From the NCBI GenBank assembly GCA_964603595.1, contig CAZRVN010000003.1:71603-135602 (forward strand): a stretch of 64,000 nucleotides of DNA, read 5' to 3'. The stretch comes from an uncultured Actinomycetota bacterium. GTDB lineage: Bacteria > Actinomycetota > Humimicrobiia > Humimicrobiales > Humimicrobiaceae. The notes beneath the pieces were generated by a model. That model had not been told where the DNA came from. It worked only from the letters and a program-made list of their open reading frames with translations, and searched no databases. Within the stretch, counting starts at the first letter, position 1, and each line of letters begins with the position of its first letter. The position numbers were made by a program, and so were the translations under genes. Of the stretch, positions 1-64,000 are shown piece by piece.

Positions 1-1392
1 AAGAGTATTAAGAATATTTCCGGACCGCTGCTTCTTGTGGAGGGTGTTGAAGGTGTAAAGTATGATGAAATGGTTGATATTAGACTTGATGACGGCACAA
101 GAAGAAATGGTAAAGTACTTGAAGTTGACAGAAATAATGCACTAATACAGGTGTTTGAAGGTACATCCGGGATTGATTCCAAAAGTACAAGTGTGCGCTT
201 TCTGGGTAGAGGTACCCATATATATCTTTCTCCCGATATACTTGGAAAAGTCTTTACCGGGCTTGGGAAACCAATGACCGAAAGTGACAGAATTATTCCT
301 GAAGAGAGCAGGGATATAAACGGGGCACCTATAAACCCCTATGCAAGAGATTATCCCAATGAATTTATACAGACCGGAATATCATCTCTGGATGGATTGA
401 ATACTCTTGTAAGGGGTCAGAAACTGCCTATATTTTCCGGCTTTGGATTACCCCACAACCGTATTGCTTCTCAGATTGCAAGGCAGGCAAAGGTTCTTTC
501 TGATGAGGAAGAATTTGCTGTAGTTTTTGTAGCCATCGGGATTACCTTTGAAGAATCTGAATATTTTATTAATGATTTTAAAAAAACAGGTGCAATAGAA
601 AGAGCAGTCCTGGTGCTAAATCTTGCTGGTGACCCGGCAATTGAGAGGGTTGCAACACCGAGGGTTGGACTTACCTGTGCTGAATATCTTGCTTTTAAAA
701 AAGACATGCATGTACTGGTAATATTAACTGATATGACAAACTACTGCGAAGCTTTAAAGGAAATTTCGGCTGCAAGGAAGGAGATTCCTGGAAGAAGAGG
801 ATACCCGGGATATCTATATACTGACCTTGCTACTATTTATGAGAGAGCCGGTAGGATCAAAGGAAAGAAAGGTTCAATAACACAGATTCCAATCCTTTCA
901 ATGCCGGAGGATGATAAGACCCATCCAATTCCGGATCTTACAGGGTATATAACTGAAGGGCAGATTATATTATCAAGATCCCTTCATAAGAAAAAAGTAT
1001 CTCCACCTATAGATGTGCTACCGTCGCTTTCCCGCCTTAAAGATAAAGGGATAGGACAGGGCAAAACAAGGGAAGATCATGCAGATATATTTAACCAGTT
1101 GTATGCAGCATATGCGCGGGGTAAAGAAGTGGAAGAGCTGGCAGTTATACTTGGCGAGGCAGCGCTCACCGATATGGATAAGTTGTATCTGAGATTTGCA
1201 GAAAAATTTGAAGCAGAGTATGTATCTCAGGATGAGTATGAAAACAGAACCATAGACCAGACACTTGATTTAGGATGGAAGCTTTTAAGCATGTTCCCCA
1301 GAGGGGAATTGAAAAGGGTAAGTACCAAGTATCTTGATAAATATTTTTCAAGATTCAAGACCGAGAAAAAAGAAGAAGATGAAGGTAATTAG
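1..1392 (+). CDS. atpB: V-type ATP synthase subunit B, 5' partial: reading frame is open to the window start (…[19 protein letters not shown]…)
   Basis: Full-length match to the V/A-ATPase B-subunit pattern (GPLxxVEGV N-terminal barrel, nucleotide-binding core, PSLSRL C-terminal region). The frame-1 ORF continues upstream of position 1. Confidence 0.9.
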
Positions 1393-2013
1393 ATGCTTTT
1401 AAATGTAAATGCTAACAGAATGGAGCTTTTACGCTTGAGGAGAAGGCTGAGTCTTGCCCGCAGGGGGCATAAACTTCTTAAAGATAAAAGGGACGAGCTG
1501 ATGAGACGATGGCTCGGGTTAATAGACGAAGTTAAAAGACTCCGTCTTGAAATAGAAAAAGAGTTCCAGTCCATACTGGAAAAGTTTGTACTGGCAAAAG
1601 CAAGTAAAGGTGGCTATCAAACAGAACAGGAATTACTGTTGCCTTCAAAAAAAATAAAGGTTTCCGTTAAAAAGAAAAATATTATGAGTGTTAATATACC
1701 GGAATATACCAGTGAAATAAGCAATAAGATTCTCCCTTATGGTTATGTAAATACTTCAGGGGAGATGGATATTGCTCTTAGTGATTTTGAGAAATTTATA
1801 GATAAACTGCTTGGTCTTGCCGAAAAAGAGAAAATGCTGCAGCTTATGGCTCTGGAAATTGAGGAAACAAGAAGAAGAGTTAATGCTCTGGAATATAAAT
1901 TAATGCCCAACATATCTGATACCATAAATGCTATAACCATGAAGCTGGATGAAACCGAGCGTTCTAACCAGGTACGACTTATGAGGATAAGAGATATTAT
2001 AAGGGAAACCTGA
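1393..2013 (+). CDS. atpD: V-type ATP synthase subunit D
   Basis: About 200 aa, coiled-coil, Arg/Leu-rich. The N-terminus (NRMELLRLRRRLSLARRGHKLLKDKRDEL) is typical of V/A-ATPase subunit D. It starts 1 nt after atpB, as in the A-B-D gene order. Confidence 0.85.
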   Translation: MLLNVNANRMELLRLRRRLSLARRGHKLLKDKRDELMRRWLGLIDEVKRLRLEIEKEFQSILEKFVLAKASKGGYQTEQELLLPSKKIKVSVKKKNIMSVNIPEYTSEISNKILPYGYVNTSGEMDIALSDFEKFIDKLLGLAEKEKMLQLMALEIEETRRRVNALEYKLMPNISDTINAITMKLDETERSNQVRLMRIRDIIRET

Positions 2014-2017
2014 TTCT

Positions 2018-3310
2018 TTATACTCTGGTATAAATCGGGAAATCCCCGGCAAGACTTTTAACCTTTTCTCTTATATCCTTAAGCTTTGATTCGTTATTCC
2101 TGTTTTTTAAGGCTGAAGAAATTAATTCGCCGATTTTATGCATTTCTTCTATGCCCATTCCCTGGGTGGTAACTGCAGGGGTACCAATTCTGATGCCGCT
2201 TGCTATTGTAGGAGGGAGCTTGTCAAAGGGTATTACATTTTTGTTAACTATTATTCCTACAGAAGTCAGTGTTTCCACTGCTTCAGAACCGGTTATTTTT
2301 TTACTGGTTAAATCCAGCAGGGATAGATGATTGTCGGTGCCACCAAATACAATTCTGAAGTCCTCATTTTCCATATGCTCACAGAGAGCTTTAGAGTTTT
2401 CTATTATACGCCTACTGTATTCCTTAAATGAATCTTTTAGAGCTTCATTAAAAGCTACCGCTTTTGCTGCAATTATATGCATTAGCGGTCCTCCCTGGAC
2501 ACCGGGGAAAACTGATTTATCTATAAGTTTTGAATATTTTTTATCAGCAATAATCAATCCGCCTCTGGGTCCCCTTAAGGTTTTATGGGTAGTGGCGGTT
2601 GTAAAATCTGCTACTTTTACAGAATCAGGATGATAACCGCTTACAACCAGTCCTGCGATATGGGCTATATCAGCCATGAAGTAAGCACCTACTTCATAAG
2701 CGATTTCTCTGAATTTCTTGAAATCTATTGTCCGGGAGTAAGAGCTGGCTCCTGCTATGATGAGCTTGGGCCTTACAGTCTTGGCAATTTTTTTAATATC
2801 CTCATAGTCCAGTATTTCTGTTTCAGGGTCAACTGAGTAGCTATGTGTCTCGTAATATTTTCCCGTGAGATTAAGCTTATGCCCGTGAGAGAGATGCCCG
2901 CCAGCTCTCAGGTTCATTCCGAGTATTTTATCTCCACAATTCAGCACACCTAAAAATATGGCAAAATTAGCGCACACTCCACTGTGGGGCTGCACATTAC
3001 AGTAATTGGAGCCAAACAGCTTATTGGCCCTGTCTATGGCTAATTGCTCGGCTTCATCAACATTCTCGCAACCTGCGTAATATCTTGCACCCGGGTAACC
3101 CTCTGCATATTTATTGGTAAGTACCGAGCCCATGGTCCTAATAACTTCCTGGGAAGCGAAATTTTCGGAAGCTATAAGAATAATCTGGCTTTTTTGCCGT
3201 TCTATTTCATTATTTATTATTCTTTTTATCTCTGCGTCTTCCTCTGTGCTGAAAGTGTGGTTTTTATGTTTTGCAGAATAAGTCATTGTAGGGTCAATTC
3301 CTTTCCTCAA
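2018..3310 (-). CDS. glyA: serine hydroxymethyltransferase
   Basis: Conserved SHMT motifs (ASENF, TTTTHKTLRGPRGG with the PLP lysine). The real start is probably the internal Met (MTYSAK…) at ~3286. Confidence 0.92.
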   Translation of the reverse strand: MRKGIDPTMTYSAKHKNHTFSTEEDAEIKRIINNEIERQKSQIILIASENFASQEVIRTMGSVLTNKYAEGYPGARYYAGCENVDEAEQLAIDRANKLFGSNYCNVQPHSGVCANFAIFLGVLNCGDKILGMNLRAGGHLSHGHKLNLTGKYYETHSYSVDPETEILDYEDIKKIAKTVRPKLIIAGASSYSRTIDFKKFREIAYEVGAYFMADIAHIAGLVVSGYHPDSVKVADFTTATTHKTLRGPRGGLIIADKKYSKLIDKSVFPGVQGGPLMHIIAAKAVAFNEALKDSFKEYSRRIIENSKALCEHMENEDFRIVFGGTDNHLSLLDLTSKKITGSEAVETLTSVGIIVNKNVIPFDKLPPTIASGIRIGTPAVTTQGMGIEEMHKIGELISSALKNRNNESKLKDIREKVKSLAGDFPIYTRV

Positions 3311-3740
3311 TTATTTTTATTTTATTAATTCTTCTTAAATGCCTTTCCTCACTGGCTGAAGGGGTTGCCAGAAAAGTTTTTGTTATTTCAATGCACTTTT
3401 CCAGTGGCAGCAGTCTTGTCCCTAAAGAAAGAACATTTGCACCGTTATGGGTTCTGGCAAGTTCTGCAGTTTCAACACTCCAGCAAGAGGCACACCTTAT
3501 ACCTTTTATTTTATTAGCGGCTATGTCCATACCAATGCCGGACCCGCATAGAAGTATTCCAATATCGGCCTGTCTCCCGGCTACAATTTTTGAGGCCTTT
3601 TCTGCAAAATCTGGATAGTCAACACTTTCGCTGCTGTTGGTCCCTACATCCAATACGCTGTGACCCATGGATTTAATTGCTTTAATTAAACCGGTTTTGT
3701 AAACAAAACCGGCATGGTCTGTACCTATAACAACTTTCAT
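3294..3740 (-). CDS. rpiB: ribose-5-phosphate isomerase B (RpiB/LacAB family)
   Basis: 148 aa with the RpiB signature N-terminus (MKVVIGTDHAGF…) and CGSGIGM. Lies upstream of glyA on the same strand. Confidence 0.85.
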   Translation of the reverse strand: MKVVIGTDHAGFVYKTGLIKAIKSMGHSVLDVGTNSSESVDYPDFAEKASKIVAGRQADIGILLCGSGIGMDIAANKIKGIRCASCWSVETAELARTHNGANVLSLGTRLLPLEKCIEITKTFLATPSASEERHLRRINKIKIIEERN

Positions 3741-3992
3741 TAAAATGCTCCCCTTTTAAAATTTTAAAATAATTTCCTTATTTATAAATGTTTATTGCCT
3801 GATGATTAACCTATATAACCTGTATTATTATATTCTAATTTGCAATATAATCAAAAAATGTCATTTTTTTATTTGATAGATTTGTCTTTATTTAAATCAT
3901 TTAAAATCCGGCATAAAAAGTAAAAAAATCCTTTAAAAATCCGGGTTATCAAATTTTTAAGCAATTATTTCTGGCCGGCCAATGACAGCTTC

Positions 3993-4643
3993 TTATTTTT
4001 TTGTTTTCCCGGCAATATCTGCAAACTTAATTTTACCTTCCCTTATCAAAACAGGACTGCCCCCTGTCACATTGATAATAGTTGATTCAACTCCCGGGAG
4101 GGCGGATTGGTAATCTACTACAAGGTCTACATTATTCCTAATTGAGGAAGGTATTTCCTCAACTTTTACGGGGTGCTTTTTTGTTCCTGAAATAGTGGCA
4201 CTTGTAGATACAACAGGACCGCAGATATTTATCAAATCCCTTAAGAATTTGAGTTCGGCCATTCTAAGGGCGATTGTGGGGCAGTCGCCGGTAATAAATT
4301 TTCTTAAATATTTTTTTTTATTAAAAACCAGGGTAAGCGGTTGCGGGTCTTTGATGTTCCAGAACCTGTTTATTATGCTTTCAGCAGCTGGGCTTATATC
4401 CCGGGTAAAGGTTTTTAAATCGTTAAGTTTTGAAATTAATATTATAAAGGGCAGTGTTCTATCCCTTTTTTTTATTCTGTAGATTCTTCTTATGGCGTCT
4501 CTGCTGTCGTATCTGCAGCTTATTCCATATACTGTTCCGGTGGGAAGAATTAATACTTTGTCTTCTGATATTGCTACAGCGATTTTCTTTATTAAAAAAG
4601 ACCTTTCAATTTTATGAAGATTGTTAATTTTTATCATGTCCAT
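3993..4643 (-). CDS. tsaC: L-threonylcarbamoyladenylate synthase, YrdC/TsaC type (single domain)
   Basis: 216 aa YrdC fold (…ILPTGTVYGISCRYDSRDAIRRIYRIKKR…). There is no Sua5 C-terminal domain. Confidence 0.7.
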   Translation of the reverse strand: MDMIKINNLHKIERSFLIKKIAVAISEDKVLILPTGTVYGISCRYDSRDAIRRIYRIKKRDRTLPFIILISKLNDLKTFTRDISPAAESIINRFWNIKDPQPLTLVFNKKKYLRKFITGDCPTIALRMAELKFLRDLINICGPVVSTSATISGTKKHPVKVEEIPSSIRNNVDLVVDYQSALPGVESTIINVTGGSPVLIREGKIKFADIAGKTKK

Positions 4644-4850
4644 AAATATATTCTCAATTTTTTTTAGTATATAACATTTTTTTTGCCATGAAAACGAGAG
4701 GCAAGCACAGGTACAGGCGGGGGTTTATTGAAACTACTTGGCATTTTAATAAATAAGATTTAGTATAGCATAGAAAGTCTATCATTATTTCAGTAAATAA
4801 TAGGGTAAGAAAGATAGTTTTTTTATAATTCATTTAGATAGAGTTAAAAA

Positions 4851-5306
4851 ATGGCAGACGCACGTCCATCCTGGAATGAATATTTTGCAACGATAACAAG
4901 GCAGGTAGCATCAAGGTCTACCTGTTTGAGAAGAAAAGTCGGTGCAATTATAGTAAAAGATAAGAGGATTCTTGCAACCGGTTATAATGGCGCCCCGAGG
5001 GGGGTAAGGAGCAGTCTTGAAATAGGAAAATGCCTGAGGGAAGAGCTTGGAATACCTTCCGGGGAAAGGCATGAAATTTGCCGCGGTCTTCATGCAGAAC
5101 AGAATGCAGTAATTCAAGCAGCATACTATGGAATACAGATTAAAGATTCTGTTATTTACACTACTCACCAGCCCTGTGTTTTGTGTGCAAAAATGATAAT
5201 AAATGCGGGGATTAAAAAAATATACTATTTTGAGGAATATCCTGATAAGCTTGCGGTAGAACTTCTCAATGAAGCAGGGGTTGAATTAATAAAGCTTGAT
5301 CTTTGA
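4851..5306 (+). CDS. dCMP deaminase (ComEB-like CMP/dCMP zinc deaminase)
   Basis: HAEQNA…PCVLCAKMI zinc-binding deaminase motifs. At 151 aa it is dCMP-deaminase size. Confidence 0.75.
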
Positions 5307-5585
5307 TTAAATTTTTCTTGATACCGCAATGTCAAAAGCAACAATTAAAGATCCTTTAAATTCCATGGTCTATATCCTCCCCGAGTCTAATTTATCTTAT
5401 ATTTCTTCTTTCTTTAATACCAGATGAAGTAATTCTATGCAAGCATTAATATATTGGATTTATCTCAGGGGTAAACGAATGTATCATTTACCTGGTATTA
5501 TTATAATTTTTAGAATAATTGGTAATGGTCTTTGATATTAGATTCCTCAATCATTATTGCCAGGGTGTGTTTTAAGGCAAAACCG

Positions 5586-5621
5586 CTGTTGTTTTTTAAT
5601 TAATCTTTATTTGTTATAATA
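5586..5621 (+). promoter_or_regulatory. candidate sigma-70-like promoter upstream of murA (TATAAT at 5615-5620)
   Basis: Perfect -10 hexamer about 35 nt upstream of the murA start. The -35 region is weak and AT-rich. Confidence 0.25.
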
Positions 5622-5654
5622 TCCCTTACTTTTTACTGGAGGTAATATTTTATA

Positions 5655-6935
5655 ATGGAAAAATTTGTTATAAATGGCGGAAAAACACTCTCAGGAAGGA
5701 TTAGAATAAGCGGTGCCAAAAATTCTGCCTTAAAATTAATAGCTGCTTCAATACTGGCTGATAGCAAGACCACATTGAGAAATATACCTGCAATCGAGGA
5801 TGTCAGTATTATGGTGGAAATGCTTAAAACCCTTGGGGCTAAGGTAGATGTTGACAGGGATAACAAAGTAATTGAAATTGGCCCTGAAAGTATCAATAGC
5901 CACGAGGCACCTTATGAACTGGTGAGGAAGATGAGGGCTTCAATACTGGTAGCAGGTCCGCTGTTAAGCAGGTACGGCAGGGTTAAAGTAGCTATTCCCG
6001 GCGGCTGCAATATTGGCTCCAGGCATATTGACCTGCACCTTAAAGGTTTTGAAGATTTAGGAGCAATATATTCAGTGGAGCATGGATATGTTAATTGCCA
6101 GACTGATAGTAATAAAGCAGGAGGAAGGCTTTCCGGAGCTACAATTAATCTTGAATTTCCTTCCAGGGGGGCTACTGAAAATATAATGATGGCATCAGCT
6201 TTAGCAGAGGGGCAGACAGTTATAAAAAATGCAGCAAGGGAACCCGAAATAATTGATCTTGCCTGTTTCCTGAATTCAATGGGCGCGGAAATTCAGGGAG
6301 CAGGAACTGAATGCATTACGATAAATGGTGTTAAATCCTTAAGAGGGACAGAGTACGAAGTCATGCCAGACAGTATTGAGGCAGGTACTTTTATAACTGC
6401 AGCAGTTTTATGCGGGGATGATATAGTAATAGAGAATGCAAGATGGAAAAATCTTGAAATATTTTATAATAAGTTGAAAGAAATCGGGGCGAACGTATCT
6501 GTAATTGATGAAAACAATATAAAAGCGGGGAGGCCATTGACTGAGTATAAGCCAACTAATATAAGTACTCTGCCATATCCCGGTTTCCCAACTGACCTGC
6601 AGCCAATAATTACTGTTCTCCTTTCCATTGTCCCCGGGGTATCTGTGGTAACGGAGAATGTTTTTGAAAACAGGTTTATGTATGTTGATGAGTTAAACAG
6701 GATGGGAGCTAATATAAAAATTGATGGGCATCATGCTGTAATAAAAGGAACTGATAAATTATCAAGTGCACCGGTCAGGTCATTTGACCTAAGGGCAGGA
6801 GCGGCTTTGGTGCTGGCGGGTCTTGTAGCCGAGGGATATACGGAAGTCAGCGATATATATCATATTAAAAGAGGTTATGAAGACATTGAGGTAAAACTGC
6901 GTTCAGTTGGAGCAGATATAAAGATAGAGAAGTAG
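5655..6935 (+). CDS. murA: UDP-N-acetylglucosamine 1-carboxyvinyltransferase
   Basis: 426 aa. MurA/EPSP-synthase fold with conserved GAKNSALK and the catalytic Cys loop (GGCNIGSRHIDLH). Confidence 0.92.
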   Translation: MEKFVINGGKTLSGRIRISGAKNSALKLIAASILADSKTTLRNIPAIEDVSIMVEMLKTLGAKVDVDRDNKVIEIGPESINSHEAPYELVRKMRASILVAGPLLSRYGRVKVAIPGGCNIGSRHIDLHLKGFEDLGAIYSVEHGYVNCQTDSNKAGGRLSGATINLEFPSRGATENIMMASALAEGQTVIKNAAREPEIIDLACFLNSMGAEIQGAGTECITINGVKSLRGTEYEVMPDSIEAGTFITAAVLCGDDIVIENARWKNLEIFYNKLKEIGANVSVIDENNIKAGRPLTEYKPTNISTLPYPGFPTDLQPIITVLLSIVPGVSVVTENVFENRFMYVDELNRMGANIKIDGHHAVIKGTDKLSSAPVRSFDLRAGAALVLAGLVAEGYTEVSDIYHIKRGYEDIEVKLRSVGADIKIEK

Positions 6936-6982
6936 GACAGCAGCAGGTATTATCACAGAATTTATTAGTGGAACTCGTATAA

Positions 6983-9031
6983 ATGAAAAAAACAAAGATG
7001 GAAAATAAAAGCAGTGCGGAAAATAGTACAGGGGGTAGAGCAGCAAGGAAGGGATTTAAGAAATTACCTTTATATCTGAGAATAATAATAATAGTTTTAT
7101 CTTCCATAATTATTATTAGTGGCGCAGGCGCAGGAGCTTTCTTTTTTTATATTAATTCAATGAACAGGAAGATAAACTCCGGTGCTGGGGCAGAAAGCCA
7201 GGATTTTCTTGCTCCCATAGAATCACCGGAGGAACCGGTTACAATCCTTGTGCTTGGAAGAGATACAAGGGATGTTGAGAATGAAGCAGGAAGGGCTGAT
7301 ATAATAATGCTTTTCTACCTGGACCCTGTAAAAGGTTCAAGCACCCTGCTCTCAATACCCAGGGATTGCCTGGTTGAAATACCAGGTTATGGAGAAGATA
7401 AGATAAATGCTGCTTATGCTTATGGCAGGGAAGAACTTATGATAAAAACAGTTAATTCTTTTCTGGGAGCTGAAATAAATCATTATGTAACTCTTGATTT
7501 TGATGGATTTATAGAACTGATTGATGCACTGGACGGGGTGGATATTACGATTGAAAGGCCCATGGTGGACCCTAAAACCGGTGCTAATTTTTCTCCCGGT
7601 AACCATCATCTTACTGGAGAGCAAGCACTTTCATATACAAGAAGCAGGTCTACCGAACTGGGGGATATTGGCAGGATTCAGAGGCAGCAGCAGTTGTTTA
7701 AAGAGATAATAAAACAGAAGCTGAATATCAAATATTTATCAAGCGTCCCCTACTATTTTAATATTCTGGCAGAAAACACAATTACGAATCTTGATATCTT
7801 AACTCTACTTAAATACTCAAAAGCAGTACTATCATTTGAATCTGAAAATTTTAAAACTGCAATTATACCCTCTCGTTCAGACTGGATAAAGGATAATACC
7901 ATAAGCGTGCAGATTCCAGATACCGAAGAGACAAGAGCCATGTGGCAGAGGGTTATAAATGGTGAGCCGGTAAGCAAATATAATGCAGAATATTCAGATG
8001 TAGATGAAATACCAGCTTCAATGACCCAGAACAATGAGTATAAATTTAAAATAAAAGTAAAGAATACGGGTGCACTTGATTGGAATAAAGATGGCGAGCA
8101 CCCGGTTTATCTCGGCTACCACTGGATAGATTTTAATAGCGGGAAAACAGTAGTTCTTGATGGCAAGAGAAGCATTATTCCACAGAGCGGGGTTAGTGCA
8201 GGAGATGAGGTAATATTTGACCTGACTGTAATATCCCCTTCAGAAGAAGGTGAATTTATTCTACAGGTAGACCTGGTGCATGAGGGCATAACATGGTTTT
8301 CTTCCCAAGGTGTTCCTGCCCTGGAGAGATATGTATCAATTGACCTATCCTATGGTGCTAAATATGATGATGGGGGTAATACCCCGAATTATCTGGACCC
8401 GGGCGAGGAGTTTGAAGTTACAGTTAAGATAAAAAATAATGGGTTTCTGGTATGGGAATCATCAGGAAGAGAAAGGGTGGACCTCGGAACTCACTGGATT
8501 GACAGGGATACGGGGGAAGTTGTTGTATGGGACGGCGAAAGGGGACTTATTTCTTCAGATGTCTCTCATGGAGAAGAGACAGAGGTTAAGATAACAATAA
8601 ATGCACCTGATAAGCCCGGTAATTATACACTGCAGTATGATATGGCGCACGAAAGAGTTACCTGGTTTTCGGATAAGGGTGTTATACCGCTTGAAGTTGA
8701 CATAGATGTAGGCAGGACTGTAGATGAAAGTATTGCCGGAGAAACAACAGTAAAATTATTTAATGGCAATGGGGTACCCGGTGCTGCAGGTGAAATTGAG
8801 GAATATCTGGAGAGTTATAGTTTTAAGGTATATTCTCTTTCCAACGCAGAGGACTTCAATTTTAAAGAGAGCATAATTATATATAATGAAGGATGCAAGG
8901 AAAAAGCCGAGGAGCTATCGTTTGCTTTTGATAATTTAAAAATTTATGAATATAATAAGACATGGGATTTTTACAGGACTGATGCGGATTTGATATTTAT
9001 AACAGGGAAAGATTACAGTGAAATAATGTAA
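6983..9031 (+). CDS. LytR-CpsA-Psr (LCP) family cell-wall polymer phosphotransferase with two internal beta-sandwich repeats and a C-terminal LytR_C domain
   Basis: Short cytoplasmic N-terminus and one TM. LCP core: ILVLGRDTRD…RADIIMLFYLDP…LLSIPRDCLVEIPGYG. Two ~105-aa tandem homologous repeats follow, then LytR_C (VKLFNGNGVPGAAGEIEEYL…). Confidence 0.8.
   Translation: MKKTKMENKSSAENSTGGRAARKGFKKLPLYLRIIIIVLSSIIIISGAGAGAFFFYINSMNRKINSGAGAESQDFLAPIESPEEPVTILVLGRDTRDVENEAGRADIIMLFYLDPVKGSSTLLSIPRDCLVEIPGYGEDKINAAYAYGREELMIKTVNSFLGAEINHYVTLDFDGFIELIDALDGVDITIERPMVDPKTGANFSPGNHHLTGEQALSYTRSRSTELGDIGRIQRQQQLFKEIIKQKLNIKYLSSVPYYFNILAENTITNLDILTLLKYSKAVLSFESENFKTAIIPSRSDWIKDNTISVQIPDTEETRAMWQRVINGEPVSKYNAEYSDVDEIPASMTQNNEYKFKIKVKNTGALDWNKDGEHPVYLGYHWIDFNSGKTVVLDGKRSIIPQSGVSAGDEVIFDLTVISPSEEGEFILQVDLVHEGITWFSSQGVPALERYVSIDLSYGAKYDDGGNTPNYLDPGEEFEVTVKIKNNGFLVWESSGRERVDLGTHWIDRDTGEVVVWDGERGLISSDVSHGEETEVKITINAPDKPGNYTLQYDMAHERVTWFSDKGVIPLEVDIDVGRTVDESIAGETTVKLFNGNGVPGAAGEIEEYLESYSFKVYSLSNAEDFNFKESIIIYNEGCKEKAEELSFAFDNLKIYEYNKTWDFYRTDADLIFITGKDYSEIM
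8033..8710 (+). other. two tandem ~105-aa NBR1/Ig-like beta-sandwich repeats encoded inside the LCP gene (≈8033-8347 and ≈8390-8710)
   Basis: Protein-level internal repeat. Compare KIKVKNTGALDWNKDGEHPVYLGYHWIDFNSGKTVVLDGKRSIIPQSGVSAGDEVIFDLTVISPSEEGEFILQVDLVHEGITWFS with VKIKNNGFLVWESSGRERVDLGTHWIDRDTGEVVVWDGERGLISSDVSHGEETEVKITINAPDKPGNYTLQYDMAHERVTWFS. Confidence 0.6.
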
Positions 9032-9071
9032 TAATTTTTATGTTTTTGCTTTTATACTTTGAAATGAGTCA

Positions 9072-10991
9072 ATGAAAAATACATCTGTTTTTAAAATAAT
9101 AAGACAAATTGCATTTGATGCATTAATAATATTTTCATCATTTGTAATATCCTTTTTTTTAAGAGGTCAGATAGGATTAATAGATACAGGTCTTTTTTCG
9201 CAATATTCAAATTCTATGATCTGGTATGTTATTATTGTTGTTATCGTCAAAGTCCTGATGCTATGGCTGTTCGGGACTTATAGAAGAGTATGGAAGTATG
9301 CTTCTTTAAAAGATATGGTAGCTATTGTTGAAGCTGCTACACTTGGTTCTATAGTTCTGGCAGTTATTTTTTATGTTTTGAGTTATCCAATATCTTTTTT
9401 TGGTCTTGAGATAAAATTTTCTTTACCCTTTTTCCCCAGAAGCATATTTGTTATTGATTACCTGCTTACCCTTATTCTTATAACCGTATCAAAATTTTCG
9501 GATAGGTTTTTTAATGAGTTGAAGTTTGGGAGTCCAGACACAAGAAAAAAGAGAGTGTTAATTATTGGAGCAGGTGATGCGGGAGAGATGATTGTCCGTG
9601 AAATGATAAGACAGAAAAACAGCGAATATATGCCTACAGGATTTCTGGATGATGATTATTCAAAGATAAAAAATAAGATACATGGAGTGAGTGTTCTGGG
9701 ACCCATAGCTAAAATGGAGAGTGTGATTAAGGATTATTCCATTGATGAGGTTATAATAGCAATGCCCTCGGCATCCGGTAGTGTGAGAAAAGAGGTAGCG
9801 GTAAGAGCAAGAGAATTGGGCGTAAACTGTAAAACTCTGCCAAGTCTCTATGAGGTAATTGACGGGAAGGTATATCTTTATCAGGTAAGAGATATAGAGA
9901 TTGAAGATATTCTTGGGAGAGAGGTAATAAATATAAAAATTCCCGAAGTGGTTTCTGAAATAAGAAATAAGGTCATGCTGGTCACGGGGGCAGGCGGGTC
10001 CATAGGTTCTGAAATATGCAGGCAGGTTATAAGATTTAAACCGGAGAAATTAATACTCGTGGATCATTCGGAAAATAATCTTTTTTTAATACTTGAGGAA
10101 CTTGGAAATAAATTCGCCTTTATTTCAACATTCCCTATAGTTATTGATATAAGAGATAAACAGGCGCTGAGGAGTGTTTTTAAAAAATATAAGCCGGATA
10201 TAGTTTTCCATGCTGCTGCATATAAGCATGTCCCGCTTATGCAGCTCAATCCAAAAGCTGCAATCCTAAATAATTATCTTGGAACAAAGCTGCTGGCAAA
10301 ATTTTCCATTGAATATGGGGTTAAAAGGTTTGTTATGCTCTCTACCGATAAGGCAGTTAAACCAAGTAATGTAATGGGGATATCAAAATTACTTTCAGAA
10401 AAATATTTACAGTCCCTGTCAAAGGTTAAAAATACCAGGTTTATAATTGTAAGGTTCGGCAACGTCCTGGGGAGCATGGGAAGTGTGGTTCCTCTTTTTA
10501 AGAAGCAAATACAATCCGGCGGGCCTGTAAGGGTTACCCACCCCAATATGAAAAGGTATTTTATGACCATCCCAGAGGCATCCCAGCTGGTTATTCAATC
10601 ATGTATAATGGGAAATGGAGGAGAGATATTTGTTCTTGATATGGGTGAGCCCATAAATATACTGGACTTGGCCAAGAATATGATAAGGATTTATGGCATG
10701 GAACCGGGAAAAGACATTGAAATAAAATATACAGGTCCCAGGGACGGGGAAAAAATGGATGAGGAGTTGGTAAACGAAGATGAGGAATTGACGCCAACGG
10801 ATTTCAAGCATATATATGAAGCAAAGAACAATAAAAAGAAAGGTAAATTCAACAGAGATGAGATAATCAATATATTGTTCAATATAGAAAAAGAGATCCA
10901 GATTGATGATTATGAAAATTTATTTAAGGAATTAAAGAAAATTGTCCCCCATTTTAATGCAAAAGAAATGTGGACAAAGTTATATGAATAA
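9072..10991 (+). CDS. membrane-bound UDP-HexNAc 4,6-dehydratase, CapD/PglF/WbpM family
   Basis: 639 aa. Four N-terminal TM helices, then two Rossmann motifs (LIIGAGDAGEM and VTGAGGSIGSEICRQV) and an SDR catalytic region. Confidence 0.85.
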   Translation: MKNTSVFKIIRQIAFDALIIFSSFVISFFLRGQIGLIDTGLFSQYSNSMIWYVIIVVIVKVLMLWLFGTYRRVWKYASLKDMVAIVEAATLGSIVLAVIFYVLSYPISFFGLEIKFSLPFFPRSIFVIDYLLTLILITVSKFSDRFFNELKFGSPDTRKKRVLIIGAGDAGEMIVREMIRQKNSEYMPTGFLDDDYSKIKNKIHGVSVLGPIAKMESVIKDYSIDEVIIAMPSASGSVRKEVAVRARELGVNCKTLPSLYEVIDGKVYLYQVRDIEIEDILGREVINIKIPEVVSEIRNKVMLVTGAGGSIGSEICRQVIRFKPEKLILVDHSENNLFLILEELGNKFAFISTFPIVIDIRDKQALRSVFKKYKPDIVFHAAAYKHVPLMQLNPKAAILNNYLGTKLLAKFSIEYGVKRFVMLSTDKAVKPSNVMGISKLLSEKYLQSLSKVKNTRFIIVRFGNVLGSMGSVVPLFKKQIQSGGPVRVTHPNMKRYFMTIPEASQLVIQSCIMGNGGEIFVLDMGEPINILDLAKNMIRIYGMEPGKDIEIKYTGPRDGEKMDEELVNEDEELTPTDFKHIYEAKNNKKKGKFNRDEIINILFNIEKEIQIDDYENLFKELKKIVPHFNAKEMWTKLYE

Positions 10992-11014
10992 CAGGACGCA
11001 GGTTTATACGTCAT

Positions 11015-11587
11015 ATGTCTTATAGAATCATAAAAATAATTTTAGATATGATGCTGTCGATTATCCTGATGATTCTTTTTATTCCCTTCTGGATTATTGT
11101 ACCTCTAATTATTAAAATTGATTCCCCGGGAAATGTAATATTCAAACAAAAAAGGGTGGGAATAAATAGCGAATATTTTTATATTTTAAAATTCAGGACT
11201 ATGAAAGAAGGGACTCCCGATATACCAACAGATAAATTTAACAATCAAAATCATCTCTATACCAGAACAGGTAAAATCTTGAGAAGGTGGAGCATTGATG
11301 AGTTTCCCCAGATTATAAACATATTAAAAGGAGAGATGAGCTTTGTAGGACCGAGGCCGGCACTGTATAATCAGGATCTTCTTATAAAACTTAGGAAGGG
11401 AAAAGGGGTAGACAGAGTAAAGCCGGGTGTAACCGGGCTTGCACAGGTAAATGGGAGGGACGATCTCTCAATTCCTGATAAAGTTGCCTATGACCATTTA
11501 TATATAAAAGATGCTTCTATATGGCTGGATTTAAAGATATTTTTAGTAACAGTTAAAGCTGCAATTACGGGTAGAGGCGCGCGATAG
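11015..11587 (+). CDS. small monotopic phosphoglycosyl transferase (PglC/WecP-like 'bacterial sugar transferase' domain only)
   Basis: 190 aa. One N-terminal re-entrant helix plus the conserved sugar-transferase core (…KFRTM…DEFPQIINILKGEMSFVGPRP…). Confidence 0.8.
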   Translation: MSYRIIKIILDMMLSIILMILFIPFWIIVPLIIKIDSPGNVIFKQKRVGINSEYFYILKFRTMKEGTPDIPTDKFNNQNHLYTRTGKILRRWSIDEFPQIINILKGEMSFVGPRPALYNQDLLIKLRKGKGVDRVKPGVTGLAQVNGRDDLSIPDKVAYDHLYIKDASIWLDLKIFLVTVKAAITGRGAR

Positions 11588-11624
11588 GGTAGTAATTTTC
11601 TAGTTATTCTTTTAATTCCACTGG

Positions 11625-12506
11625 TTATTTTAATTCTTTTATCAGTTTTTCTATACCTTCTTCAAAGCTTGTTGGAGAAAAGTTAAAATCATTTGAAGCT
11701 TTACGGTATGAATATACTTTATCTATGCCTGTTCTATCTATCTGGTCGGGGGTGAGAGCTGGGTTTCTGGAAATTCCTGCGTAAATAGAAATTAAAAATT
11801 TTCCTAATCCGGAAGGTACCTTTATTGATTTGAACTGTTTTTTTAATTTATGCCTGACAATTTCCAGCATATCATTATATTTTAATGGGTTTTTACCGGA
11901 TATATTATAAATCTGCTTAAAAGTTTTTTTATTGTTTAAAGTAGATACGATAGCGCTTGCAACATCTTCAATATATATGGGCTGTATCAAATTATTTCCG
12001 CTTCCAAAGGTTATAAAAAATCTCCTCTTCTTTATAAAATCAATCATACTTGAAAAATTGTTATCATCTTTTGAGCCATAAATCATAGAAGGCCTTAAAA
12101 TAGTATAGTCAAGTCCTGAATTTTTAATCAGGTTTTCAGATATTATTTTTTTAGTCTTTACCTTGCTTTCAAGGGGAATCAGCACTGTTGTAGAACTGAT
12201 GAAGACAGCACGTTTCAGGCCGGCCCTCTCAGATGCTTTAATAAAGTTTTCTAAAAGATTTGCATGTTCAAGGTCAACCATGTAAATTGCAATTTCTGCC
12301 TTTTTTAACGGGGTGATTATAGAGTCCGGACTCTGAAGCGTTCCTGTGCTGAAATCAACCTCTCCCCCGGTTTTCTTTGCCGTATCTTCCAGTTCTAAAG
12401 TACTGCTCGATGTTCTTATAAGGCAGCTGACTTTAAAACTTTTTTTTAATAGTTTTTCCAGTACCGGTTTCCCTAAAAAACCAGTGGCTCCAATAAGTAA
12501 TATCAT
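11625..12506 (-). CDS. NAD(P)-dependent epimerase/dehydratase family protein (atypical SDR; candidate 4-keto reductase)
   Basis: 293 aa with an N-terminal GATGFLG Rossmann motif and an NmrA/SDR-like fold. No clear YxxxK, so the exact activity is uncertain. Confidence 0.55.
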   Translation of the reverse strand: MILLIGATGFLGKPVLEKLLKKSFKVSCLIRTSSSTLELEDTAKKTGGEVDFSTGTLQSPDSIITPLKKAEIAIYMVDLEHANLLENFIKASERAGLKRAVFISSTTVLIPLESKVKTKKIISENLIKNSGLDYTILRPSMIYGSKDDNNFSSMIDFIKKRRFFITFGSGNNLIQPIYIEDVASAIVSTLNNKKTFKQIYNISGKNPLKYNDMLEIVRHKLKKQFKSIKVPSGLGKFLISIYAGISRNPALTPDQIDRTGIDKVYSYRKASNDFNFSPTSFEEGIEKLIKELK

Positions 12507-12875
12507 TTAAATCTCCTGCAGTTACTAAAATTATTAAGTTTAATTATTAACCAAAATAGAAAATATTATAAGACCTGTTTTATTTATGTAATTATTGCCC
12601 GGAATAAAAGACCTGTCTCCAGGCAATAAAATTTTTTATTTTAATATGTCAGGACAGTAAATTCTTTCTGGTGCAGTGAATTTTAATATTCTTTCCGCAA
12701 GTGTAAAAAAATTTTATATATGTGCAGTAATTATGTCAATTACCCTATAAGGGTTATCCATGTATTATTATGGTTTTGGAGTTAAATTATATATAATTTG
12801 TGTTATTATTTTATAGATCTGGGTTGATAAGCTTGGTATAAATTTCAGTAAAAATAGAGCAGAAAGAAAAGAATA

Positions 12876-13937
12876 ATGGTATGGATAATCTATGCGGTTC
12901 CTGCAGCGACTGTTTTGATTATAATACTGGTTTTATACATGTTCTGGTATGAACCGGCTAATTTTAAACTATCGGAAGTAGATATAGTTATAAGTGATAG
13001 TGGCCTTCAAAGCAAAAACAGGTCGGAGGGCAAGGTAGCAGAAGGTCCGGATAAGACCGGTGGCAGACCGCTTCTAACTATTCTGCATCTATCTGATTTT
13101 CACCTGAGGAAAAATTCTAAAGGCAGAAAGCTATTCCAGTTCGTAAGGAGTCTGGAGGAACTGAAGCCGGATTTTCTTTTTATTACCGGAGATTTGCTGG
13201 AAAGCGGCCGTAATATAGATTATCTTGCAGAAATGCTCTCGCCTTTACGCGCAAAGTTAGGCAAATATGCTGTTTTAGGTGCGCACGACCACTATGAAAA
13301 AGCATTTATAGAATTTACAAAAAATATGTTTAAAAAGAAAAGGTCATACAGGAAAGAAAATGATATTTTTTACCTTAAAAGGAAATTAAAGGATATCGGG
13401 ATTGGAACCCTTTTAAATGAGGGCAGATCATTTGAGCTGAAGCGAAATGGCATGGATACTGTTGAGGTTATAGGACTTGATGACCCGGTGATAGATAAAA
13501 TTGATATTGATGGGGCATTCTCCAATTATTCTTCCAGGGAAGGAAGAGAGCTTCAATTAAAAAATAAAAAGGATTACAAAAAAGCTTACAGGGATGTATT
13601 CAGTTTAAGCAGCAAAAAAGTGCATAGTTTAAATGAAAAAGGCAGATTACGCACGGTTCTTTTGCATACTCCGGATTCTGATTCAATAATAAACCTTGCC
13701 GGAAGGAAGACAGATATTATATTTTGCGGGCATACACATGGAGGCCAGGTAAGACTCCCGTTCATAGGAGCAATAATTTCAGGTTGTAAAATAAAGACAA
13801 AGTTCGCATCAGGCCTTTTCTATTTTAAAAATGTAGTACTATTCATTACACGAGGACTCGGGGAGGGTAAATATTCACAGTTCAGATTTTACTGCCAGCC
13901 GGAAGCCAACCTGATAAGGATATATAAAACTGATTAG
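12876..13937 (+). CDS. membrane-anchored calcineurin-like metallophosphoesterase (YkuE/YaeI-like)
   Basis: N-terminal TM. Metallophosphoesterase motifs LSDFHL, GDLLESG, GAHDH and GHTHGGQ. There is a long Lys-rich insertion between motifs III and V. Confidence 0.7.
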   Translation: MVWIIYAVPAATVLIIILVLYMFWYEPANFKLSEVDIVISDSGLQSKNRSEGKVAEGPDKTGGRPLLTILHLSDFHLRKNSKGRKLFQFVRSLEELKPDFLFITGDLLESGRNIDYLAEMLSPLRAKLGKYAVLGAHDHYEKAFIEFTKNMFKKKRSYRKENDIFYLKRKLKDIGIGTLLNEGRSFELKRNGMDTVEVIGLDDPVIDKIDIDGAFSNYSSREGRELQLKNKKDYKKAYRDVFSLSSKKVHSLNEKGRLRTVLLHTPDSDSIINLAGRKTDIIFCGHTHGGQVRLPFIGAIISGCKIKTKFASGLFYFKNVVLFITRGLGEGKYSQFRFYCQPEANLIRIYKTD

Positions 13938-14114
13938 AGATAATAACCTAAAGAATTATTGAGTTTGGATAAAGTCAGGCATATATTACCTCCGGTGAAT
14001 GTGTTATTTACAGGTGAGATTAAAAAGTAAAATAAGCTGTCAATTGAACTATCCAAGGGTTGTGTTTACAATAATATTAAGTTCATATATTAATAAGTTT
14101 AAATAAATATATTT

Positions 14115-14966
14115 ATGAAAGCCGATAACAGGAAAAGAAGCTTTAGTCCAATTTTAAAATTTACCATGATTGTAATCCTTTTGTTTCTGGTTGGTTTCTT
14201 TATATTTTACGGTATTGATAACCCCGGTTTTTTTAAGAATAAATTTCCCTCTATTTTTAGCAGGAACGGAGAAAACGGGATAGAAAATACGGGAGGTGTT
14301 GAAACAGCTGCCGGTAACGGAACAGGGGAAGATACATATGAGACAAACAATACTAATGCAGGTACAGATGTAAATGGGGCTGAGGGTGATATTATCGTGA
14401 GTGAGCTAGAGACAGATAGTGATGTTCCGGATGGAGACAGAGAGAATTCTACTGTTAGTTTATCTTTATGGCAGAAAATTAAAAATTTTATAGCAGGTTT
14501 TGCCGGCGGGGAGGATAACGTAGAAAATAACACGGTTTATCCTGCAAGTGTGGAGATAAATATTTATTTCTCCGGTACGGGAGAGGAGAAGAAGCTAGTT
14601 TCAGAGAAAAGAACTATAAATTCGGGAAACCCGGATGTTGCAGTTCAGAATGCAATGCAGGAGCTTCTCAAGGGTCCTGCTAAATCGTATCATTTCCCGT
14701 TAATACCTGCAGGGACGGAGTTAATTAGTGCAGAAACTAAAGACAACATAGCAAAAATTGACCTTTCACAGGAATTTCTTGAAGAAAGTCTGGATACAAG
14801 GATACTGGATGAATATATCATCTATTCAATAGTAAATACTCTAACAGAGATACCGGAGGTAGAAGGTGTTATTTTTTATATAGAAGGTATAAGAATTAAA
14901 GTTTATGGCAATATAGACCTTTCAATTCCGGCTATTAGAAACAAAGAATTGATAGGTGATGATTAA
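14115..14966 (+). CDS. GerMN-domain lipoprotein/membrane protein with acidic low-complexity linker
   Basis: N-terminal TM, a G/N/T/D/E-rich linker, then a GerMN domain (…VQNAMQELLKGP…YIIYSIVNTLTEIPEVEGV…). Confidence 0.7.
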   Translation: MKADNRKRSFSPILKFTMIVILLFLVGFFIFYGIDNPGFFKNKFPSIFSRNGENGIENTGGVETAAGNGTGEDTYETNNTNAGTDVNGAEGDIIVSELETDSDVPDGDRENSTVSLSLWQKIKNFIAGFAGGEDNVENNTVYPASVEINIYFSGTGEEKKLVSEKRTINSGNPDVAVQNAMQELLKGPAKSYHFPLIPAGTELISAETKDNIAKIDLSQEFLEESLDTRILDEYIIYSIVNTLTEIPEVEGVIFYIEGIRIKVYGNIDLSIPAIRNKELIGDD

Positions 14967-15097
14967 TCGATTAAGGGATTTAATTAAATGGCTAAAATAA
15001 TGTGAAAAGCTGAAAAGGAGCAAAAAGGTCCTGAATGTAAGAGAAACGGCTGAAGATATAAAGTATGGAGCGATATTTTAGCAGGAGGTGAATTTTA

Positions 15098-17155
15098 TTG
15101 TACAGTGTTGGCGTTGATGTTGGGGGAACCTTTACAGATTTTATAGTTTATAATGAAAAAGAAGAAAAAATTGATGTTTTTAAAATTCCTTCTGATAAAA
15201 AAACTCCCTGGCTTAAGGTAATAAAGGGGCTTAAAAAGGGGATAAAAGAAAAAGATGAAATATCTGATATACGCCACGGGTCAACTACCGGGATTAATGC
15301 AGTGATCGAAGGCCGGGGAAGTTTGACTGCCCTTCTTACCACAAAAGGTTTTAAGGATTTGCTTGAGATTGGCAGACAGAAGCGTCCTCATCTTTATAAT
15401 CTGCACATGAAGAAACATAACCCTTTAATACCGGGTTATCTCAGGATAGCAGTAAACGAAAGAATGGATAACGAGGGAAAAAGTATAATTCAAATTGATA
15501 GAGATGAAATTTTAAAAATTGCAGAAAGGTTGAAAAAAGAAAAAATAAGAGCAGTAGCAGTTTTATTCTTAAATTCCTATATTAATGGCGAAAATGAGGA
15601 TGAAGCTGCGAAAATATTAAGTAAAAACTTGCCGGGAGTCTATATTTCCGTATCATCCAGGATAATTCCCGAGTTCAGGGAGTATGAAAGATTATCCACG
15701 ACAGTTTTGAATGCTTATCTGGGCCCCATTTTTAAAGGTTATCTTGAGAGTCTTATCTCTGAACTCAAAAAAAATAAAATAAAAGCGCCTTTATATATAT
15801 CCCAGTCTGACGGGGGCTTAATATCTCCTGAAAGTGCTATAGAGATACCTGTAAGAACTTTATTTTCAGGTCCTGCAGCAGGGGTTCTGGGGGCATCTTT
15901 TTTATATGGTAGTAGCAGTAATAGAAATAATGATGATATCGTGACTCTGGATATGGGCGGTACCAGTACGGATGTGGCAATAATTTCAGGGTCAAAACCT
16001 GTAAAGACAACAGAAAAAAGAGTTATGGAATACCCGGTTAAACTTCCTGCCGTGGATGTTTTTACAATTGGTGCCGGCGGCGGAAGTATAGCTGCTGTTG
16101 ATGAAGGAGGGTTTTTAAAGGTTGGTCCGGAGAGTTCAGGAGCCATACCCGGTCCTGCATGTTATGACAGGGGTGGAAATGAACCTACAGTAACCGATGC
16201 AAATCTGGTTATCGGTACCCTTGGGGTAAGGACCATGCTTGGTGGGGGGATGGAGCTTAATCCGGAGAAAGCAGAGAAGGCAATTGAAAGCCAGGTCTCA
16301 AAACCGTTAAAAATTTCTTTGATTGAAGGAGCATGGGCAGTAATACGTCTTGTAACATCAGATATATCAGAAGCAATAAGAAAAATATCGATATCGAAAG
16401 GTTTTCATCCCCGGGATTTAAAACTTATAGCTTATGGTGGTGCGGGCCCAATGCACGCTGCCCTGGTTACAGAGGAGCTTGGAATAGGTGAGATTATAGT
16501 TCCGAAAGCACCGGGAGCTTTTTCTGCGCAGGGTCTTCTTTACGGTAATGCCACAATGGATTTTGTAAAAACAATAAAGGGGATAAAAAAGAGTGACATA
16601 TCCAGTATTATTATGGATTTTAAAAATAAGGCAGGAGACTGGTTTAAAAAAGAAAATATCTCTTATGGTAAACAAAGGCTGGAGTGGTCCCTTGATATGA
16701 GGTATAAAGGGCAAAATTACGAGATAAACATACCTGTTTCAAAAAGGGACATAGATGATTTGGAGAAGTATAGAATAGATAAGATAAAAAAGGTTTTCTA
16801 TAAGAAACATGAAGATTTCTATGGCTACGTACTTGATGGCGTTGAAGTAGAGTTAGTAAATTTAAGGTTAAGATGTATTGGAAATATATCATTAAAAGCC
16901 AATCATAGTTTCTATAAAGGTGGGGAGAATAAGAATGTTTCCGGGAAGAAACCTGAAAAAGAAATAAGGGAGGTTTATTTTAACAGGAAAAAGAGATCTA
17001 TAAAAACCCCTGTGTATAAAAGAAGCAGCCTTGGTTGTGGATTTAAGATAGAAGGACCGGTAATAATAGAGCAACTGGATTCGACAATAGTTATTCCTCC
17101 GGGATATAAGGGGAAGGTCAGCGAAGATGGTAGTTTTATTATTAAAACCGGTTAG
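15098..17155 (+). CDS. hyuA: hydantoinase/oxoprolinase family protein, A subunit (HyuA-like, ATP-binding)
   Basis: 685 aa, TTG start behind AGGAGG. N-terminal MYSVGVDVGGTFTDF actin-fold ATPase signature of the Hydantoinase_A family. Confidence 0.85.
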   Translation: MYSVGVDVGGTFTDFIVYNEKEEKIDVFKIPSDKKTPWLKVIKGLKKGIKEKDEISDIRHGSTTGINAVIEGRGSLTALLTTKGFKDLLEIGRQKRPHLYNLHMKKHNPLIPGYLRIAVNERMDNEGKSIIQIDRDEILKIAERLKKEKIRAVAVLFLNSYINGENEDEAAKILSKNLPGVYISVSSRIIPEFREYERLSTTVLNAYLGPIFKGYLESLISELKKNKIKAPLYISQSDGGLISPESAIEIPVRTLFSGPAAGVLGASFLYGSSSNRNNDDIVTLDMGGTSTDVAIISGSKPVKTTEKRVMEYPVKLPAVDVFTIGAGGGSIAAVDEGGFLKVGPESSGAIPGPACYDRGGNEPTVTDANLVIGTLGVRTMLGGGMELNPEKAEKAIESQVSKPLKISLIEGAWAVIRLVTSDISEAIRKISISKGFHPRDLKLIAYGGAGPMHAALVTEELGIGEIIVPKAPGAFSAQGLLYGNATMDFVKTIKGIKKSDISSIIMDFKNKAGDWFKKENISYGKQRLEWSLDMRYKGQNYEINIPVSKRDIDDLEKYRIDKIKKVFYKKHEDFYGYVLDGVEVELVNLRLRCIGNISLKANHSFYKGGENKNVSGKKPEKEIREVYFNRKKRSIKTPVYKRSSLGCGFKIEGPVIIEQLDSTIVIPPGYKGKVSEDGSFIIKTG

Positions 17156-17254
17156 GACGTTTTTTGTAAGATCGGCAGTAGCATCAGAAAGAGGTTAAAC
17201 AGATATATAAAAAATATGGAAAAGTTATAGGTTGAAAAAGGAAAAATCTCTGTC

Positions 17255-18871
17255 ATGGGTAACATAGATATAATAACTGCAAAAGTGATAGGAAACCGCC
17301 TTAAGAGCATATCTGAGCTTATGGGTGAGGTGCTGGTAAGAAGTGCTTTTTCATCCAATATAAAGGAAAGAAGAGATTGCTCAACTGCGGTATTTGATGG
17401 AAGGGGCAGACTTATAGCACAGGCAGAACATATACCTCTTCACCTGGGATCCATGATGGGGATAGTAAGGGAAGTAATCGGACAATTTGGAAAAGATATA
17501 AATCCTGAAGATGTGTTTATAGCAAATGACCCTTACTTCGGTGGGACTCACCTTCCTGACGTAACTGTCGTTTCTCCATTTTTTAAAGGTAAAAAGCTCA
17601 TTAATTTTACTGCCAATATAGCTCACCACTCGGATATCGGTGGAGTGAGACCTGGAGGAATTGCGGGCGATGCAGGCTCAATATATGAGGAGGGCTTAAG
17701 AATTCCTCCTGTCAAGCTTGTTAAGGCCGGGAAGACTGATAAAAATTTATTCAACTTTATAGTTAAGAATTGCAGGGTTCCCCTTGAAAGGGAAACTGAT
17801 TTAAAAGCTCAAATAGCTACAAATAAAATTGGTATCAGGTATCTTAATGAACTTTATGGCAAGTATAGTATAAAGATTGTCGAAGATGCAGTTGAAAAGC
17901 TACTATCCTATACCGAGAAAAGACTCAGGGCAAAAATTAAAAAAATCCCGGATGGCAGGTATTTGTTTGAAGATAAATTAGATGATGACGGAATATTGGA
18001 TAAACCTGTTCCTATAAAAGTGTGCATAGAAGTAAGAGATGAGAATTTAGAAATTGATTTCTCAGGAACAGGCAATCAGAGCAGAGGCGCAATAAATGTG
18101 GTGAGGTCTGCTCTTCTTGCTACCATTTATTATTCAATTAAAGCTTTTCTGGACCCCGGTTTACCTGCAAATGAGGGATTGGGAAGGGTTTTAAGTATAA
18201 AAACGACTCCCGGAAGTATAGTTAATCCATTGGAGCCGGCAGCGGTGGGGGCAAGAACTGATACCTGCCAGAGAGTAGCAGGTGTATTAATAGGAGCTTT
18301 TAATAAGGCGATGCCGGGGAAGGCGGTTTCTGGTTCTAATGATGCAAGTACTGCTATTGTGCTGTCAAAAGAAGATAATTTTGTTTATGTTGAAGCCGTA
18401 GGTGGCGGGTCCGGAGCTTCTGAAAGCGGGGATGGTCTTGATGGTGTGCAGGTTCATGTTACTAATACTTCAAATCTCCCCATAGAAGTCTTGGAGTCGG
18501 AGTTTCCAATAAGGGTTTTAAGTTATGAACTTATACCTGATTCCGGGGGAAAGGGTAAATACAGGGGAGGACTTGGTATCAGGAGAAAAATTGAAATACT
18601 TGAGGATAATGTTCTATTTTCTTCTCATGGAGATAGACATAAATTTCCTCCTTGGGGATGGAATGGTGGTGAAAGCGGCAGGACCGGCAGATTCCTGATT
18701 AATGGAAAACGTATTTCTTCTAAATGTTCCGGCATAGTTCTAAATAAGGGTGATGTTATTGTTATAGAGACTCCCGGGGGCGGGGGTTTTGGCGACAAAA
18801 AGGGAAGACCTAAAGAGCTTATGGAAAAAGATGTAAGGGATGGAAAAATGGGCTGGTATGCTAAATCATAA
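17255..18871 (+). CDS. hyuB: hydantoinase B/oxoprolinase family protein (HyuB-like)
   Basis: 538 aa, clear Hydantoinase_B family pattern (…DPYFGGTHLPD…). Immediately downstream of hyuA. Confidence 0.85.
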   Translation: MGNIDIITAKVIGNRLKSISELMGEVLVRSAFSSNIKERRDCSTAVFDGRGRLIAQAEHIPLHLGSMMGIVREVIGQFGKDINPEDVFIANDPYFGGTHLPDVTVVSPFFKGKKLINFTANIAHHSDIGGVRPGGIAGDAGSIYEEGLRIPPVKLVKAGKTDKNLFNFIVKNCRVPLERETDLKAQIATNKIGIRYLNELYGKYSIKIVEDAVEKLLSYTEKRLRAKIKKIPDGRYLFEDKLDDDGILDKPVPIKVCIEVRDENLEIDFSGTGNQSRGAINVVRSALLATIYYSIKAFLDPGLPANEGLGRVLSIKTTPGSIVNPLEPAAVGARTDTCQRVAGVLIGAFNKAMPGKAVSGSNDASTAIVLSKEDNFVYVEAVGGGSGASESGDGLDGVQVHVTNTSNLPIEVLESEFPIRVLSYELIPDSGGKGKYRGGLGIRRKIEILEDNVLFSSHGDRHKFPPWGWNGGESGRTGRFLINGKRISSKCSGIVLNKGDVIVIETPGGGGFGDKKGRPKELMEKDVRDGKMGWYAKS

Positions 18872-18957
18872 ACTGATTTAACTTATGGAAACTTTATGTA
18901 ATTTTATTTATTATTAAATTAGATTTTTAAATAAGTCCGGCAAGAAAGGGAGGAAGC

Positions 18958-19902
18958 TTGAAAGTACTTATAACAGGCGGAGCAGGATTCATAGGTTCAA
19001 ATGTTGCAGAAGGTCTTCTTGAGAAAAACTATAATGTGGTTATTATAGATGACCTGTCAAATGGGAAAAAAGAGAATATTCCGGGAGAGGCAAAGTTTTA
19101 TCGTTGTGATATAAGGGATAAAGGAATGTATAAGATTTTTAAAGATGAAAGCCCGGACATTGTAATTCATAATGCAGCCCAGTTAAGCGTAAGGGTATCA
19201 GTTGAAAACCCTGTGTTTGATGCTGATATAAATATAATGGGCGGTCTTAATGTAATAAACACCTGTAATATTTTAAGGATAAAAAAAATAATATTTGCTT
19301 CTTCGGGAGGTACAGTATACGGGGAACAGAAATATTTTCCAGCTGATGAAAAACATCCCACCAATCCGGTATCTCCTTACGGTGTGGCAAAACTGGCCAC
19401 CGAAAATTATCTATATTATTTTTATAAAACCTATGGCCTTGAATACATATCTTTAAGATACGGCAACATTTATGGACCCAGGCAGGACCCCTGCGGGGAA
19501 GCTGGAGTAGTTGCCATATTTTCGAGCAGGGTGCTTGAGGATAAAAATCCTACAATTAACGGAGACGGACTTCAGACCAGAGATTATGTTTATGTAAAAG
19601 ATGCCGTGGATGCGAATATTAGAGCTATTAACAGTAATTTTGTGGGTCCATTAAACATAGGGTCTGAAAAAGAAACCAATGTGGTAGAGCTGTTTAAAAT
19701 TTTAAAAGAAATTTCAGGAAAGAGCGGTATAGAAGAAGTCCACGGCCCTCCTAAAGAAGGAGAGCAAAAAAGATGCCAGCTTTCATACCGGCTGGCTAAA
19801 GAGGTGCTTGGCTGGAAGCCGGATGTAGCTTTTAAGGAGGGGCTTGAACTAACCTATAAGTGGTTTAAAGATAATCAGGCCGGATTTAAGATAGGCGGTT
19901 AA
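18958..19902 (+). CDS. NAD-dependent nucleotide-sugar epimerase (GalE/UDP-glucose 4-epimerase family)
   Basis: TTG start behind GGAGG. GGAGFIGS Rossmann motif and SYG…YxxxK extended-SDR architecture. 314 aa. Confidence 0.75.
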   Translation: MKVLITGGAGFIGSNVAEGLLEKNYNVVIIDDLSNGKKENIPGEAKFYRCDIRDKGMYKIFKDESPDIVIHNAAQLSVRVSVENPVFDADINIMGGLNVINTCNILRIKKIIFASSGGTVYGEQKYFPADEKHPTNPVSPYGVAKLATENYLYYFYKTYGLEYISLRYGNIYGPRQDPCGEAGVVAIFSSRVLEDKNPTINGDGLQTRDYVYVKDAVDANIRAINSNFVGPLNIGSEKETNVVELFKILKEISGKSGIEEVHGPPKEGEQKRCQLSYRLAKEVLGWKPDVAFKEGLELTYKWFKDNQAGFKIGG

Positions 19903-20003
19903 TATGGAGAATAAAATAAATTGCAATCTTACTGTCTTATTATTTACATTAACATAATGGTAAGTTAGACTTTTTTATTACATGAAGTAGTATAAAAGCG
20001 GTT

Positions 20004-21260
20004 ATGCTGATTGGTTATCGTAATACGGGCAGGTTTTTAAGGATGAAAGAAAGAAAAAATATAAAAGTGCTTAATATAGTCCCCACACCCTTTTTTGCTG
20101 ACAGGGGCTGTCATATGAGAATACTGGGAGAGATGAAAGCGCTGGCGGATTATGGATTTACAAATATTATTGTAACCTATCACATCGGACGGGACTTGGA
20201 GGGCCTAGATATTAGAAGAATTATAAATATTCCCTGGTACAGGAAACTGGAAGCAGGTCCCTCAATACAGAAGTTCTATATTGATATATTACTGTTTTTC
20301 AAGGCAGCAGGCGTATATATAAGGGAAAAACCTGATATTATATACGGGCATCTCCATGAGGGTGCATTCGTTGGCGGATTAATAAAGTATATTCTGACCC
20401 TGGGGAAGGTCCCTCTTGCGTTTGATGTTCAGGGAAGTTTGACTTCAGAGCTGGATACTTTTAACTGGATAAAAGGAAGAAAAGTAATAAGATGGTTTTT
20501 TCATACCCTGGAGAAATTCGTCTGCAAGATGTCTGATTTTTTTATATGCAGCTCGGTATCAAATGGCGATATTATAAAAAATAGATTTCATATAAATCCT
20601 GATAAAGTAAGAGTTGTAATAGATGGGGTTCATACAGATTTTTTTAGCAATCCTCCGCCGGAAAGATTGCGCGGGGAGCTGGGGGTACCTGAAAATGCCC
20701 CGCTTATAATATTTACCGGCGCTCTTCTTGCTGCCAAGGGAATATGGAATCTTGTATCGGCTATCCCCATGGTATTAAAGGAAAGGAAGGATGCCCATTT
20801 CTTGATAGTAGGTTATCCTGTCAAAGAGACAGCTGCAAGAGTAAAGGAGCTGGGAGTAGAAGATAATGTCCACTTTACCGGTATGGTAGATTATTTTAAA
20901 CTTCCTGAGTATCTTTTAATAAGCGACATAGCAGTTGAGCCCAAAGTTGACAGGGCGGGGGAAGCCAGCGGGAAAGTTATAAATTATATGGGTGCAGGGC
21001 TTCCTGTAGTTTGTTTTGAAGGGAAAAATAACAGGAGGTTTATGGGGCAAAATGGTATTTATGCTGCTGATAATAAAATAGAAAACCTCGCTGCTAAAAT
21101 AATATGGGCAATTGAAAATCCTGATAAAGCAAAAAAGACAGGTGAACTGAATAAAAAGAGAGTAGAAGAAATATTTTCCTGGAATAACAGCATAAAAAAA
21201 ACGGTAGAAGCTTTTAAGATACTTACTGCAAGGAGACAACCTGCGAAAAAAGCTCTTTAA
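20004..21260 (+). CDS. glycosyltransferase family 4 (GT-B, retaining)
   Basis: Two-domain GT4 pattern with a C-terminal E-x7-E-like region (…EPKVDRAGEASGKVINYMGAGLPVV…). The true start is probably the internal Met at ~20043. Confidence 0.75.
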   Translation: MLIGYRNTGRFLRMKERKNIKVLNIVPTPFFADRGCHMRILGEMKALADYGFTNIIVTYHIGRDLEGLDIRRIINIPWYRKLEAGPSIQKFYIDILLFFKAAGVYIREKPDIIYGHLHEGAFVGGLIKYILTLGKVPLAFDVQGSLTSELDTFNWIKGRKVIRWFFHTLEKFVCKMSDFFICSSVSNGDIIKNRFHINPDKVRVVIDGVHTDFFSNPPPERLRGELGVPENAPLIIFTGALLAAKGIWNLVSAIPMVLKERKDAHFLIVGYPVKETAARVKELGVEDNVHFTGMVDYFKLPEYLLISDIAVEPKVDRAGEASGKVINYMGAGLPVVCFEGKNNRRFMGQNGIYAADNKIENLAAKIIWAIENPDKAKKTGELNKKRVEEIFSWNNSIKKTVEAFKILTARRQPAKKAL

Positions 21261-21578
21261 TAATTTATGATTATGACTCTTTGAAACTTTTAGTTTCACC
21301 AACACAGGAAAGGCGTGAATATTATTATTCTTTTATAGATATATTAAATTTTTTTTATATTAGAATATAGTCTGCAATATTGCTTTGGGGCTTTATTGTT
21401 GCTATTATTAAGCATTAAGATGCCAATATCTAATCCAGTTAGCCAGGATTATAAGAGTATAAACATTTAAAGATTGGTGAAAGTAAGAATCTGGAGTTGT
21501 GACTTAAGGTAAGGTCAAATAATTTAAAGCAAATTTTAATTATAAATAAAGAGTTAGAAACTACAGGGCTAAATAAAG

Positions 21579-23192
21579 TTGGACAATATACAAAATAATA
21601 CAAATAAGTATATATTTAATTTTATAATCCCGCTTTTTATCTTTCTCTCAATAGCGTATTTAATCTCAAAAAGTATATTTTCTATAAATGCATTTAATCC
21701 TGTTTTTATTATATCTGTTATTTTGATAGTTTTACTTTTAAATATTTCCACCTTTAGTTTTGAAGGCGGTCTTCTTACACTGTTATTTTTATCCTGTGTA
21801 ATAAATTCTGTACCCGTTATAATAATTAAGACGTATATGTTTTATCCTGTTATTTTGTTTTCTTTTCTGGGATTTACACTCGGGGGAGTATTCAGAACTT
21901 CCAGGATGGAAATGAGCCAGTTCTATAAGGATATTAAATTTAAAATCTTAAGTATTTTTATAATCTTATTTACAATAACCATAACGATTTCTGTTTTTTT
22001 TACCATACTAAATAATTTTAACCTGTTTAGTTTAAAAAATTCGGGGATTCATATATATAATATAGATGTTGCTGGCGGAACCTCAATTGATTCGCTTCTG
22101 TTCTCTTTGGAGATGTATCTAAATTATATAATTACCTTTATTTTATTGTTCCTTCTGGTTAAAAGATTAAAAATTTCTAAATTGTTCCTGGTAAAACTAT
22201 TTTATACTTTATTAAGTGCAAATATAGTAGTTTTTATTGTTTTTCTCTATCAGGTTTTTATTGACCACAGCTTTGGCAACCAGCCGCACTATGTAGATAT
22301 GAACCAGTTAAATTCTACTATGATAGGCCCAAACTCTTATGGCTTTTTCTTAGTCTTGAATATTGGCATATTTACTGCATTCCTTTTCTATCTGGATAAA
22401 AGAAAGCACAAAGTTCTATGTATGATTATGTTATTCATTTTACCTTTCCAAATCCTCTACTCCGGCTCAAGAACAAGTCTTATAGGGCTGGCTATTTTTG
22501 TAGCCCTTGTTATATCTTACTTCTTAGTTTCGTTTTTAGTAGATTTAATCAAAAAGAGAAAAAAGGATAAGAATTATATACTGGTTATGGTTGCTGTGAT
22601 GGTATTGCTTGTTATCATACCATCACTATTTTCATTATTTGAACTTAAAACGGATGTGCTTGATGATAAAGATATCCTTGAGCCATCTATGTTAAAGAGA
22701 CTGAGCAGGAATGCAGAACAGGTGCAGCAAGAAGGTTCCCTGACTAAATTAGTATCATCCCGGAATATTATAATACCGCAGTCAATAGAAATGATAAAAG
22801 ATTATCCACTTGTAGGAGTTGGCATAGGAACCTTTCCGCTTGAGCTGTCCAATTATCTTAAGCTTTCCGGCATTGATTTAAAAATAGTTGATTATACATT
22901 AAACACATATCTTCAAATACTTTCGGAAAATGGTATATTCTCATTTATTTTCTTTGTTGGCTTCTATATTACACTATTTGTAATTATATTTAAAAACTTA
23001 AAAGAAATTGGTGTGGTAAGAAATAGAGAATTTCTTATTATAATAATATTTATTATTTTTAGCTGTCTGGTTATGTTTAATTTCATCCCCGGAACAAATT
23101 ATTATGAAGGTCAGATAATTTATTCATTTGTTTTAATTCTATTATTATTATTGTCATATGATTTCAAGAAAATAGAGCATGAAAAAAAATAG
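21579..23192 (+). CDS. Wzy_C-domain (O-antigen ligase/polymerase family) polytopic membrane protein
   Basis: 537 aa, at least 10 TMs. Conserved Wzy_C region YSGSRTSLIGLAIF…, a large extracytoplasmic loop, then …NTYLQILSENGIFS. Confidence 0.65.
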   Translation: MDNIQNNTNKYIFNFIIPLFIFLSIAYLISKSIFSINAFNPVFIISVILIVLLLNISTFSFEGGLLTLLFLSCVINSVPVIIIKTYMFYPVILFSFLGFTLGGVFRTSRMEMSQFYKDIKFKILSIFIILFTITITISVFFTILNNFNLFSLKNSGIHIYNIDVAGGTSIDSLLFSLEMYLNYIITFILLFLLVKRLKISKLFLVKLFYTLLSANIVVFIVFLYQVFIDHSFGNQPHYVDMNQLNSTMIGPNSYGFFLVLNIGIFTAFLFYLDKRKHKVLCMIMLFILPFQILYSGSRTSLIGLAIFVALVISYFLVSFLVDLIKKRKKDKNYILVMVAVMVLLVIIPSLFSLFELKTDVLDDKDILEPSMLKRLSRNAEQVQQEGSLTKLVSSRNIIIPQSIEMIKDYPLVGVGIGTFPLELSNYLKLSGIDLKIVDYTLNTYLQILSENGIFSFIFFVGFYITLFVIIFKNLKEIGVVRNREFLIIIIFIIFSCLVMFNFIPGTNYYEGQIIYSFVLILLLLLSYDFKKIEHEKK

Positions 23193-23688
23193 AAAAATCA
23201 GTAAATACAACTTACTGATTATTGCAATTATAATATTTCTGGTGTTTCTCCTGATAGTTAATATATATGTATCGATTAATTATCTAACGGTTGAAAAAAA
23301 AGTTAAGAGATTCGGACTGGAAAACCTTTATGGCTTTTATGAAACCGGGCAGGAAGATAATATTACATATAGCTGGACAGGGAAAGAAGCTGTTAAGATT
23401 GTAGAAAGGAAGGGAGAGATAGTCTGTATACCTGTGGGGAATGACAGGCCGGATATTAAAGAGGCAGGTGTTGATTTAAAAATTACTGTAAACAATAAAA
23501 TAAAATACAGTGATATAATAAATTCTAATGAGTGGCAGGTAATTTCAATAAATGTCGGGGAAATGAAAGATGATTATATCAGAATAAAATTCAGTGTTGG
23601 GGATACCTGGAAGCCGGTAGATTTAATTGAGGGCTCTACAGATAGTAGAGCTTTAGGGGTTAAAGTTGGCAGGATTTATTGGGAATAA
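23179..23688 (+). CDS. hypothetical signal-anchored extracytoplasmic protein
   Basis: 169 aa: one N-terminal TM then a soluble beta-rich domain. Overlaps the preceding Wzy_C gene by 14 nt, which suggests translational coupling. Confidence 0.4.
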   Translation: MKKNRKISKYNLLIIAIIIFLVFLLIVNIYVSINYLTVEKKVKRFGLENLYGFYETGQEDNITYSWTGKEAVKIVERKGEIVCIPVGNDRPDIKEAGVDLKITVNNKIKYSDIINSNEWQVISINVGEMKDDYIRIKFSVGDTWKPVDLIEGSTDSRALGVKVGRIYWE

Positions 23689-23822
23689 ACATATAAGCTA
23701 AATAATTGTGTGAAAATTTGTTTACTGGTATTATAATCTAAAGCTATGCTCTTTAAGGATATTATTTTTTACTTAAGTAATTTAAAGATTAAAATTTATA
23801 ATTATTATCTAGGAATGCAATA

Positions 23823-25169
23823 ATGAAAGTATGTGTAATAGGTACAGGATATGTAGGGCTTGTTACAGGTGTTTGTCTTTCTGAGATTGGTAACAGAGTA
23901 TTATGCGTTGATAAGGATAAAGAAAAGATAGCTATGCTGAAAAGCGGGAAGGTACCGATATACGAAGAAGGACTTGAGGAACTTATTAAAAAGAATTCCG
24001 CCAGCGGAAATCTTGTTTTTAGCGAAGATACCGGCTATGGAGTCAGGGAAAGTGACATAATATTTATATGCGTTGGCACACCCCCATTGTCAACAGGAAG
24101 GCCGGACCTGTCAGCAATTGATGAAGTAGCAAGATTAATTGGTCAGTCCATTAACGGCTATAAAATTATTTCAAATAAAAGCACTGTCCCGATTGGAACT
24201 GCAAAAAGGATAAGGAAGATAATAAAAGAGAATCAGAATAATGCAGACAGTGCTCATAAGTTTGATATAGTTTCCAATCCTGAATTCTTAAAGGAAGGCG
24301 AAGCAGTAAAGGATGCATTTTTCCCTGAAAGAATTGTAATAGGCGCTAAGAGCAAAAAGGCGGCAGAGTTGATGAAAGAACTTTACAGGCCTATTATAGA
24401 ACAGGATTTTGATTATGCTTTAAACAATACACATAAAAAAGATAAGATACCTGTCCTTATAACTGATTCTACAAGCTCTGAGCTTATAAAATATGCGTCC
24501 AATGCCTTTCTTGCTACCAAGATTTCTTTTGTTAATGAGATTGCAAACATATGTGAGAGAGTAGGCGCCAATATCCTTGATGTAACCTATGGAATGGGGC
24601 TGGATAGTAGAATTGGCTCAAGGTTTATGAAAGCAGGTATTGGTTGGGGAGGTTCATGTTTTCCAAAGGATGTAAGGGCGTTAAGCTATACTGCAGAAGA
24701 ATACGGCTCACCGGCAAGTATCCTGAACGCAGTGATTCAGGTTAATAATCACCAGAGATTTAAGGTGATACAGAAGGCTGTAAATATGCTGGGAATTATT
24801 GAAGATAAAATTATCGGGATACTGGGCCTGTCTTTTAAACCAAATACTGATGATACAAGGGAAACACCTTCTATTGCAATAATTAATAAGTTTCTGGAGC
24901 TCGGAGCAGAAGTAAGGGTTTATGACCCTGTTGTAAAAAAATATCCAGAGGACATGGACAGAGGCGCTGTTATGGTCCCCACACCTTATAAGGCAGTAGA
25001 TAAGGCGCATTTGATGGTTCTGGCTACAGAATGGGATCAGTTCCATAATCTTGATTTCGAAAAAATAAAAAAACTTATGGCCAGCTTAAATATTATAGAC
25101 GGCAGGAACATCTTTGATAGAGACAAGCTCACCGCTATGGGTTTTAATTATACAGGCATTGGATATTAG
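23823..25169 (+). CDS. ugd: UDP-glucose 6-dehydrogenase
   Basis: 448 aa. N-terminal GTGYVGLVTGVCLSEIGN and the catalytic Cys region (GWGGSCFPKD). Confidence 0.9.
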   Translation: MKVCVIGTGYVGLVTGVCLSEIGNRVLCVDKDKEKIAMLKSGKVPIYEEGLEELIKKNSASGNLVFSEDTGYGVRESDIIFICVGTPPLSTGRPDLSAIDEVARLIGQSINGYKIISNKSTVPIGTAKRIRKIIKENQNNADSAHKFDIVSNPEFLKEGEAVKDAFFPERIVIGAKSKKAAELMKELYRPIIEQDFDYALNNTHKKDKIPVLITDSTSSELIKYASNAFLATKISFVNEIANICERVGANILDVTYGMGLDSRIGSRFMKAGIGWGGSCFPKDVRALSYTAEEYGSPASILNAVIQVNNHQRFKVIQKAVNMLGIIEDKIIGILGLSFKPNTDDTRETPSIAIINKFLELGAEVRVYDPVVKKYPEDMDRGAVMVPTPYKAVDKAHLMVLATEWDQFHNLDFEKIKKLMASLNIIDGRNIFDRDKLTAMGFNYTGIGY

Positions 25170-25208
25170 TTTTTGTTAAAAATCTTTACTGGATGAGGAG
25201 GATTTATT

Positions 25209-25664
25209 TTGATAGAAGGAGTTAAAGTAAAAAAACTTAGGGTTATATCTGATGAAAGAGGAAGACTTATGGAAATGCTCCGCTCGGATGACGACCTGTT
25301 TAAAAAGTTTGGGCAGGTTTATATGACAACCGCCTATCCGGGTGTTGTTAAAGGATGGCATTATCATAAAAAGCAGACGGATAATATGGTTGTGGTTAGA
25401 GGTATGATGAAAATTGTTTTATATGACAGCAGGAAAGATTCACCAACATATAAGGAAGTAAACGAATTTTTTATGGGTGTGCATAGTCCCATGCTTCTTC
25501 AGATTCCAAAATATGTTTATCATGGCTTTAAATGCATTACGGATTATGAAGCGATATGCATAAATGTTGTTACCGAACCTTACAACTATGACGACCCTGA
25601 TGAATTCAGGGCAGACCCTCACAGTAGTGAAATACCTTATGACTGGGATAGAAAAGACGGATAG
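25209..25664 (+). CDS. rfbC: short dTDP-4-dehydrorhamnose 3,5-epimerase-like cupin (RmlC family)
   Basis: 151 aa with the RmlC-type pattern VKGWHYHKKQ…SPTY…IPKYVYHGF. TTG start behind GGAGG. Confidence 0.6.
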   Translation: MIEGVKVKKLRVISDERGRLMEMLRSDDDLFKKFGQVYMTTAYPGVVKGWHYHKKQTDNMVVVRGMMKIVLYDSRKDSPTYKEVNEFFMGVHSPMLLQIPKYVYHGFKCITDYEAICINVVTEPYNYDDPDEFRADPHSSEIPYDWDRKDG

Positions 25665-25673
25665 GAGGAACAG

Positions 25674-26660
25674 TTGGAAGAAAGAAATTTTGGAACTCTT
25701 CTTGTAACCGGCGGAGCAGGTTTTATCGGGAGTAACTTTATACATTACATGATAAAAAAATATCCGGAGTATAAAGTAATAAATCTTGATAAATTAACTT
25801 ATGCGGGAAATCTGGAAAACCTTAAGGATATTGAGAATAATCCCAATTATAATTTTATAAGGGGAGATATTGCCGATAGGAAGATTATAGATGAGATTTT
25901 TGATTCCAGAAGGGTTGATGCTGTAATAAATTTTGCTGCAGAATCACATGTAGACAGGTCGATAGAAGACCCCGGGATTTTTATACAAACTGATGTTTTT
26001 GGTACTTATATCCTGCTGGAAGCTGTAAAAAAATATGGCGGCATGTTCCTTCAGATAAGTACCGATGAAGTTTATGGCTCAATAGAAAAGGGCTCATTTG
26101 AGGAAAAAGCTCCCCTTAAACCAAACAGCCCCTACTCTGCTTCAAAAGCCGGTGCGGAGATGATTGTAAGGTCTTTTTATAGGACCTATGGTACACCGGT
26201 AATTATAACAAGGACTTCCAATAATTTTGGCCCCTATCAGTATCCTGAGAAAATAATTCCCTTGTTCGTCACCAATCTTATTAATAATAAGAAAGTCCCG
26301 CTTTACGGAGATGGAATGAATGTAAGAGACTGGATTTACGTGGAGGATAATTGTAATGCTCTGGACAGGGTTCTTCATGAGGGAAGAATTGGCGAAGTGT
26401 ACAATATAGGTGCAGGGAATGAGAAACCGAATATCTGGATTACCAGGGAAGTAATAAAAATTCTGGGTAAATCGGAAGATATGATTGAGCCGGTTAAAGA
26501 CAGGTTAGGGCATGACCGCAGGTATTCAATTGACTGTTCAAAAATAAAAAAAGAGCTTAACTGGAAGACTTCTTACAATTTTAAAGAGGCACTAGAAAAA
26601 ACCGTTAACTGGTATGTAAATAATGAAGACTGGTGGAGACCCCTTAAGGGAAAGGCATAA
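25674..26660 (+). CDS. rfbB: dTDP-glucose 4,6-dehydratase
   Basis: 328 aa, LVTGGAGFIGSNF…, strong RmlB pattern throughout. Confidence 0.9.
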   Translation: MEERNFGTLLVTGGAGFIGSNFIHYMIKKYPEYKVINLDKLTYAGNLENLKDIENNPNYNFIRGDIADRKIIDEIFDSRRVDAVINFAAESHVDRSIEDPGIFIQTDVFGTYILLEAVKKYGGMFLQISTDEVYGSIEKGSFEEKAPLKPNSPYSASKAGAEMIVRSFYRTYGTPVIITRTSNNFGPYQYPEKIIPLFVTNLINNKKVPLYGDGMNVRDWIYVEDNCNALDRVLHEGRIGEVYNIGAGNEKPNIWITREVIKILGKSEDMIEPVKDRLGHDRRYSIDCSKIKKELNWKTSYNFKEALEKTVNWYVNNEDWWRPLKGKA

Positions 26661-26800
26661 ACATTTCAGGCAGAATTAAATATATACACCCGGTTTATGA
26701 CTGTATAAACATTATTTATAAAGATAAAGCGGATATTTACATTTCTCGAATTGTTATTTTGAATATTTTTGAGTAGTGTTACCATAAATATATAAAATAA

Positions 26801-28138
26801 ATGAAAATAGTAACATTTATAAAAGGATTCTGGCGTAAAGTCAGGACTAGCTCCTTAATCCGTGATTCAGCAAGTACTACTTTTTTTAATACTGCCGGTA
26901 AAGCAGTAGGATTTTTAATCCCCTTTTTTATAGCAGCCTGGTTTGGAGTAACTAGGGCGACCGATGCCTTTTTCTTTGCCTATGGCATAATTATTTTTAT
27001 CTCAGCAATTTTTTACCCCGTAATGGAAAAAGTTATTGTGCCATTTATTGCTAAAGTAAGATCTGATGGCGGGGATGTAGGGAGATTTATAGGCAGTGTA
27101 TCAGTAATAATAACCGCGGTGCTTATTGCTTTATCCCTGATTATTATACTGGTAATTAAACCGGTGCTTTCAATAATTACCAGATTTGATGAGAAGTCTT
27201 TAGAGTTAATTTTTATAATAATACTGGAAACCATACCCCTTATATTTTTTCTTACCTGGACCAGTATGCTGGCAGGGGCTATAAATGCGCATAAAAGATT
27301 TATACTGCCTGCACTATCACCTGCTTTCCGTGCGGTAGTATGCTTATTAATTATTTATTTTTTAAAGGACTTATGGGGTGTGCATGTTATAGCTCTGGGG
27401 TATGTTATTGGGGAGATTATAAGGTTTTTAATATTATTTATTTTTGTTTTTAAAAAGAATCTCTTTAAAATAAGATTATCTTTTAAAATTAATAAGGAAA
27501 ATAAAAGATTTTTAAGGGTTTCCTCTTATCAGGTTCTGGGAATGCTGGTTGTTGGTCTGACTCCTATAATAGATAAAACCATGGCATCCTGGCTCGAAAT
27601 TGGAAGTGTTTCTATTTTAGAGTATGCAGACAGACTTTATATGATTCCCACAACCTTTTTATCTACAGGAGTTATGGTTGTACTTCTTTCTTACTGGAGC
27701 GAGAGGTATTTTAAACTGGGTAAACAAAGGTTAAAGGAAGATATGAAGAAGGCACTGATAGTGGTGACCCTTATAGCGATATTTATAGCTGCAATACTGA
27801 TTGTTTTTAGCAGGTGGATTGCTTTACTTGCTTTTGGTAGGGGAGAGTTTGATATGGAAAAAATTCCTGAAGTAAGTTTGGTGTTTATATTTTATCTTGC
27901 AGGGTTTTTCCCCTATATAGCAGGTAGAATTTTTGTTCAGGCGCATCTTGTTTTAAGCAATACAAAAGCTCTGCTTAAATGCGGGATATATATTAGTATA
28001 TTAAATATTATACTTAATTATATTTTTATGAAATTTTTTGGTGTGGCCGGTATTGCACTGGCCACATCTTTTACTTCCATATTCAGTTTGTGTTATCTTG
28101 GTATTGTTTTTTTTAAAAAACTAGGGAAAGAGGGCTAA
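26801..28138 (+). CDS. polysaccharide flippase (Wzx/MurJ-like MOP-superfamily transporter)
   Basis: 445 aa, about 12 predicted TMs, MOP-family N-terminus. Located in the glycan locus. Confidence 0.65.
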   Translation: MKIVTFIKGFWRKVRTSSLIRDSASTTFFNTAGKAVGFLIPFFIAAWFGVTRATDAFFFAYGIIIFISAIFYPVMEKVIVPFIAKVRSDGGDVGRFIGSVSVIITAVLIALSLIIILVIKPVLSIITRFDEKSLELIFIIILETIPLIFFLTWTSMLAGAINAHKRFILPALSPAFRAVVCLLIIYFLKDLWGVHVIALGYVIGEIIRFLILFIFVFKKNLFKIRLSFKINKENKRFLRVSSYQVLGMLVVGLTPIIDKTMASWLEIGSVSILEYADRLYMIPTTFLSTGVMVVLLSYWSERYFKLGKQRLKEDMKKALIVVTLIAIFIAAILIVFSRWIALLAFGRGEFDMEKIPEVSLVFIFYLAGFFPYIAGRIFVQAHLVLSNTKALLKCGIYISILNIILNYIFMKFFGVAGIALATSFTSIFSLCYLGIVFFKKLGKEG

Positions 28139-28142
28139 TATA

Positions 28143-28916
28143 ATGGATAAGGATAATTACCGTAATAGGTGTTACGATAGCTTTGTAAGCAAACACTGGA
28201 AATATACCCACGAATTATCCAAAAGGGAATATGTTTTTTTAAAAAAGGTTTATAGAAAAAGGTATGGTCCTTTTTTACCTGCCGACTTAAATGCTAAAAT
28301 TCTTGATATTGCATGCGGGGCCGGGCATTTTTTATATTTTATTCAAAGTGAGGGCTATAAAAATTCATATGGTATAGATATCAGTAAAGAACAGATAAAT
28401 TTAGCAAAGAAAATGGGGGTAAAGAATGTTGAGGAGTCGGATTTTATGGAGTATTTACCGTGCTATAAAAAAAGTTTTGATGTGATTACAGCCAACGATA
28501 TTATGGAGCATTTAAAGAAAGATGAATTAATGAATTTTCTGGACCTGTTATACAGGTGTTTGAAGAAAGAGGGCATATTAATAGTAACTGTTCCAAATGC
28601 AATGTCGCTTTTTGGGGCAAGTGCCGTTTTTGCAGATTTTACCCATGAAATAGGATTTACACCCGGTAGCCTTGCGCAGGTTTTACACGCATGCAATTTT
28701 ACCAATGTAAGAGTATATGGAGAGAAACCTGTTGCCCATGATTTTATGAGTGCTGTAAGAAAAGTTATATGGTCCATTTTTAAATTTGGTTTAAAAATTT
28801 GCATCCTTGCAGAAAGAGGAACCGGCCGGGGATTCAGGAAGTACAAGTATATATTTGAACCAAGAATGTATGCGGTGGTAGAAAAGAAAGACATGGAAGT
28901 GCAGGGTAATGAATAA
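28143..28916 (+). CDS. class I SAM-dependent methyltransferase
   Basis: LDIACGAGHF Rossmann motif I and a downstream DVI…ND motif. 257 aa. Confidence 0.7.
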   Translation: MDKDNYRNRCYDSFVSKHWKYTHELSKREYVFLKKVYRKRYGPFLPADLNAKILDIACGAGHFLYFIQSEGYKNSYGIDISKEQINLAKKMGVKNVEESDFMEYLPCYKKSFDVITANDIMEHLKKDELMNFLDLLYRCLKKEGILIVTVPNAMSLFGASAVFADFTHEIGFTPGSLAQVLHACNFTNVRVYGEKPVAHDFMSAVRKVIWSIFKFGLKICILAERGTGRGFRKYKYIFEPRMYAVVEKKDMEVQGNE

Positions 28917-30027
28917 AAAAAGGATTCTTTTTATGGTACCCTCTCTGGCGGGAGGGGGAGCTGAGAGAATATGTGTTAGCATAATCAGAAATATTGACAG
29001 GAAAAAATTTGAGCCCGGTATTATTCTATTTGAAAAGAGGGGGAGTTACCTGCAGGAAATACGGGAAGATGTAGTTATATATGACTTAAAGAAAAAAAAT
29101 AGGTTTGATTTTCTAAAATTGTTAAGGTTATCTGTAAGAATTTTTTCTGAGCTAAAACCGGATATTGTTATCAGTTTTTTAAGTTATGCAAATTTTATTA
29201 ATGTTCTTTCAAAAATTTTAAGCTTCCCTAAAATTCCCGGTAAAATCATTATTAGTGAGCGTAATTATTCTTCTATATATTTAAAGTACGAAAGAATGAG
29301 AAAAATAAAAGAAATTCTTTTAAGAGTGCTTTACAGGAGAGCTGGTAAGGTTGTTGTTATAGCTGAAGGAATTAAAGAGGATTTGATTAATACATTCAGG
29401 ATTCCACATGAGAAAATAATAGTAATTTATAATGGTATAGATGTTAATGAAATTGAAAAGCTTGGCAGCGAACCTGTAAATAGCGTGCTATTTAATGACA
29501 GTGTTCCGATAGTAATTGCCTGTGGCAGTCTGACATTTAAAAAGAATTTCTCGTTTTTACTTTATGCTTTTTCTGAAGTTTTGAAGGTACTTGATGCAAA
29601 GCTTATAATTATGGGAGAAGGAGAGGAAAAAGAAAAGCTTACAGGTCTGTCTGAAAAATTAAAAATAGGTAGCAGAGTATTTTTCCCGGGCTTCCAGAAA
29701 AATCCATTTAAATTTATAAAGAGCGCTGATGTATTTGCTCTGTCATCAAGATGGGAAGGATTTGGCAATGTGATTGTTGAGGCAATGGCATGCGGAGTTC
29801 CTGTTGTATCAACAAATTGTCCCTCGGGTCCAGGTGAGATTATAACTGATGGAAAAAACGGGCTTCTTGTTGATGTTGCGGATGTAAAGGGCATGTCTGA
29901 AGCAATATTGAAGTTATTAAGAGACAGGAAGCTTGCCGGGAAAATAGCCCGGGAAGGAAAGAGGAGAGCAGAGGATTTCAGAGTTGAGAAAATGGTAAGA
30001 GAATATGAGAAACTATTTGAAAAGTAG
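28909..30027 (+). CDS. glycosyltransferase family 4
   Basis: GT4 two-domain architecture. C-terminal EGFGNVIVEAMACGVPVV is the E-x7-E motif. Confidence 0.8.
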   Translation: MNKKRILFMVPSLAGGGAERICVSIIRNIDRKKFEPGIILFEKRGSYLQEIREDVVIYDLKKKNRFDFLKLLRLSVRIFSELKPDIVISFLSYANFINVLSKILSFPKIPGKIIISERNYSSIYLKYERMRKIKEILLRVLYRRAGKVVVIAEGIKEDLINTFRIPHEKIIVIYNGIDVNEIEKLGSEPVNSVLFNDSVPIVIACGSLTFKKNFSFLLYAFSEVLKVLDAKLIIMGEGEEKEKLTGLSEKLKIGSRVFFPGFQKNPFKFIKSADVFALSSRWEGFGNVIVEAMACGVPVVSTNCPSGPGEIITDGKNGLLVDVADVKGMSEAILKLLRDRKLAGKIAREGKRRAEDFRVEKMVREYEKLFEK

Positions 30028-30085
30028 AATTTTTAATTCATATTAATAATGGCTGTCTTTCATGGAATATTTTTGGTGATAGAAA

Positions 30086-31312
30086 ATGAAGGTTCTTTTA
30101 ATAAATAAATATTTATATCCGAAAGGCGGAGATGCCGTAAGCACTCTTGAAACAGGAAAACTACTTTATTCAAGGGATAATGAGGTTGTATTATGGGGGA
30201 TGGATAGCCCTGAAAATTTAGATTTACCCTATAAAAAATACTTTGTTTCTTATATTGATTACAACAAACCACTGGGTATTTTTAAGAAATTAAAGGTTTC
30301 CATGAAAATTTTGTATTCATTAGAGGCGAAGCGTAAAATAAGTGAGCTTTTAAAAAACTGGATGCCTGACATTGTACATCTAAACAATTTTGCCCACCAG
30401 ATTTCGCCATCAATACTGGATGTGTTTAAGAAATACAGGATACCTACCGTGATGACCATGCGTGATTATAAGATGGTCTGCCCTGCATATTCAATGCTAT
30501 TGAATGGAAAGCCATGCGAGAAGTGTAAAAATGGTAAATATTATTATTGCTTTAAAAATAAGTGCAACAAAAATTGCAGAGCTAAAAGCTTTATCAGCAT
30601 GCTTGAAATGTATCTTCATCATAAAGTCTTAAAAATATATGAAAGTATTGATTATTTTATTGCACCAAGTAAGTTTTTAATGAATAAAGTAAAGGAAATG
30701 GGGTTTAATAAGAGGGTTGTTTATCTACCAAACTTTGTTGACCTGGATGTATATAAACCCGATTATAATTCTAGCGAAGACTCTATTGTTTATTTTGGCA
30801 GGCTTTCTGAAGAAAAGGGGTTAGAAACTCTTATAGATGCTGTTAAGAATTTAAATACTAACCTTAAGATTATTGGGAGCGGCCCGTATAAAGATAGACT
30901 GAATAATAAGGTTATTATAGAGAAAATAAAAAATGTGTTTTTTTTAGGATATAAAAAGGGAGAAGAATTAAGGAAGATAGTAGGAGAATCGTTAATAGTG
31001 GTTGTTCCATCTGAATGTTATGAGAATTGCCCCCGCTCAATACTAGAATCTTTTGCACTTGGAAAACCAGTTATTGGCTCAAGGATAGGGGGTATCCCGG
31101 AGTTAGTAATTGATGGTGAAACCGGATATACATTTAAAGCCGGGGATAGTAAAGATCTGGGAGGAAAGATAGAATATATGCTTAGTAATACTGATGAAGT
31201 AAAAAAGCTTGGAAAAAATGCAAGAAAATTTGTTGAAGAAAAATTTAACCCTGAAAGGCATTATAGAAAATTAATTGATATTTATAATAATGTAATAAAA
31301 AACAATAGATAA
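30086..31312 (+). CDS. glycosyltransferase family 4 with a Cys-rich insertion in the N-domain
   Basis: GT4 with a C-terminal E-x7-E region (ENCPRSILESFALGKPVIGSRIGGIPELV). It has a six-cysteine segment, CPAYSMLLNGKPCEKCKNGKYYYCFKNKCNKNC (≈30479-30580). Confidence 0.8.
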   Translation: MKVLLINKYLYPKGGDAVSTLETGKLLYSRDNEVVLWGMDSPENLDLPYKKYFVSYIDYNKPLGIFKKLKVSMKILYSLEAKRKISELLKNWMPDIVHLNNFAHQISPSILDVFKKYRIPTVMTMRDYKMVCPAYSMLLNGKPCEKCKNGKYYYCFKNKCNKNCRAKSFISMLEMYLHHKVLKIYESIDYFIAPSKFLMNKVKEMGFNKRVVYLPNFVDLDVYKPDYNSSEDSIVYFGRLSEEKGLETLIDAVKNLNTNLKIIGSGPYKDRLNNKVIIEKIKNVFFLGYKKGEELRKIVGESLIVVVPSECYENCPRSILESFALGKPVIGSRIGGIPELVIDGETGYTFKAGDSKDLGGKIEYMLSNTDEVKKLGKNARKFVEEKFNPERHYRKLIDIYNNVIKNNR

Positions 31313-31346
31313 TATAGGAAAAATAGGTATAAAAGGCGGTTGATTT

Positions 31347-32324
31347 ATGGAAGCTTCAATAATAGTGACTTACAGGTGCAATTTTAAATGTTATATGTGC
31401 AAAATATGGAAATATCCTACAAGTGTTGAGGAAGAGTTTAAACCTGAGCTACTGGATAGGCTCCCGGAGCTTGATTTTTGCAATATAACAGGTGGTGAGC
31501 CCTTTTTAAGGGATGATATAAGCGAAATTGTAGGGATTCTTAAGCAGAAGTCCAGGAGAATAGTTATCAGCACAAATGGTTATTTTACCGAACGTATTAT
31601 AGAGGTTGTAAAAAATAATAAAGATATTGGAATAAGAATAAGCATAGAGGGCTTGCCCAAAATCAATGATAGGTTGAGAGGGGTGAGGGATAGCTTTGAC
31701 CATGGACTGCGTACATTATTAAACCTTAAAAAAATGGGACTGAAAGATATAGGATTCGGGATAACAGTATCTGACAGGAATGCTGAAGACATGCTTGAAT
31801 TATATGACCTGGCAAGGTTTTTAGGTGTGGAGTTTGCTACTGCAGCAGTGCATAATGGATACTATTTTCATTCTTATAATAATAAAATCAGGGACAGGCA
31901 AAAAGTAATTGATAGTTTTAAAAAATTAATTTTTGAGTTATTAAAATCAAAAAGGCCGAAGGACTGGTTTAGAGCTTATTTTAACTATGGTCTTATAAAT
32001 TATATAAGAGGTAAAAAAAGATTGCTTCCATGTGAAGCGGGAACGGAAAATTTCTTTATGGACCCCTGGGGAGAAATAAGGCCGTGCAATGCAATGGAGG
32101 ATAAATTCTGGTTTGAAAGCATGGGAAATTTAAAAGAAAAAAAATTTAATGAAATCTGGAACAGCAAAAAAGCAGAGGAAATAAGAGAAGAGGTTAAAAA
32201 CTGCCCAAAAAACTGCTGGATGATTGGAACAGCAGCACCGGTAATGAAAAAATATATTAAGATACCTTTAAAATGGGTTATAGACGCTAAATTTTTAAAA
32301 AAGATTAAGGTGGAGGACCTATAA
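31347..32324 (+). CDS. radical SAM enzyme with C-terminal Cys-rich auxiliary (SPASM/twitch-like) domain
   Basis: N-terminal CNFKCYMC is the CxxxCxxC motif. C-terminal Cys residues at 229, 247, 286 and 290 (…LLPCEAG…RPCNAM…NCPKNCWMIG). 325 aa. Confidence 0.8.
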   Translation: MEASIIVTYRCNFKCYMCKIWKYPTSVEEEFKPELLDRLPELDFCNITGGEPFLRDDISEIVGILKQKSRRIVISTNGYFTERIIEVVKNNKDIGIRISIEGLPKINDRLRGVRDSFDHGLRTLLNLKKMGLKDIGFGITVSDRNAEDMLELYDLARFLGVEFATAAVHNGYYFHSYNNKIRDRQKVIDSFKKLIFELLKSKRPKDWFRAYFNYGLINYIRGKKRLLPCEAGTENFFMDPWGEIRPCNAMEDKFWFESMGNLKEKKFNEIWNSKKAEEIREEVKNCPKNCWMIGTAAPVMKKYIKIPLKWVIDAKFLKKIKVEDL

Positions 32325-32326
32325 GA

Positions 32327-33469
32327 ATGAAAATTGGTTTCGTCGGGCAGAAAGGGATTCCAGCAGTTTGGGGAGGTGTTGAAACGCATGTAGAAGAGCT
32401 ATCGGCCAGACTGGCAAAGAGGGGGCATAAGACAACAGTTTATGTTAGAAATTGGTATACCCCATTGGATAAGACCAGGTATAGAGGTGTTGAGCTAAAA
32501 CACATGCCCAGCATCCATACAAAATATTTTGATGCTATAACCCATAGTTTTAGTTCCAGTATTAATTCCTTATTTAAGTCATTTGACATAATTCATTATC
32601 AGGCAATGGGACCGGCCCTGCTTTCGTGGATTCCAAAAGTTTTTCGTAAAAAGGTTGTTGTTACAATTCACAGGTTTGATTATGATTCAGCAAAATGGGG
32701 ATATTTTTCAGGGAAGATTCTTAAACTCTCAGAGAGATTTGCACTTTCGGTGCCCGATAAAACTATTGTAGTGGCCAGATATCAAGAAGAAATATATAAG
32801 AATAGAGGTTATAATCCTGTATATGTTCCTAATGGCGTTAATATTCCTGATTTTAGGAAGGCAAAAATTATCAAAGGAGAGTATGGGCTGCAAGGGAAAG
32901 ATTATATTTTATATATAGGGAGATTAGTTCCTGAAAAGAGATGTGATTGGCTAATAAATGCTTTTAAAAAATTAGATTCTAATGGCGAAAATAGTTTAAG
33001 ACTTGTTATTGCAGGAGGGTCAAGTTCCACAGACGAATATGTTAATAATTTAAAGAATATGAGTAAGGATAATAATAAAATCATTTTTACAGGATATGTT
33101 ACTGGAAGAAAAAAAGAGGAGCTTTACAGCAATGCACTTTTATTTGTTCTGCCTTCTTATTTAGAAGGATTACCCATTTCAGTTCTTGAGGCATCAAGTT
33201 ATGGCCTGCCTTGCCTGGTTAGTGATATTATTCCGCATAAAGAAGTTATTACTGATGGAGTTAATGGTTTTTTCTTCGGGAGCAGCGGTTATGGCGATCT
33301 TGAGGATAAACTAAAGAAAACATTGCTTTTACCACAGAATAAATTAGAGAGAGTGGGAAAGGCGGCAAAAGAGAATGTCAGGAGAAATTATGATTGGGAC
33401 CACGTGGCTGATAGCACCGAGAATATATATTTTAAGGTTTTAAAAGGAGTAAAAAGAAATTCAAAGTAA
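32327..33469 (+). CDS. glycosyltransferase family 4
   Basis: GT4 pattern. …EGLPISVLEASSYGLPCLVSDI… is the E-x7-E motif. Starts 2 nt after the radical-SAM stop. Confidence 0.8.
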   Translation: MKIGFVGQKGIPAVWGGVETHVEELSARLAKRGHKTTVYVRNWYTPLDKTRYRGVELKHMPSIHTKYFDAITHSFSSSINSLFKSFDIIHYQAMGPALLSWIPKVFRKKVVVTIHRFDYDSAKWGYFSGKILKLSERFALSVPDKTIVVARYQEEIYKNRGYNPVYVPNGVNIPDFRKAKIIKGEYGLQGKDYILYIGRLVPEKRCDWLINAFKKLDSNGENSLRLVIAGGSSSTDEYVNNLKNMSKDNNKIIFTGYVTGRKKEELYSNALLFVLPSYLEGLPISVLEASSYGLPCLVSDIIPHKEVITDGVNGFFFGSSGYGDLEDKLKKTLLLPQNKLERVGKAAKENVRRNYDWDHVADSTENIYFKVLKGVKRNSK

Positions 33470-33566
33470 TACTGGTATGAAGATATTATAATATTTACTA
33501 AAATTAGATATGTTAATAAAGGAGCAGGCTGCATTTTAATTATTTATGACGGCTGACATGTAAATT

Positions 33567-35030
33567 ATGGTTTTGGAATTTATAAAAAACCTCCCCAGGA
33601 GGAAGCAAAAACTAATATACGGAATAATCCTGTTTTTAAGTGATACGATATTTCTGGCTATAAGCTTTTCTCTGTCATATTCTCTCAGGTTCTATACCAC
33701 GCTCTTTAGCTTTATGGAATCAGGGCCAATTTATACCATTGATATTCATTATGTTTTCTATTCAGTAATTTTCACTCTCCTGACTTTGTTATTACTGGAT
33801 ATTTATCAGTTATATAACCGGGATCAGATATATGAGGGTTCAGGCTATTATAACAGGATATTTAAAGCAGTAAGTATAAATATAGTAATTATAATAATTG
33901 CAGGTTATCTGTACGAGACTTTTTCTTTTTCAAGAATATGGGTAGCTCTTTTATATTTCTTCAGTGTCCTCTTTCTTTTTACTGGAAGGTTTCTAATTTC
34001 GGTTATAACTAACTATTTTATTAAGAAATTAAAATTATCATCAAGGACTTTAATAGTTGGTATAGGGGAGAATGCAAGAAGGATAAAAAATGCCCTTGAA
34101 AATTACAGGATGGAAAGTTTTGAGGTAGTGGGTTATGTGGAGAAAGAGGAAAAAATTAAGAGCAGTAAAAAGTATAGCGATGAATTTAATGTTTTAGGGT
34201 ATTTGAAGAATCTTAAAGAAATAGTGAAAAAAAACGATGTCCAGAAGGTTATTATTTCAGGAAAGGAATATAAATATTATGAGATACTGAACATGCTTGA
34301 AAAAATAAAAGGTATGGATGTTTTAATACTTATGTTCCCGGGATTTTTTGAATTTTCAATAAAGAGAATGAAAATGAGGGAAGTAGGTAGAATTCCTTTA
34401 GTCCAGATATCAAATGTGGGATTTTTCGGGATTGATTTATTTTATAAAATTTTAATTGATTATGTCCTGGGGGGAGTGCTATTTTTAATATTTGTTCCTA
34501 TATATTTGATAGTAGGGTTTCTAATAAAAGTGGATTCCAGGGGACCGGTTTTGTACAAACAAAAAAGATACACGAAGGGCATGAAACCATTTTACATGTA
34601 TAAATTCAGGACCATGTATACCGGTGCAGACAAAAGGCTTGCCGGCTTGAAGGATAAGAGTGGGGTAAATGGTCCGATATTTAAAATGAGAAATGACCCG
34701 AGAATAACAAGAGTAGGAAAATATTTCAGGAGGTTTTCTATAGATGAGCTTCCGCAGATAATAAATGTTTTAAAAGGGGAAATGAGTCTGGTTGGCCCGA
34801 GGCCCCCCATACCCGGTGAGGTAAAAAGATATGAGGAGTGGCATAAGAAAAGATTAAATGTAAAGCAGGGTATAACAGGGCTCTGGCAGGTTAGCGGGAG
34901 AAGCGAGCTAAGTTTTGACGAGATGGTGAGACTTGACCTTTATTATATACAGAACTGGTCTATTGGAATGGATATAGAAATAATAATAAAGACTATGCCG
35001 ACTGTATTATTCGGGAGAGGCGCATATTAA
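33567..35030 (+). CDS. full-length polyprenyl-phosphate hexose-1-phosphate transferase (WbaP/WcaJ/TuaA-like priming PGT)
   Basis: 487 aa. Four or five N-terminal TMs, a CoA-binding-like middle domain, and the C-terminal sugar-transferase core (…KFRTM…DELPQIINVLKGEMSLVGPRP…). Confidence 0.85.
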   Translation: MVLEFIKNLPRRKQKLIYGIILFLSDTIFLAISFSLSYSLRFYTTLFSFMESGPIYTIDIHYVFYSVIFTLLTLLLLDIYQLYNRDQIYEGSGYYNRIFKAVSINIVIIIIAGYLYETFSFSRIWVALLYFFSVLFLFTGRFLISVITNYFIKKLKLSSRTLIVGIGENARRIKNALENYRMESFEVVGYVEKEEKIKSSKKYSDEFNVLGYLKNLKEIVKKNDVQKVIISGKEYKYYEILNMLEKIKGMDVLILMFPGFFEFSIKRMKMREVGRIPLVQISNVGFFGIDLFYKILIDYVLGGVLFLIFVPIYLIVGFLIKVDSRGPVLYKQKRYTKGMKPFYMYKFRTMYTGADKRLAGLKDKSGVNGPIFKMRNDPRITRVGKYFRRFSIDELPQIINVLKGEMSLVGPRPPIPGEVKRYEEWHKKRLNVKQGITGLWQVSGRSELSFDEMVRLDLYYIQNWSIGMDIEIIIKTMPTVLFGRGAY

Positions 35031-35077
35031 GTATTTGCTTTTATTTATTGAAGAAAATTATTTATCTTTTTTATTTT

Positions 35078-35833
35078 TTACTTTATTCCGCAGTGGTTCT
35101 TAAATAAAATATTTGCCTTAAGCAGTTCTTCATAATCATTTATGTTGATATTGTAACCGTTAAGAAAATAACCGTAAGCTTTTCCTTTGCTGGCTACATT
35201 ATTTATAACGGATGTTATGTCTTTTTCTTTCCTTACGGAATACGGTGGTGTGTTACGTATAAAATTAAATATTTCAGTTTTGAATAAATAAATCCCGCAT
35301 CCCCTTATCATATAAGGAGGGCTGTCAGGTTTCTCTATTATTTCCAGTATCCTGCCATCTTTATCTATATTTGCCGAGCATGTCTGCCTTAAAATATCTA
35401 TGTCTTTTTCTTTTACTACTACCTCGGTAGCGATTGATCCGGTGCTGGAGAATAAATCAATCATTGGCTCCAGTGAGTCGGCAATAATACACTCATCGCT
35501 TAAAATAACCATAAACGGCTGTTTTTTTGTATATTTTTCGGTCAGGAGGATTGCATTGGCAAGGCCATCCAGTTTTTTTTGTTCTATAAAATGGATTTTT
35601 GCCTTAAGGCCTGTTTTTATATTTTTGTAATACTCTTTTATTTTTTCTTTATGGTAATTGACAATAATATATATGTCCTCTATTCCCAGTGATTCCATAA
35701 GGTCAATTATATGGTGTAATATGGGACGGTCATAAATAGGAAATAATGTTTTTGGGAGAAGGTTCGAAAGGTAACCAAGCCTTGAGCCGGCCCCGGCAGC
35801 CGGGACAACTCCTATTTTAATTCTTTTTTGCAT
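35078..35833 (-). CDS. sugar-1-phosphate nucleotidyltransferase (RmlA/GlmU-N-terminal-like)
   Basis: The N-terminus (GVVPAAGAGSRL) is the nucleotidyltransferase signature. At 251 aa it is shorter than classical RmlA. Only minus-strand gene inside the main locus. Confidence 0.7.
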   Translation of the reverse strand: MQKRIKIGVVPAAGAGSRLGYLSNLLPKTLFPIYDRPILHHIIDLMESLGIEDIYIIVNYHKEKIKEYYKNIKTGLKAKIHFIEQKKLDGLANAILLTEKYTKKQPFMVILSDECIIADSLEPMIDLFSSTGSIATEVVVKEKDIDILRQTCSANIDKDGRILEIIEKPDSPPYMIRGCGIYLFKTEIFNFIRNTPPYSVRKEKDITSVINNVASKGKAYGYFLNGYNININDYEELLKANILFKNHCGIK

Positions 35834-36010
35834 TTATTATTAAATATACAGTTAAATTGTAAGATTTTAAAAAATTTTGTCTTAAATTTTATTTCCAGAA
35901 TGCTTTTTTATCATAGTTAAAATTTGTGAATTACTAAAATTGTTTAAAATGTCTTTATATTAATATATAATTTCAATAAATTTCGTATTATTAAGAGAGT
36001 AATTTGAGGT

Positions 36011-37699
36011 ATGAATTTTACCAGAAACATGTCTGAAAGTAAAAGATTTAAAGGTTTTTTAAAGAATAATTTATTTTTTGTAGTCGCACTGGCGATATGT
36101 ATCTTCCTTGTTTTTTATAATCTGGGGGAGATAGAATTCTGGGGAGAAGACGAGGCGCAGACGCTGCTTTATGCTTCCAGGTTTATTATAGGTATAAAAA
36201 ATCATTCCCTGTCAAATGCCACTTCCATATACTCAAATAACACTTTATCTTTTGTAATGTTAATCCAGGTACCATTTATATTACTGTTCGGCGTATGCGA
36301 GCTGGCTTCAAGGATGCCTGCAGCAATAGTTACTATCCTTACTCTTTTTATAATTTATAAGATAGGGCTATTGTTTCTGGACAGGAAGTCTGCCAATTTT
36401 CTGGCATTGCTTTATGCGGTATCGGGCGCAGTGGGCTTATTTAAAAGTTCAATAGGTGTCGGTTTTTATCTATTTTTTATTCTTCTCGGATTTTATAACA
36501 TTGAAAAATTCCTGTACGCCCCGGATGAAGGAGAGAGGGGCAGGTTTTTAAACCTGCAGGCAGGTTTAATTTTTATTGTTTTTGCCCTTATTTCAGTTCT
36601 TGACGGGTACTTTTTTATTCCATTTTTTATAATTATTTTGCTTATTAATATAAGGAAGATAGGAGTCAGGAGGTTTTTACTGAGTCTTATAGCGCCGGTA
36701 GTAATTTTTTTATCTTTTATTTACTTTGAGTTTTTTCTTGCAAGAAAATTAACCGGGATGAATAATGCCACATACAAGCATTTTCTTGGAAGGCGGGGTA
36801 GCCTGGAATTAACTTTTAATTTTACGGAGTTCATCCAGGGGCTTATAACAAGTTATTCTATTTATTTTGTAATTTTATTTCTGGTTTCACTGGTAATTTT
36901 AATTGTTTTGCTGGCTGCTAGAAAAATAAGAATTCCGGGTCCACTGGGGCGCATCGCACTTCTTTTTTCTTTTCATTTTTTTGTGTGGATATTTCTTATG
37001 GAAAAAGAGAATGGGCATTCGTTGAATAGTTATCCGGTAATGCTGCTTGTAGTTGCCTTTGCTTTTATGGTTGTGAATGGGCTAATTGAGGAAAATAAGT
37101 TTTTAAGGAGAGGCACCAGGGTGACAGTTAAAACATTTCTTACTGTTTTACTGGCTGCAGCTATATGTTTTAATCTTTATCATACTTTTATAGTCTTTAA
37201 TAATTTATCTATTGAAAAGGAAAAGTACCCCGGTATCTATATGCCGGGGAATATACCGGCTGGATACGTATGGGGGCATAAGGTAGGTATAAAAAGTGCT
37301 GCGTACCTTTTGAGGAAAGACAACTTTTTTACTGGTGGAATGGTTTCCCACTATGGCTCTGCCTTTAATTTCATTTATATGGGCGGAGAGATAATAGTAT
37401 ATAATTCAAGCAATGCTATTGAATATAGGATGGAAGGAGAAGATATTACTGAAAAATATAAAATAAGGTACATAGCAATTTCCCCAGGTTTTTTTAACAA
37501 GGAGTATCTGGATTATATAGATTCGCAGGGCTTTAAAAAGATAGTTATTACTCATAGGGGTAAGGAAATTTATTACGTATATGATGTCCTGACAGCAAGC
37601 GACGAGGTTGTAGTAATTGGAAGAGACCAGTATGATAGAGAGTATAATAAAGAGTATGCAAATATTAATGTTGCGCTGCCTTATTTTAATAGTTTTTAA
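36011..37699 (+). CDS. GT-C fold polytopic glycosyltransferase (ArnT/PMT_2-like, GT39/GT83-type)
   Basis: 562 aa, more than 10 TMs. First extracytoplasmic loop has WGEDEAQT (the DE motif of polyprenyl-P-sugar-dependent GT-C enzymes), followed by the ArnT-like segment ELASRMPAAIV. Confidence 0.55.
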   Translation: MNFTRNMSESKRFKGFLKNNLFFVVALAICIFLVFYNLGEIEFWGEDEAQTLLYASRFIIGIKNHSLSNATSIYSNNTLSFVMLIQVPFILLFGVCELASRMPAAIVTILTLFIIYKIGLLFLDRKSANFLALLYAVSGAVGLFKSSIGVGFYLFFILLGFYNIEKFLYAPDEGERGRFLNLQAGLIFIVFALISVLDGYFFIPFFIIILLINIRKIGVRRFLLSLIAPVVIFLSFIYFEFFLARKLTGMNNATYKHFLGRRGSLELTFNFTEFIQGLITSYSIYFVILFLVSLVILIVLLAARKIRIPGPLGRIALLFSFHFFVWIFLMEKENGHSLNSYPVMLLVVAFAFMVVNGLIEENKFLRRGTRVTVKTFLTVLLAAAICFNLYHTFIVFNNLSIEKEKYPGIYMPGNIPAGYVWGHKVGIKSAAYLLRKDNFFTGGMVSHYGSAFNFIYMGGEIIVYNSSNAIEYRMEGEDITEKYKIRYIAISPGFFNKEYLDYIDSQGFKKIVITHRGKEIYYVYDVLTASDEVVVIGRDQYDREYNKEYANINVALPYFNSF

Positions 37700-37774
37700 A
37701 TTTAAAAATAGGGTTTTTAATCATTGAAATTTGATGACAACAGGAATAATAAATAGTTACAAAAGGGTAAAATA

Positions 37775-38635
37775 ATGAATAAAAATAACAAGGGAAATAG
37801 CTCAAAAAATTCAATAAAAATAAGGGACCTGATATTAATATTTGTAAAGAGAAAATGGTTTTTTATAATTTTTTTTATGGCAGTTCTTGTAGCAGGATTA
37901 CTTTTTACTTTTATTAAGACTCCACAGTATGAAACATACTCTGTTCTGAAATTAAAAGGTGTGTATTATGATGAAAATCTTTATAAGTATTTCCCCGGGG
38001 AAGCCAGTGAGCTGGGGTTTTTTGCCCCGGAGATGGATGTAAAAGAATTAGAAGGCTCGGTGCTCAAGGGCATCGCTGAAGGTATCCGGGATGACGGCTT
38101 ATTGGAAGAGGTATCGGGCAGGCTGGATTTTGAGATAAGTAAAGAGGAACTCGGACAGATAGTAAGCATACTTACGGATAGCGGTAATAAAGTGGTAAGA
38201 GTTACAACAACTTATGATAACGCAGATGAGGTATATCAGATAAATAATACTTTAATCAGTGTATATCTGGAAAGCAATAGAAATAAGAAATCAGAGATAG
38301 CGGATGATGTTATCCTTGAGATTAATAATAAGGTAGCCGCGTTGCAGGGCAAGTGCGAGGAAAGCAATGCCGGGAATGAGCTTTCAGGTGATACTGATGC
38401 CGGGCCGGATTCGGCTGAAAGCATAATTGATGACCTGAATAAAATAAAATATAACCTGGAAAGCAATAGGGAAACTTACATTAATAATGTGGGGATGCAG
38501 GAAGAACCTTTTATCCCCTCAGAAGCTATGAATATGGACATTTTAAAAAGTCTCTTAGTTGCTGTTTTTGCAGCAGTAGCAGCCGGTCTTATAGCGGTAT
38601 ATTTGCCCGGTGTTTTTAATTCATTCAGGGAATAA
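37775..38635 (+). CDS. Wzz-like polysaccharide chain-length determinant (PCP family)
   Basis: N-terminal TM followed by the PQYETYSV motif, a coiled extracytoplasmic domain and a C-terminal TM. Confidence 0.6.
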   Translation: MNKNNKGNSSKNSIKIRDLILIFVKRKWFFIIFFMAVLVAGLLFTFIKTPQYETYSVLKLKGVYYDENLYKYFPGEASELGFFAPEMDVKELEGSVLKGIAEGIRDDGLLEEVSGRLDFEISKEELGQIVSILTDSGNKVVRVTTTYDNADEVYQINNTLISVYLESNRNKKSEIADDVILEINNKVAALQGKCEESNAGNELSGDTDAGPDSAESIIDDLNKIKYNLESNRETYINNVGMQEEPFIPSEAMNMDILKSLLVAVFAAVAAGLIAVYLPGVFNSFRE

Positions 38636-38680
38636 TTAAATATTTAAGGTGTTATTTTTAAAGCAGACGCTTTTTTATTT

Positions 38681-39658
38681 ATGGATGAAATTTCAACAAA
38701 AGTTAGTATAGTGATGAGTGCATATGGTTACCGTGAATATATAGATAGCTCAATTAAAAGCATACTGGACCAGACACTGTGTGACTTTGAATTTATAATT
38801 ATTGATGACGGCTGTGATTATGACCTGTTTAAAATAGTCAGGCAGTTTAACGATAAGAGGATTATTTATATCAGGAACCCCCGGAATATTGGGCTGACAG
38901 TTTCACTGGTAAAAGCTATGGAAAAATCAAAAGGGAAATATATAGCCAGGCATGATGCTGGAAATATATCCCTTAAAAACAGACTTGAAAAACAGTATAA
39001 ATTTCTGGAAGAGAATAGCCGGTATTATCTTGTAGGATCTTCAGTGGAGCTTATCGATGAAGACGGCGATACCATTTGCAATTTGATTGCAAATGATGAC
39101 CCGGATTATATAAAGAAGAAATTGCCTGCATACAATTGTATTAATCATTCCACAATCATGTTTAGAAATACAGGTGAGGCAGGTTACCGTAAAAAATTTA
39201 AATACTCGCAGGATTATGATTTTTACCTTAATTTATTATCAAGGAATCTTATGCTGGTAAATATTGGAGAGGTACTGTTAAAAGAGAGAATAATAAAGTC
39301 GTCAATAACTTACTCAAGAAGAGAAGAGCAGGAATTTTATAAAAAACTGGCACAGAGATTTTATAATGAAAGAATAAAATCAGGCAGTGACAGTTATTCT
39401 TTGTTTGATGAAAAAAATTTACCCGGCAGAATAAAGGCAGGTGGAGTAATAAAAAGCGGAGACGGTAAAAGCTATTTTTATGAAAGGCAGAAAATATACT
39501 ATTTATTGTTTTCAGGAAGAACCGGGAGGGCAAGAAAAAAAATACTTGGTTTGTTAAAAAAGAGATTTAACCTGAAGCTATTTGTATATCTTATAACCAG
39601 TTTTTTCCCTTTTGCAATTAAAATAAGGAATAAAATTAAAGGTCTTGAATACAAGTAA
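38681..39658 (+). CDS. glycosyltransferase family 2
   Basis: VSIVMSAYGY…DQT…FEFIIIDDGCD is the GT2 DxD-type N-terminal domain. Confidence 0.8.
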   Translation: MDEISTKVSIVMSAYGYREYIDSSIKSILDQTLCDFEFIIIDDGCDYDLFKIVRQFNDKRIIYIRNPRNIGLTVSLVKAMEKSKGKYIARHDAGNISLKNRLEKQYKFLEENSRYYLVGSSVELIDEDGDTICNLIANDDPDYIKKKLPAYNCINHSTIMFRNTGEAGYRKKFKYSQDYDFYLNLLSRNLMLVNIGEVLLKERIIKSSITYSRREEQEFYKKLAQRFYNERIKSGSDSYSLFDEKNLPGRIKAGGVIKSGDGKSYFYERQKIYYLLFSGRTGRARKKILGLLKKRFNLKLFVYLITSFFPFAIKIRNKIKGLEYK

Positions 39659-39678
39659 GAAATAAAAAAGATAAAAAA

Positions 39679-40857
39679 ATGAAGAAAAAGACAAATATAC
39701 TTTATATGTCGAGGACATCAAAATTAACCGGTCCTGAAAATATATTGATTGATGTAATAAGAAAGCTGGATAAAAGAAAGTTCTTTCCTGTAGTTGTTCT
39801 TCCGGATGATAAAGGTCCTTTTTTTAAGAAGCTTAAATTATACGGGATAGATGTAATAGTCAGAAGAATGCCCTTTTTAAGAGTAACCCGTAACCCTTTT
39901 TTAATCCTGTGGTTTTTTATAAATATTGTTGTATTAAATATTAATTTTTCTTTTTTATTAAAAAAACAGGATATAGATATAACCGTCTGTAATTCAGTCC
40001 AGGAAGCACTTTTTTTATTTCTGGCTGTAAAATTTTTAAGGAAAAAACTTATAATTTGTTTTAAGAATATACTGGACAGGGAATGGAAGAAGAAATTAAG
40101 AGCAAGGTTCTGTGATATTTTTGCGGGAAGTATAGTGGCAGTATCAGATAAAGCACTTGAAGATTATATATTGTTTGCTGATAAAGGCAGGGCTAAAAAT
40201 AAAATTATAGAAACAATATATGATGGTGTTGACTGCAGGGAATTTAAGAGAGATTTTGCGGAAAGAGATGCCATAAAAAAGTACAGGAATAGCAGTACTG
40301 AAATTATTATTTTAAATATTGGAAATTTAACTGAATTAAAAGGGCAGATGCTCCTGCTGGAAGCGTTAAACTCCGACAGGATTAGAAATTTAGCAGTAAA
40401 AACCCTGCTGCTTGGTGATGTCTATCATAAAAGTGAATTACCATATAAAGAGAGAATTGAAAAATATATCCTTGAAAATAACCTTGAAGGGAAAGTTTTT
40501 ATGATGGGATACAGGGAAGATGTCAGATATTATTTAAACGAATCGGATATCATTGTTCACTGCCCCGTGAAGGACGATGCTTTCCCCAGGGTGATTCTTG
40601 AAGCTTTTTGCTTTGGAAAAATTGTAATTGCAACCCGGGTAGGCGGAATACCAGAAATGATAAAGGAGAATTATAATGGATTCCTTTGTGGTGTGGATAA
40701 AGAAAAATTGGCGGATAAGATCCTTTATGTATGCAGCAACATTGACAAACTGGGCTATATCGGAAGGAATGCCCGGGATATGGTAGGAAGAAAATTTAGT
40801 GTAAAAGAGCAGGTAGTGGAAACTGAAGGGGTATATAATAAAATATTAAAAATCTAA
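39679..40857 (+). CDS. glycosyltransferase family 4
   Basis: C-terminal …FPRVILEAFCFGKIVIATRVGGIPEMI…, two-domain GT-B. Confidence 0.75.
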   Translation: MKKKTNILYMSRTSKLTGPENILIDVIRKLDKRKFFPVVVLPDDKGPFFKKLKLYGIDVIVRRMPFLRVTRNPFLILWFFINIVVLNINFSFLLKKQDIDITVCNSVQEALFLFLAVKFLRKKLIICFKNILDREWKKKLRARFCDIFAGSIVAVSDKALEDYILFADKGRAKNKIIETIYDGVDCREFKRDFAERDAIKKYRNSSTEIIILNIGNLTELKGQMLLLEALNSDRIRNLAVKTLLLGDVYHKSELPYKERIEKYILENNLEGKVFMMGYREDVRYYLNESDIIVHCPVKDDAFPRVILEAFCFGKIVIATRVGGIPEMIKENYNGFLCGVDKEKLADKILYVCSNIDKLGYIGRNARDMVGRKFSVKEQVVETEGVYNKILKI

Positions 40858-40882
40858 AGATTTTAAAATGGGTATATAAAAA

Positions 40883-41761
40883 ATGAAAAAAATTGGCATG
40901 ATAACTATAAACTATAATACCGAGGATTTGCTTGAAAAGCTTATCAGCTGTCTTATAAGGCAGAGTTATAAGAACTGGGTTCTGCTTATTGTAAATAATA
41001 GCCCGGATAATACTGAAATCAGCAGGGTAATAAAATCCTTTAATGACAGCAGAATAATGCTTGGCGGCAATAATAAAAATCTGGGTTACTCGAGGGGCAA
41101 TAACCTTGGCTTCAAATATCTTATGGATAATAAAATAATTGGAAGTGATGATTTAGTTTTATTTACCAATGAAGATATTGTAATCAAGGATAGAGATTTC
41201 CTGGCTAAATCCATAAATTCAATGGACAAATTAAAAGGTGGTTTTCTGGGGCCAAAGATTATAAATAATGACGGGTCATTGATGCTTCCACATGTAAGGA
41301 AAGCAGGTTTTTTAAAATGCCTTCTTCATATGGGTAATAATGGGAAAGTTGATAATATTTTTAAAATAAACAGGAGCTTAAAAAACATTACCAGGCCAAG
41401 GAAAGTATTTCTACTTAATGGTGCATGTTTTTTCTGTAAAGCTGAAGATTTTATTAAAATCGGGATGTTTGATACCAATACTTTCATATATTATGAAGAA
41501 GAGCTATTATTCCGAAGGGTTTTTGATGCCGGAATAGATGTTTTTTATAACCCGGAAATCATCGTCTATCATGAGCACTCGGCTTCTGTCAAAAAAAGCT
41601 TTTCTATCGTAAATAAAAAAAAGTTTGTATATGATGGGGAATTATATTTTTTAACCAGAATACTAAAAGCCAGCAGGTTTTTGTTGTTGTTGTTTAAATC
41701 TGAGCGGGCAGCAGAGTTTGTACTTCTCAGAATATGGCTGTTTTTAAGACCTGTTGGATAG
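40883..41761 (+). CDS. glycosyltransferase family 2
   Basis: MITINYNTEDLLEKLISCLIRQSY…VNNSPD… is a GT2 (rhamnosyltransferase-like) N-domain. Confidence 0.75.
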   Translation: MKKIGMITINYNTEDLLEKLISCLIRQSYKNWVLLIVNNSPDNTEISRVIKSFNDSRIMLGGNNKNLGYSRGNNLGFKYLMDNKIIGSDDLVLFTNEDIVIKDRDFLAKSINSMDKLKGGFLGPKIINNDGSLMLPHVRKAGFLKCLLHMGNNGKVDNIFKINRSLKNITRPRKVFLLNGACFFCKAEDFIKIGMFDTNTFIYYEEELLFRRVFDAGIDVFYNPEIIVYHEHSASVKKSFSIVNKKKFVYDGELYFLTRILKASRFLLLLFKSERAAEFVLLRIWLFLRPVG

Positions 41762-41795
41762 GTAGCAAGTAGATTTAAAGTAGCAATTTGTAATT

Positions 41796-43109
41796 ATGGA
41801 AAATATGCTTTTAAGTAAAAATAAAATAATGAATATAGAAGCAAGGGAACTGGTTTATGTCCTGTTTGCTCTCCTTCCGGTGTTTATTCTTATGAATAAA
41901 TTCCCGTTCTTTACTATATTTTCAATTATTGCCCTGCTTTTATTAAGTATCTATTATTTTATAAAAAATAAAAAAATCTCAGAGCAGCATTTAAGAGCTG
42001 ATATTTTACTCGGGATTTTAGCTTTATATCTGCTGCTGAGCTATTTTATATCAGGGCAGCCCCTTATTAATTTATTTAATTACTGGTTTATAAGATACGA
42101 TGGAAACTTCTTTTTTAGCTATTCTCCTTTTATTATTCTTGCCATACCTTTTATTAGCTACAGGAAAGCAGCAAAAATCTATTTCCAGTTTTTATTTATT
42201 GCATTTACTTTTTTTGCAGTGCTGGGTTTTTTTGAGTATATAAATGATATAAGCTCTTTTATGGTAAGGATTGATGATGTATATGTTGGTCCTATGTTTA
42301 TTGCACTTAATAATTCTCATAACGCCACTGGCTCTGTGTATTCCATAGCAAGTATATTTGCATTTGCTTTTTTCCTTGAATCATATAAAAAAGAAAAAAT
42401 TGCTTATGGTTTTATCTCTATTCTGTGCTTTATTGCACTTATTATTACCAAGAGCAGAGGTAGTATGGTAGCATTTGCCATAGGTATATTTTTCCTGCTC
42501 TTGTTCGGGAGTGGTTCTTTCTTAAAGTTTTTAAGAAACTTTTTTATTCTTATAGTGGTGTTAGTTCCTTTAGTTTTTATAACCGGAACTTTTGGGAGGG
42601 TAATGCAGATATTCCATATTTATGACCTGAGTGCCCTGACAAGATTTTCATTGTGGGATAAAGCGATTCTTTTATATAAACAGAGCCCAATTGTCGGTAT
42701 TGGTTTCGCAAGATACAATGATGTTCCGTGGAATTTCGATAAGGTTCCCCTGAGTGGAAATCCGGGTATATTTTCAATGTATACTTCAGCCAATTATATT
42801 TTTAATGATACCAATGCCCACAGTTCCTACCTCCACTTTCTGGCCGAAACAGGTGTTATTGGATTAATTCTGGCAATGGCATTCTGGATTTTCTGTTTTG
42901 TTATAATATATAAAGCTTACAGAAGAACCGGGGATAATTTTTCAAGGAAAATTTATTTATCAGTAGCGGGAGGAATTATAACCCTTTTTATGCTATCGGT
43001 AACCGAAAATTATATGACTGCTCCTACAGTTATGATCTGTCTTTCGCTGGCCACTTCGCTGGCAATAGGCCTGTCTGGGAGAAAAGAGGTGGGTACCCGT
43101 GGGTTATAA
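41796..43109 (+). CDS. Wzy_C-domain (O-antigen polymerase/ligase family) membrane protein, second copy
   Basis: 437 aa, about 10 TMs. …ITKSRGSMVAFAIGIFF… and …NAHSSYLHFLAETGVIG… are Wzy_C signatures. Confidence 0.65.
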   Translation: MENMLLSKNKIMNIEARELVYVLFALLPVFILMNKFPFFTIFSIIALLLLSIYYFIKNKKISEQHLRADILLGILALYLLLSYFISGQPLINLFNYWFIRYDGNFFFSYSPFIILAIPFISYRKAAKIYFQFLFIAFTFFAVLGFFEYINDISSFMVRIDDVYVGPMFIALNNSHNATGSVYSIASIFAFAFFLESYKKEKIAYGFISILCFIALIITKSRGSMVAFAIGIFFLLLFGSGSFLKFLRNFFILIVVLVPLVFITGTFGRVMQIFHIYDLSALTRFSLWDKAILLYKQSPIVGIGFARYNDVPWNFDKVPLSGNPGIFSMYTSANYIFNDTNAHSSYLHFLAETGVIGLILAMAFWIFCFVIIYKAYRRTGDNFSRKIYLSVAGGIITLFMLSVTENYMTAPTVMICLSLATSLAIGLSGRKEVGTRGL

Positions 43110-44184
43110 GATTTCAATCGGGTCAAATATTATTAAAGGTCCCTGGGGCGGAGGGAATCAGTTTGCCATCAGTCTTTCAAGGTATTTAAAAAAAAAGGGA
43201 TGGGAGGTAGCTGCAGGTCTTGATGATAGGGATATAGATATAATAGTTATGACAGAACCTCGTATAACGTCGGAATCAGGAGCATATAACCAGAAGCAGA
43301 TATCGTGGTATCTAATAAAAAAACCGGATACGGTCGTGGTGCACAGGATAAATGAATGTGATGAGAGGAAGGGGACCAGAGGGGTTAATAAATATTTAAT
43401 GAGGGCGAATAAAGTTGCAGATTATACTATATTTATAAGCAAATTTTTGAAAAGTCTGTTCATAAAAAAAGGGTTTTTTAAAGGAAGAAACTCATCTGCT
43501 GTTAAAAATGGTGCGGATAAGGCAGTTTTTAACCGAAAAGGTTTAAGGAAATGGGATGGGCAATCTCCCATAAGAATAGTTACCCACCACTGGGGTTATA
43601 GCTTTAAAAAAGGTTTTGATATCTATAAAAAGTTTGCTGCCCTGGGCTCTGTAAAAGGGGTAAAAATTCAGTTTAGTTATATAGGTAAAATTCCGGAAAG
43701 TGTCAAATCCGGCGGTATGAAGGTAATACCTCCTCTTTCAGGCAGGAAACTGACAGAAGAACTTAAAAAAAATCATATTTATGTTACCGGCTCTGTTAGT
43801 GAGCCGGCAGGGATGCATCATATAGAAGGGGCAATGTGCGGTCTTCCGCTCCTGTATAGAAACAGCGGGGCACTTCCAGAATATTGCAGTAGTTTTGGAG
43901 TCATGTTCGAAGGAGCAGGTGATGTTGAAGACAGGCTGGGGGATTTGATGGATAATTATGATTATTACTTTAGTAAGATGGAAGGGTATCCTTATAATTC
44001 AGAGCTTATGTGCAGGGGTTATGAAAAAATATTTTTAAATTTACTAAAGGATAAAGATAAGCTTGGCGGGAGTAAAAGGCGCTTGAGATACACGGCGCTT
44101 TTTGTAAAGGAATCTTTTTTTTATGTACTGGAAATAATTTCTCTAAATTTTAAAAAAGTCATTAAAAAGGTCAGGGGCATGTAG
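43099..44184 (+). CDS. divergent GT-B-like protein (putative glycosyltransferase, GT4-like C-domain only)
   Basis: The C-terminal region …EPAGMHHIEGAMCGLPLLYRNSGALPEY… resembles the GT4 E-x7-E sugar-donor domain. The N-domain is not recognisable. Overlaps the Wzy_C gene by 11 nt. Confidence 0.4.
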   Translation: MGYKISIGSNIIKGPWGGGNQFAISLSRYLKKKGWEVAAGLDDRDIDIIVMTEPRITSESGAYNQKQISWYLIKKPDTVVVHRINECDERKGTRGVNKYLMRANKVADYTIFISKFLKSLFIKKGFFKGRNSSAVKNGADKAVFNRKGLRKWDGQSPIRIVTHHWGYSFKKGFDIYKKFAALGSVKGVKIQFSYIGKIPESVKSGGMKVIPPLSGRKLTEELKKNHIYVTGSVSEPAGMHHIEGAMCGLPLLYRNSGALPEYCSSFGVMFEGAGDVEDRLGDLMDNYDYYFSKMEGYPYNSELMCRGYEKIFLNLLKDKDKLGGSKRRLRYTALFVKESFFYVLEIISLNFKKVIKKVRGM

Positions 44185-44706
44185 ATGGCCGATAAGAAAA
44201 GAATTAAAATTATCTCTTCTGAATGTGATGTTTCCCTCAGGACTATTACGAAGGAGGATATAGAAATAATAAGGAGATGGAGAAACGAAAACCGACGGTA
44301 CTTCTTTTATAAAGGGATAATAAAACCCGCCCAGCAAATGGAGTGGTTTAAATATTATATTAATAATGAAAACGAAAATATTTTTGTTGTTGAATATGAA
44401 GGTATCAGGATAGGATGTATTGGTTTTAGATTTATAAATAATACCATTGATGTGTATAATGTAATTCTTGGTGATAAAAAATTTGGCGGCAGGGGCATAA
44501 TGGGTAGAGCTTTAAAATTAATGTGCAGTTATATTATGGATAATTACGGAAGGGAAATTACACTTATGGTTCTGCCGGAAAATAAGGCAAAATTGTGGTA
44601 TATAAAAAATGGTTTCAAGGAGACCGACAGAGAAGATGATCATATTCCCATGAAATTAGACATTAACAAATTTGAGTATTTAAAATATAATCTTGAAGTT
44701 AATTAG
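44185..44706 (+). CDS. GNAT-family N-acetyltransferase
   Basis: 173 aa with the GNAT motif A region (…GGRGIMGRALKLMCSYIMDNYG…). Starts 1 nt after the preceding stop. Confidence 0.7.
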   Translation: MADKKRIKIISSECDVSLRTITKEDIEIIRRWRNENRRYFFYKGIIKPAQQMEWFKYYINNENENIFVVEYEGIRIGCIGFRFINNTIDVYNVILGDKKFGGRGIMGRALKLMCSYIMDNYGREITLMVLPENKAKLWYIKNGFKETDREDDHIPMKLDINKFEYLKYNLEVN

Positions 44707-44725
44707 AACTTGAGGGAGGGTTAAC

Positions 44726-45844
44726 ATGATATCAGTTTTCGGTTCCAAGGTCGGGAAGGAAGAGATTGAAGAAATAAGGACCAGTATAGAAAATCAGTGG
44801 ATTGGTATTGGGCCAAAAACAAAATTATTTGAAGAAAAATTTGCAAAGAGGCTGGAACTTAAGGATTTTGTGATGCTTGATAGCGGCTCTAACAGCATAT
44901 ATCTGGCAATGAAATTACTTGACCTTCCTGCCGGTTCCGAAGTTATATTGCCTACCCTTACCTGGATTTCCTGTGCTACAGCGATAATACTTAATAACTG
45001 CAAGCCGGTATTTGTGGATGTGGATTTTGATTCCCAGAATATTACGGCAGAAACAATTGAGCCGGCAATAACAGATAAAACCAGGGCTATAATGGTGGTT
45101 CACTATGGAGGTAAACCGGTAAAGTTAGATAAAATTATGGAGATGGGTTTTCCTGTTATAGAGGATGCAGCCCATGCAGTTGATTCAAAAATAGGAGGCA
45201 GGTACTGCGGCTCTATAGGGGATATAGGTATTTATAGCTTTGATGGAGTTAAGAACCTGGCAATAGGTGAGGCAGGAGGCCTGACCTCCGGAAATATTGA
45301 GATAATGAAAAAAGCAAGGGCACTGAGATACTGTGGTATTGAAAAGTCAGGGTTTGAGGCCTCTGTGACAAAAAAAAGATGGTGGGAATATAATGTTGTG
45401 GATTTTTTCCCCAAAATGATTCCTGATGATATAAGTGCTTCTATTGGACTGGCACAACTAAAAAAATTGGACGGTCACCAGAAGTATAGAAAATATATGT
45501 GGGATATATACCAGGAGGAATTCAGCAGGGTAGGATGGTTGGAAACACCTCTGAATGCGGAAGAAAATGAGACTCATTCCTATTTCACTTATTTTCTTAG
45601 ATTGAATAATGATAAGAGAGATGAACTTGCCCATTACATGTATGAAAAAGGCATATATACTACCTTGAGGTATCAGCCGCTTCATATGATACCAATTTAT
45701 AACTCAACTCATCTAAAGTTAAAGAATTCCGAGCTACTAAACGAGGTTGGTTTAAATATACCTCTGCATCCGAATTTAAGTCAGGATGATATTGAATATG
45801 TCGTAAAGACAATCAAAGAGTTTGGTAAAAAAAATAATTTATAA
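44726..45844 (+). CDS. DegT/DnrJ/EryC1/StrS-family PLP-dependent sugar aminotransferase
   Basis: 372 aa. …VIEDAAHAV…DIGIYSFDGVKNLAIGEAGGL… carries the PLP-lysine motif. Confidence 0.85.
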   Translation: MISVFGSKVGKEEIEEIRTSIENQWIGIGPKTKLFEEKFAKRLELKDFVMLDSGSNSIYLAMKLLDLPAGSEVILPTLTWISCATAIILNNCKPVFVDVDFDSQNITAETIEPAITDKTRAIMVVHYGGKPVKLDKIMEMGFPVIEDAAHAVDSKIGGRYCGSIGDIGIYSFDGVKNLAIGEAGGLTSGNIEIMKKARALRYCGIEKSGFEASVTKKRWWEYNVVDFFPKMIPDDISASIGLAQLKKLDGHQKYRKYMWDIYQEEFSRVGWLETPLNAEENETHSYFTYFLRLNNDKRDELAHYMYEKGIYTTLRYQPLHMIPIYNSTHLKLKNSELLNEVGLNIPLHPNLSQDDIEYVVKTIKEFGKKNNL

Positions 45845-45877
45845 TTCATTTTCTTAAAATATTCATAAGGAGAAATT

Positions 45878-47254
45878 TTGTCCGAAAAGAAAATAGTAAT
45901 AATAGGGGGCGGTGTTGCAGGACTGGCTGCCGGTATGCACCTTGCAAGGAGAAACTTTGATGTAAGCATTTTTGAAAGAGGGGATAATTGCGGAGGACTG
46001 GCGTCGGGAAAGATTATTGACGGTAATATATACGAGTACGGGCCTCACTTCTTTCATACAAATAACCCCCATATTCTTAATGAAGTAAAGGAGATCGCCG
46101 GCAGCGAGCTTATTGATTTTAAAAGGACAATTCTAATTAAGTTTATGGATGATTACTTTGTATATCCCCTGTCTATTTTTGAGGTTTTAAAGAAGCTACC
46201 CAAGAAGATGGTTTTTGCTGCTGCTGAAAGTCTTATTAAAAATAATATTAAAAGGATATTTAAAAAGCCGGCAGAAGAAAATTCAGAGACATTACTACTG
46301 AAGTATTACGGGGATATTCTTTACGAATTGTTTTTTAAAAATTATATTTATCATGTGTGGGGGATATACCCTGATGAATTTTCACCTGAATTTGCCATGG
46401 AAAGAATACCCCGGATTTCAGGGAGCATATTCTTGAATAAGATAATCTCGCCGGTAAGAGCAAAGCTTACCCGTCAGTCAGCCGATCATTTCGTTGAGAA
46501 TGTGGACGGCCAGCTTTTTACTACCAGAATTGGTTACAGGGGTATTATAAATAAGATGGCAGAAGATATTAAGAGAAATGGCGGCAGGATATACCTGAAT
46601 TCAGAAGTGGTTGGAATAAAAGTTAATGATAAGAGCGTTAAGGAGATTTCAGTAAATTCGGGAAAAACCTGTGACTATAAGGCCGATGCTTTAATAAGTA
46701 CAATTCCCATAAATAAGACAATTACGATTATTTCTCCTCCTGTAAGTAAGACTCTAAGGGAGTCATCGGAATCACTTGAATTCAGGGCGCTTGTTTTTGT
46801 TGGGGTTCTGGTTGACAGGCCAAAGGTGCTCCCGGTATCTTTTATGTATTTCAGGGAACATGCTTTTAATCGTATTTATGATTCTTCATATTTCAGCCAT
46901 GATACAATTAAGCCCGATACCACGATACTGGTTGCGGAAATAAGCAGCGGTAAAAAAGACAGGTGGTGGAATGATGACCAGTATTGTAAGGAAATGGTTT
47001 TAAAAGACCTTTTGAGAGAAGATATTGTAAAGAAAGAAGATATTATGGATATGAATGTCTACAGGTATGAGTATGGATATCCTGTATATAAGTTAGGTTA
47101 TGAGAAACATCTGGGTAATTTATTGAGTTACATAGAGAATATGGAGAATTTTGAAACGGCAGGAAGGCAGGGTAAATTTAATTATATAAATGGCCATGTT
47201 GCCATGCAGATGGGATTTGAAGCTGCAGAGAATATAATTAAAAAAACAGGATAG
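45878..47254 (+). CDS. FAD-dependent oxidoreductase, UDP-galactopyranose-mutase-like
   Basis: GGGVAGLAAG dinucleotide motif. YGPHFFHTNNPHILNEV closely resembles the UGM YGAHIFHTND segment. At 458 aa it is longer than canonical Glf. TTG start behind AAGGAG. Confidence 0.55.
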   Translation: MSEKKIVIIGGGVAGLAAGMHLARRNFDVSIFERGDNCGGLASGKIIDGNIYEYGPHFFHTNNPHILNEVKEIAGSELIDFKRTILIKFMDDYFVYPLSIFEVLKKLPKKMVFAAAESLIKNNIKRIFKKPAEENSETLLLKYYGDILYELFFKNYIYHVWGIYPDEFSPEFAMERIPRISGSIFLNKIISPVRAKLTRQSADHFVENVDGQLFTTRIGYRGIINKMAEDIKRNGGRIYLNSEVVGIKVNDKSVKEISVNSGKTCDYKADALISTIPINKTITIISPPVSKTLRESSESLEFRALVFVGVLVDRPKVLPVSFMYFREHAFNRIYDSSYFSHDTIKPDTTILVAEISSGKKDRWWNDDQYCKEMVLKDLLREDIVKKEDIMDMNVYRYEYGYPVYKLGYEKHLGNLLSYIENMENFETAGRQGKFNYINGHVAMQMGFEAAENIIKKTG

Positions 47255-47312
47255 GTAGATTTGAATAGATTAATAAACCATGGTAGTTTTTAAGGAAAAT
47301 TAAGAAAATCTT

Positions 47313-48632
47313 ATGAAAAATACTTGTCTATCAGGCAATAAGCTTATTTCTATTTCTTTAAAATATTTTATTATTTTGATTGCCGTAGTTTTTTTAATTG
47401 GCTATTTTTCTATATCACCCGGCGGGTATCATATCTACAGGGGTGAACAAATCCCGATTATAACCGGGGATGGGTATGGCTATTATTTTTATCTTCCATA
47501 TTATTTAATAAACTACAGAGATATACATTTTGAAAGGCTTTTAAGCCCTTCCGAGTTTGAGCAATTCTGGGATCATTACCAGGTGGGCGAGTCCATTATG
47601 ATTCTGCCCTTCTTTATGATAGGGCACTTATTATCAATTATTTTTAAATATCCTCTGGATGGGCACTCTTTTATTTATCAGCATGCTGCCGGACTATCGG
47701 GTCTATTTTATGCAGTAGCTGGAATTTATGTATTAAAAAAAGTCCTGGAGAGATATTTTTCTAAAAAAGTAACACTAATTACTTTACTGGCAATAATATT
47801 TGGTACCAATCTATATCATTACGGGACGCTTGGCAGTTTATTAAGCCATTCTTTTTCTTTTTTCTTATGTTCTCTGATTATTTACCTCATCCCCTTATGG
47901 TTTGAAAATCCCGGGTCAAAAAAGATAACTTTAATTCTTGGCATTGTGGCAGGATTGGTAATGGTGGTCAGATTGCCCAACATACTTATACTATTGTTTT
48001 TATTATTCTATAGGGTTCACAGCACAGGAGATTTAAAAAAAAGATTTATCTTTTTCTGGCACAACTATAAAAGCATTTTACTAATTGCCATTGTGATAGC
48101 TGTTATTTTTATACCGCAAATAATAACCTGGAAATTAACTTTCAATCAATGGCTGGTTTATTCATACGGAGAAGCAAAATTCCATTTTGACCAGTTGTAT
48201 ATAGCGAGTGTCCTTTTTTCTATCAGGAGAGGGCTTCTGTTCTGGTCTCCAATTCTCTGTTTTGCAATAGCTGGCTTCTGGTTTATGAGAGAAAAAATGA
48301 ATGATTATTTTACAGCTTCCCTTTTATTTATTCCTTTGATTATTTTTATAAATTCAAGTTTTGCCAGGTGGTGGTTTGGTTCGTCTTTCGGTCATAGAGG
48401 TTTTACAGAGTTTTTACCGGTATTTGCACTGGCAACTGCAGCGTTTTATTCATCATTAAAGAATAAGAGAATTAAAATAATCATTTATATATTAACTACT
48501 GTATTTATCGTTTATTCTATATTACAGATGATTCTCTGGTGGAAGGGGTGGGTACCGCATGATTTAGTGACATTATTATCATATAGAGAATTTTTTATGA
48601 GAATATGTTCTTTCTTGAAATCCATTATGTAA
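47313..48632 (+). CDS. polytopic membrane protein, possible GT-C-like glycosyltransferase
   Basis: 439 aa, about 10-11 TMs. First loop contains ITGDGYGYYFYLPYY. No characterised family recognised. Confidence 0.3.
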   Translation: MKNTCLSGNKLISISLKYFIILIAVVFLIGYFSISPGGYHIYRGEQIPIITGDGYGYYFYLPYYLINYRDIHFERLLSPSEFEQFWDHYQVGESIMILPFFMIGHLLSIIFKYPLDGHSFIYQHAAGLSGLFYAVAGIYVLKKVLERYFSKKVTLITLLAIIFGTNLYHYGTLGSLLSHSFSFFLCSLIIYLIPLWFENPGSKKITLILGIVAGLVMVVRLPNILILLFLLFYRVHSTGDLKKRFIFFWHNYKSILLIAIVIAVIFIPQIITWKLTFNQWLVYSYGEAKFHFDQLYIASVLFSIRRGLLFWSPILCFAIAGFWFMREKMNDYFTASLLFIPLIIFINSSFARWWFGSSFGHRGFTEFLPVFALATAAFYSSLKNKRIKIIIYILTTVFIVYSILQMILWWKGWVPHDLVTLLSYREFFMRICSFLKSIM

Positions 48633-48661
48633 AAATTGAAATATAAAAAACAACTTGAATT

Positions 48662-49537
48662 ATGAACAGGATGAAAAATAAAATATTAAACTTAATAGTA
48701 ATTATATCAACATTAATTTTGTGTATTTTTATACAATATGTTTTATATTTCCTGGATAAATCAATCTATCTGGGTAGTTTTTTGATGCTGATAGTAAGTG
48801 TCTTCTTTGTTTATATAGGTTTTTTTGATAAAGAGTTATTGATTTTAGATGGACTATTTATTATAGTCTGTCCTCTTTTGTTTATATTTAGTAAATTTGA
48901 TTTTTCTAATTATATCGCATTAAATCTAATTACCCTTTCTTTTCTGGCTGTGGCTATTTATTTATTAAAGGAAAAATTAATTTCGGGCTACCATAGATCA
49001 GGAAAAATTAATTTTAAGAAAAAGATTGGATATACCCTGGCTTGCCTGGGAATACTTTTTATTGTTTTATCTGTATTTAATAATCGGGAGGAAACAGCAA
49101 ATGCATTGCTTAAGTTCTTTCAGCCGGAAAAATATTATAAAGAAATAGATAAAGTAGAGTTAAATGGAGTTGAATATACAAATGAAATAAAAGTTGTTAT
49201 TAATAAACCGGAAAGCGGTGACAGCGTAAGTGGATTATTTGAACTGAAGGGCTGGGCAGCGGATTTGAGTGATATAGAAGATGCCTCCATAGATAAGATA
49301 TATGTATTTCTGAATAGTAAGCCGCAGGATGGAGGTATTTTTCTTGAGAGGGTTGATACCAAGATACGAAGGGAAGATATAGCTGAAGAATATGGTGAAA
49401 AATATAAAGATGCCGGGTATTATATGGTAATTAACTCCCGGAGACTTAAAGATGGGTTAAATAAAATTTATGTTTATGTGCATAGCAATTATTCTGGATG
49501 GGGATATGCTAAAGTAGAAGTTTATGTAAATAATTAG
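48662..49537 (+). CDS. membrane protein with C-terminal extracytoplasmic beta-rich domain (paralogue of the 57384-58733 C-terminal domain)
   Basis: About five N-terminal TMs, then a ~125-aa domain (…GLFELKGWAADLSDIEDASIDKIYVFLNSKP…RREDIAEEYGEKYKDAGYYMVINSRRLKDGLNKIYVYVHSNYSGWGYAKVEVYVNN). Confidence 0.4.
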   Translation: MNRMKNKILNLIVIISTLILCIFIQYVLYFLDKSIYLGSFLMLIVSVFFVYIGFFDKELLILDGLFIIVCPLLFIFSKFDFSNYIALNLITLSFLAVAIYLLKEKLISGYHRSGKINFKKKIGYTLACLGILFIVLSVFNNREETANALLKFFQPEKYYKEIDKVELNGVEYTNEIKVVINKPESGDSVSGLFELKGWAADLSDIEDASIDKIYVFLNSKPQDGGIFLERVDTKIRREDIAEEYGEKYKDAGYYMVINSRRLKDGLNKIYVYVHSNYSGWGYAKVEVYVNN

Positions 49538-49561
49538 AAGAAAAATAGCTTATATTTTATT

Positions 49562-50287
49562 TCAGCCTTCTTTCTTTAATACAATTATCATTGACATCTC
49601 TATTTTCTTAAACAATATATATTTTTCAAAGATTTTTAATAAAGGAACTAATTTGTTATATAAACTTAAAAATTTTTCATTGATAACGCTTCTCCTCAGG
49701 ATAAAACCGTTTAAAATCCATCCAAAAATTGCCGTAAAATTAAAATAATGTGATTCTATTAATTTAAATTCTGTATTTTTTAATATCCTGTCTATATCTT
49801 TTTTATTATATCTTCTCAGGTGGCCAACGCTTTTATCAATAATATTATACAGGTATTTATGGGCAGGAATCAGAAGGATAAGGTTTCCATTTGCGTTTAA
49901 GACATTATGTATATTCTGTATGACTTTAATATCATCTTTAATATGTTCTAAAACATTAATTGCAATGCATGTGTCAATATGAAAGTTACCGTCTGAAGAA
50001 TTCTTTATATTCTCCAGGTTAAAGTTTTCAACATAAACATTTTTAAAAGTTTTGTATCTGGATGATAATTTTTCCACGAAGGTTTCGTCAATATCAGATA
50101 AAATAACGCTGTTATTCCCGTTCTGGCTGATCAAGATTTTAGAAAAGCTGCCCAGACCCGAACCGATTTCAAGTACATCACCCTTTATAAAGGGCTTTAT
50201 TTCTTCATATATCCAGTCATAGAACCTGTTTGCTCTTTCTGAAAAAATCAGCTGGTTGTCTTTGCCTTCCGGTGAATATTCACTCAT
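49562..50287 (-). CDS. class I SAM-dependent methyltransferase
   Basis: VLEIGSGLGSFS motif I and VLEHIKD motif. 241 aa. Transcribed divergently from the ATP-grasp gene. Confidence 0.75.
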   Translation of the reverse strand: MSEYSPEGKDNQLIFSERANRFYDWIYEEIKPFIKGDVLEIGSGLGSFSKILISQNGNNSVILSDIDETFVEKLSSRYKTFKNVYVENFNLENIKNSSDGNFHIDTCIAINVLEHIKDDIKVIQNIHNVLNANGNLILLIPAHKYLYNIIDKSVGHLRRYNKKDIDRILKNTEFKLIESHYFNFTAIFGWILNGFILRRSVINEKFLSLYNKLVPLLKIFEKYILFKKIEMSMIIVLKKEG

Positions 50288-50726
50288 TTTTTTTAATTTA
50301 AATTAATTCTATATATTTTTACTTAAAATGGGCCTTAAATTCCTTGAGCCGATTTATTAATAAATAGATTTCTATCATTTTACCATTGTTTTTTGGTTTC
50401 ACAATAGAACTAATAAATTTTCGGAAAGATATTTTTATATAAAAAAATATATATAATATTTTATTGTGGCGGCAGCTAGTGATAGAATTTATAATATTAT
50501 TTTATTGCTAAATCAGGAAAAGTATCCGCGCCTGAATGAAAAAATGGATGCTTCTCATATTGCGGATTGCTGTTTTGGTTTTAAGCGAGGTTTTTTAATC
50601 TAAAGAGCTGATTTTACCTGCTTGTATATAATTATTTACCTTAGTTTTTAAAGGTTTAGTTTAATATTAATGCAGTAAGTGGCTATAATAGTAAGTATTA
50701 TGAATAGTTAGTTTATAAATAATTTA

Positions 50727-51878
50727 ATGGAATCTAAAAAAGTACTTATACTTGGGGTTACCCACCCCCAGATTGATGCGATATTATACTGCAGGAGAAT
50801 GGGATATGAAGTCCATGGCTTGAGTTATCACCGTGAAGGTATGGGTATACCTTATCTTGATTTTTTTGACAGGATTGATATAGCAGATAAAGATGGGGTT
50901 TTGGATTATGCCAGAGAGAATAAAGTAGACCTGATTTATTCAACCGGTTCGGATGTCGCTTTACCAACTGTTGCTTATGTGTCCAAAAAATTGAGTTTGC
51001 CCCGGGATATAACCTGTGACCAGGCAATGCTTTTAATTGATAAAAGCAACTTTAGAAGTTTTGCCCTTAAAAATGGCTTGAGCCCTGTTAAATTTAAAGT
51101 GGTTGAAAAACCAGGTGATTTTGAGGACTGGGATTATTTTCCAGCAATAATAAAGCCGGTTGACAGTCAGGGACAGCGGGGAGTCAGGAAGGTAGATAAC
51201 AGAAGGGAGATTGAAAAATATTTTCCCGTTGCCTTAGGGGAATCATTTAGCAAAAAGATAATAATCGAAGAATTTTTAGAGGGTAAGGAAATTAATATTT
51301 TAATATATATGTATAACGGGGAAGCCAGGTATAGTTTTGTAATTGACCGTGTACTGGTGGAAGAAACCATACCAGGGGGATATTCTGCCGGCATGCCGGT
51401 TGGTGTGGTAAAAAAACATATAGTTCCATCTTTTATACCGGAAGAGGACCAGAAAAAGATACGGAGGATTGCAGTTGAATTTATAAAGATGGCGGGCGTA
51501 AAATACGGTCCTGTTTATATACAGGGAAAATACAGGGATGGTGATTTTAAGCTTATTGAGGTTGCCCCAAGGTTAGATGGCGGGCATATCTGGAAAATAA
51601 TTAAATATAAATATGGTATTGATTTAATAAAAATTTGCTTTGACCGGCTCTTGGGAAAAATTAATTCAGGTGATGTATTCCCTCCAATAAGTGAAAAAGA
51701 TAATAAAAGGTATCAGATTGAATTCTTTCATCAGAAACCCGGCGAGGTTTTTAGGATACCCCCAGACTTTAAAAAAGATGAGTATCTCGAGTACAGTTTT
51801 TATTACAGGAATGGCGAAAAAGTGAAAATCTCAAATGGCCATTTTGAAAAAACCGGTTTCCGGATTACTGAAATATAA
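50727..51878 (+). CDS. ATP-grasp family ligase (carboxylate-amine ligase-like), copy 1
   Basis: Pre-ATP-grasp N-domain plus ATP-grasp core (…FPAIIKPVDSQGQRGVRKV…IIIEEFLEGKEINI…). 383 aa. Confidence 0.75.
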   Translation: MESKKVLILGVTHPQIDAILYCRRMGYEVHGLSYHREGMGIPYLDFFDRIDIADKDGVLDYARENKVDLIYSTGSDVALPTVAYVSKKLSLPRDITCDQAMLLIDKSNFRSFALKNGLSPVKFKVVEKPGDFEDWDYFPAIIKPVDSQGQRGVRKVDNRREIEKYFPVALGESFSKKIIIEEFLEGKEINILIYMYNGEARYSFVIDRVLVEETIPGGYSAGMPVGVVKKHIVPSFIPEEDQKKIRRIAVEFIKMAGVKYGPVYIQGKYRDGDFKLIEVAPRLDGGHIWKIIKYKYGIDLIKICFDRLLGKINSGDVFPPISEKDNKRYQIEFFHQKPGEVFRIPPDFKKDEYLEYSFYYRNGEKVKISNGHFEKTGFRITEI

Positions 51879-51971
51879 TATTTTTATTATAAAATTTAAA
51901 AAATATTATATAATTAAGTACTAATAAATTAATATAAAATCTAAAACTTTAAAAATAGGAGGGACTGCAAT

Positions 51972-52949
51972 ATGAAAAAATCGTTTGTTTTATTAGTTAT
52001 CGTAGCTGTATTTTCTATGTTTATATTCGGGGGTTGTGCTGGAAGTTCTCCGGAATCAAAAAAAGTAGTTGTTGCCCAGCAGTATGGCCTGGGGTATGCA
52101 CCTATTATGGTGATCCAGGAGAAAAAGCTGATTGAAAAGTATTATGAAGGTGCAGAGGTAGAGTGGGTTCAGCTTGGTTCAGGCGGTGCCATAAGAGAAG
52201 CTATGGCTGCAGGAACAGTGGATATAGGCAGTATGGGAGTCCCGCCTTTCCTTATATCATGGGATAAAGAATTGGGGTTCAGGGTTATATCGGCTCTCTG
52301 CAGGATGCCTCTTGGGCTTCAAACATACCATGAAGAGATAGAAACACTTGGTGACATAACACCTGATATGAAGATTGCCCTGCCGTCTCCGGGCAGCATC
52401 CAGCATATTCTTCTTTCTATGGCATGCGAGAAACAGCTGGGTGACCCGACTGCGCTGGATGACCAGATTATTGCCATGACTCACCCGGATGGTGCCAATG
52501 CGCTAATTAATAAAATTGAAATTGATGCCCATTATACTTCGCCGCCATATATTTTTATGGAATTAGAAACTGAAGGTATTCACCAGGTACTGGATGCAGA
52601 GGAAGACTGTTTTGAGGGACCTTTCACCTTCCTTGTAACCATAAGTACGGAAAAATTTAAGGAATCAAATCCTGAGCTTTTTACGGCAGTGGCAGATGCA
52701 CTGGATGAAGCAATTGTCTGGATAAACGAAAACCCTGATGAAGCTTCAGAGCTGCTGGCGGAAGGTATGGATATGGAAAAGGATGAAGTTTACAAACAGC
52801 TTACATGGACAGGAGTAGAATTTTCTAAAAATCCGGAAGGGATGCTTGAGTTTCTAGATTTCATGAAGGAATCTGGATATGTAGCGAAAACGACAGATGA
52901 TGTCTCCGAGCTTATCTGGGATAACCTTGATTACAAGGAAGCAAATTAA
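51972..52949 (+). CDS. ABC transporter substrate-binding lipoprotein, NMT1/SsuA/TauA-like (NitT/TauT family)
   Basis: Lipoprotein signal ending FGGC. Type-II periplasmic binding fold resembling sulfonate/nitrate/taurine binding proteins. Confidence 0.7.
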   Translation: MKKSFVLLVIVAVFSMFIFGGCAGSSPESKKVVVAQQYGLGYAPIMVIQEKKLIEKYYEGAEVEWVQLGSGGAIREAMAAGTVDIGSMGVPPFLISWDKELGFRVISALCRMPLGLQTYHEEIETLGDITPDMKIALPSPGSIQHILLSMACEKQLGDPTALDDQIIAMTHPDGANALINKIEIDAHYTSPPYIFMELETEGIHQVLDAEEDCFEGPFTFLVTISTEKFKESNPELFTAVADALDEAIVWINENPDEASELLAEGMDMEKDEVYKQLTWTGVEFSKNPEGMLEFLDFMKESGYVAKTTDDVSELIWDNLDYKEAN

Positions 52950-52977
52950 TATATAAGTAAAAGTAAAAAAGATAAAT

Positions 52978-53811
52978 ATGAAAGAAATAAATCCGGATTA
53001 TAAAAACCATAGTAAAATACGGCTGGCATTATCCAGTAAAAATTTAAGGGAGCTATGGATAAAAATAGGATTTATAGTAGGTGTTATGATTATATGGGAA
53101 GTAATTGCCCGTTTTGGCAGAGTTTCTTCTACACTGTTCCCACCGATATCTACTATTGGCATAGCCCTGTGGGATAATATTATAACAGGGGAGATTCTGG
53201 AGCATCTTTTATATTCGCTTTACCTTATTTTTATAGGAATAGGCATAGGGATTGTGCTAACCTTTATCCTGACTGTGCTTTATATGATCTATAAACCATT
53301 TGCGAATATACTGGATATAGTTATATCTATTATGCACCCCCTGCCAGGAATTGCGCTGCTGCCTATTATTATGTTGATAGTCGGTCTGGGGGCTAAGGCC
53401 ATAGTAATAGTAATTATACAGTCTGTAATATGGCCTGTTATGGTTAATTCAATTGCAGGATTCCGGTCTATACCAATTACCCAGGTAGAGTTGGGAAGAA
53501 ATATCGGTATGTCTGAATTACGGCTGGTATGTTCCGTTATGATTCCAAATGCTTTTCCACATATTTTTGCAGGTTTAAAGATTGCATGGTCAAGGAGCTG
53601 GAGAGCACTTATTGGTGCAGAAATGATTTTCGGCGCCACCGGGCTGGTAGGAGGACTTGGCTGGTATATTTATAAAAAAAGATATTTTTTGGAAATACCT
53701 GATGTTTTTGCGGGGCTTCTGGTAATCGTGGCTATTGGAATTATTGTAGAAGAAGTAGTAATGAAACAAATTGAAAAGAGGACCATAGTAAAATGGGGAG
53801 TAACTGTTTGA
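52978..53811 (+). CDS. ABC transporter permease (NitT/TauT family, BPD_transp_1)
   Basis: Six TMs with an EAA-like loop (…AWSRSWRALIGAEMIF…). Confidence 0.8.
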   Translation: MKEINPDYKNHSKIRLALSSKNLRELWIKIGFIVGVMIIWEVIARFGRVSSTLFPPISTIGIALWDNIITGEILEHLLYSLYLIFIGIGIGIVLTFILTVLYMIYKPFANILDIVISIMHPLPGIALLPIIMLIVGLGAKAIVIVIIQSVIWPVMVNSIAGFRSIPITQVELGRNIGMSELRLVCSVMIPNAFPHIFAGLKIAWSRSWRALIGAEMIFGATGLVGGLGWYIYKKRYFLEIPDVFAGLLVIVAIGIIVEEVVMKQIEKRTIVKWGVTV

Positions 53812-53812
53812 A

Positions 53813-54577
53813 ATGCGTAAGGTTTTGGAAGTTGAAGGTTTAAATAAAAGCTTCAGGATGAATAAAAAGAATATTCATGTATTGAATAATATATCTTTGT
53901 CACTTATAAAAAGAGACTTTTTAACCGTACTGGGCCCTTCGGGATGCGGGAAATCAACTCTTATAAGATGTATCTGTTGTTTCGAAAAGATTGACGGCGG
54001 TGTAATTAAAGTTGATGGAATGCTGGTAACCAGGCCCGGACCTGACCGGCTAATGGTTTTTCAGGAGTTTAATCAGCTTTTTCACTGGAAAACTGTCTGG
54101 GAGAATATTATTTATCCGCTTAATTTGAATCACAGGAATAAAACAAAAAAAGAAAGAGAAGAGATTGCCAGTAAATTTCTGGAGATGGTTAATTTAAAGG
54201 ATTTTAAAAATGCTTATCCCAGGCAGCTCTCCGGAGGAATGTGCCAGAGGGTTGCCATTGCAAGGGCTCTTGCAATCGGGCCTAAGATTCTGCTGATGGA
54301 TGAACCGTTCGGCGCACTGGATGCCCAGACAAGGAGCATTCTGCAGAAAGAACTGATGGATATATGGAATAAGACAGATATAACAATTATATTTATTACC
54401 CATAATATCCAGGAATCTATCCTTCTGGGAAATAAGATAATGGTACTTTCGCGGATTCCTGCGGCTATCAAGGTATTGGTTGATAATACCATACCATTTC
54501 CAAGAATGCCGGAAACCCCTGAATTTATGGATTTATGGAAGGAGCTTTATTCTACACTGGATGTTAAGAGATTTTAA
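53813..54577 (+). CDS. ABC transporter ATP-binding protein (SsuB/TauB-like)
   Basis: Walker A GPSGCGKST, signature LSGGMCQRVAIARAL and Walker B LLMDEP. Starts 2 nt after the permease. Confidence 0.9.
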   Translation: MRKVLEVEGLNKSFRMNKKNIHVLNNISLSLIKRDFLTVLGPSGCGKSTLIRCICCFEKIDGGVIKVDGMLVTRPGPDRLMVFQEFNQLFHWKTVWENIIYPLNLNHRNKTKKEREEIASKFLEMVNLKDFKNAYPRQLSGGMCQRVAIARALAIGPKILLMDEPFGALDAQTRSILQKELMDIWNKTDITIIFITHNIQESILLGNKIMVLSRIPAAIKVLVDNTIPFPRMPETPEFMDLWKELYSTLDVKRF

Positions 54578-54652
54578 TTAATATGGATTAATTTATAAAA
54601 ATTATTATTTGATAAGCAATATGTCTTTAAAGATAAATTAAATATAAGTCTT

Positions 54653-55618
54653 TTGGTTGGGAGTCAAGAGAATAGAATGTGTGATTTAAGTATTATTGTT
54701 CCTGTTTATAATTCAGAAAAAACAATAGGTGAAGTTGCCAGGCAGATTAAGAAAGCGCTGGATAGTAAGCTTGAATTTGAATTAATAATGGTAAATGATG
54801 GAAGTGCTGATTCCAGCTATAGAAAATGCAGAGAGCTTTTAGAATCAAATAATTTTATAAAATTTATAGATCTTTCCAAGAATTTTGGTCAGCACAATGC
54901 CATACTTGCAGGCCTTGGCTTTGCCAGGGGGGAATTTATAGCTGTTATGGATGATGACCTCCAGTCTCCTCCTGATAAAATATGGAAGTTAATAAATAAA
55001 ATAAGGGAGGGGTATGATGTTGTCTATGCTAATTACATTTACAAAAAACACAATCCGTTGAGGAACCTCGGAAGTAAAATTAATGGCCTGATGGAAACAA
55101 TTTTGCTTAAAAAACCAAAGGGTATAAAAACTTCCAGTTATTTTATAATAAGGAAATATATAGCAAAAGAGGTAATTAAATATAAGGGTCCTTATCCCTA
55201 TTTGGCCGGGTTGATTTTAAGGATTACAAATAATATAGGGATTGTTAATGTCGATCATAAAGAAAGACCATACGGAAAGTCTAATTACAGTTTTATAAAG
55301 CTATTAAAATTATGGGTCAACGGGTTTACTAATTTTTCTGTAAAACCACTGAGGATAGCATTGTTTATGGGCATGTTCCTGGCTTTTGCTGGATTTGCAT
55401 TATCTATCTTTTTTATAATAAGGAAGTTTATGAATCCAGAAATAGCAATTGGTTGGACTTCAATTATTGTAGCGGTATTTTTATTTTCCGGGATTCAATT
55501 AATCTCGGTAGGTTTGATTGGGGAATATGTGGGAAGGAGTTTTTTGTCCCTAAACAAGCAGCCGCAGTATGTGATTAAAGAAAAATATAACGTAGAAGAG
55601 CAAAAAAAAATTAAATAA
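54653..55618 (+). CDS. GT2 polyprenyl-phosphate sugar synthase (GtrB/ArnC/DPM1-like) with C-terminal TM pair
   Basis: LSIIVPVYNSEKTI…LIMVNDGSADSS is the GT2 domain. Two C-terminal TMs (…ALFMGMFLAFAGFALSIFFII… and …IIVAVFLFSGIQLISVGLIGEYVGR) are typical of GtrB/ArnC. Confidence 0.8.
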   Translation: MVGSQENRMCDLSIIVPVYNSEKTIGEVARQIKKALDSKLEFELIMVNDGSADSSYRKCRELLESNNFIKFIDLSKNFGQHNAILAGLGFARGEFIAVMDDDLQSPPDKIWKLINKIREGYDVVYANYIYKKHNPLRNLGSKINGLMETILLKKPKGIKTSSYFIIRKYIAKEVIKYKGPYPYLAGLILRITNNIGIVNVDHKERPYGKSNYSFIKLLKLWVNGFTNFSVKPLRIALFMGMFLAFAGFALSIFFIIRKFMNPEIAIGWTSIIVAVFLFSGIQLISVGLIGEYVGRSFLSLNKQPQYVIKEKYNVEEQKKIK

Positions 55619-55699
55619 TAGAGATAAAATAGATGGAAATCTTCACCCTAATATGATTTTTAAATGTCTATAAGAATTATAATTACATAAGCTATAATT

Positions 55700-57403
55700 A
55701 TGACATCTACCAAAAATGATAGTTTAAAGCCAGAGAATACTGGTAAAAAACTATCAAATTTTTTTTCAAAACCAATTTATGTCTTTATCATATCTATAAT
55801 TATTAATTCGTTATTATTTGCTTTATTTTTTTGTTTTGTTACGCCAAGGTTCCGGACTAATGATGATATTGCTATGATGGAATTTGCATCGGGCAGGATA
55901 AGCGGGCAACCCGGTGAATACCTGATTTATATCAATATTATAATAGGGAAATTACTTTCGTTTTTGTATTTGAGCTTTCCGGAGATTAACTGGTATCCGG
56001 TACTTTTTTATTTTATTCATTTTTTATCAATGACAGTTATATTTTATTGCCTGCTGCTAAAGAAAAAAAATATTTACGCTGTCCCAATTTATCTTTTATT
56101 ATTTTGCTTTTTAGAACTATACATGCTTGCGAATCTGCATTTTACAACAACAGCTTTCATTGCAGGACTGGCAGGTATTATCCTATTTTTTAAATATATT
56201 GATACAAAAGGGGCAAAATTTTACACTGCAATAGCAGGAAGTATCTTACTGCTGGCAGTTTCCGGGCTTATTAGAAAAAATGTATTCTATCTGGTGCTGG
56301 GGCTGTCTGCAGGGATGCTTGCATTAAAGTTTATAAAGAGGAAATCCTGGAAAATACCGGCGATACTGGTAATTATGCTGCTGGTGTTTGGCTTATTTAA
56401 TTTAATTAATGATTATTATTACCAGAAAGACGAGGACTGGAGTTTTTACCAGGAATATAATAAGTATATTGGAAAAATTTGCGGTTACCCTGATTTTAAT
56501 TACAGTGACAGAAATAGCAACGTCTATAATAGCGTGGGCTGGAGCAAAAATGATGTTAGTATGCTCAGGTCATGGTTTTTTTGTGACCTTGAGCTGTATT
56601 CTATGGAGAAGCTTGATTATGTAGTATCCAATATTAAGGTAGACAGGGGGGCAGGAGAGGTCTTTGGAATCCTCGGAAGAGAATTTGCTAAATTAGATAT
56701 AAAAGTTAAGTGGTTTACCGGTTTTTTTCTGGCCATTGCCCTTTTGCTATCCGACAGAAAAAAGAATAAATATATTTTTTCAGTAATATTTTGTTCTTTT
56801 ATAATGTCAGTTTATCTTTCTTATACGGGAAGACTTACGGACTGGGTTTTTTCTCCAATATTCATTTTTAATTGTGTTATAGCTGCTTTTTTTATTTGTA
56901 ATGAAAATGCAGACAGGAGTTTTAAAGTATTAAACAAAACAATTTTCCGGTTAATAGTGCTGGCAATATGCCTGGTGCTTGTCATCTTTACATTTATATC
57001 AGTATCAAAATACAGCAAAATAAATGAGGTAAAGCAGCAGCAACTGGAGCAGGTAATTGAGAAATTAAAAGGAGAAGACGACAGGATATATGTGAGCTGG
57101 GGAGCTACAGGCCTCCGTGATAAAGTTATATTTTTCTCTACTGATGAGTTAAAGAATTATCCTGGTACGATACAGCTTGGCTGGAGGGTTCATACTCCTT
57201 ATTACAACAGTACACTGGAAGGATATTCCGTTGATAACATATATACAGCAATCGTTGAAAGGGATGATATCTTTATGATTTGCAGAGAAGGCGGGGTTAA
57301 TATATTTAGTACTTTTATGTCCGAGCATTACGATAGAACTGTATCGGCTTCTCTTGTTTATGAAGTGGAGGACTTTCCGGTAAATGTGTATAAATTTAAA
57401 TGA
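55700..57403 (+). CDS. polytopic membrane protein with C-terminal soluble domain, possible GT-C-like transferase
   Basis: 567 aa, about 10 TMs. First loop has the acidic motif PRFRTNDDIAMMEF. C-terminal ~150 aa are hydrophilic. Confidence 0.35.
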   Translation: MTSTKNDSLKPENTGKKLSNFFSKPIYVFIISIIINSLLFALFFCFVTPRFRTNDDIAMMEFASGRISGQPGEYLIYINIIIGKLLSFLYLSFPEINWYPVLFYFIHFLSMTVIFYCLLLKKKNIYAVPIYLLLFCFLELYMLANLHFTTTAFIAGLAGIILFFKYIDTKGAKFYTAIAGSILLLAVSGLIRKNVFYLVLGLSAGMLALKFIKRKSWKIPAILVIMLLVFGLFNLINDYYYQKDEDWSFYQEYNKYIGKICGYPDFNYSDRNSNVYNSVGWSKNDVSMLRSWFFCDLELYSMEKLDYVVSNIKVDRGAGEVFGILGREFAKLDIKVKWFTGFFLAIALLLSDRKKNKYIFSVIFCSFIMSVYLSYTGRLTDWVFSPIFIFNCVIAAFFICNENADRSFKVLNKTIFRLIVLAICLVLVIFTFISVSKYSKINEVKQQQLEQVIEKLKGEDDRIYVSWGATGLRDKVIFFSTDELKNYPGTIQLGWRVHTPYYNSTLEGYSVDNIYTAIVERDDIFMICREGGVNIFSTFMSEHYDRTVSASLVYEVEDFPVNVYKFK

Positions 57404-58733
57404 AACAGCAGCGGATTTCATGCATATTTTTAAAAAAGAAATGAATAAAAAGGATAATATTATAAGAAATATAAGAAAAAATTTTATAGGCAGGAAGTTA
57501 AAAATATCTGCTATATTTTTATTTTTTGCTTTGCTGGTTGCTTCAATTGTTCTAAAGAATTTTTTAAATGTTGAAGCCTATTATTACCCGGCTTTTTTTG
57601 TTATTTTAATCTTTTTTTTATACCTCTGTTTTGAATTCGGATATAAAATATTTATATGGTTTTCCCTTATTTTAATGTTACTGGTTTTTCTTTTTATTTT
57701 AATTGATGAAAATCCTCTGTCAGAATTATCCGGGATATATGCTTATATTTTCCTGGGCTTAGGGGTGGCCGGTCTTCTTTTAGACTATGTAAGGGAAAAA
57801 GTTAAAAAAAATAGTCTTCATTTTAAGAATTATAAATTAATTTTATTATTTATTTTAATACTGGTAGTAATATCCCCATTTATTTTATATAGAAGTTATC
57901 TGCCCCATCTACCGGGTATTATTAAAAATATAAGTTACTATTATAAAAGGGATAGTATAAAGTTAGATGGCATTGAATTATCGGAGAATATAATAATTAA
58001 TGTAGAGTATCCTGAAAAAGATGTGATACATAAAGGGATAGCTAGAATTTCCGGATGGGCGGTCGGGGGCAATTCATCGGACGGTCCCGGTATAGATGAA
58101 ATTGAAGTTTTTATTGATGGCAAGCCCGGTATAGGAAAGCGTATTAATTTAGATTCTATCACTATAGAAGAGGGCCCGCCGGCTCGTGAGCTGGTAGAAA
58201 AATTTTACAGTGGTTGCTATGGCAGTAGTCCTGATGAAGAGACACTGGATTACTGGGTTGCAGAAATAGAATCAGGCAATGCCTCTTTTGATGATATGTT
58301 TAAAGATTTTATTTTAGATGAGGAATTTAAAAATAAAAATTTAAGTGATGAGGAATACGTAAATTTGCTGTACGGGTTACTGCTGAATAGAGAAGCTGAT
58401 AAAAATGGTCTCAATTACTGGCTAAATGAATTGAATGAAGAGAAGGATAGGGATATCATATTATATGATTTCTTGAATTCATTTGAGTATAGGGGTTTAT
58501 GCAGGAGATATTATAATGATATATCTGAATATCTTGTTTATGCGAACACAGGCATTAATTTAAAAAAGGAAGATATCGGCGATGAGTATGGAGAACAATT
58601 TGAAATGAGCGGGTTTAATTTCCTGTTTGATAGCAGGGAATTTAAAAATGGAAAGCATACCCTGTATATCTATGCACATTCCCCTGAGTTTGGGTGGGAT
58701 TATGAGATGGTGGAGATAAATATCGAAAATTAA
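57384..58733 (+). CDS. membrane protein with extracytoplasmic domain split by an inserted DUF4214 module
   Basis: About five TMs. The N-half of the shared domain is …ARISGWAVGG…IDEIEVFIDGKPG…. The DUF4214-like segment (FYSGCYG…DYWV…GLNYWLNEL…) lies at ≈58175-58520. The C-half of the domain is …DIGDEYGEQFEMSGFNFLFDSREFKNGKHTLYIYAHSPEFGWDYEMVEINIEN. Confidence 0.5.
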   Translation: MCINLNETAADFMHIFKKEMNKKDNIIRNIRKNFIGRKLKISAIFLFFALLVASIVLKNFLNVEAYYYPAFFVILIFFLYLCFEFGYKIFIWFSLILMLLVFLFILIDENPLSELSGIYAYIFLGLGVAGLLLDYVREKVKKNSLHFKNYKLILLFILILVVISPFILYRSYLPHLPGIIKNISYYYKRDSIKLDGIELSENIIINVEYPEKDVIHKGIARISGWAVGGNSSDGPGIDEIEVFIDGKPGIGKRINLDSITIEEGPPARELVEKFYSGCYGSSPDEETLDYWVAEIESGNASFDDMFKDFILDEEFKNKNLSDEEYVNLLYGLLLNREADKNGLNYWLNELNEEKDRDIILYDFLNSFEYRGLCRRYYNDISEYLVYANTGINLKKEDIGDEYGEQFEMSGFNFLFDSREFKNGKHTLYIYAHSPEFGWDYEMVEINIEN

Positions 58734-58740
58734 ATTAAAG

Positions 58741-59619
58741 GTGAATATGAATAAGAAGATTATTGATAAAAAAATATTCAGGTGTCCTGCCTGCGGGGAC
58801 GAAAACTTATTATTTGAAAAAAGCATAATAAAATGTGGTAAATGTGGTGCTTTTTATAAATTTAATAGCGGCAGATACTTTTTTGTAGATGGAGCCGTCT
58901 TACCTGATGATTTCGTTGATAAACTTAAATACAGATTTAAAAAATTCAGTGTTTTTTACACTTTTCTGATAAGAGTTATAAGTCCAGTTTTTACAGGTAA
59001 CCAGCTGGTTAGATTCGTTAAAGCTTACGTTACCGGGAGGGCTGGCACATTCCTTAATCTTGGCAGCGGGAACAGGTTGCTTTCACCTGAAATAATAAAT
59101 GTTGATATCTTCCCTTATAATAATGTCGATATCGTCGCAGATATCCAGAAGCTTCCTGTAGCAGATGAAAAAATCGATACTGTCATATGTTCTGCAGTTC
59201 TTGAACATGTAAAAAATCCTTATAGCGTGGTAAATGAAATTTACAGGGTATTGAAAGAAGGTGGCCGGACGTATTGTTATATGCCGTTTATATGCGGATT
59301 CCATGCAAGCCCGGATGACTATACAAGATTAACATATGAGGGCATGAAAGTTTTATTTAAGGACTTTAAGATTATTGAACTGGGAGTTGGCGGAGGTCCT
59401 ACAAGTGGATTATTGTGGGTGCTTCAGGAGTGGCTTGCAACATTGCTGTCTTTTGGATTAAAAAAGCTTCATTTCGTATTTTATGTTTTTTTTATGTTAA
59501 TAACCTTTCCATTAAAGTACTTTGATATTATTCTTTCAAAGTTTCCAACGGCAAGAAACATTGCCAGCGGGTTTTATATAATTGCAAGAAAAAAGAAGAA
59601 GGTTGGTAATAATATATGA
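58741..59619 (+). CDS. class I SAM methyltransferase with N-terminal Cys4 zinc-ribbon
   Basis: The N-terminal Cys4 segment is a C-x2-C…C-x2-C ribbon at ≈58783-58845. Methyltransf_11-like core (FLNLGSG…DTVICSAVLEHVKNP…LKEGG). Confidence 0.7.
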   Translation: MNMNKKIIDKKIFRCPACGDENLLFEKSIIKCGKCGAFYKFNSGRYFFVDGAVLPDDFVDKLKYRFKKFSVFYTFLIRVISPVFTGNQLVRFVKAYVTGRAGTFLNLGSGNRLLSPEIINVDIFPYNNVDIVADIQKLPVADEKIDTVICSAVLEHVKNPYSVVNEIYRVLKEGGRTYCYMPFICGFHASPDDYTRLTYEGMKVLFKDFKIIELGVGGGPTSGLLWVLQEWLATLLSFGLKKLHFVFYVFFMLITFPLKYFDIILSKFPTARNIASGFYIIARKKKKVGNNI

Positions 59620-59699
59620 AAAATTTTTATATATCTGTCAGGAATTAATAAGGACTAGTTTTTTATAATTAATTTAAGCTCGTTATAGCAGGTATTAAA

Positions 59700-60407
59700 A
59701 TGAAAAATATATACAGTAAAAGTTTTTTTGAAAGTAACACTGCATGGAAACTGGTTAAGAAATACGAAGTAGATAAATTAATAAGATATTCAATAGACGA
59801 CCGGAATGTGATGGAGATAGGACTTGGAAACGGCTTTACGACAGAATTATTATCAGATCATTTTCAAAAGGTTATTGCTGTTGATATCTCAGGAGGAGTG
59901 ATTGAATATGTAAAGAAAAAATTGGTTACAAGAAAGAATATTGTATATATAAATAGTCCTATTGATAAACTGGATTTTAATTTTACGGTTTATAATTTTT
60001 ATTTGGGGCACATTTTAGAGCACCTGGAATTTCCAGTAAAGTTATTGCTCAATATAAAAAAAATAATAAAAAGCGAAACTATAGGTTATATATCTGTACC
60101 AAATAGTAATTCAATACACAGACAAATAGGGGTGGAGATGGGACTGCTTGAGAGCGTGAATACCCTGAATGAAAATGATATAAAATTTGGGCACAGGAGA
60201 TTATACAATTTGAAAAAAATTAAAAATCATATAAAAAAAGCGGGATTTAATATATTAAAGATTGGCGGTTGTTTTTTAAAGACGATGACTTATGAACAGA
60301 TCAACAGGTTTTGCAGTGAAGAGCTTATAAAAGGGTTCATAGAGATAGCCGATAAGTACCCGGAAATAAGTGGAGATATTTATGCAATTGTTAAAAAAGG
60401 TAATTAA
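59700..60407 (+). CDS. class I SAM-dependent methyltransferase
   Basis: MEIGLGNGFTTE motif I and HILEHLEFP motif. 235 aa. Confidence 0.7.
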   Translation: MKNIYSKSFFESNTAWKLVKKYEVDKLIRYSIDDRNVMEIGLGNGFTTELLSDHFQKVIAVDISGGVIEYVKKKLVTRKNIVYINSPIDKLDFNFTVYNFYLGHILEHLEFPVKLLLNIKKIIKSETIGYISVPNSNSIHRQIGVEMGLLESVNTLNENDIKFGHRRLYNLKKIKNHIKKAGFNILKIGGCFLKTMTYEQINRFCSEELIKGFIEIADKYPEISGDIYAIVKKGN

Positions 60408-61590
60408 TTCTTATACAGGTAAAATTCTAATTTTAGGTGCAGGAGTTTACCAGATCCCTTTAATAAAAAAAGCAAAGGAAATGGGGCTGAAAACAATTGT
60501 TGTAAGTTGCAGGGGTAATTACCCAGGATTTAATATAGCAGATAAGAATTATTATGTAGATACGACCAGTTCTGAGGAGGTACTTGATATTGCCAGAAAA
60601 GAGCATATTAGTGGAATATGTACAACGGGCTCAGATGTGCCTATGGTGACACTGGGGAAAGTTGCTGATGAATTAAAACTGGTGGGTATTACTGAAAAAT
60701 CGGGGATTTTAAGTACCAATAAAGTAAGAATGAAGGAAAGATTTAAAAAATATAATGTGAGAGCGGCTAATTTTATGAAGGCAAGCAGTGCCAGAAACAC
60801 TAAAGAAGCAGTTAATGTTTTTAAACTGCCTGTAGTTTTTAAAGTCGTGGATAGCTCCGGCAGCAGGGGGGTATTTATTGTCAGTAAAATTAAAGAGATA
60901 GATAATATAATTAAGGCAGCGCGTTCCGAAACAAAGAAAAATTATTTCATTGTTGAGGAGTTTCTGGAAGGTAGGGAGTTTGGAGCGCAGGCACTTGTTT
61001 ATAATAATGAGGTCAAGTTTATTCTCCCTCATGGTGATTTTGTTTTCAAGGCAAATACGAATATTCCTGTGGGCCATTTTGTACCGATTAAATTGAAAAA
61101 AAATATTGTTAGAGATTTATATACACAATTAAAAAGGTCGATAAGGTCATTAGAGCTAAATAATTGCGCAATTAATGCAGACTTTATTTTAAAGGATAAT
61201 AAAGTCTTCGTCCTGGAAATTGGAGCAAGGGCAGGAGCAACCTGCCTTTCAGAACTGGTTTCTATTTATTTTGGCTTTAATTATTACCAGTTGATTATAA
61301 ATATGGCTCTGGGTAAAGAACCTGATTTTCGTTTTAGGAGAAAGCTGCCAAATGCAAGCATGCTTCTTTTTTCTAATAAGTCTGGGAATATCAGGAAGAT
61401 AATAGATAAAAATATACCTGATGAAGATATAGTCGAGATTAAGTTTGATTATGGTGTGGGGGACAGGGTTAAAAAGTTTAGGGTCGGGTCAGATAGGATA
61501 GGGCATATAATTGTTAAGGGGAATACTTTAAAAGATGCCTTAAATTTACTGAGAAAAGTTAGAAAAAATATTTTCATTCAAGTTGAATGA
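60370..61590 (+). CDS. ATP-grasp family ligase, copy 2 (paralogue of 50727-51878)
   Basis: …FKLPVVFKVVDSSGSRGVFIV…YFIVEEFLEGREFGAQ… has the same architecture as copy 1. Overlaps the upstream methyltransferase by 38 nt and the downstream aminotransferase by 8 nt. Confidence 0.75.
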   Translation: MEIFMQLLKKVINSYTGKILILGAGVYQIPLIKKAKEMGLKTIVVSCRGNYPGFNIADKNYYVDTTSSEEVLDIARKEHISGICTTGSDVPMVTLGKVADELKLVGITEKSGILSTNKVRMKERFKKYNVRAANFMKASSARNTKEAVNVFKLPVVFKVVDSSGSRGVFIVSKIKEIDNIIKAARSETKKNYFIVEEFLEGREFGAQALVYNNEVKFILPHGDFVFKANTNIPVGHFVPIKLKKNIVRDLYTQLKRSIRSLELNNCAINADFILKDNKVFVLEIGARAGATCLSELVSIYFGFNYYQLIINMALGKEPDFRFRRKLPNASMLLFSNKSGNIRKIIDKNIPDEDIVEIKFDYGVGDRVKKFRVGSDRIGHIIVKGNTLKDALNLLRKVRKNIFIQVE

Positions 61591-62803
61591 TTTTTGGTTG
61601 AAAAGCGAATTTTATAGAAATTCATTAAAGAAAGAGATTTTTAGTATGGATAATATAAATATTCCATTTAACAGGCCTTCCATACTGGGGAAGGAATTGG
61701 AGTATATAAGACAGGCGGTAGAAAGCGGGAAGATTAGCGGGGATGGGATTTTTAGCAGAAAATGTGCAGAAATGATGCATGAAAGATATGGGGTGAAAAA
61801 AGTGCTGCTGACAACATCCTGCTCGACTGCCCTGGATATGTCTTCTATTTTAATAAATATTAAACATGGAGATGAGGTTATTTTACCTTCATATACCTTT
61901 GTTTCTACGGCAAATTCGTTTTATTCAAGAGGTGCGAAATTAAAGTTCGTAGATATAAGAGAAGATACTTTAAATATTGATGAAAGTAAAATTAAAGAAG
62001 CCATAACGCCACAAACCAGAGCTATAGCAGTTGTTCATTATGCGGGGGTATCCTGTGAGATGGATAGAATTTTAAAGATTGCGAGGAAATATGATTTATA
62101 TGTTATCGAGGATGCTGCACAGGGTATCGGATCAAAGTATAAAAAAAATTACCTTGGAACCATGGGGGATATTGGATGCATGAGTTTTCATGAAACCAAA
62201 AATATTACCTGTGGAGAGGGAGGGGCAATCCTTATAAACAACAAAAAATTTTTCGAAAGAGCCGAGATTATAAGAGAGAAAGGAACTGATAGAAGTAAAT
62301 TCTTCAGGGGTGAGGTTGATAAATATACTTGGGTGGATGTCGGCTCTTCATATTTACCATCTGAGATTTTATCGGCTTTTTTATATGCACAGCTTGAAAA
62401 TATAGGGTTGATTATAAACAGCAGGAAAGAATTATGGAGATATTATTATGATAATCTTGAAGGGCTGGAAAAAGAAGGTTTTATTAGAAGGCCTATCGTC
62501 CCCCGGGATTGCAGCCATAACGGGCACCTTTTTTATATTATTGTTAATAGTGAGGTTACAAGAGACCGGCTGCTTGAATATCTTAAAAATAAGGGAATAC
62601 TTGCGATTTTCCATTATCTGCCACTGCATCTCTCATCAATGGGCAGGAGAATGGGATACAGGGAAGGCCAGCTTCCTGTTACCGAAAAAATTTCTTCACG
62701 GCTGGTCAGGCTACCACTATTTTATGGCCTAACCAGGGGCGAGCAGGATACAGTGCTCGGTAATCTGGAAGATTTTTTTAAAAATAAAAATCCGGGTTAT
62801 TAA
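61583..62803 (+). CDS. DegT-family PLP-dependent aminotransferase, WecE-like (dTDP-4-keto-6-deoxyhexose 4-aminotransferase-type)
   Basis: …VIEDAAQGIGSKY…DIGCMSFHETKNITCGEGGAILINN… is the SFHETKN-type PLP-lysine motif, as in WecE/ArnB-like enzymes. Confidence 0.85.
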   Translation: MNDFWLKSEFYRNSLKKEIFSMDNINIPFNRPSILGKELEYIRQAVESGKISGDGIFSRKCAEMMHERYGVKKVLLTTSCSTALDMSSILINIKHGDEVILPSYTFVSTANSFYSRGAKLKFVDIREDTLNIDESKIKEAITPQTRAIAVVHYAGVSCEMDRILKIARKYDLYVIEDAAQGIGSKYKKNYLGTMGDIGCMSFHETKNITCGEGGAILINNKKFFERAEIIREKGTDRSKFFRGEVDKYTWVDVGSSYLPSEILSAFLYAQLENIGLIINSRKELWRYYYDNLEGLEKEGFIRRPIVPRDCSHNGHLFYIIVNSEVTRDRLLEYLKNKGILAIFHYLPLHLSSMGRRMGYREGQLPVTEKISSRLVRLPLFYGLTRGEQDTVLGNLEDFFKNKNPGY

Positions 62804-62838
62804 TTACAGAAGGATTTACTATCCGGGGGAAGGTAATT

Positions 62839-63597
62839 TTGAAAGACGGGGATATATACAGATATATTCTGGAAAATAAAATACCGGAAAAGCACTGGTG
62901 GTACAGGGTCAGGAATAATCTTATATATATGGTATTTAAAAAAATATTAAAATTCAGGGAAGAAAAAAATAAAAAAATACTTGATGTGGGAAGCGGTTAC
63001 GGCCAGGCATTTCATGTATTACAGAAATTTGGAGATATTTACAGCGTGGATAGTAATAAGAGTTGCACGGATTACCAGAAAAAAATCTATAAGAATGTTG
63101 TTGTATGGAACAGTGAATTCCCTGACAGCAATTCTTCAAATTATACTTATGATATAATTTGCATGTTTGATTTTCTTGAACATGTAAAGGACCCCGGCAG
63201 GATATTAGAATATTCCTACAAAATATTAAAAAAGGGAGGCTTTTTATTAATAACTGTTCCGGCATATCAATGGATGTGGACGGATTATGACGTTAAAGCG
63301 GGGCATTTTAAAAGATATTTAAGGGGCGGTTTAATATCGGAAGTTAAGAGGGCTGGTTTTAAGAGCATATATTCAACTTATTTTATGAGTCTCCTGTTTA
63401 TTTCTGCTGTAATAGTTAGAAAGATTATTGATCCCATTAGAAAGAAAAGTAAAAAGTCGCCAGTTCCTGAATTAGAGAGCCCCCCGGGTTTTTTAAATGA
63501 AACTCTATACCATATTTTTAATCTGGAAGCTCCACTAATTGGGAATAAAATATTTATACCCTTTGGTCTATCGATCCTGGGGACATTTAAGAAATGA
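62839..63597 (+). CDS. class I SAM-dependent methyltransferase
   Basis: ILDVGSGYGQ motif I and FDFLEHVKDPGRIL…LKKGG motifs. TTG start. Confidence 0.7.
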   Translation: MKDGDIYRYILENKIPEKHWWYRVRNNLIYMVFKKILKFREEKNKKILDVGSGYGQAFHVLQKFGDIYSVDSNKSCTDYQKKIYKNVVVWNSEFPDSNSSNYTYDIICMFDFLEHVKDPGRILEYSYKILKKGGFLLITVPAYQWMWTDYDVKAGHFKRYLRGGLISEVKRAGFKSIYSTYFMSLLFISAVIVRKIIDPIRKKSKKSPVPELESPPGFLNETLYHIFNLEAPLIGNKIFIPFGLSILGTFKK

Positions 63598-63634
63598 TTT
63601 GTGTAATTGATTAAGATGAAGGCGGGGTTATAGA

Positions 63635-64000
63635 ATGAAGAGTTTTAATAATCTATTTATTTTAGAAAAAAAAAGTGATTTAAAAGATTATTTTCTAATA
63701 AATTTAATCACCTTAATTATATCATTTACTTTTGCTTCCACTTTTATATTTTTAAGAGCTGGCCTGGAAGATAAGAATATATTTCTGACTCTCAAGGTTC
63801 TAATTGTCAGCTATTTTATAATTTTATTACCGCTTTTTTTATCAGGTGTATTGGGTTTTATCCGGAAAAAAGATATATCAAGTTTTATACGATATGAACC
63901 ATTCTTTTTACTGGCAGGTTTATTATTTGTAATTTTTATTTCTTTTGTATCACCTGTTATAAATTTGATAATATTTATTGAAGCTTCTGGTCTTATTTTC
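63635..64000 (+). CDS. hypothetical polytopic membrane protein, 3' partial (runs off the window; absent from the ORF track because no stop is reached)
   Basis: ATG at 63635, then 122 sense codons with no stop to position 64000. Three or more hydrophobic helices (MKSFNNLFILEKK…). Confidence 0.4.
   Translation, partial: MKSFNNLFILEKKSDLKDYFLINLITLIISFTFASTFIFLRAGLEDKNIFLTLKVLIVSYFIILLPLFLSGVLGFIRKKDISSFIRYEPFFLLAGLLFVIFISFVSPVINLIIFIEASGLIF

Follow-up and report, generated by a model that had tools for sequence, protein, structure and literature searches.

In the Arn pathway, which places L-Ara4N on lipid A by means of ArnB, ArnA, ArnC, ArnE/F and ArnT, a DegT-family aminotransferase yields a 4-amino sugar. 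The amine is formylated, the sugar is loaded onto undecaprenyl phosphate by an ArnC-type GT2 and flipped by an EamA-type pair, and a GT-C enzyme transfers it outside the cell. Three-component systems (GtrA/B/C, CsbB-GtcA-YfhO, and PgfS with its GT-C partners) combine a GT2 polyprenyl-phosphate sugar synthase with a GT-C enzyme acting outside. In the Lic phosphocholine system (LicB, LicA, LicC, LicD), a transporter gene lies within the decoration operon (PMC8890701). The Wbp/Vim pathway of Porphyromonas and Tannerella makes linking sugars that are 2-N-seryl or 2-N-glycyl uronic acids (PMC7468200). Cj1438C is an ATP-grasp amidoligase for the HS:2 capsule of Campylobacter jejuni (PMC11800379).

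The window analysed here is a stretch of 64,000 nucleotides from an uncultured Actinomycetota bacterium, and its region of about 7–64 kb is a large glycan locus. The locus contains an LCP ligase, an initiating phosphoglycosyl transferase, several GT1, GT2 and GT4 glycosyltransferases, two Wzy-like genes, a MurJ-like flippase, RmlB and a UDP-Glc dehydrogenase. The preliminary description placed a NitT/TauT-type importer of lipoprotein SBP, permease and ATPase at 51972–54577, and all three genes are there and intact. They are plus-strand ORFs of exactly these coordinates, encoding 325, 277 and 254 residues. The SBP (51972–52949) begins with a signal peptide and the lipobox FGGC (MKKSFVLLVIVAVFSMFIFGGC); it has the NMT1 fold and matches Pfam NMT1_2 (E 2e-10) and NMT1, both above the gathering scores. 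The permease (52978–53811) matches BPD_transp_1 (E 4.7e-19) and scores about 85 bits to the SsuC, SaoP and TauC models of NCBIfam, every one below cutoff. The ATPase (53813–54577) matches ABC_tran (E 1.7e-28), with Walker A (GPSGCGKS), signature (LSGGMCQRVAIARAL) and Walker B (ILLMDEP) motifs all intact, and its best NCBIfam scores, to SaoA (234 bits), NrtC/D (217) and TauB (192), are all below the equivalog cutoffs. An NMT1-fold lipoprotein SBP, a BPD_transp_1 permease and a single-domain ATPase together are the parts of a NitT/TauT-type SBP-dependent importer. From their sequences, the three intact genes are predicted to form a working SBP-dependent ABC importer, of a NitT/TauT subfamily so far without a name.

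The genes are tightly spaced, as had been noted, though the permease and the ATPase are separated by 1 nt and not by 2. The other gaps are 93 nt between the upstream ATP-grasp gene and the SBP, 28 nt between SBP and permease, and 75–99 nt between ATPase and GT2. The flanks are those originally assigned, an ATP-grasp gene at 50727–51878 and a GT2 gene at 54653/54677–55618. The same gene order recurs on contigs of three other metagenome samples and in two related loci, L091 and L097, where protein identity is 84–89%; an assembly artefact is thereby ruled out. Promoter and terminator scans of the window gave matches at chance level.

The upstream ATP-grasp ligase 1 (50727–51878, plus strand) is a 383-residue enzyme of the PurD/L-amino-acid-ligase (LAL) type, matching Pfam ATP-grasp_4 and Dala_Dala_lig_C; in the PDB its sequence is best matched by 4dim (PurD-like) and by the L-amino-acid ligase 3vot. 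ATP-grasp ligase 2 (60370–61590, plus strand, 402–406 residues) belongs to the same family, with NCBIfam/Pfam matches to ATP-grasp, GARS_A and LAL_C2, and lies directly upstream of a WecE-type aminotransferase. The Pfam matches of the two ligases (ATP-grasp_4, Dala_Dala_lig_C, GARS_A, LAL_C2) and their PDB matches (4dim, 3vot, 4wd3 and BacD) are those of a PurD/LAL-like architecture. The aminotransferase (61646–62803, plus strand) is a WecE equivalog, dTDP-4-amino-4,6-dideoxyhexose aminotransferase, scoring 584 bits with NF008687 (cutoff 375) and 558 bits with TIGR02379 (cutoff 435).

Downstream of the importer, the GT2 (Pfam Glycos_transf_2, plus strand) is putatively of the polyprenyl-phosphate sugar synthase type, resembling GtrB, ArnC and PgfS. 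The gene caller puts its start at 54677 and the frame is open from a TTG at 54653. It has two C-terminal TM helices, with segments at residues 232 and 263, and its best NCBIfam matches, PgfS (187 bits, cutoff 500) and ArnC (171 bits, cutoff 529), are both below cutoff. The next gene (55700–57403, plus strand) encodes a 12-TM membrane protein of 567 residues with a predicted GT-C glycosyltransferase fold, the fold of the transferase in three-component glycosylation; as modelled, it would pass the lipid-linked sugar to an extracytoplasmic acceptor. It is followed by a DUF4214 membrane protein with 5 predicted TM segments (57384–58733, plus strand), and in the related locus L005 the GT-C homologue, 670 residues long, carries DUF4214 and is thus a fusion of the two window genes. 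Three SAM-dependent methyltransferases complete the region on the plus strand: MT_a (58741–59619), identified by NCBIfam/Pfam matches, MT_b (59700–60407) and MT_c (62839–63597). No small flippase of the GtrA or ArnE/F type was recognised beside the window cassette. Multi-TM ORFs without annotation start at 47313 and 48662, and the MurJ-like gene is at 26801.

The window resembles the Arn pathway in its WecE-type DegT protein, ArnC-like GT2 and GT-C enzyme, parts that may be homologous or analogous, and Spirochaete loci add an EamA pair. It differs in that the sugar here would be dTDP-4-amino-4,6-dideoxyhexose, that an ATP-grasp enzyme would acylate it in place of the folate-dependent formyltransferase of Arn, and that an SBP-dependent importer is in the putative operon. 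The likeness to three-component systems lies in the putative polyprenyl-phosphate GT2, whose best curated match is PgfS (below cutoff), and in YfhO-type GT-C genes in the related loci L005 and L006. However, those systems move an unmodified common sugar and have neither importer nor ligase.

With TauABC and SsuABC of E. coli the window importer shares the three-part architecture, the SBP fold and the backbone anion-binding positions. The AF2 model of the SBP has a pLDDT of 94.5, and its nearest solved folds by Foldseek are TauA and SsuA, at only 21–23% identity; NrtA, CmpA and ThiY are also structural neighbours, NrtA and CmpA ranking 26th or lower. No informative solved homologue was found. 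The SBP scores under every curated equivalog cutoff of NCBIfam: 48.7 bits for TauA model TIGR01729 (cutoff 304.25), 37 bits for TauA model NF008553 (cutoff 490) and 89.2 bits for SsuA model TIGR01728 (cutoff 163.5), with no NrtA or CmpA model matching at E ≤ 1e-5. The ATPase is a single domain of 254 residues and is devoid of the C-terminal NrtA-like regulatory domain of the NrtABCD/CmpABCD type. The SBP models, the Foldseek rank and the single-domain ATPase all speak against an NrtABCD/CmpABCD nitrate or bicarbonate importer.

In the sequence alignment, the amine-binding Glu106 and Asp205 of TauA, together with Trp176, align to P113, L221 and S190 of the SBP, which are conserved throughout the subfamily. 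The anion-binding backbone positions Gly61, Gly79 and Thr132 are retained as G71, G89 and S142. At the positions of Glu106, Thr132 and Trp176, a TauA-like paralogue from the same genomes carries E, T and W; at that of Asp205 it carries N or D. A TauABC taurine importer is thus improbable, the SBP scoring far under the TauA cutoffs and the taurine amine ligands apparently being replaced. An SsuABC aliphatic sulfonate importer was likewise rejected, the SBP being under the SsuA cutoff and the neighbours including none of SsuD/SsuE type; no monooxygenase or FMN-reductase gene occurs among the neighbours in the window or the related loci examined. Unlike TauABC and SsuABC, the window importer has no desulfonation genes, and its neighbourhood includes ATP-grasp, GT2 and GT-C genes. 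All SBP clades keep the signature Q37, Y42, D84, P113, S142, Q144, H145, H171, D173, H187, Y193 and E197. With its many His, Asp, Glu, Gln, Tyr and Phe residues, the signature would be compatible as well with a zwitterionic, heterocyclic or sugar-like ligand instead of a simple acid. A riboswitch was sought as a clue to the ligand and none was found.

A comparison with 84 related loci from other genomes, which are phylogenetically non-independent, shows how regularly the importer travels with these genes. Of the 81 loci that have a gene just before the SBP, 55 have an ATP-grasp gene there, and in 63 of the 84 one lies within five genes, across several phyla; the conservation of importer and ATP-grasp in relatives, proposed earlier as a check, is thus borne out. 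ATP-grasp 1 of the window shares a BLAST cluster with the enzyme at offset −1 in these 55 loci, and is 26% identical to that of the canonical module (29% for ATP-grasp 2). A polyprenyl-phosphate-type GT2 is nearby in 52 of the 84 loci, a GT-C enzyme in 46 and a WecE-type aminotransferase in 41. Their offsets are often fixed: the GT2 is at −2 in 48 loci, a DegT gene at −3 in 35 and a GT-C gene (PMT_2) at +3 in 40. The GT2 of the window clusters with the GT2 at −2, and its WecE is of the same family as the DegT at −3. Almost all related loci have the permease gene after that of the SBP. The linkage was seen in Bacillota, Spirochaetota, Calditrichota, Chloroflexota, Fidelibacterota and an Actinomycetes MAG. 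It is kept despite heavy rearrangement and despite exchange of the ATP-grasp family from the PurD/LAL type to the ATPgrasp_Ter/PylC type, so that the linked enzymes come from at least two different families.

The placement of the importer in a glycan locus is not accidental. It had been called unusual, which needs qualifying, since for this SBP subfamily such placement is the rule. Nor is the importer a core-genome system equally present without glycan genes, the outcome that would have spoken against the earlier proposal: in the SBP clade to which the window belongs, each of the nine loci examined is part of a glycan locus that includes an ATP-grasp gene. In the SBP tree (neighbor joining, no support values), linkage to ATP-grasp genes is uniform in the window clade and in the large canonical clade, and the unlinked importers form one separate clade. 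This clade, some 20 importers, is without neighbouring ATP-grasp or glycan genes, indicating that the transporter can serve other uses.

The importer-less relative L096, of which 17 kb of a 31.9 kb contig were covered, is a natural control for the linkage. It keeps GT2, GT-C, DUF4214, MT_a, WecE and MT_c at 53–78% identity (68% for MT_a by tblastn), MT_c belonging to a block common to L091, L096 and L097. By tblastn, ATP-grasp 1, SBP, permease, ATPase, MT_b and ATP-grasp 2 were not found in the 17 kb seen.

The adjacent ATP-grasp and the glycan decoration genes around the importer support the general idea that it takes up a building block for the ligase. The companions of the ATP-grasp genes all make a free sugar amine: they are WecE-type aminotransferases, a PIG-L deacetylase and a VimE-like deacetylase. 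This reverses the polarity first proposed, the amine coming from the sugar and the carboxylate from the imported molecule; we infer it from the gene neighbours of the ATP-grasp. The nearest relatives of the ATP-grasps are PurD and L-amino-acid ligases; PurD couples glycine to a sugar amine. In the related locus L088, the importer is within a Dlt-like set in which a carboxylate-adenylating ligase is the enzyme of activation. In L094, a VimE-like deacetylase directly follows the importer-linked ATP-grasp. This recalls the Wbp/Vim pathway, where VimE frees a sugar amine for acylation by a small acid, an amino acid; there, however, the acyl transfer is ascribed to VimA, which is FemAB/GNAT-like and not an ATP-grasp, and no importer takes part. 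Cj1438C is similar in being an ATP-grasp that makes an amide bond on a building block of a glycan. Yet it is TupA-like, and the carboxylate that it activates is that at C6 of the sugar itself, whereas the window-type enzymes are PurD/LAL-type, lie beside amine-generating enzymes and are coupled to an importer. About one third of the ATP-grasp-linked loci, for example in Acetobacterium and several Spirochaetes, have no DegT gene nearby, so the acceptor may not be an amino sugar everywhere. Close relatives L005 and L009 encode UDP-sugar dehydrogenases, as does the window, and the acceptor might therefore, less probably, be a uronic acid.

On balance, we lean toward the importer being the dedicated supply line of a surface-sugar decoration, in which a small carboxylic acid is joined to dTDP-4-amino-4,6-dideoxyhexose, and not a general nutrient transporter. 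The lipoprotein SBP would bind a small molecule from outside the cell, most probably a small carboxylic acid, for transport into the cytoplasm by permease and ATPase. The ATP-grasp ligase would turn the carboxylate into an acyl phosphate and couple it to the 4-amino group of dTDP-4-amino-4,6-dideoxyhexose, supplied by RmlB and the WecE-type aminotransferase. The GtrB/ArnC-type GT2 would then put the N-acylated sugar on undecaprenyl phosphate, and after flipping, the GT-C enzyme would move it to a cell-surface acceptor. The window carries every component: ATP-grasp 1, importer, GT2, GT-C-fold protein, ATP-grasp 2, WecE and RmlB. The intact transporter, the cross-phylum gene linkage, the predicted GT-C fold of the 12-TM protein and the WecE equivalog are established; from them we infer that the cargo is the ATP-grasp substrate, and likewise the order of the steps, the ligand and the acceptor. 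Uptake from outside is indicated by the lipoprotein SBP, by a porin-like gene directly upstream of it in diderm loci, and by a LysR regulator of one family at that place in many loci (the window has none). The Spirochaete loci carry an ArnE/F-like EamA pair besides the ABC system, which therefore does not replace the lipid flippase. As in Lic, an exogenous small molecule would be imported, activated in the cytoplasm and fixed to a surface glycopolymer. However, LicB is not an SBP-dependent ABC importer, and Lic uses a kinase and a cytidylyltransferase in place of an ATP-grasp and forms a phosphodiester, not an amide.

The earlier proposal was that an amine or aminosulfonate (taurine, ethanolamine or serinol) is imported and is used by the ATP-grasp to amidate a uronic acid of the glycan at its C6 carboxylate. 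We consider this unlikely. TauA is the nearest solved fold, with the anion-binding backbone retained; UDP-sugar dehydrogenases occur in the window and near the importer in L005 and L009, and a uronyl C5-epimerase in L006; and an ATP-grasp that amidates GlcA is known in Cj1438C (PMC11800379). But Glu106, Asp205 and Trp176 of TauA are replaced, while the TauA-like paralogue in the same genomes mostly retains them, and the TauA equivalog scores (49 and 37 bits against 304 and 490) and the SsuA score are below cutoff. The canonical module has RmlA, RmlB and WecE and no uronic-acid gene, the ATP-grasp is flanked by deacetylases and transaminases, which make a sugar amine, and the UDP-Glc dehydrogenase of the window (23823–25169) is 27 kb off in a separate sub-block. 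Cj1438C itself is TupA-like, not PurD/LAL-type. A smaller cargo, formate or bicarbonate, with which a PurT/PurK-like ATP-grasp would N-formylate or N-carboxylate a 4-amino sugar ahead of the ArnC-like GT2, would parallel the formylation in Arn, as ArnC uses an N-formylated sugar. In its favour are the nitrate, bicarbonate and cyanate importers within the transporter family, the 217-bit match of the ATPase to NrtC/D and the weak matches of the ATP-grasps to PurT and PurK. These last matches are no better than those to PurD, Ddl and LAL, however, the NrtA and CmpA folds rank under TauA and SsuA, and the large polar and aromatic SBP signature suggests a bigger ligand. Since fermentative anaerobes produce both compounds internally, a high-affinity importer is hard to justify, and we regard this cargo as quite improbable.

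We give as little credence to a Ssu/Tau-type sulfonate transporter for sulfur scavenging that is merely co-regulated or co-located with envelope genes, its cargo staying out of the glycan. The folds are SsuA/TauA-like, and in some 40 genomes the neighbours of the module are YeeE/TusA-type, rhodanese, CoA-disulfide-reductase-rhodanese and TrxR genes and a LysR regulator. Yet no desulfonating enzyme adjoins the importer in any locus examined, the window clade is entirely without sulfur genes, and the genomes with such sulfur islands own a separate, genuinely TauA-like ABC system. The strict ATP-grasp adjacency in rearranged loci and the joint absence in L096 would also be left unexplained. That the importer recovers a decoration or fragment released outside, or supplies the inducer of LysR, instead of feeding biosynthesis, is very unlikely. 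The LysR gene directly upstream of the SBP in many loci and the importer clade that occurs without glycan genes are in keeping with it; against it, no conserved hydrolase or esterase partner adjoins the importer, the window lacks LysR, and recycling predicts a catabolic neighbour rather than a ligase. The sulfur genes of the 40 or so genomes may be read in another way, within a phylum-spanning 'scavenge-and-decorate' pathway whose commonest form, the one there, builds an acyl-bearing glycoconjugate for extracellular sulfur or selenium handling, the window copy being that chemistry recruited to a large locus for cell-wall polysaccharide; we think this unlikely. The hosts would then be thiosulfate- or sulfur-reducing anaerobes, LysR would co-regulate the module with extracytoplasmic rhodanese lipoproteins, and the imported-acyl glycoconjugate would be surface- or lipoprotein-linked.

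Many bacterial surface sugars bear unusual N-acyl groups, and their origin is often obscure. The SBP importer, ATP-grasp, polyprenyl-phosphate GT2 and GT-C enzyme form a compact, recognisable gene set in dozens of genomes of at least six phyla, and no earlier description of this module was found in the literature. The set appears to couple environmental uptake to cell-surface decoration. The SBP is small, soluble and confidently modelled, so its ligand would be directly testable. If the supply of an acyl group to a surface sugar is indeed the role of the importer, the ATP-grasp/ABC-importer route would be added to the short list of known 'scavenge and display' systems, among them those for choline (Lic) and sialic acid. 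A function would also be gained for a large unnamed SBP subfamily, at present annotated just as 'ABC transporter substrate-binding protein', and the surface chemistry of these organisms would hinge on molecules available outside the cell.

The importer is encoded by three + strand genes at nt 51972–54577, exactly where the preliminary description had placed it. The gene for the substrate-binding protein (SBP; nt 51972–52949) encodes 325 residues of the claimed family (Pfam NMT1_2/NMT1), and the N-terminus carries the signal peptide and FGGC lipobox of the lipoprotein that had been described. The permease (nt 52978–53811; 277 residues, BPD_transp_1) and the ATPase (nt 53813–54577; 254 residues, ABC_tran) follow, the latter with Walker A, signature (LSGGMCQRVAIARAL) and Walker B all intact. 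The spacing is tight as claimed; the sole correction is the gap between permease and ATPase, which measures 1 nt instead of 2. Both flanks are likewise present: ATP-grasp 1 (nt 50727–51878) ends 93 nt upstream of the SBP gene, and the GT2 gene lies 75–99 nt downstream of the ATPase gene. The same arrangement recurs on contigs of three other metagenome samples and in two diverged copies, L091 and L097 (L numbers designate related loci in other genomes), and is therefore real. In L005, a 72%-identical relative, the importer ATPase is split into ORFs of 77 and 171 residues (nt 11816–12572), owing either to a frameshift or to an error of long-read assembly.

From about 7 to 64 kb, the window is taken up by a cell-wall glycan locus, the organism being monoderm. 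Besides two Wzy-like genes and many GTs, the locus encodes RmlB, UDP-glucose dehydrogenase, an LCP ligase, a MurJ-like flippase and an initiating phosphoglycosyl transferase; MAGs related to the window carry the label Actinomycetota. The GC contents of the SBP, permease and ATPase genes are 0.43, 0.38 and 0.39, compared with 0.30–0.38 for the neighbours and 0.39–0.41 for housekeeping genes. This mild rise is not diagnostic of a cassette acquired by chance insertion or horizontal transfer, and the conserved synteny speaks against chance. Promoter-like and terminator-like sites are no commoner than in shuffled sequence and are uninformative about operon structure. No riboswitch was found at E ≤ 1 in window nt 49400–55800, nor at the gathering score in seven canonical loci. 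A FAD amine-oxidase/PRK07208-like flavoprotein is encoded shortly upstream of the cassette (nt 45878–47254). Two further features are atypical for polysaccharide loci, a radical SAM/SPASM enzyme amid GT4 genes (nt 31347–32324) and a hydantoinase A/B (oxoprolinase-like) pair (nt 15098–18871) between LCP/PglF-like genes and the remaining glycan locus.

The SBP subfamily is widespread, with 768 matches in many anaerobe lineages; the best 120 of these share at least 43% identity. We called ORFs in 80 genome loci and in contigs of closer homologues, clustered the neighbours and built an ATP-grasp profile, which gave 84 loci after de-duplication; these are phylogenetically non-independent. Conservation of the importer with the ATP-grasp genes in relatives, a point raised in the preliminary description, is borne out: an ATP-grasp lies within five genes of the SBP in 63/84 loci, and immediately upstream in 55 of the 81 in which that position is occupied. 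As an internal control, no offset other than −1 holds more than 4 ATP-grasp genes. A GtrB/ArnC-like GT2 occupies position −2 in 48 of the 84 loci, a DegT aminotransferase position −3 in 35, and a PMT_2 (GT-C) gene position +3 in 40. The linkage is found in Bacillota (45/63), Spirochaetota (9/10) and Chloroflexota (2/4), and also in Calditrichota, an Actinomycetes MAG and Fidelibacterota; in Geotoga (Thermotogota) the importer lies within a glycan locus that offers a weak ATP-grasp candidate only. The linkage outlasts rearrangement and the swap of a PurD/LAL-type ATP-grasp for an ATPgrasp_Ter/PylC-type, as expected if the imported molecule is the shared element. Inside the importer operon, Chloroflexota and Geotoga petraea encode a protein of about 195 residues with a PK_C (pyruvate-kinase C-terminal) domain (L022, L027, L043 and L047, between SBP and permease; L095:7408-7986).

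In a neighbor-joining tree of the SBPs, built without support values, the window's SBP clusters with those of L005, L006, L008/9 and L013, every one of them ATP-grasp-linked and part of a large glycan locus. The largest, canonical clade uniformly carries ATP-grasp, GT2 and GT-C; Acetobacterium bakii, Clostridium homopropionicum, Maledivibacter halophilus and Halanaerobium congolense are among the cultivable carriers of the canonical module. The unlinked importers, some 20 in number, fall into a single clade of their own with unrelated neighbours. These neighbours (DnaK/J, PLD, GGDEF, deformylase, MCP, M20 peptidase) were considered as a clue to the substrate and discarded, with the exception of L088. 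Two independent loci from the SBP clade to which the window belongs have an NfsA-like nitroreductase gene directly 3′ of the importer ATPase (L009:5573-6397 and L092:9041-9823).

A natural control for the joint presence or absence of importer and ligases is provided by L096, from an Actinomycetota MAG. L096:1-17094 and window nt 47313–63597 share nine orthologues at 53–78% identity, namely GT2, GT-C, the DUF4214 protein (nt 57384–58733), the WecE-type transaminase, the methyltransferases MT_a and MT_c, and three upstream genes. Within the 17 kb covered of its 31.9-kb contig, L096 lacks ATP-grasp 1, SBP, permease, ATPase, the methyltransferase MT_b and ATP-grasp 2; its GT-C/DUF4214 pair is present in an extra duplicated copy. 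The gene content of L096 thus indicates that importer and ligases come and go together, with the rest of the glycosylation backbone in common.

By architecture and fold the importer is of the NitT/TauT type, yet it falls outside every named specificity group. Against the SsuA family (cutoff 163.5) the SBP reaches 89 bits, and the two TauA equivalogs, whose cutoffs are 304 and 490, give 49 and 37 bits; no NrtA or CmpA match was found in the NCBIfam comparison. The permease and ATPase likewise score under all cutoffs. Membership of the NCBI 'Sao' ABC system was rejected, with scores far under the cutoffs (SaoX 26 against 300, SaoP 85 against 295, SaoA 234 against 360). The AF2 model of the SBP has a pLDDT of 94.5, and the nearest solved folds are TauA and SsuA at 21–23% identity.

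The published ligand contacts of TauA (PMC6906117) were transferred to the SBP through a HMMER alignment at about 22% identity, and not from coordinates. In this alignment the anion-binding backbone positions are retained, TauA Gly61, Gly79 and Thr132 corresponding to G71, G89 and S142. The ligands of the taurine amine are replaced, Glu106 by P113 and Asp205 by L221, and Trp176 is replaced by S190. A TauA-like paralogue in many of the same genomes keeps E, T and W at the positions of Glu106, Thr132 and Trp176, with N/D at Asp205, and so validates the mapping. The subfamily has its own signature, conserved in every clade: Q37, Y42, D84, P113, S142, Q144, H145, H171, D173, H187, Y193, E197 and F220. 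The replaced amine ligands and this signature therefore point to a ligand other than taurine bound in the manner of TauA. At SBP positions 70–71 and 89, the canonical clade has N-T and A, whereas the window and unlinked clades have S-G and G. Since these positions align with the anion-binding backbone of TauA, the canonical clade and the others may bind related yet non-identical ligands.

ATP-grasp enzymes activate a carboxylate and then couple it to an amine. WecE-type transaminases accompany the present ATP-grasps; in the window, ATP-grasp 2 (nt 60370–61590) lies directly upstream of one (nt 61646–62803). A PIG-L deacetylase is encoded immediately upstream in Fidelibacter-type loci, and a VimE-like UDP-diacetamido-uronate deacetylase immediately downstream of the ATP-grasp in L094. 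Importer aside, the companions of these ATP-grasps are all predicted to yield a free sugar amine. Once VimE has deacetylated its substrate in the Wbp/Vim pathway, serine or glycine is added by N-acylation (PMC7468200). In L088 (L088:410-7663) the importer genes separate a carboxylate-adenylating ligase from a DltB-like MBOAT, with an AlgX/SGNH protein upstream and a 76-residue carrier-like protein downstream. By its gene content this is a putative Dlt/Alg-like polymer acylation set with its own importer, and a second system activating a carboxylate. The ATP-grasps are nearest to PurD and L-amino-acid ligases, and PurD couples glycine to a sugar amine. The amine-making neighbours, the L088 set and the likeness to PurD and L-amino-acid ligases favour an imported acid joined to a sugar amine over an imported amine joined to a sugar acid.

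We propose that the ligand would be caught by the SBP and brought in by the ABC system, and that the ATP-grasp would use it to N-acylate a dTDP-4-amino-4,6-dideoxyhexose. The GT2 would move the sugar onto undecaprenyl phosphate, and after flipping of the lipid-linked sugar the GT-C would pass it to a surface acceptor. The importer would be needed because ATP-dependent ligation must be cytoplasmic, ahead of flipping. We rejected the ABC system itself as the flippase, since it is a type-I importer equipped with an SBP and since an ArnE/F-like EamA pair is present besides in Spirochaete loci. The missing flippase could be among two unannotated multi-TM proteins, at nt 47313–48632 (8 predicted helices) and nt 48662–49537 (5), which are kept in L091 and L096. 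The window's GT-C is a 12-TM protein (nt 55700–57403) assigned from fold comparison only, on a structural model of moderate confidence: hhalign against PMT_2 gave a probability of 2.7%, PDB profile searches were empty, and a sequence link to PMT_2 or solved structures was discarded. In diderm (Fidelibacter-type) loci, a protein of 348–364 residues is encoded immediately upstream of the SBP (L006:8942-9988, L093:8943-9989, L094:8889-9983). A dedicated channel through the outer membrane for the same ligand is one possible role; Pfam gives a weak Porin_4 match for the L094 copy and nothing for those of L006 and L093. A LysR regulator of a single family lies upstream in many loci. The porin-like gene and the regulator suit a system that takes up an external compound and responds to it.

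Judged from gene context, sequence comparison and modelled structures, scavenging followed by decoration appears, as a whole, slightly on the probable side. The preliminary description had a taurine-type amine imported and amidated onto a uronic acid. The UDP-sugar dehydrogenases of L005, L009 and the window count toward that polarity, as does the lack of a nearby DegT in about a third of linked loci; the amine-generating neighbours favour the opposite one despite the dehydrogenases, and we regard the amine route as unlikely. A cargo of formate or bicarbonate with PurT-/PurK-like chemistry seems a shade less probable again, and we give the same low weight to an importer serving sulfur scavenging only. 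Recycling of a released decoration, or sensing, is the least probable of the four. Each of these explains the whole pattern less well than import of an acid for sugar decoration.

Some 40 genomes carry the importer/ATP-grasp/GT2/GT-C module as part of a conserved island located within ±10 kb of the SBP (L010, L018, L023, L025, L028, L031, L033-L036, L039, L040, L046, L049, L052-L057, L060-L067, L071, L075, L079-L085 and L090). Each island encodes one or two rhodanese lipoproteins, whose linkers are rich in Ser/Thr/Glu/Asn, together with a LysR regulator and two fusion proteins (TrxR-thioredoxin and CoA-disulfide-reductase-rhodanese). TusA-like genes and split YeeE/YedE-like Sulf_transp genes are also present, often along with a second ABC system, which is TauA-like; we found no paper describing the island. 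The edge of the Maledivibacter locus carries a bacterial SECIS element (L018:89-126; Rfam SECIS_4, 54 bits, above the gathering score), and the island LysR and YedE-like genes have sub-threshold matches to NCBI selenium-associated families. Because the rhodanese genes nearly always adjoin the GT-C gene, glycosylation may target the rhodanese lipoproteins.

In its downstream logic the module is similar to the Arn pathway and to three-component glycosylation systems. The Lic choline system is a precedent for importing a decoration (PMC8890701), and Cj1438C for an ATP-grasp working on a glycan (PMC11800379). No paper in a full-text literature search described the coupling of an SBP-dependent importer to an ATP-grasp and a polyprenyl-phosphate glycosylation pair, and public annotation gives the SBP no name beyond 'ABC transporter substrate-binding protein'. 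The transporter represents a new subfamily within a known family, and its conserved signature suggests that the SBP ligand is probably the same or similar across the subfamily.
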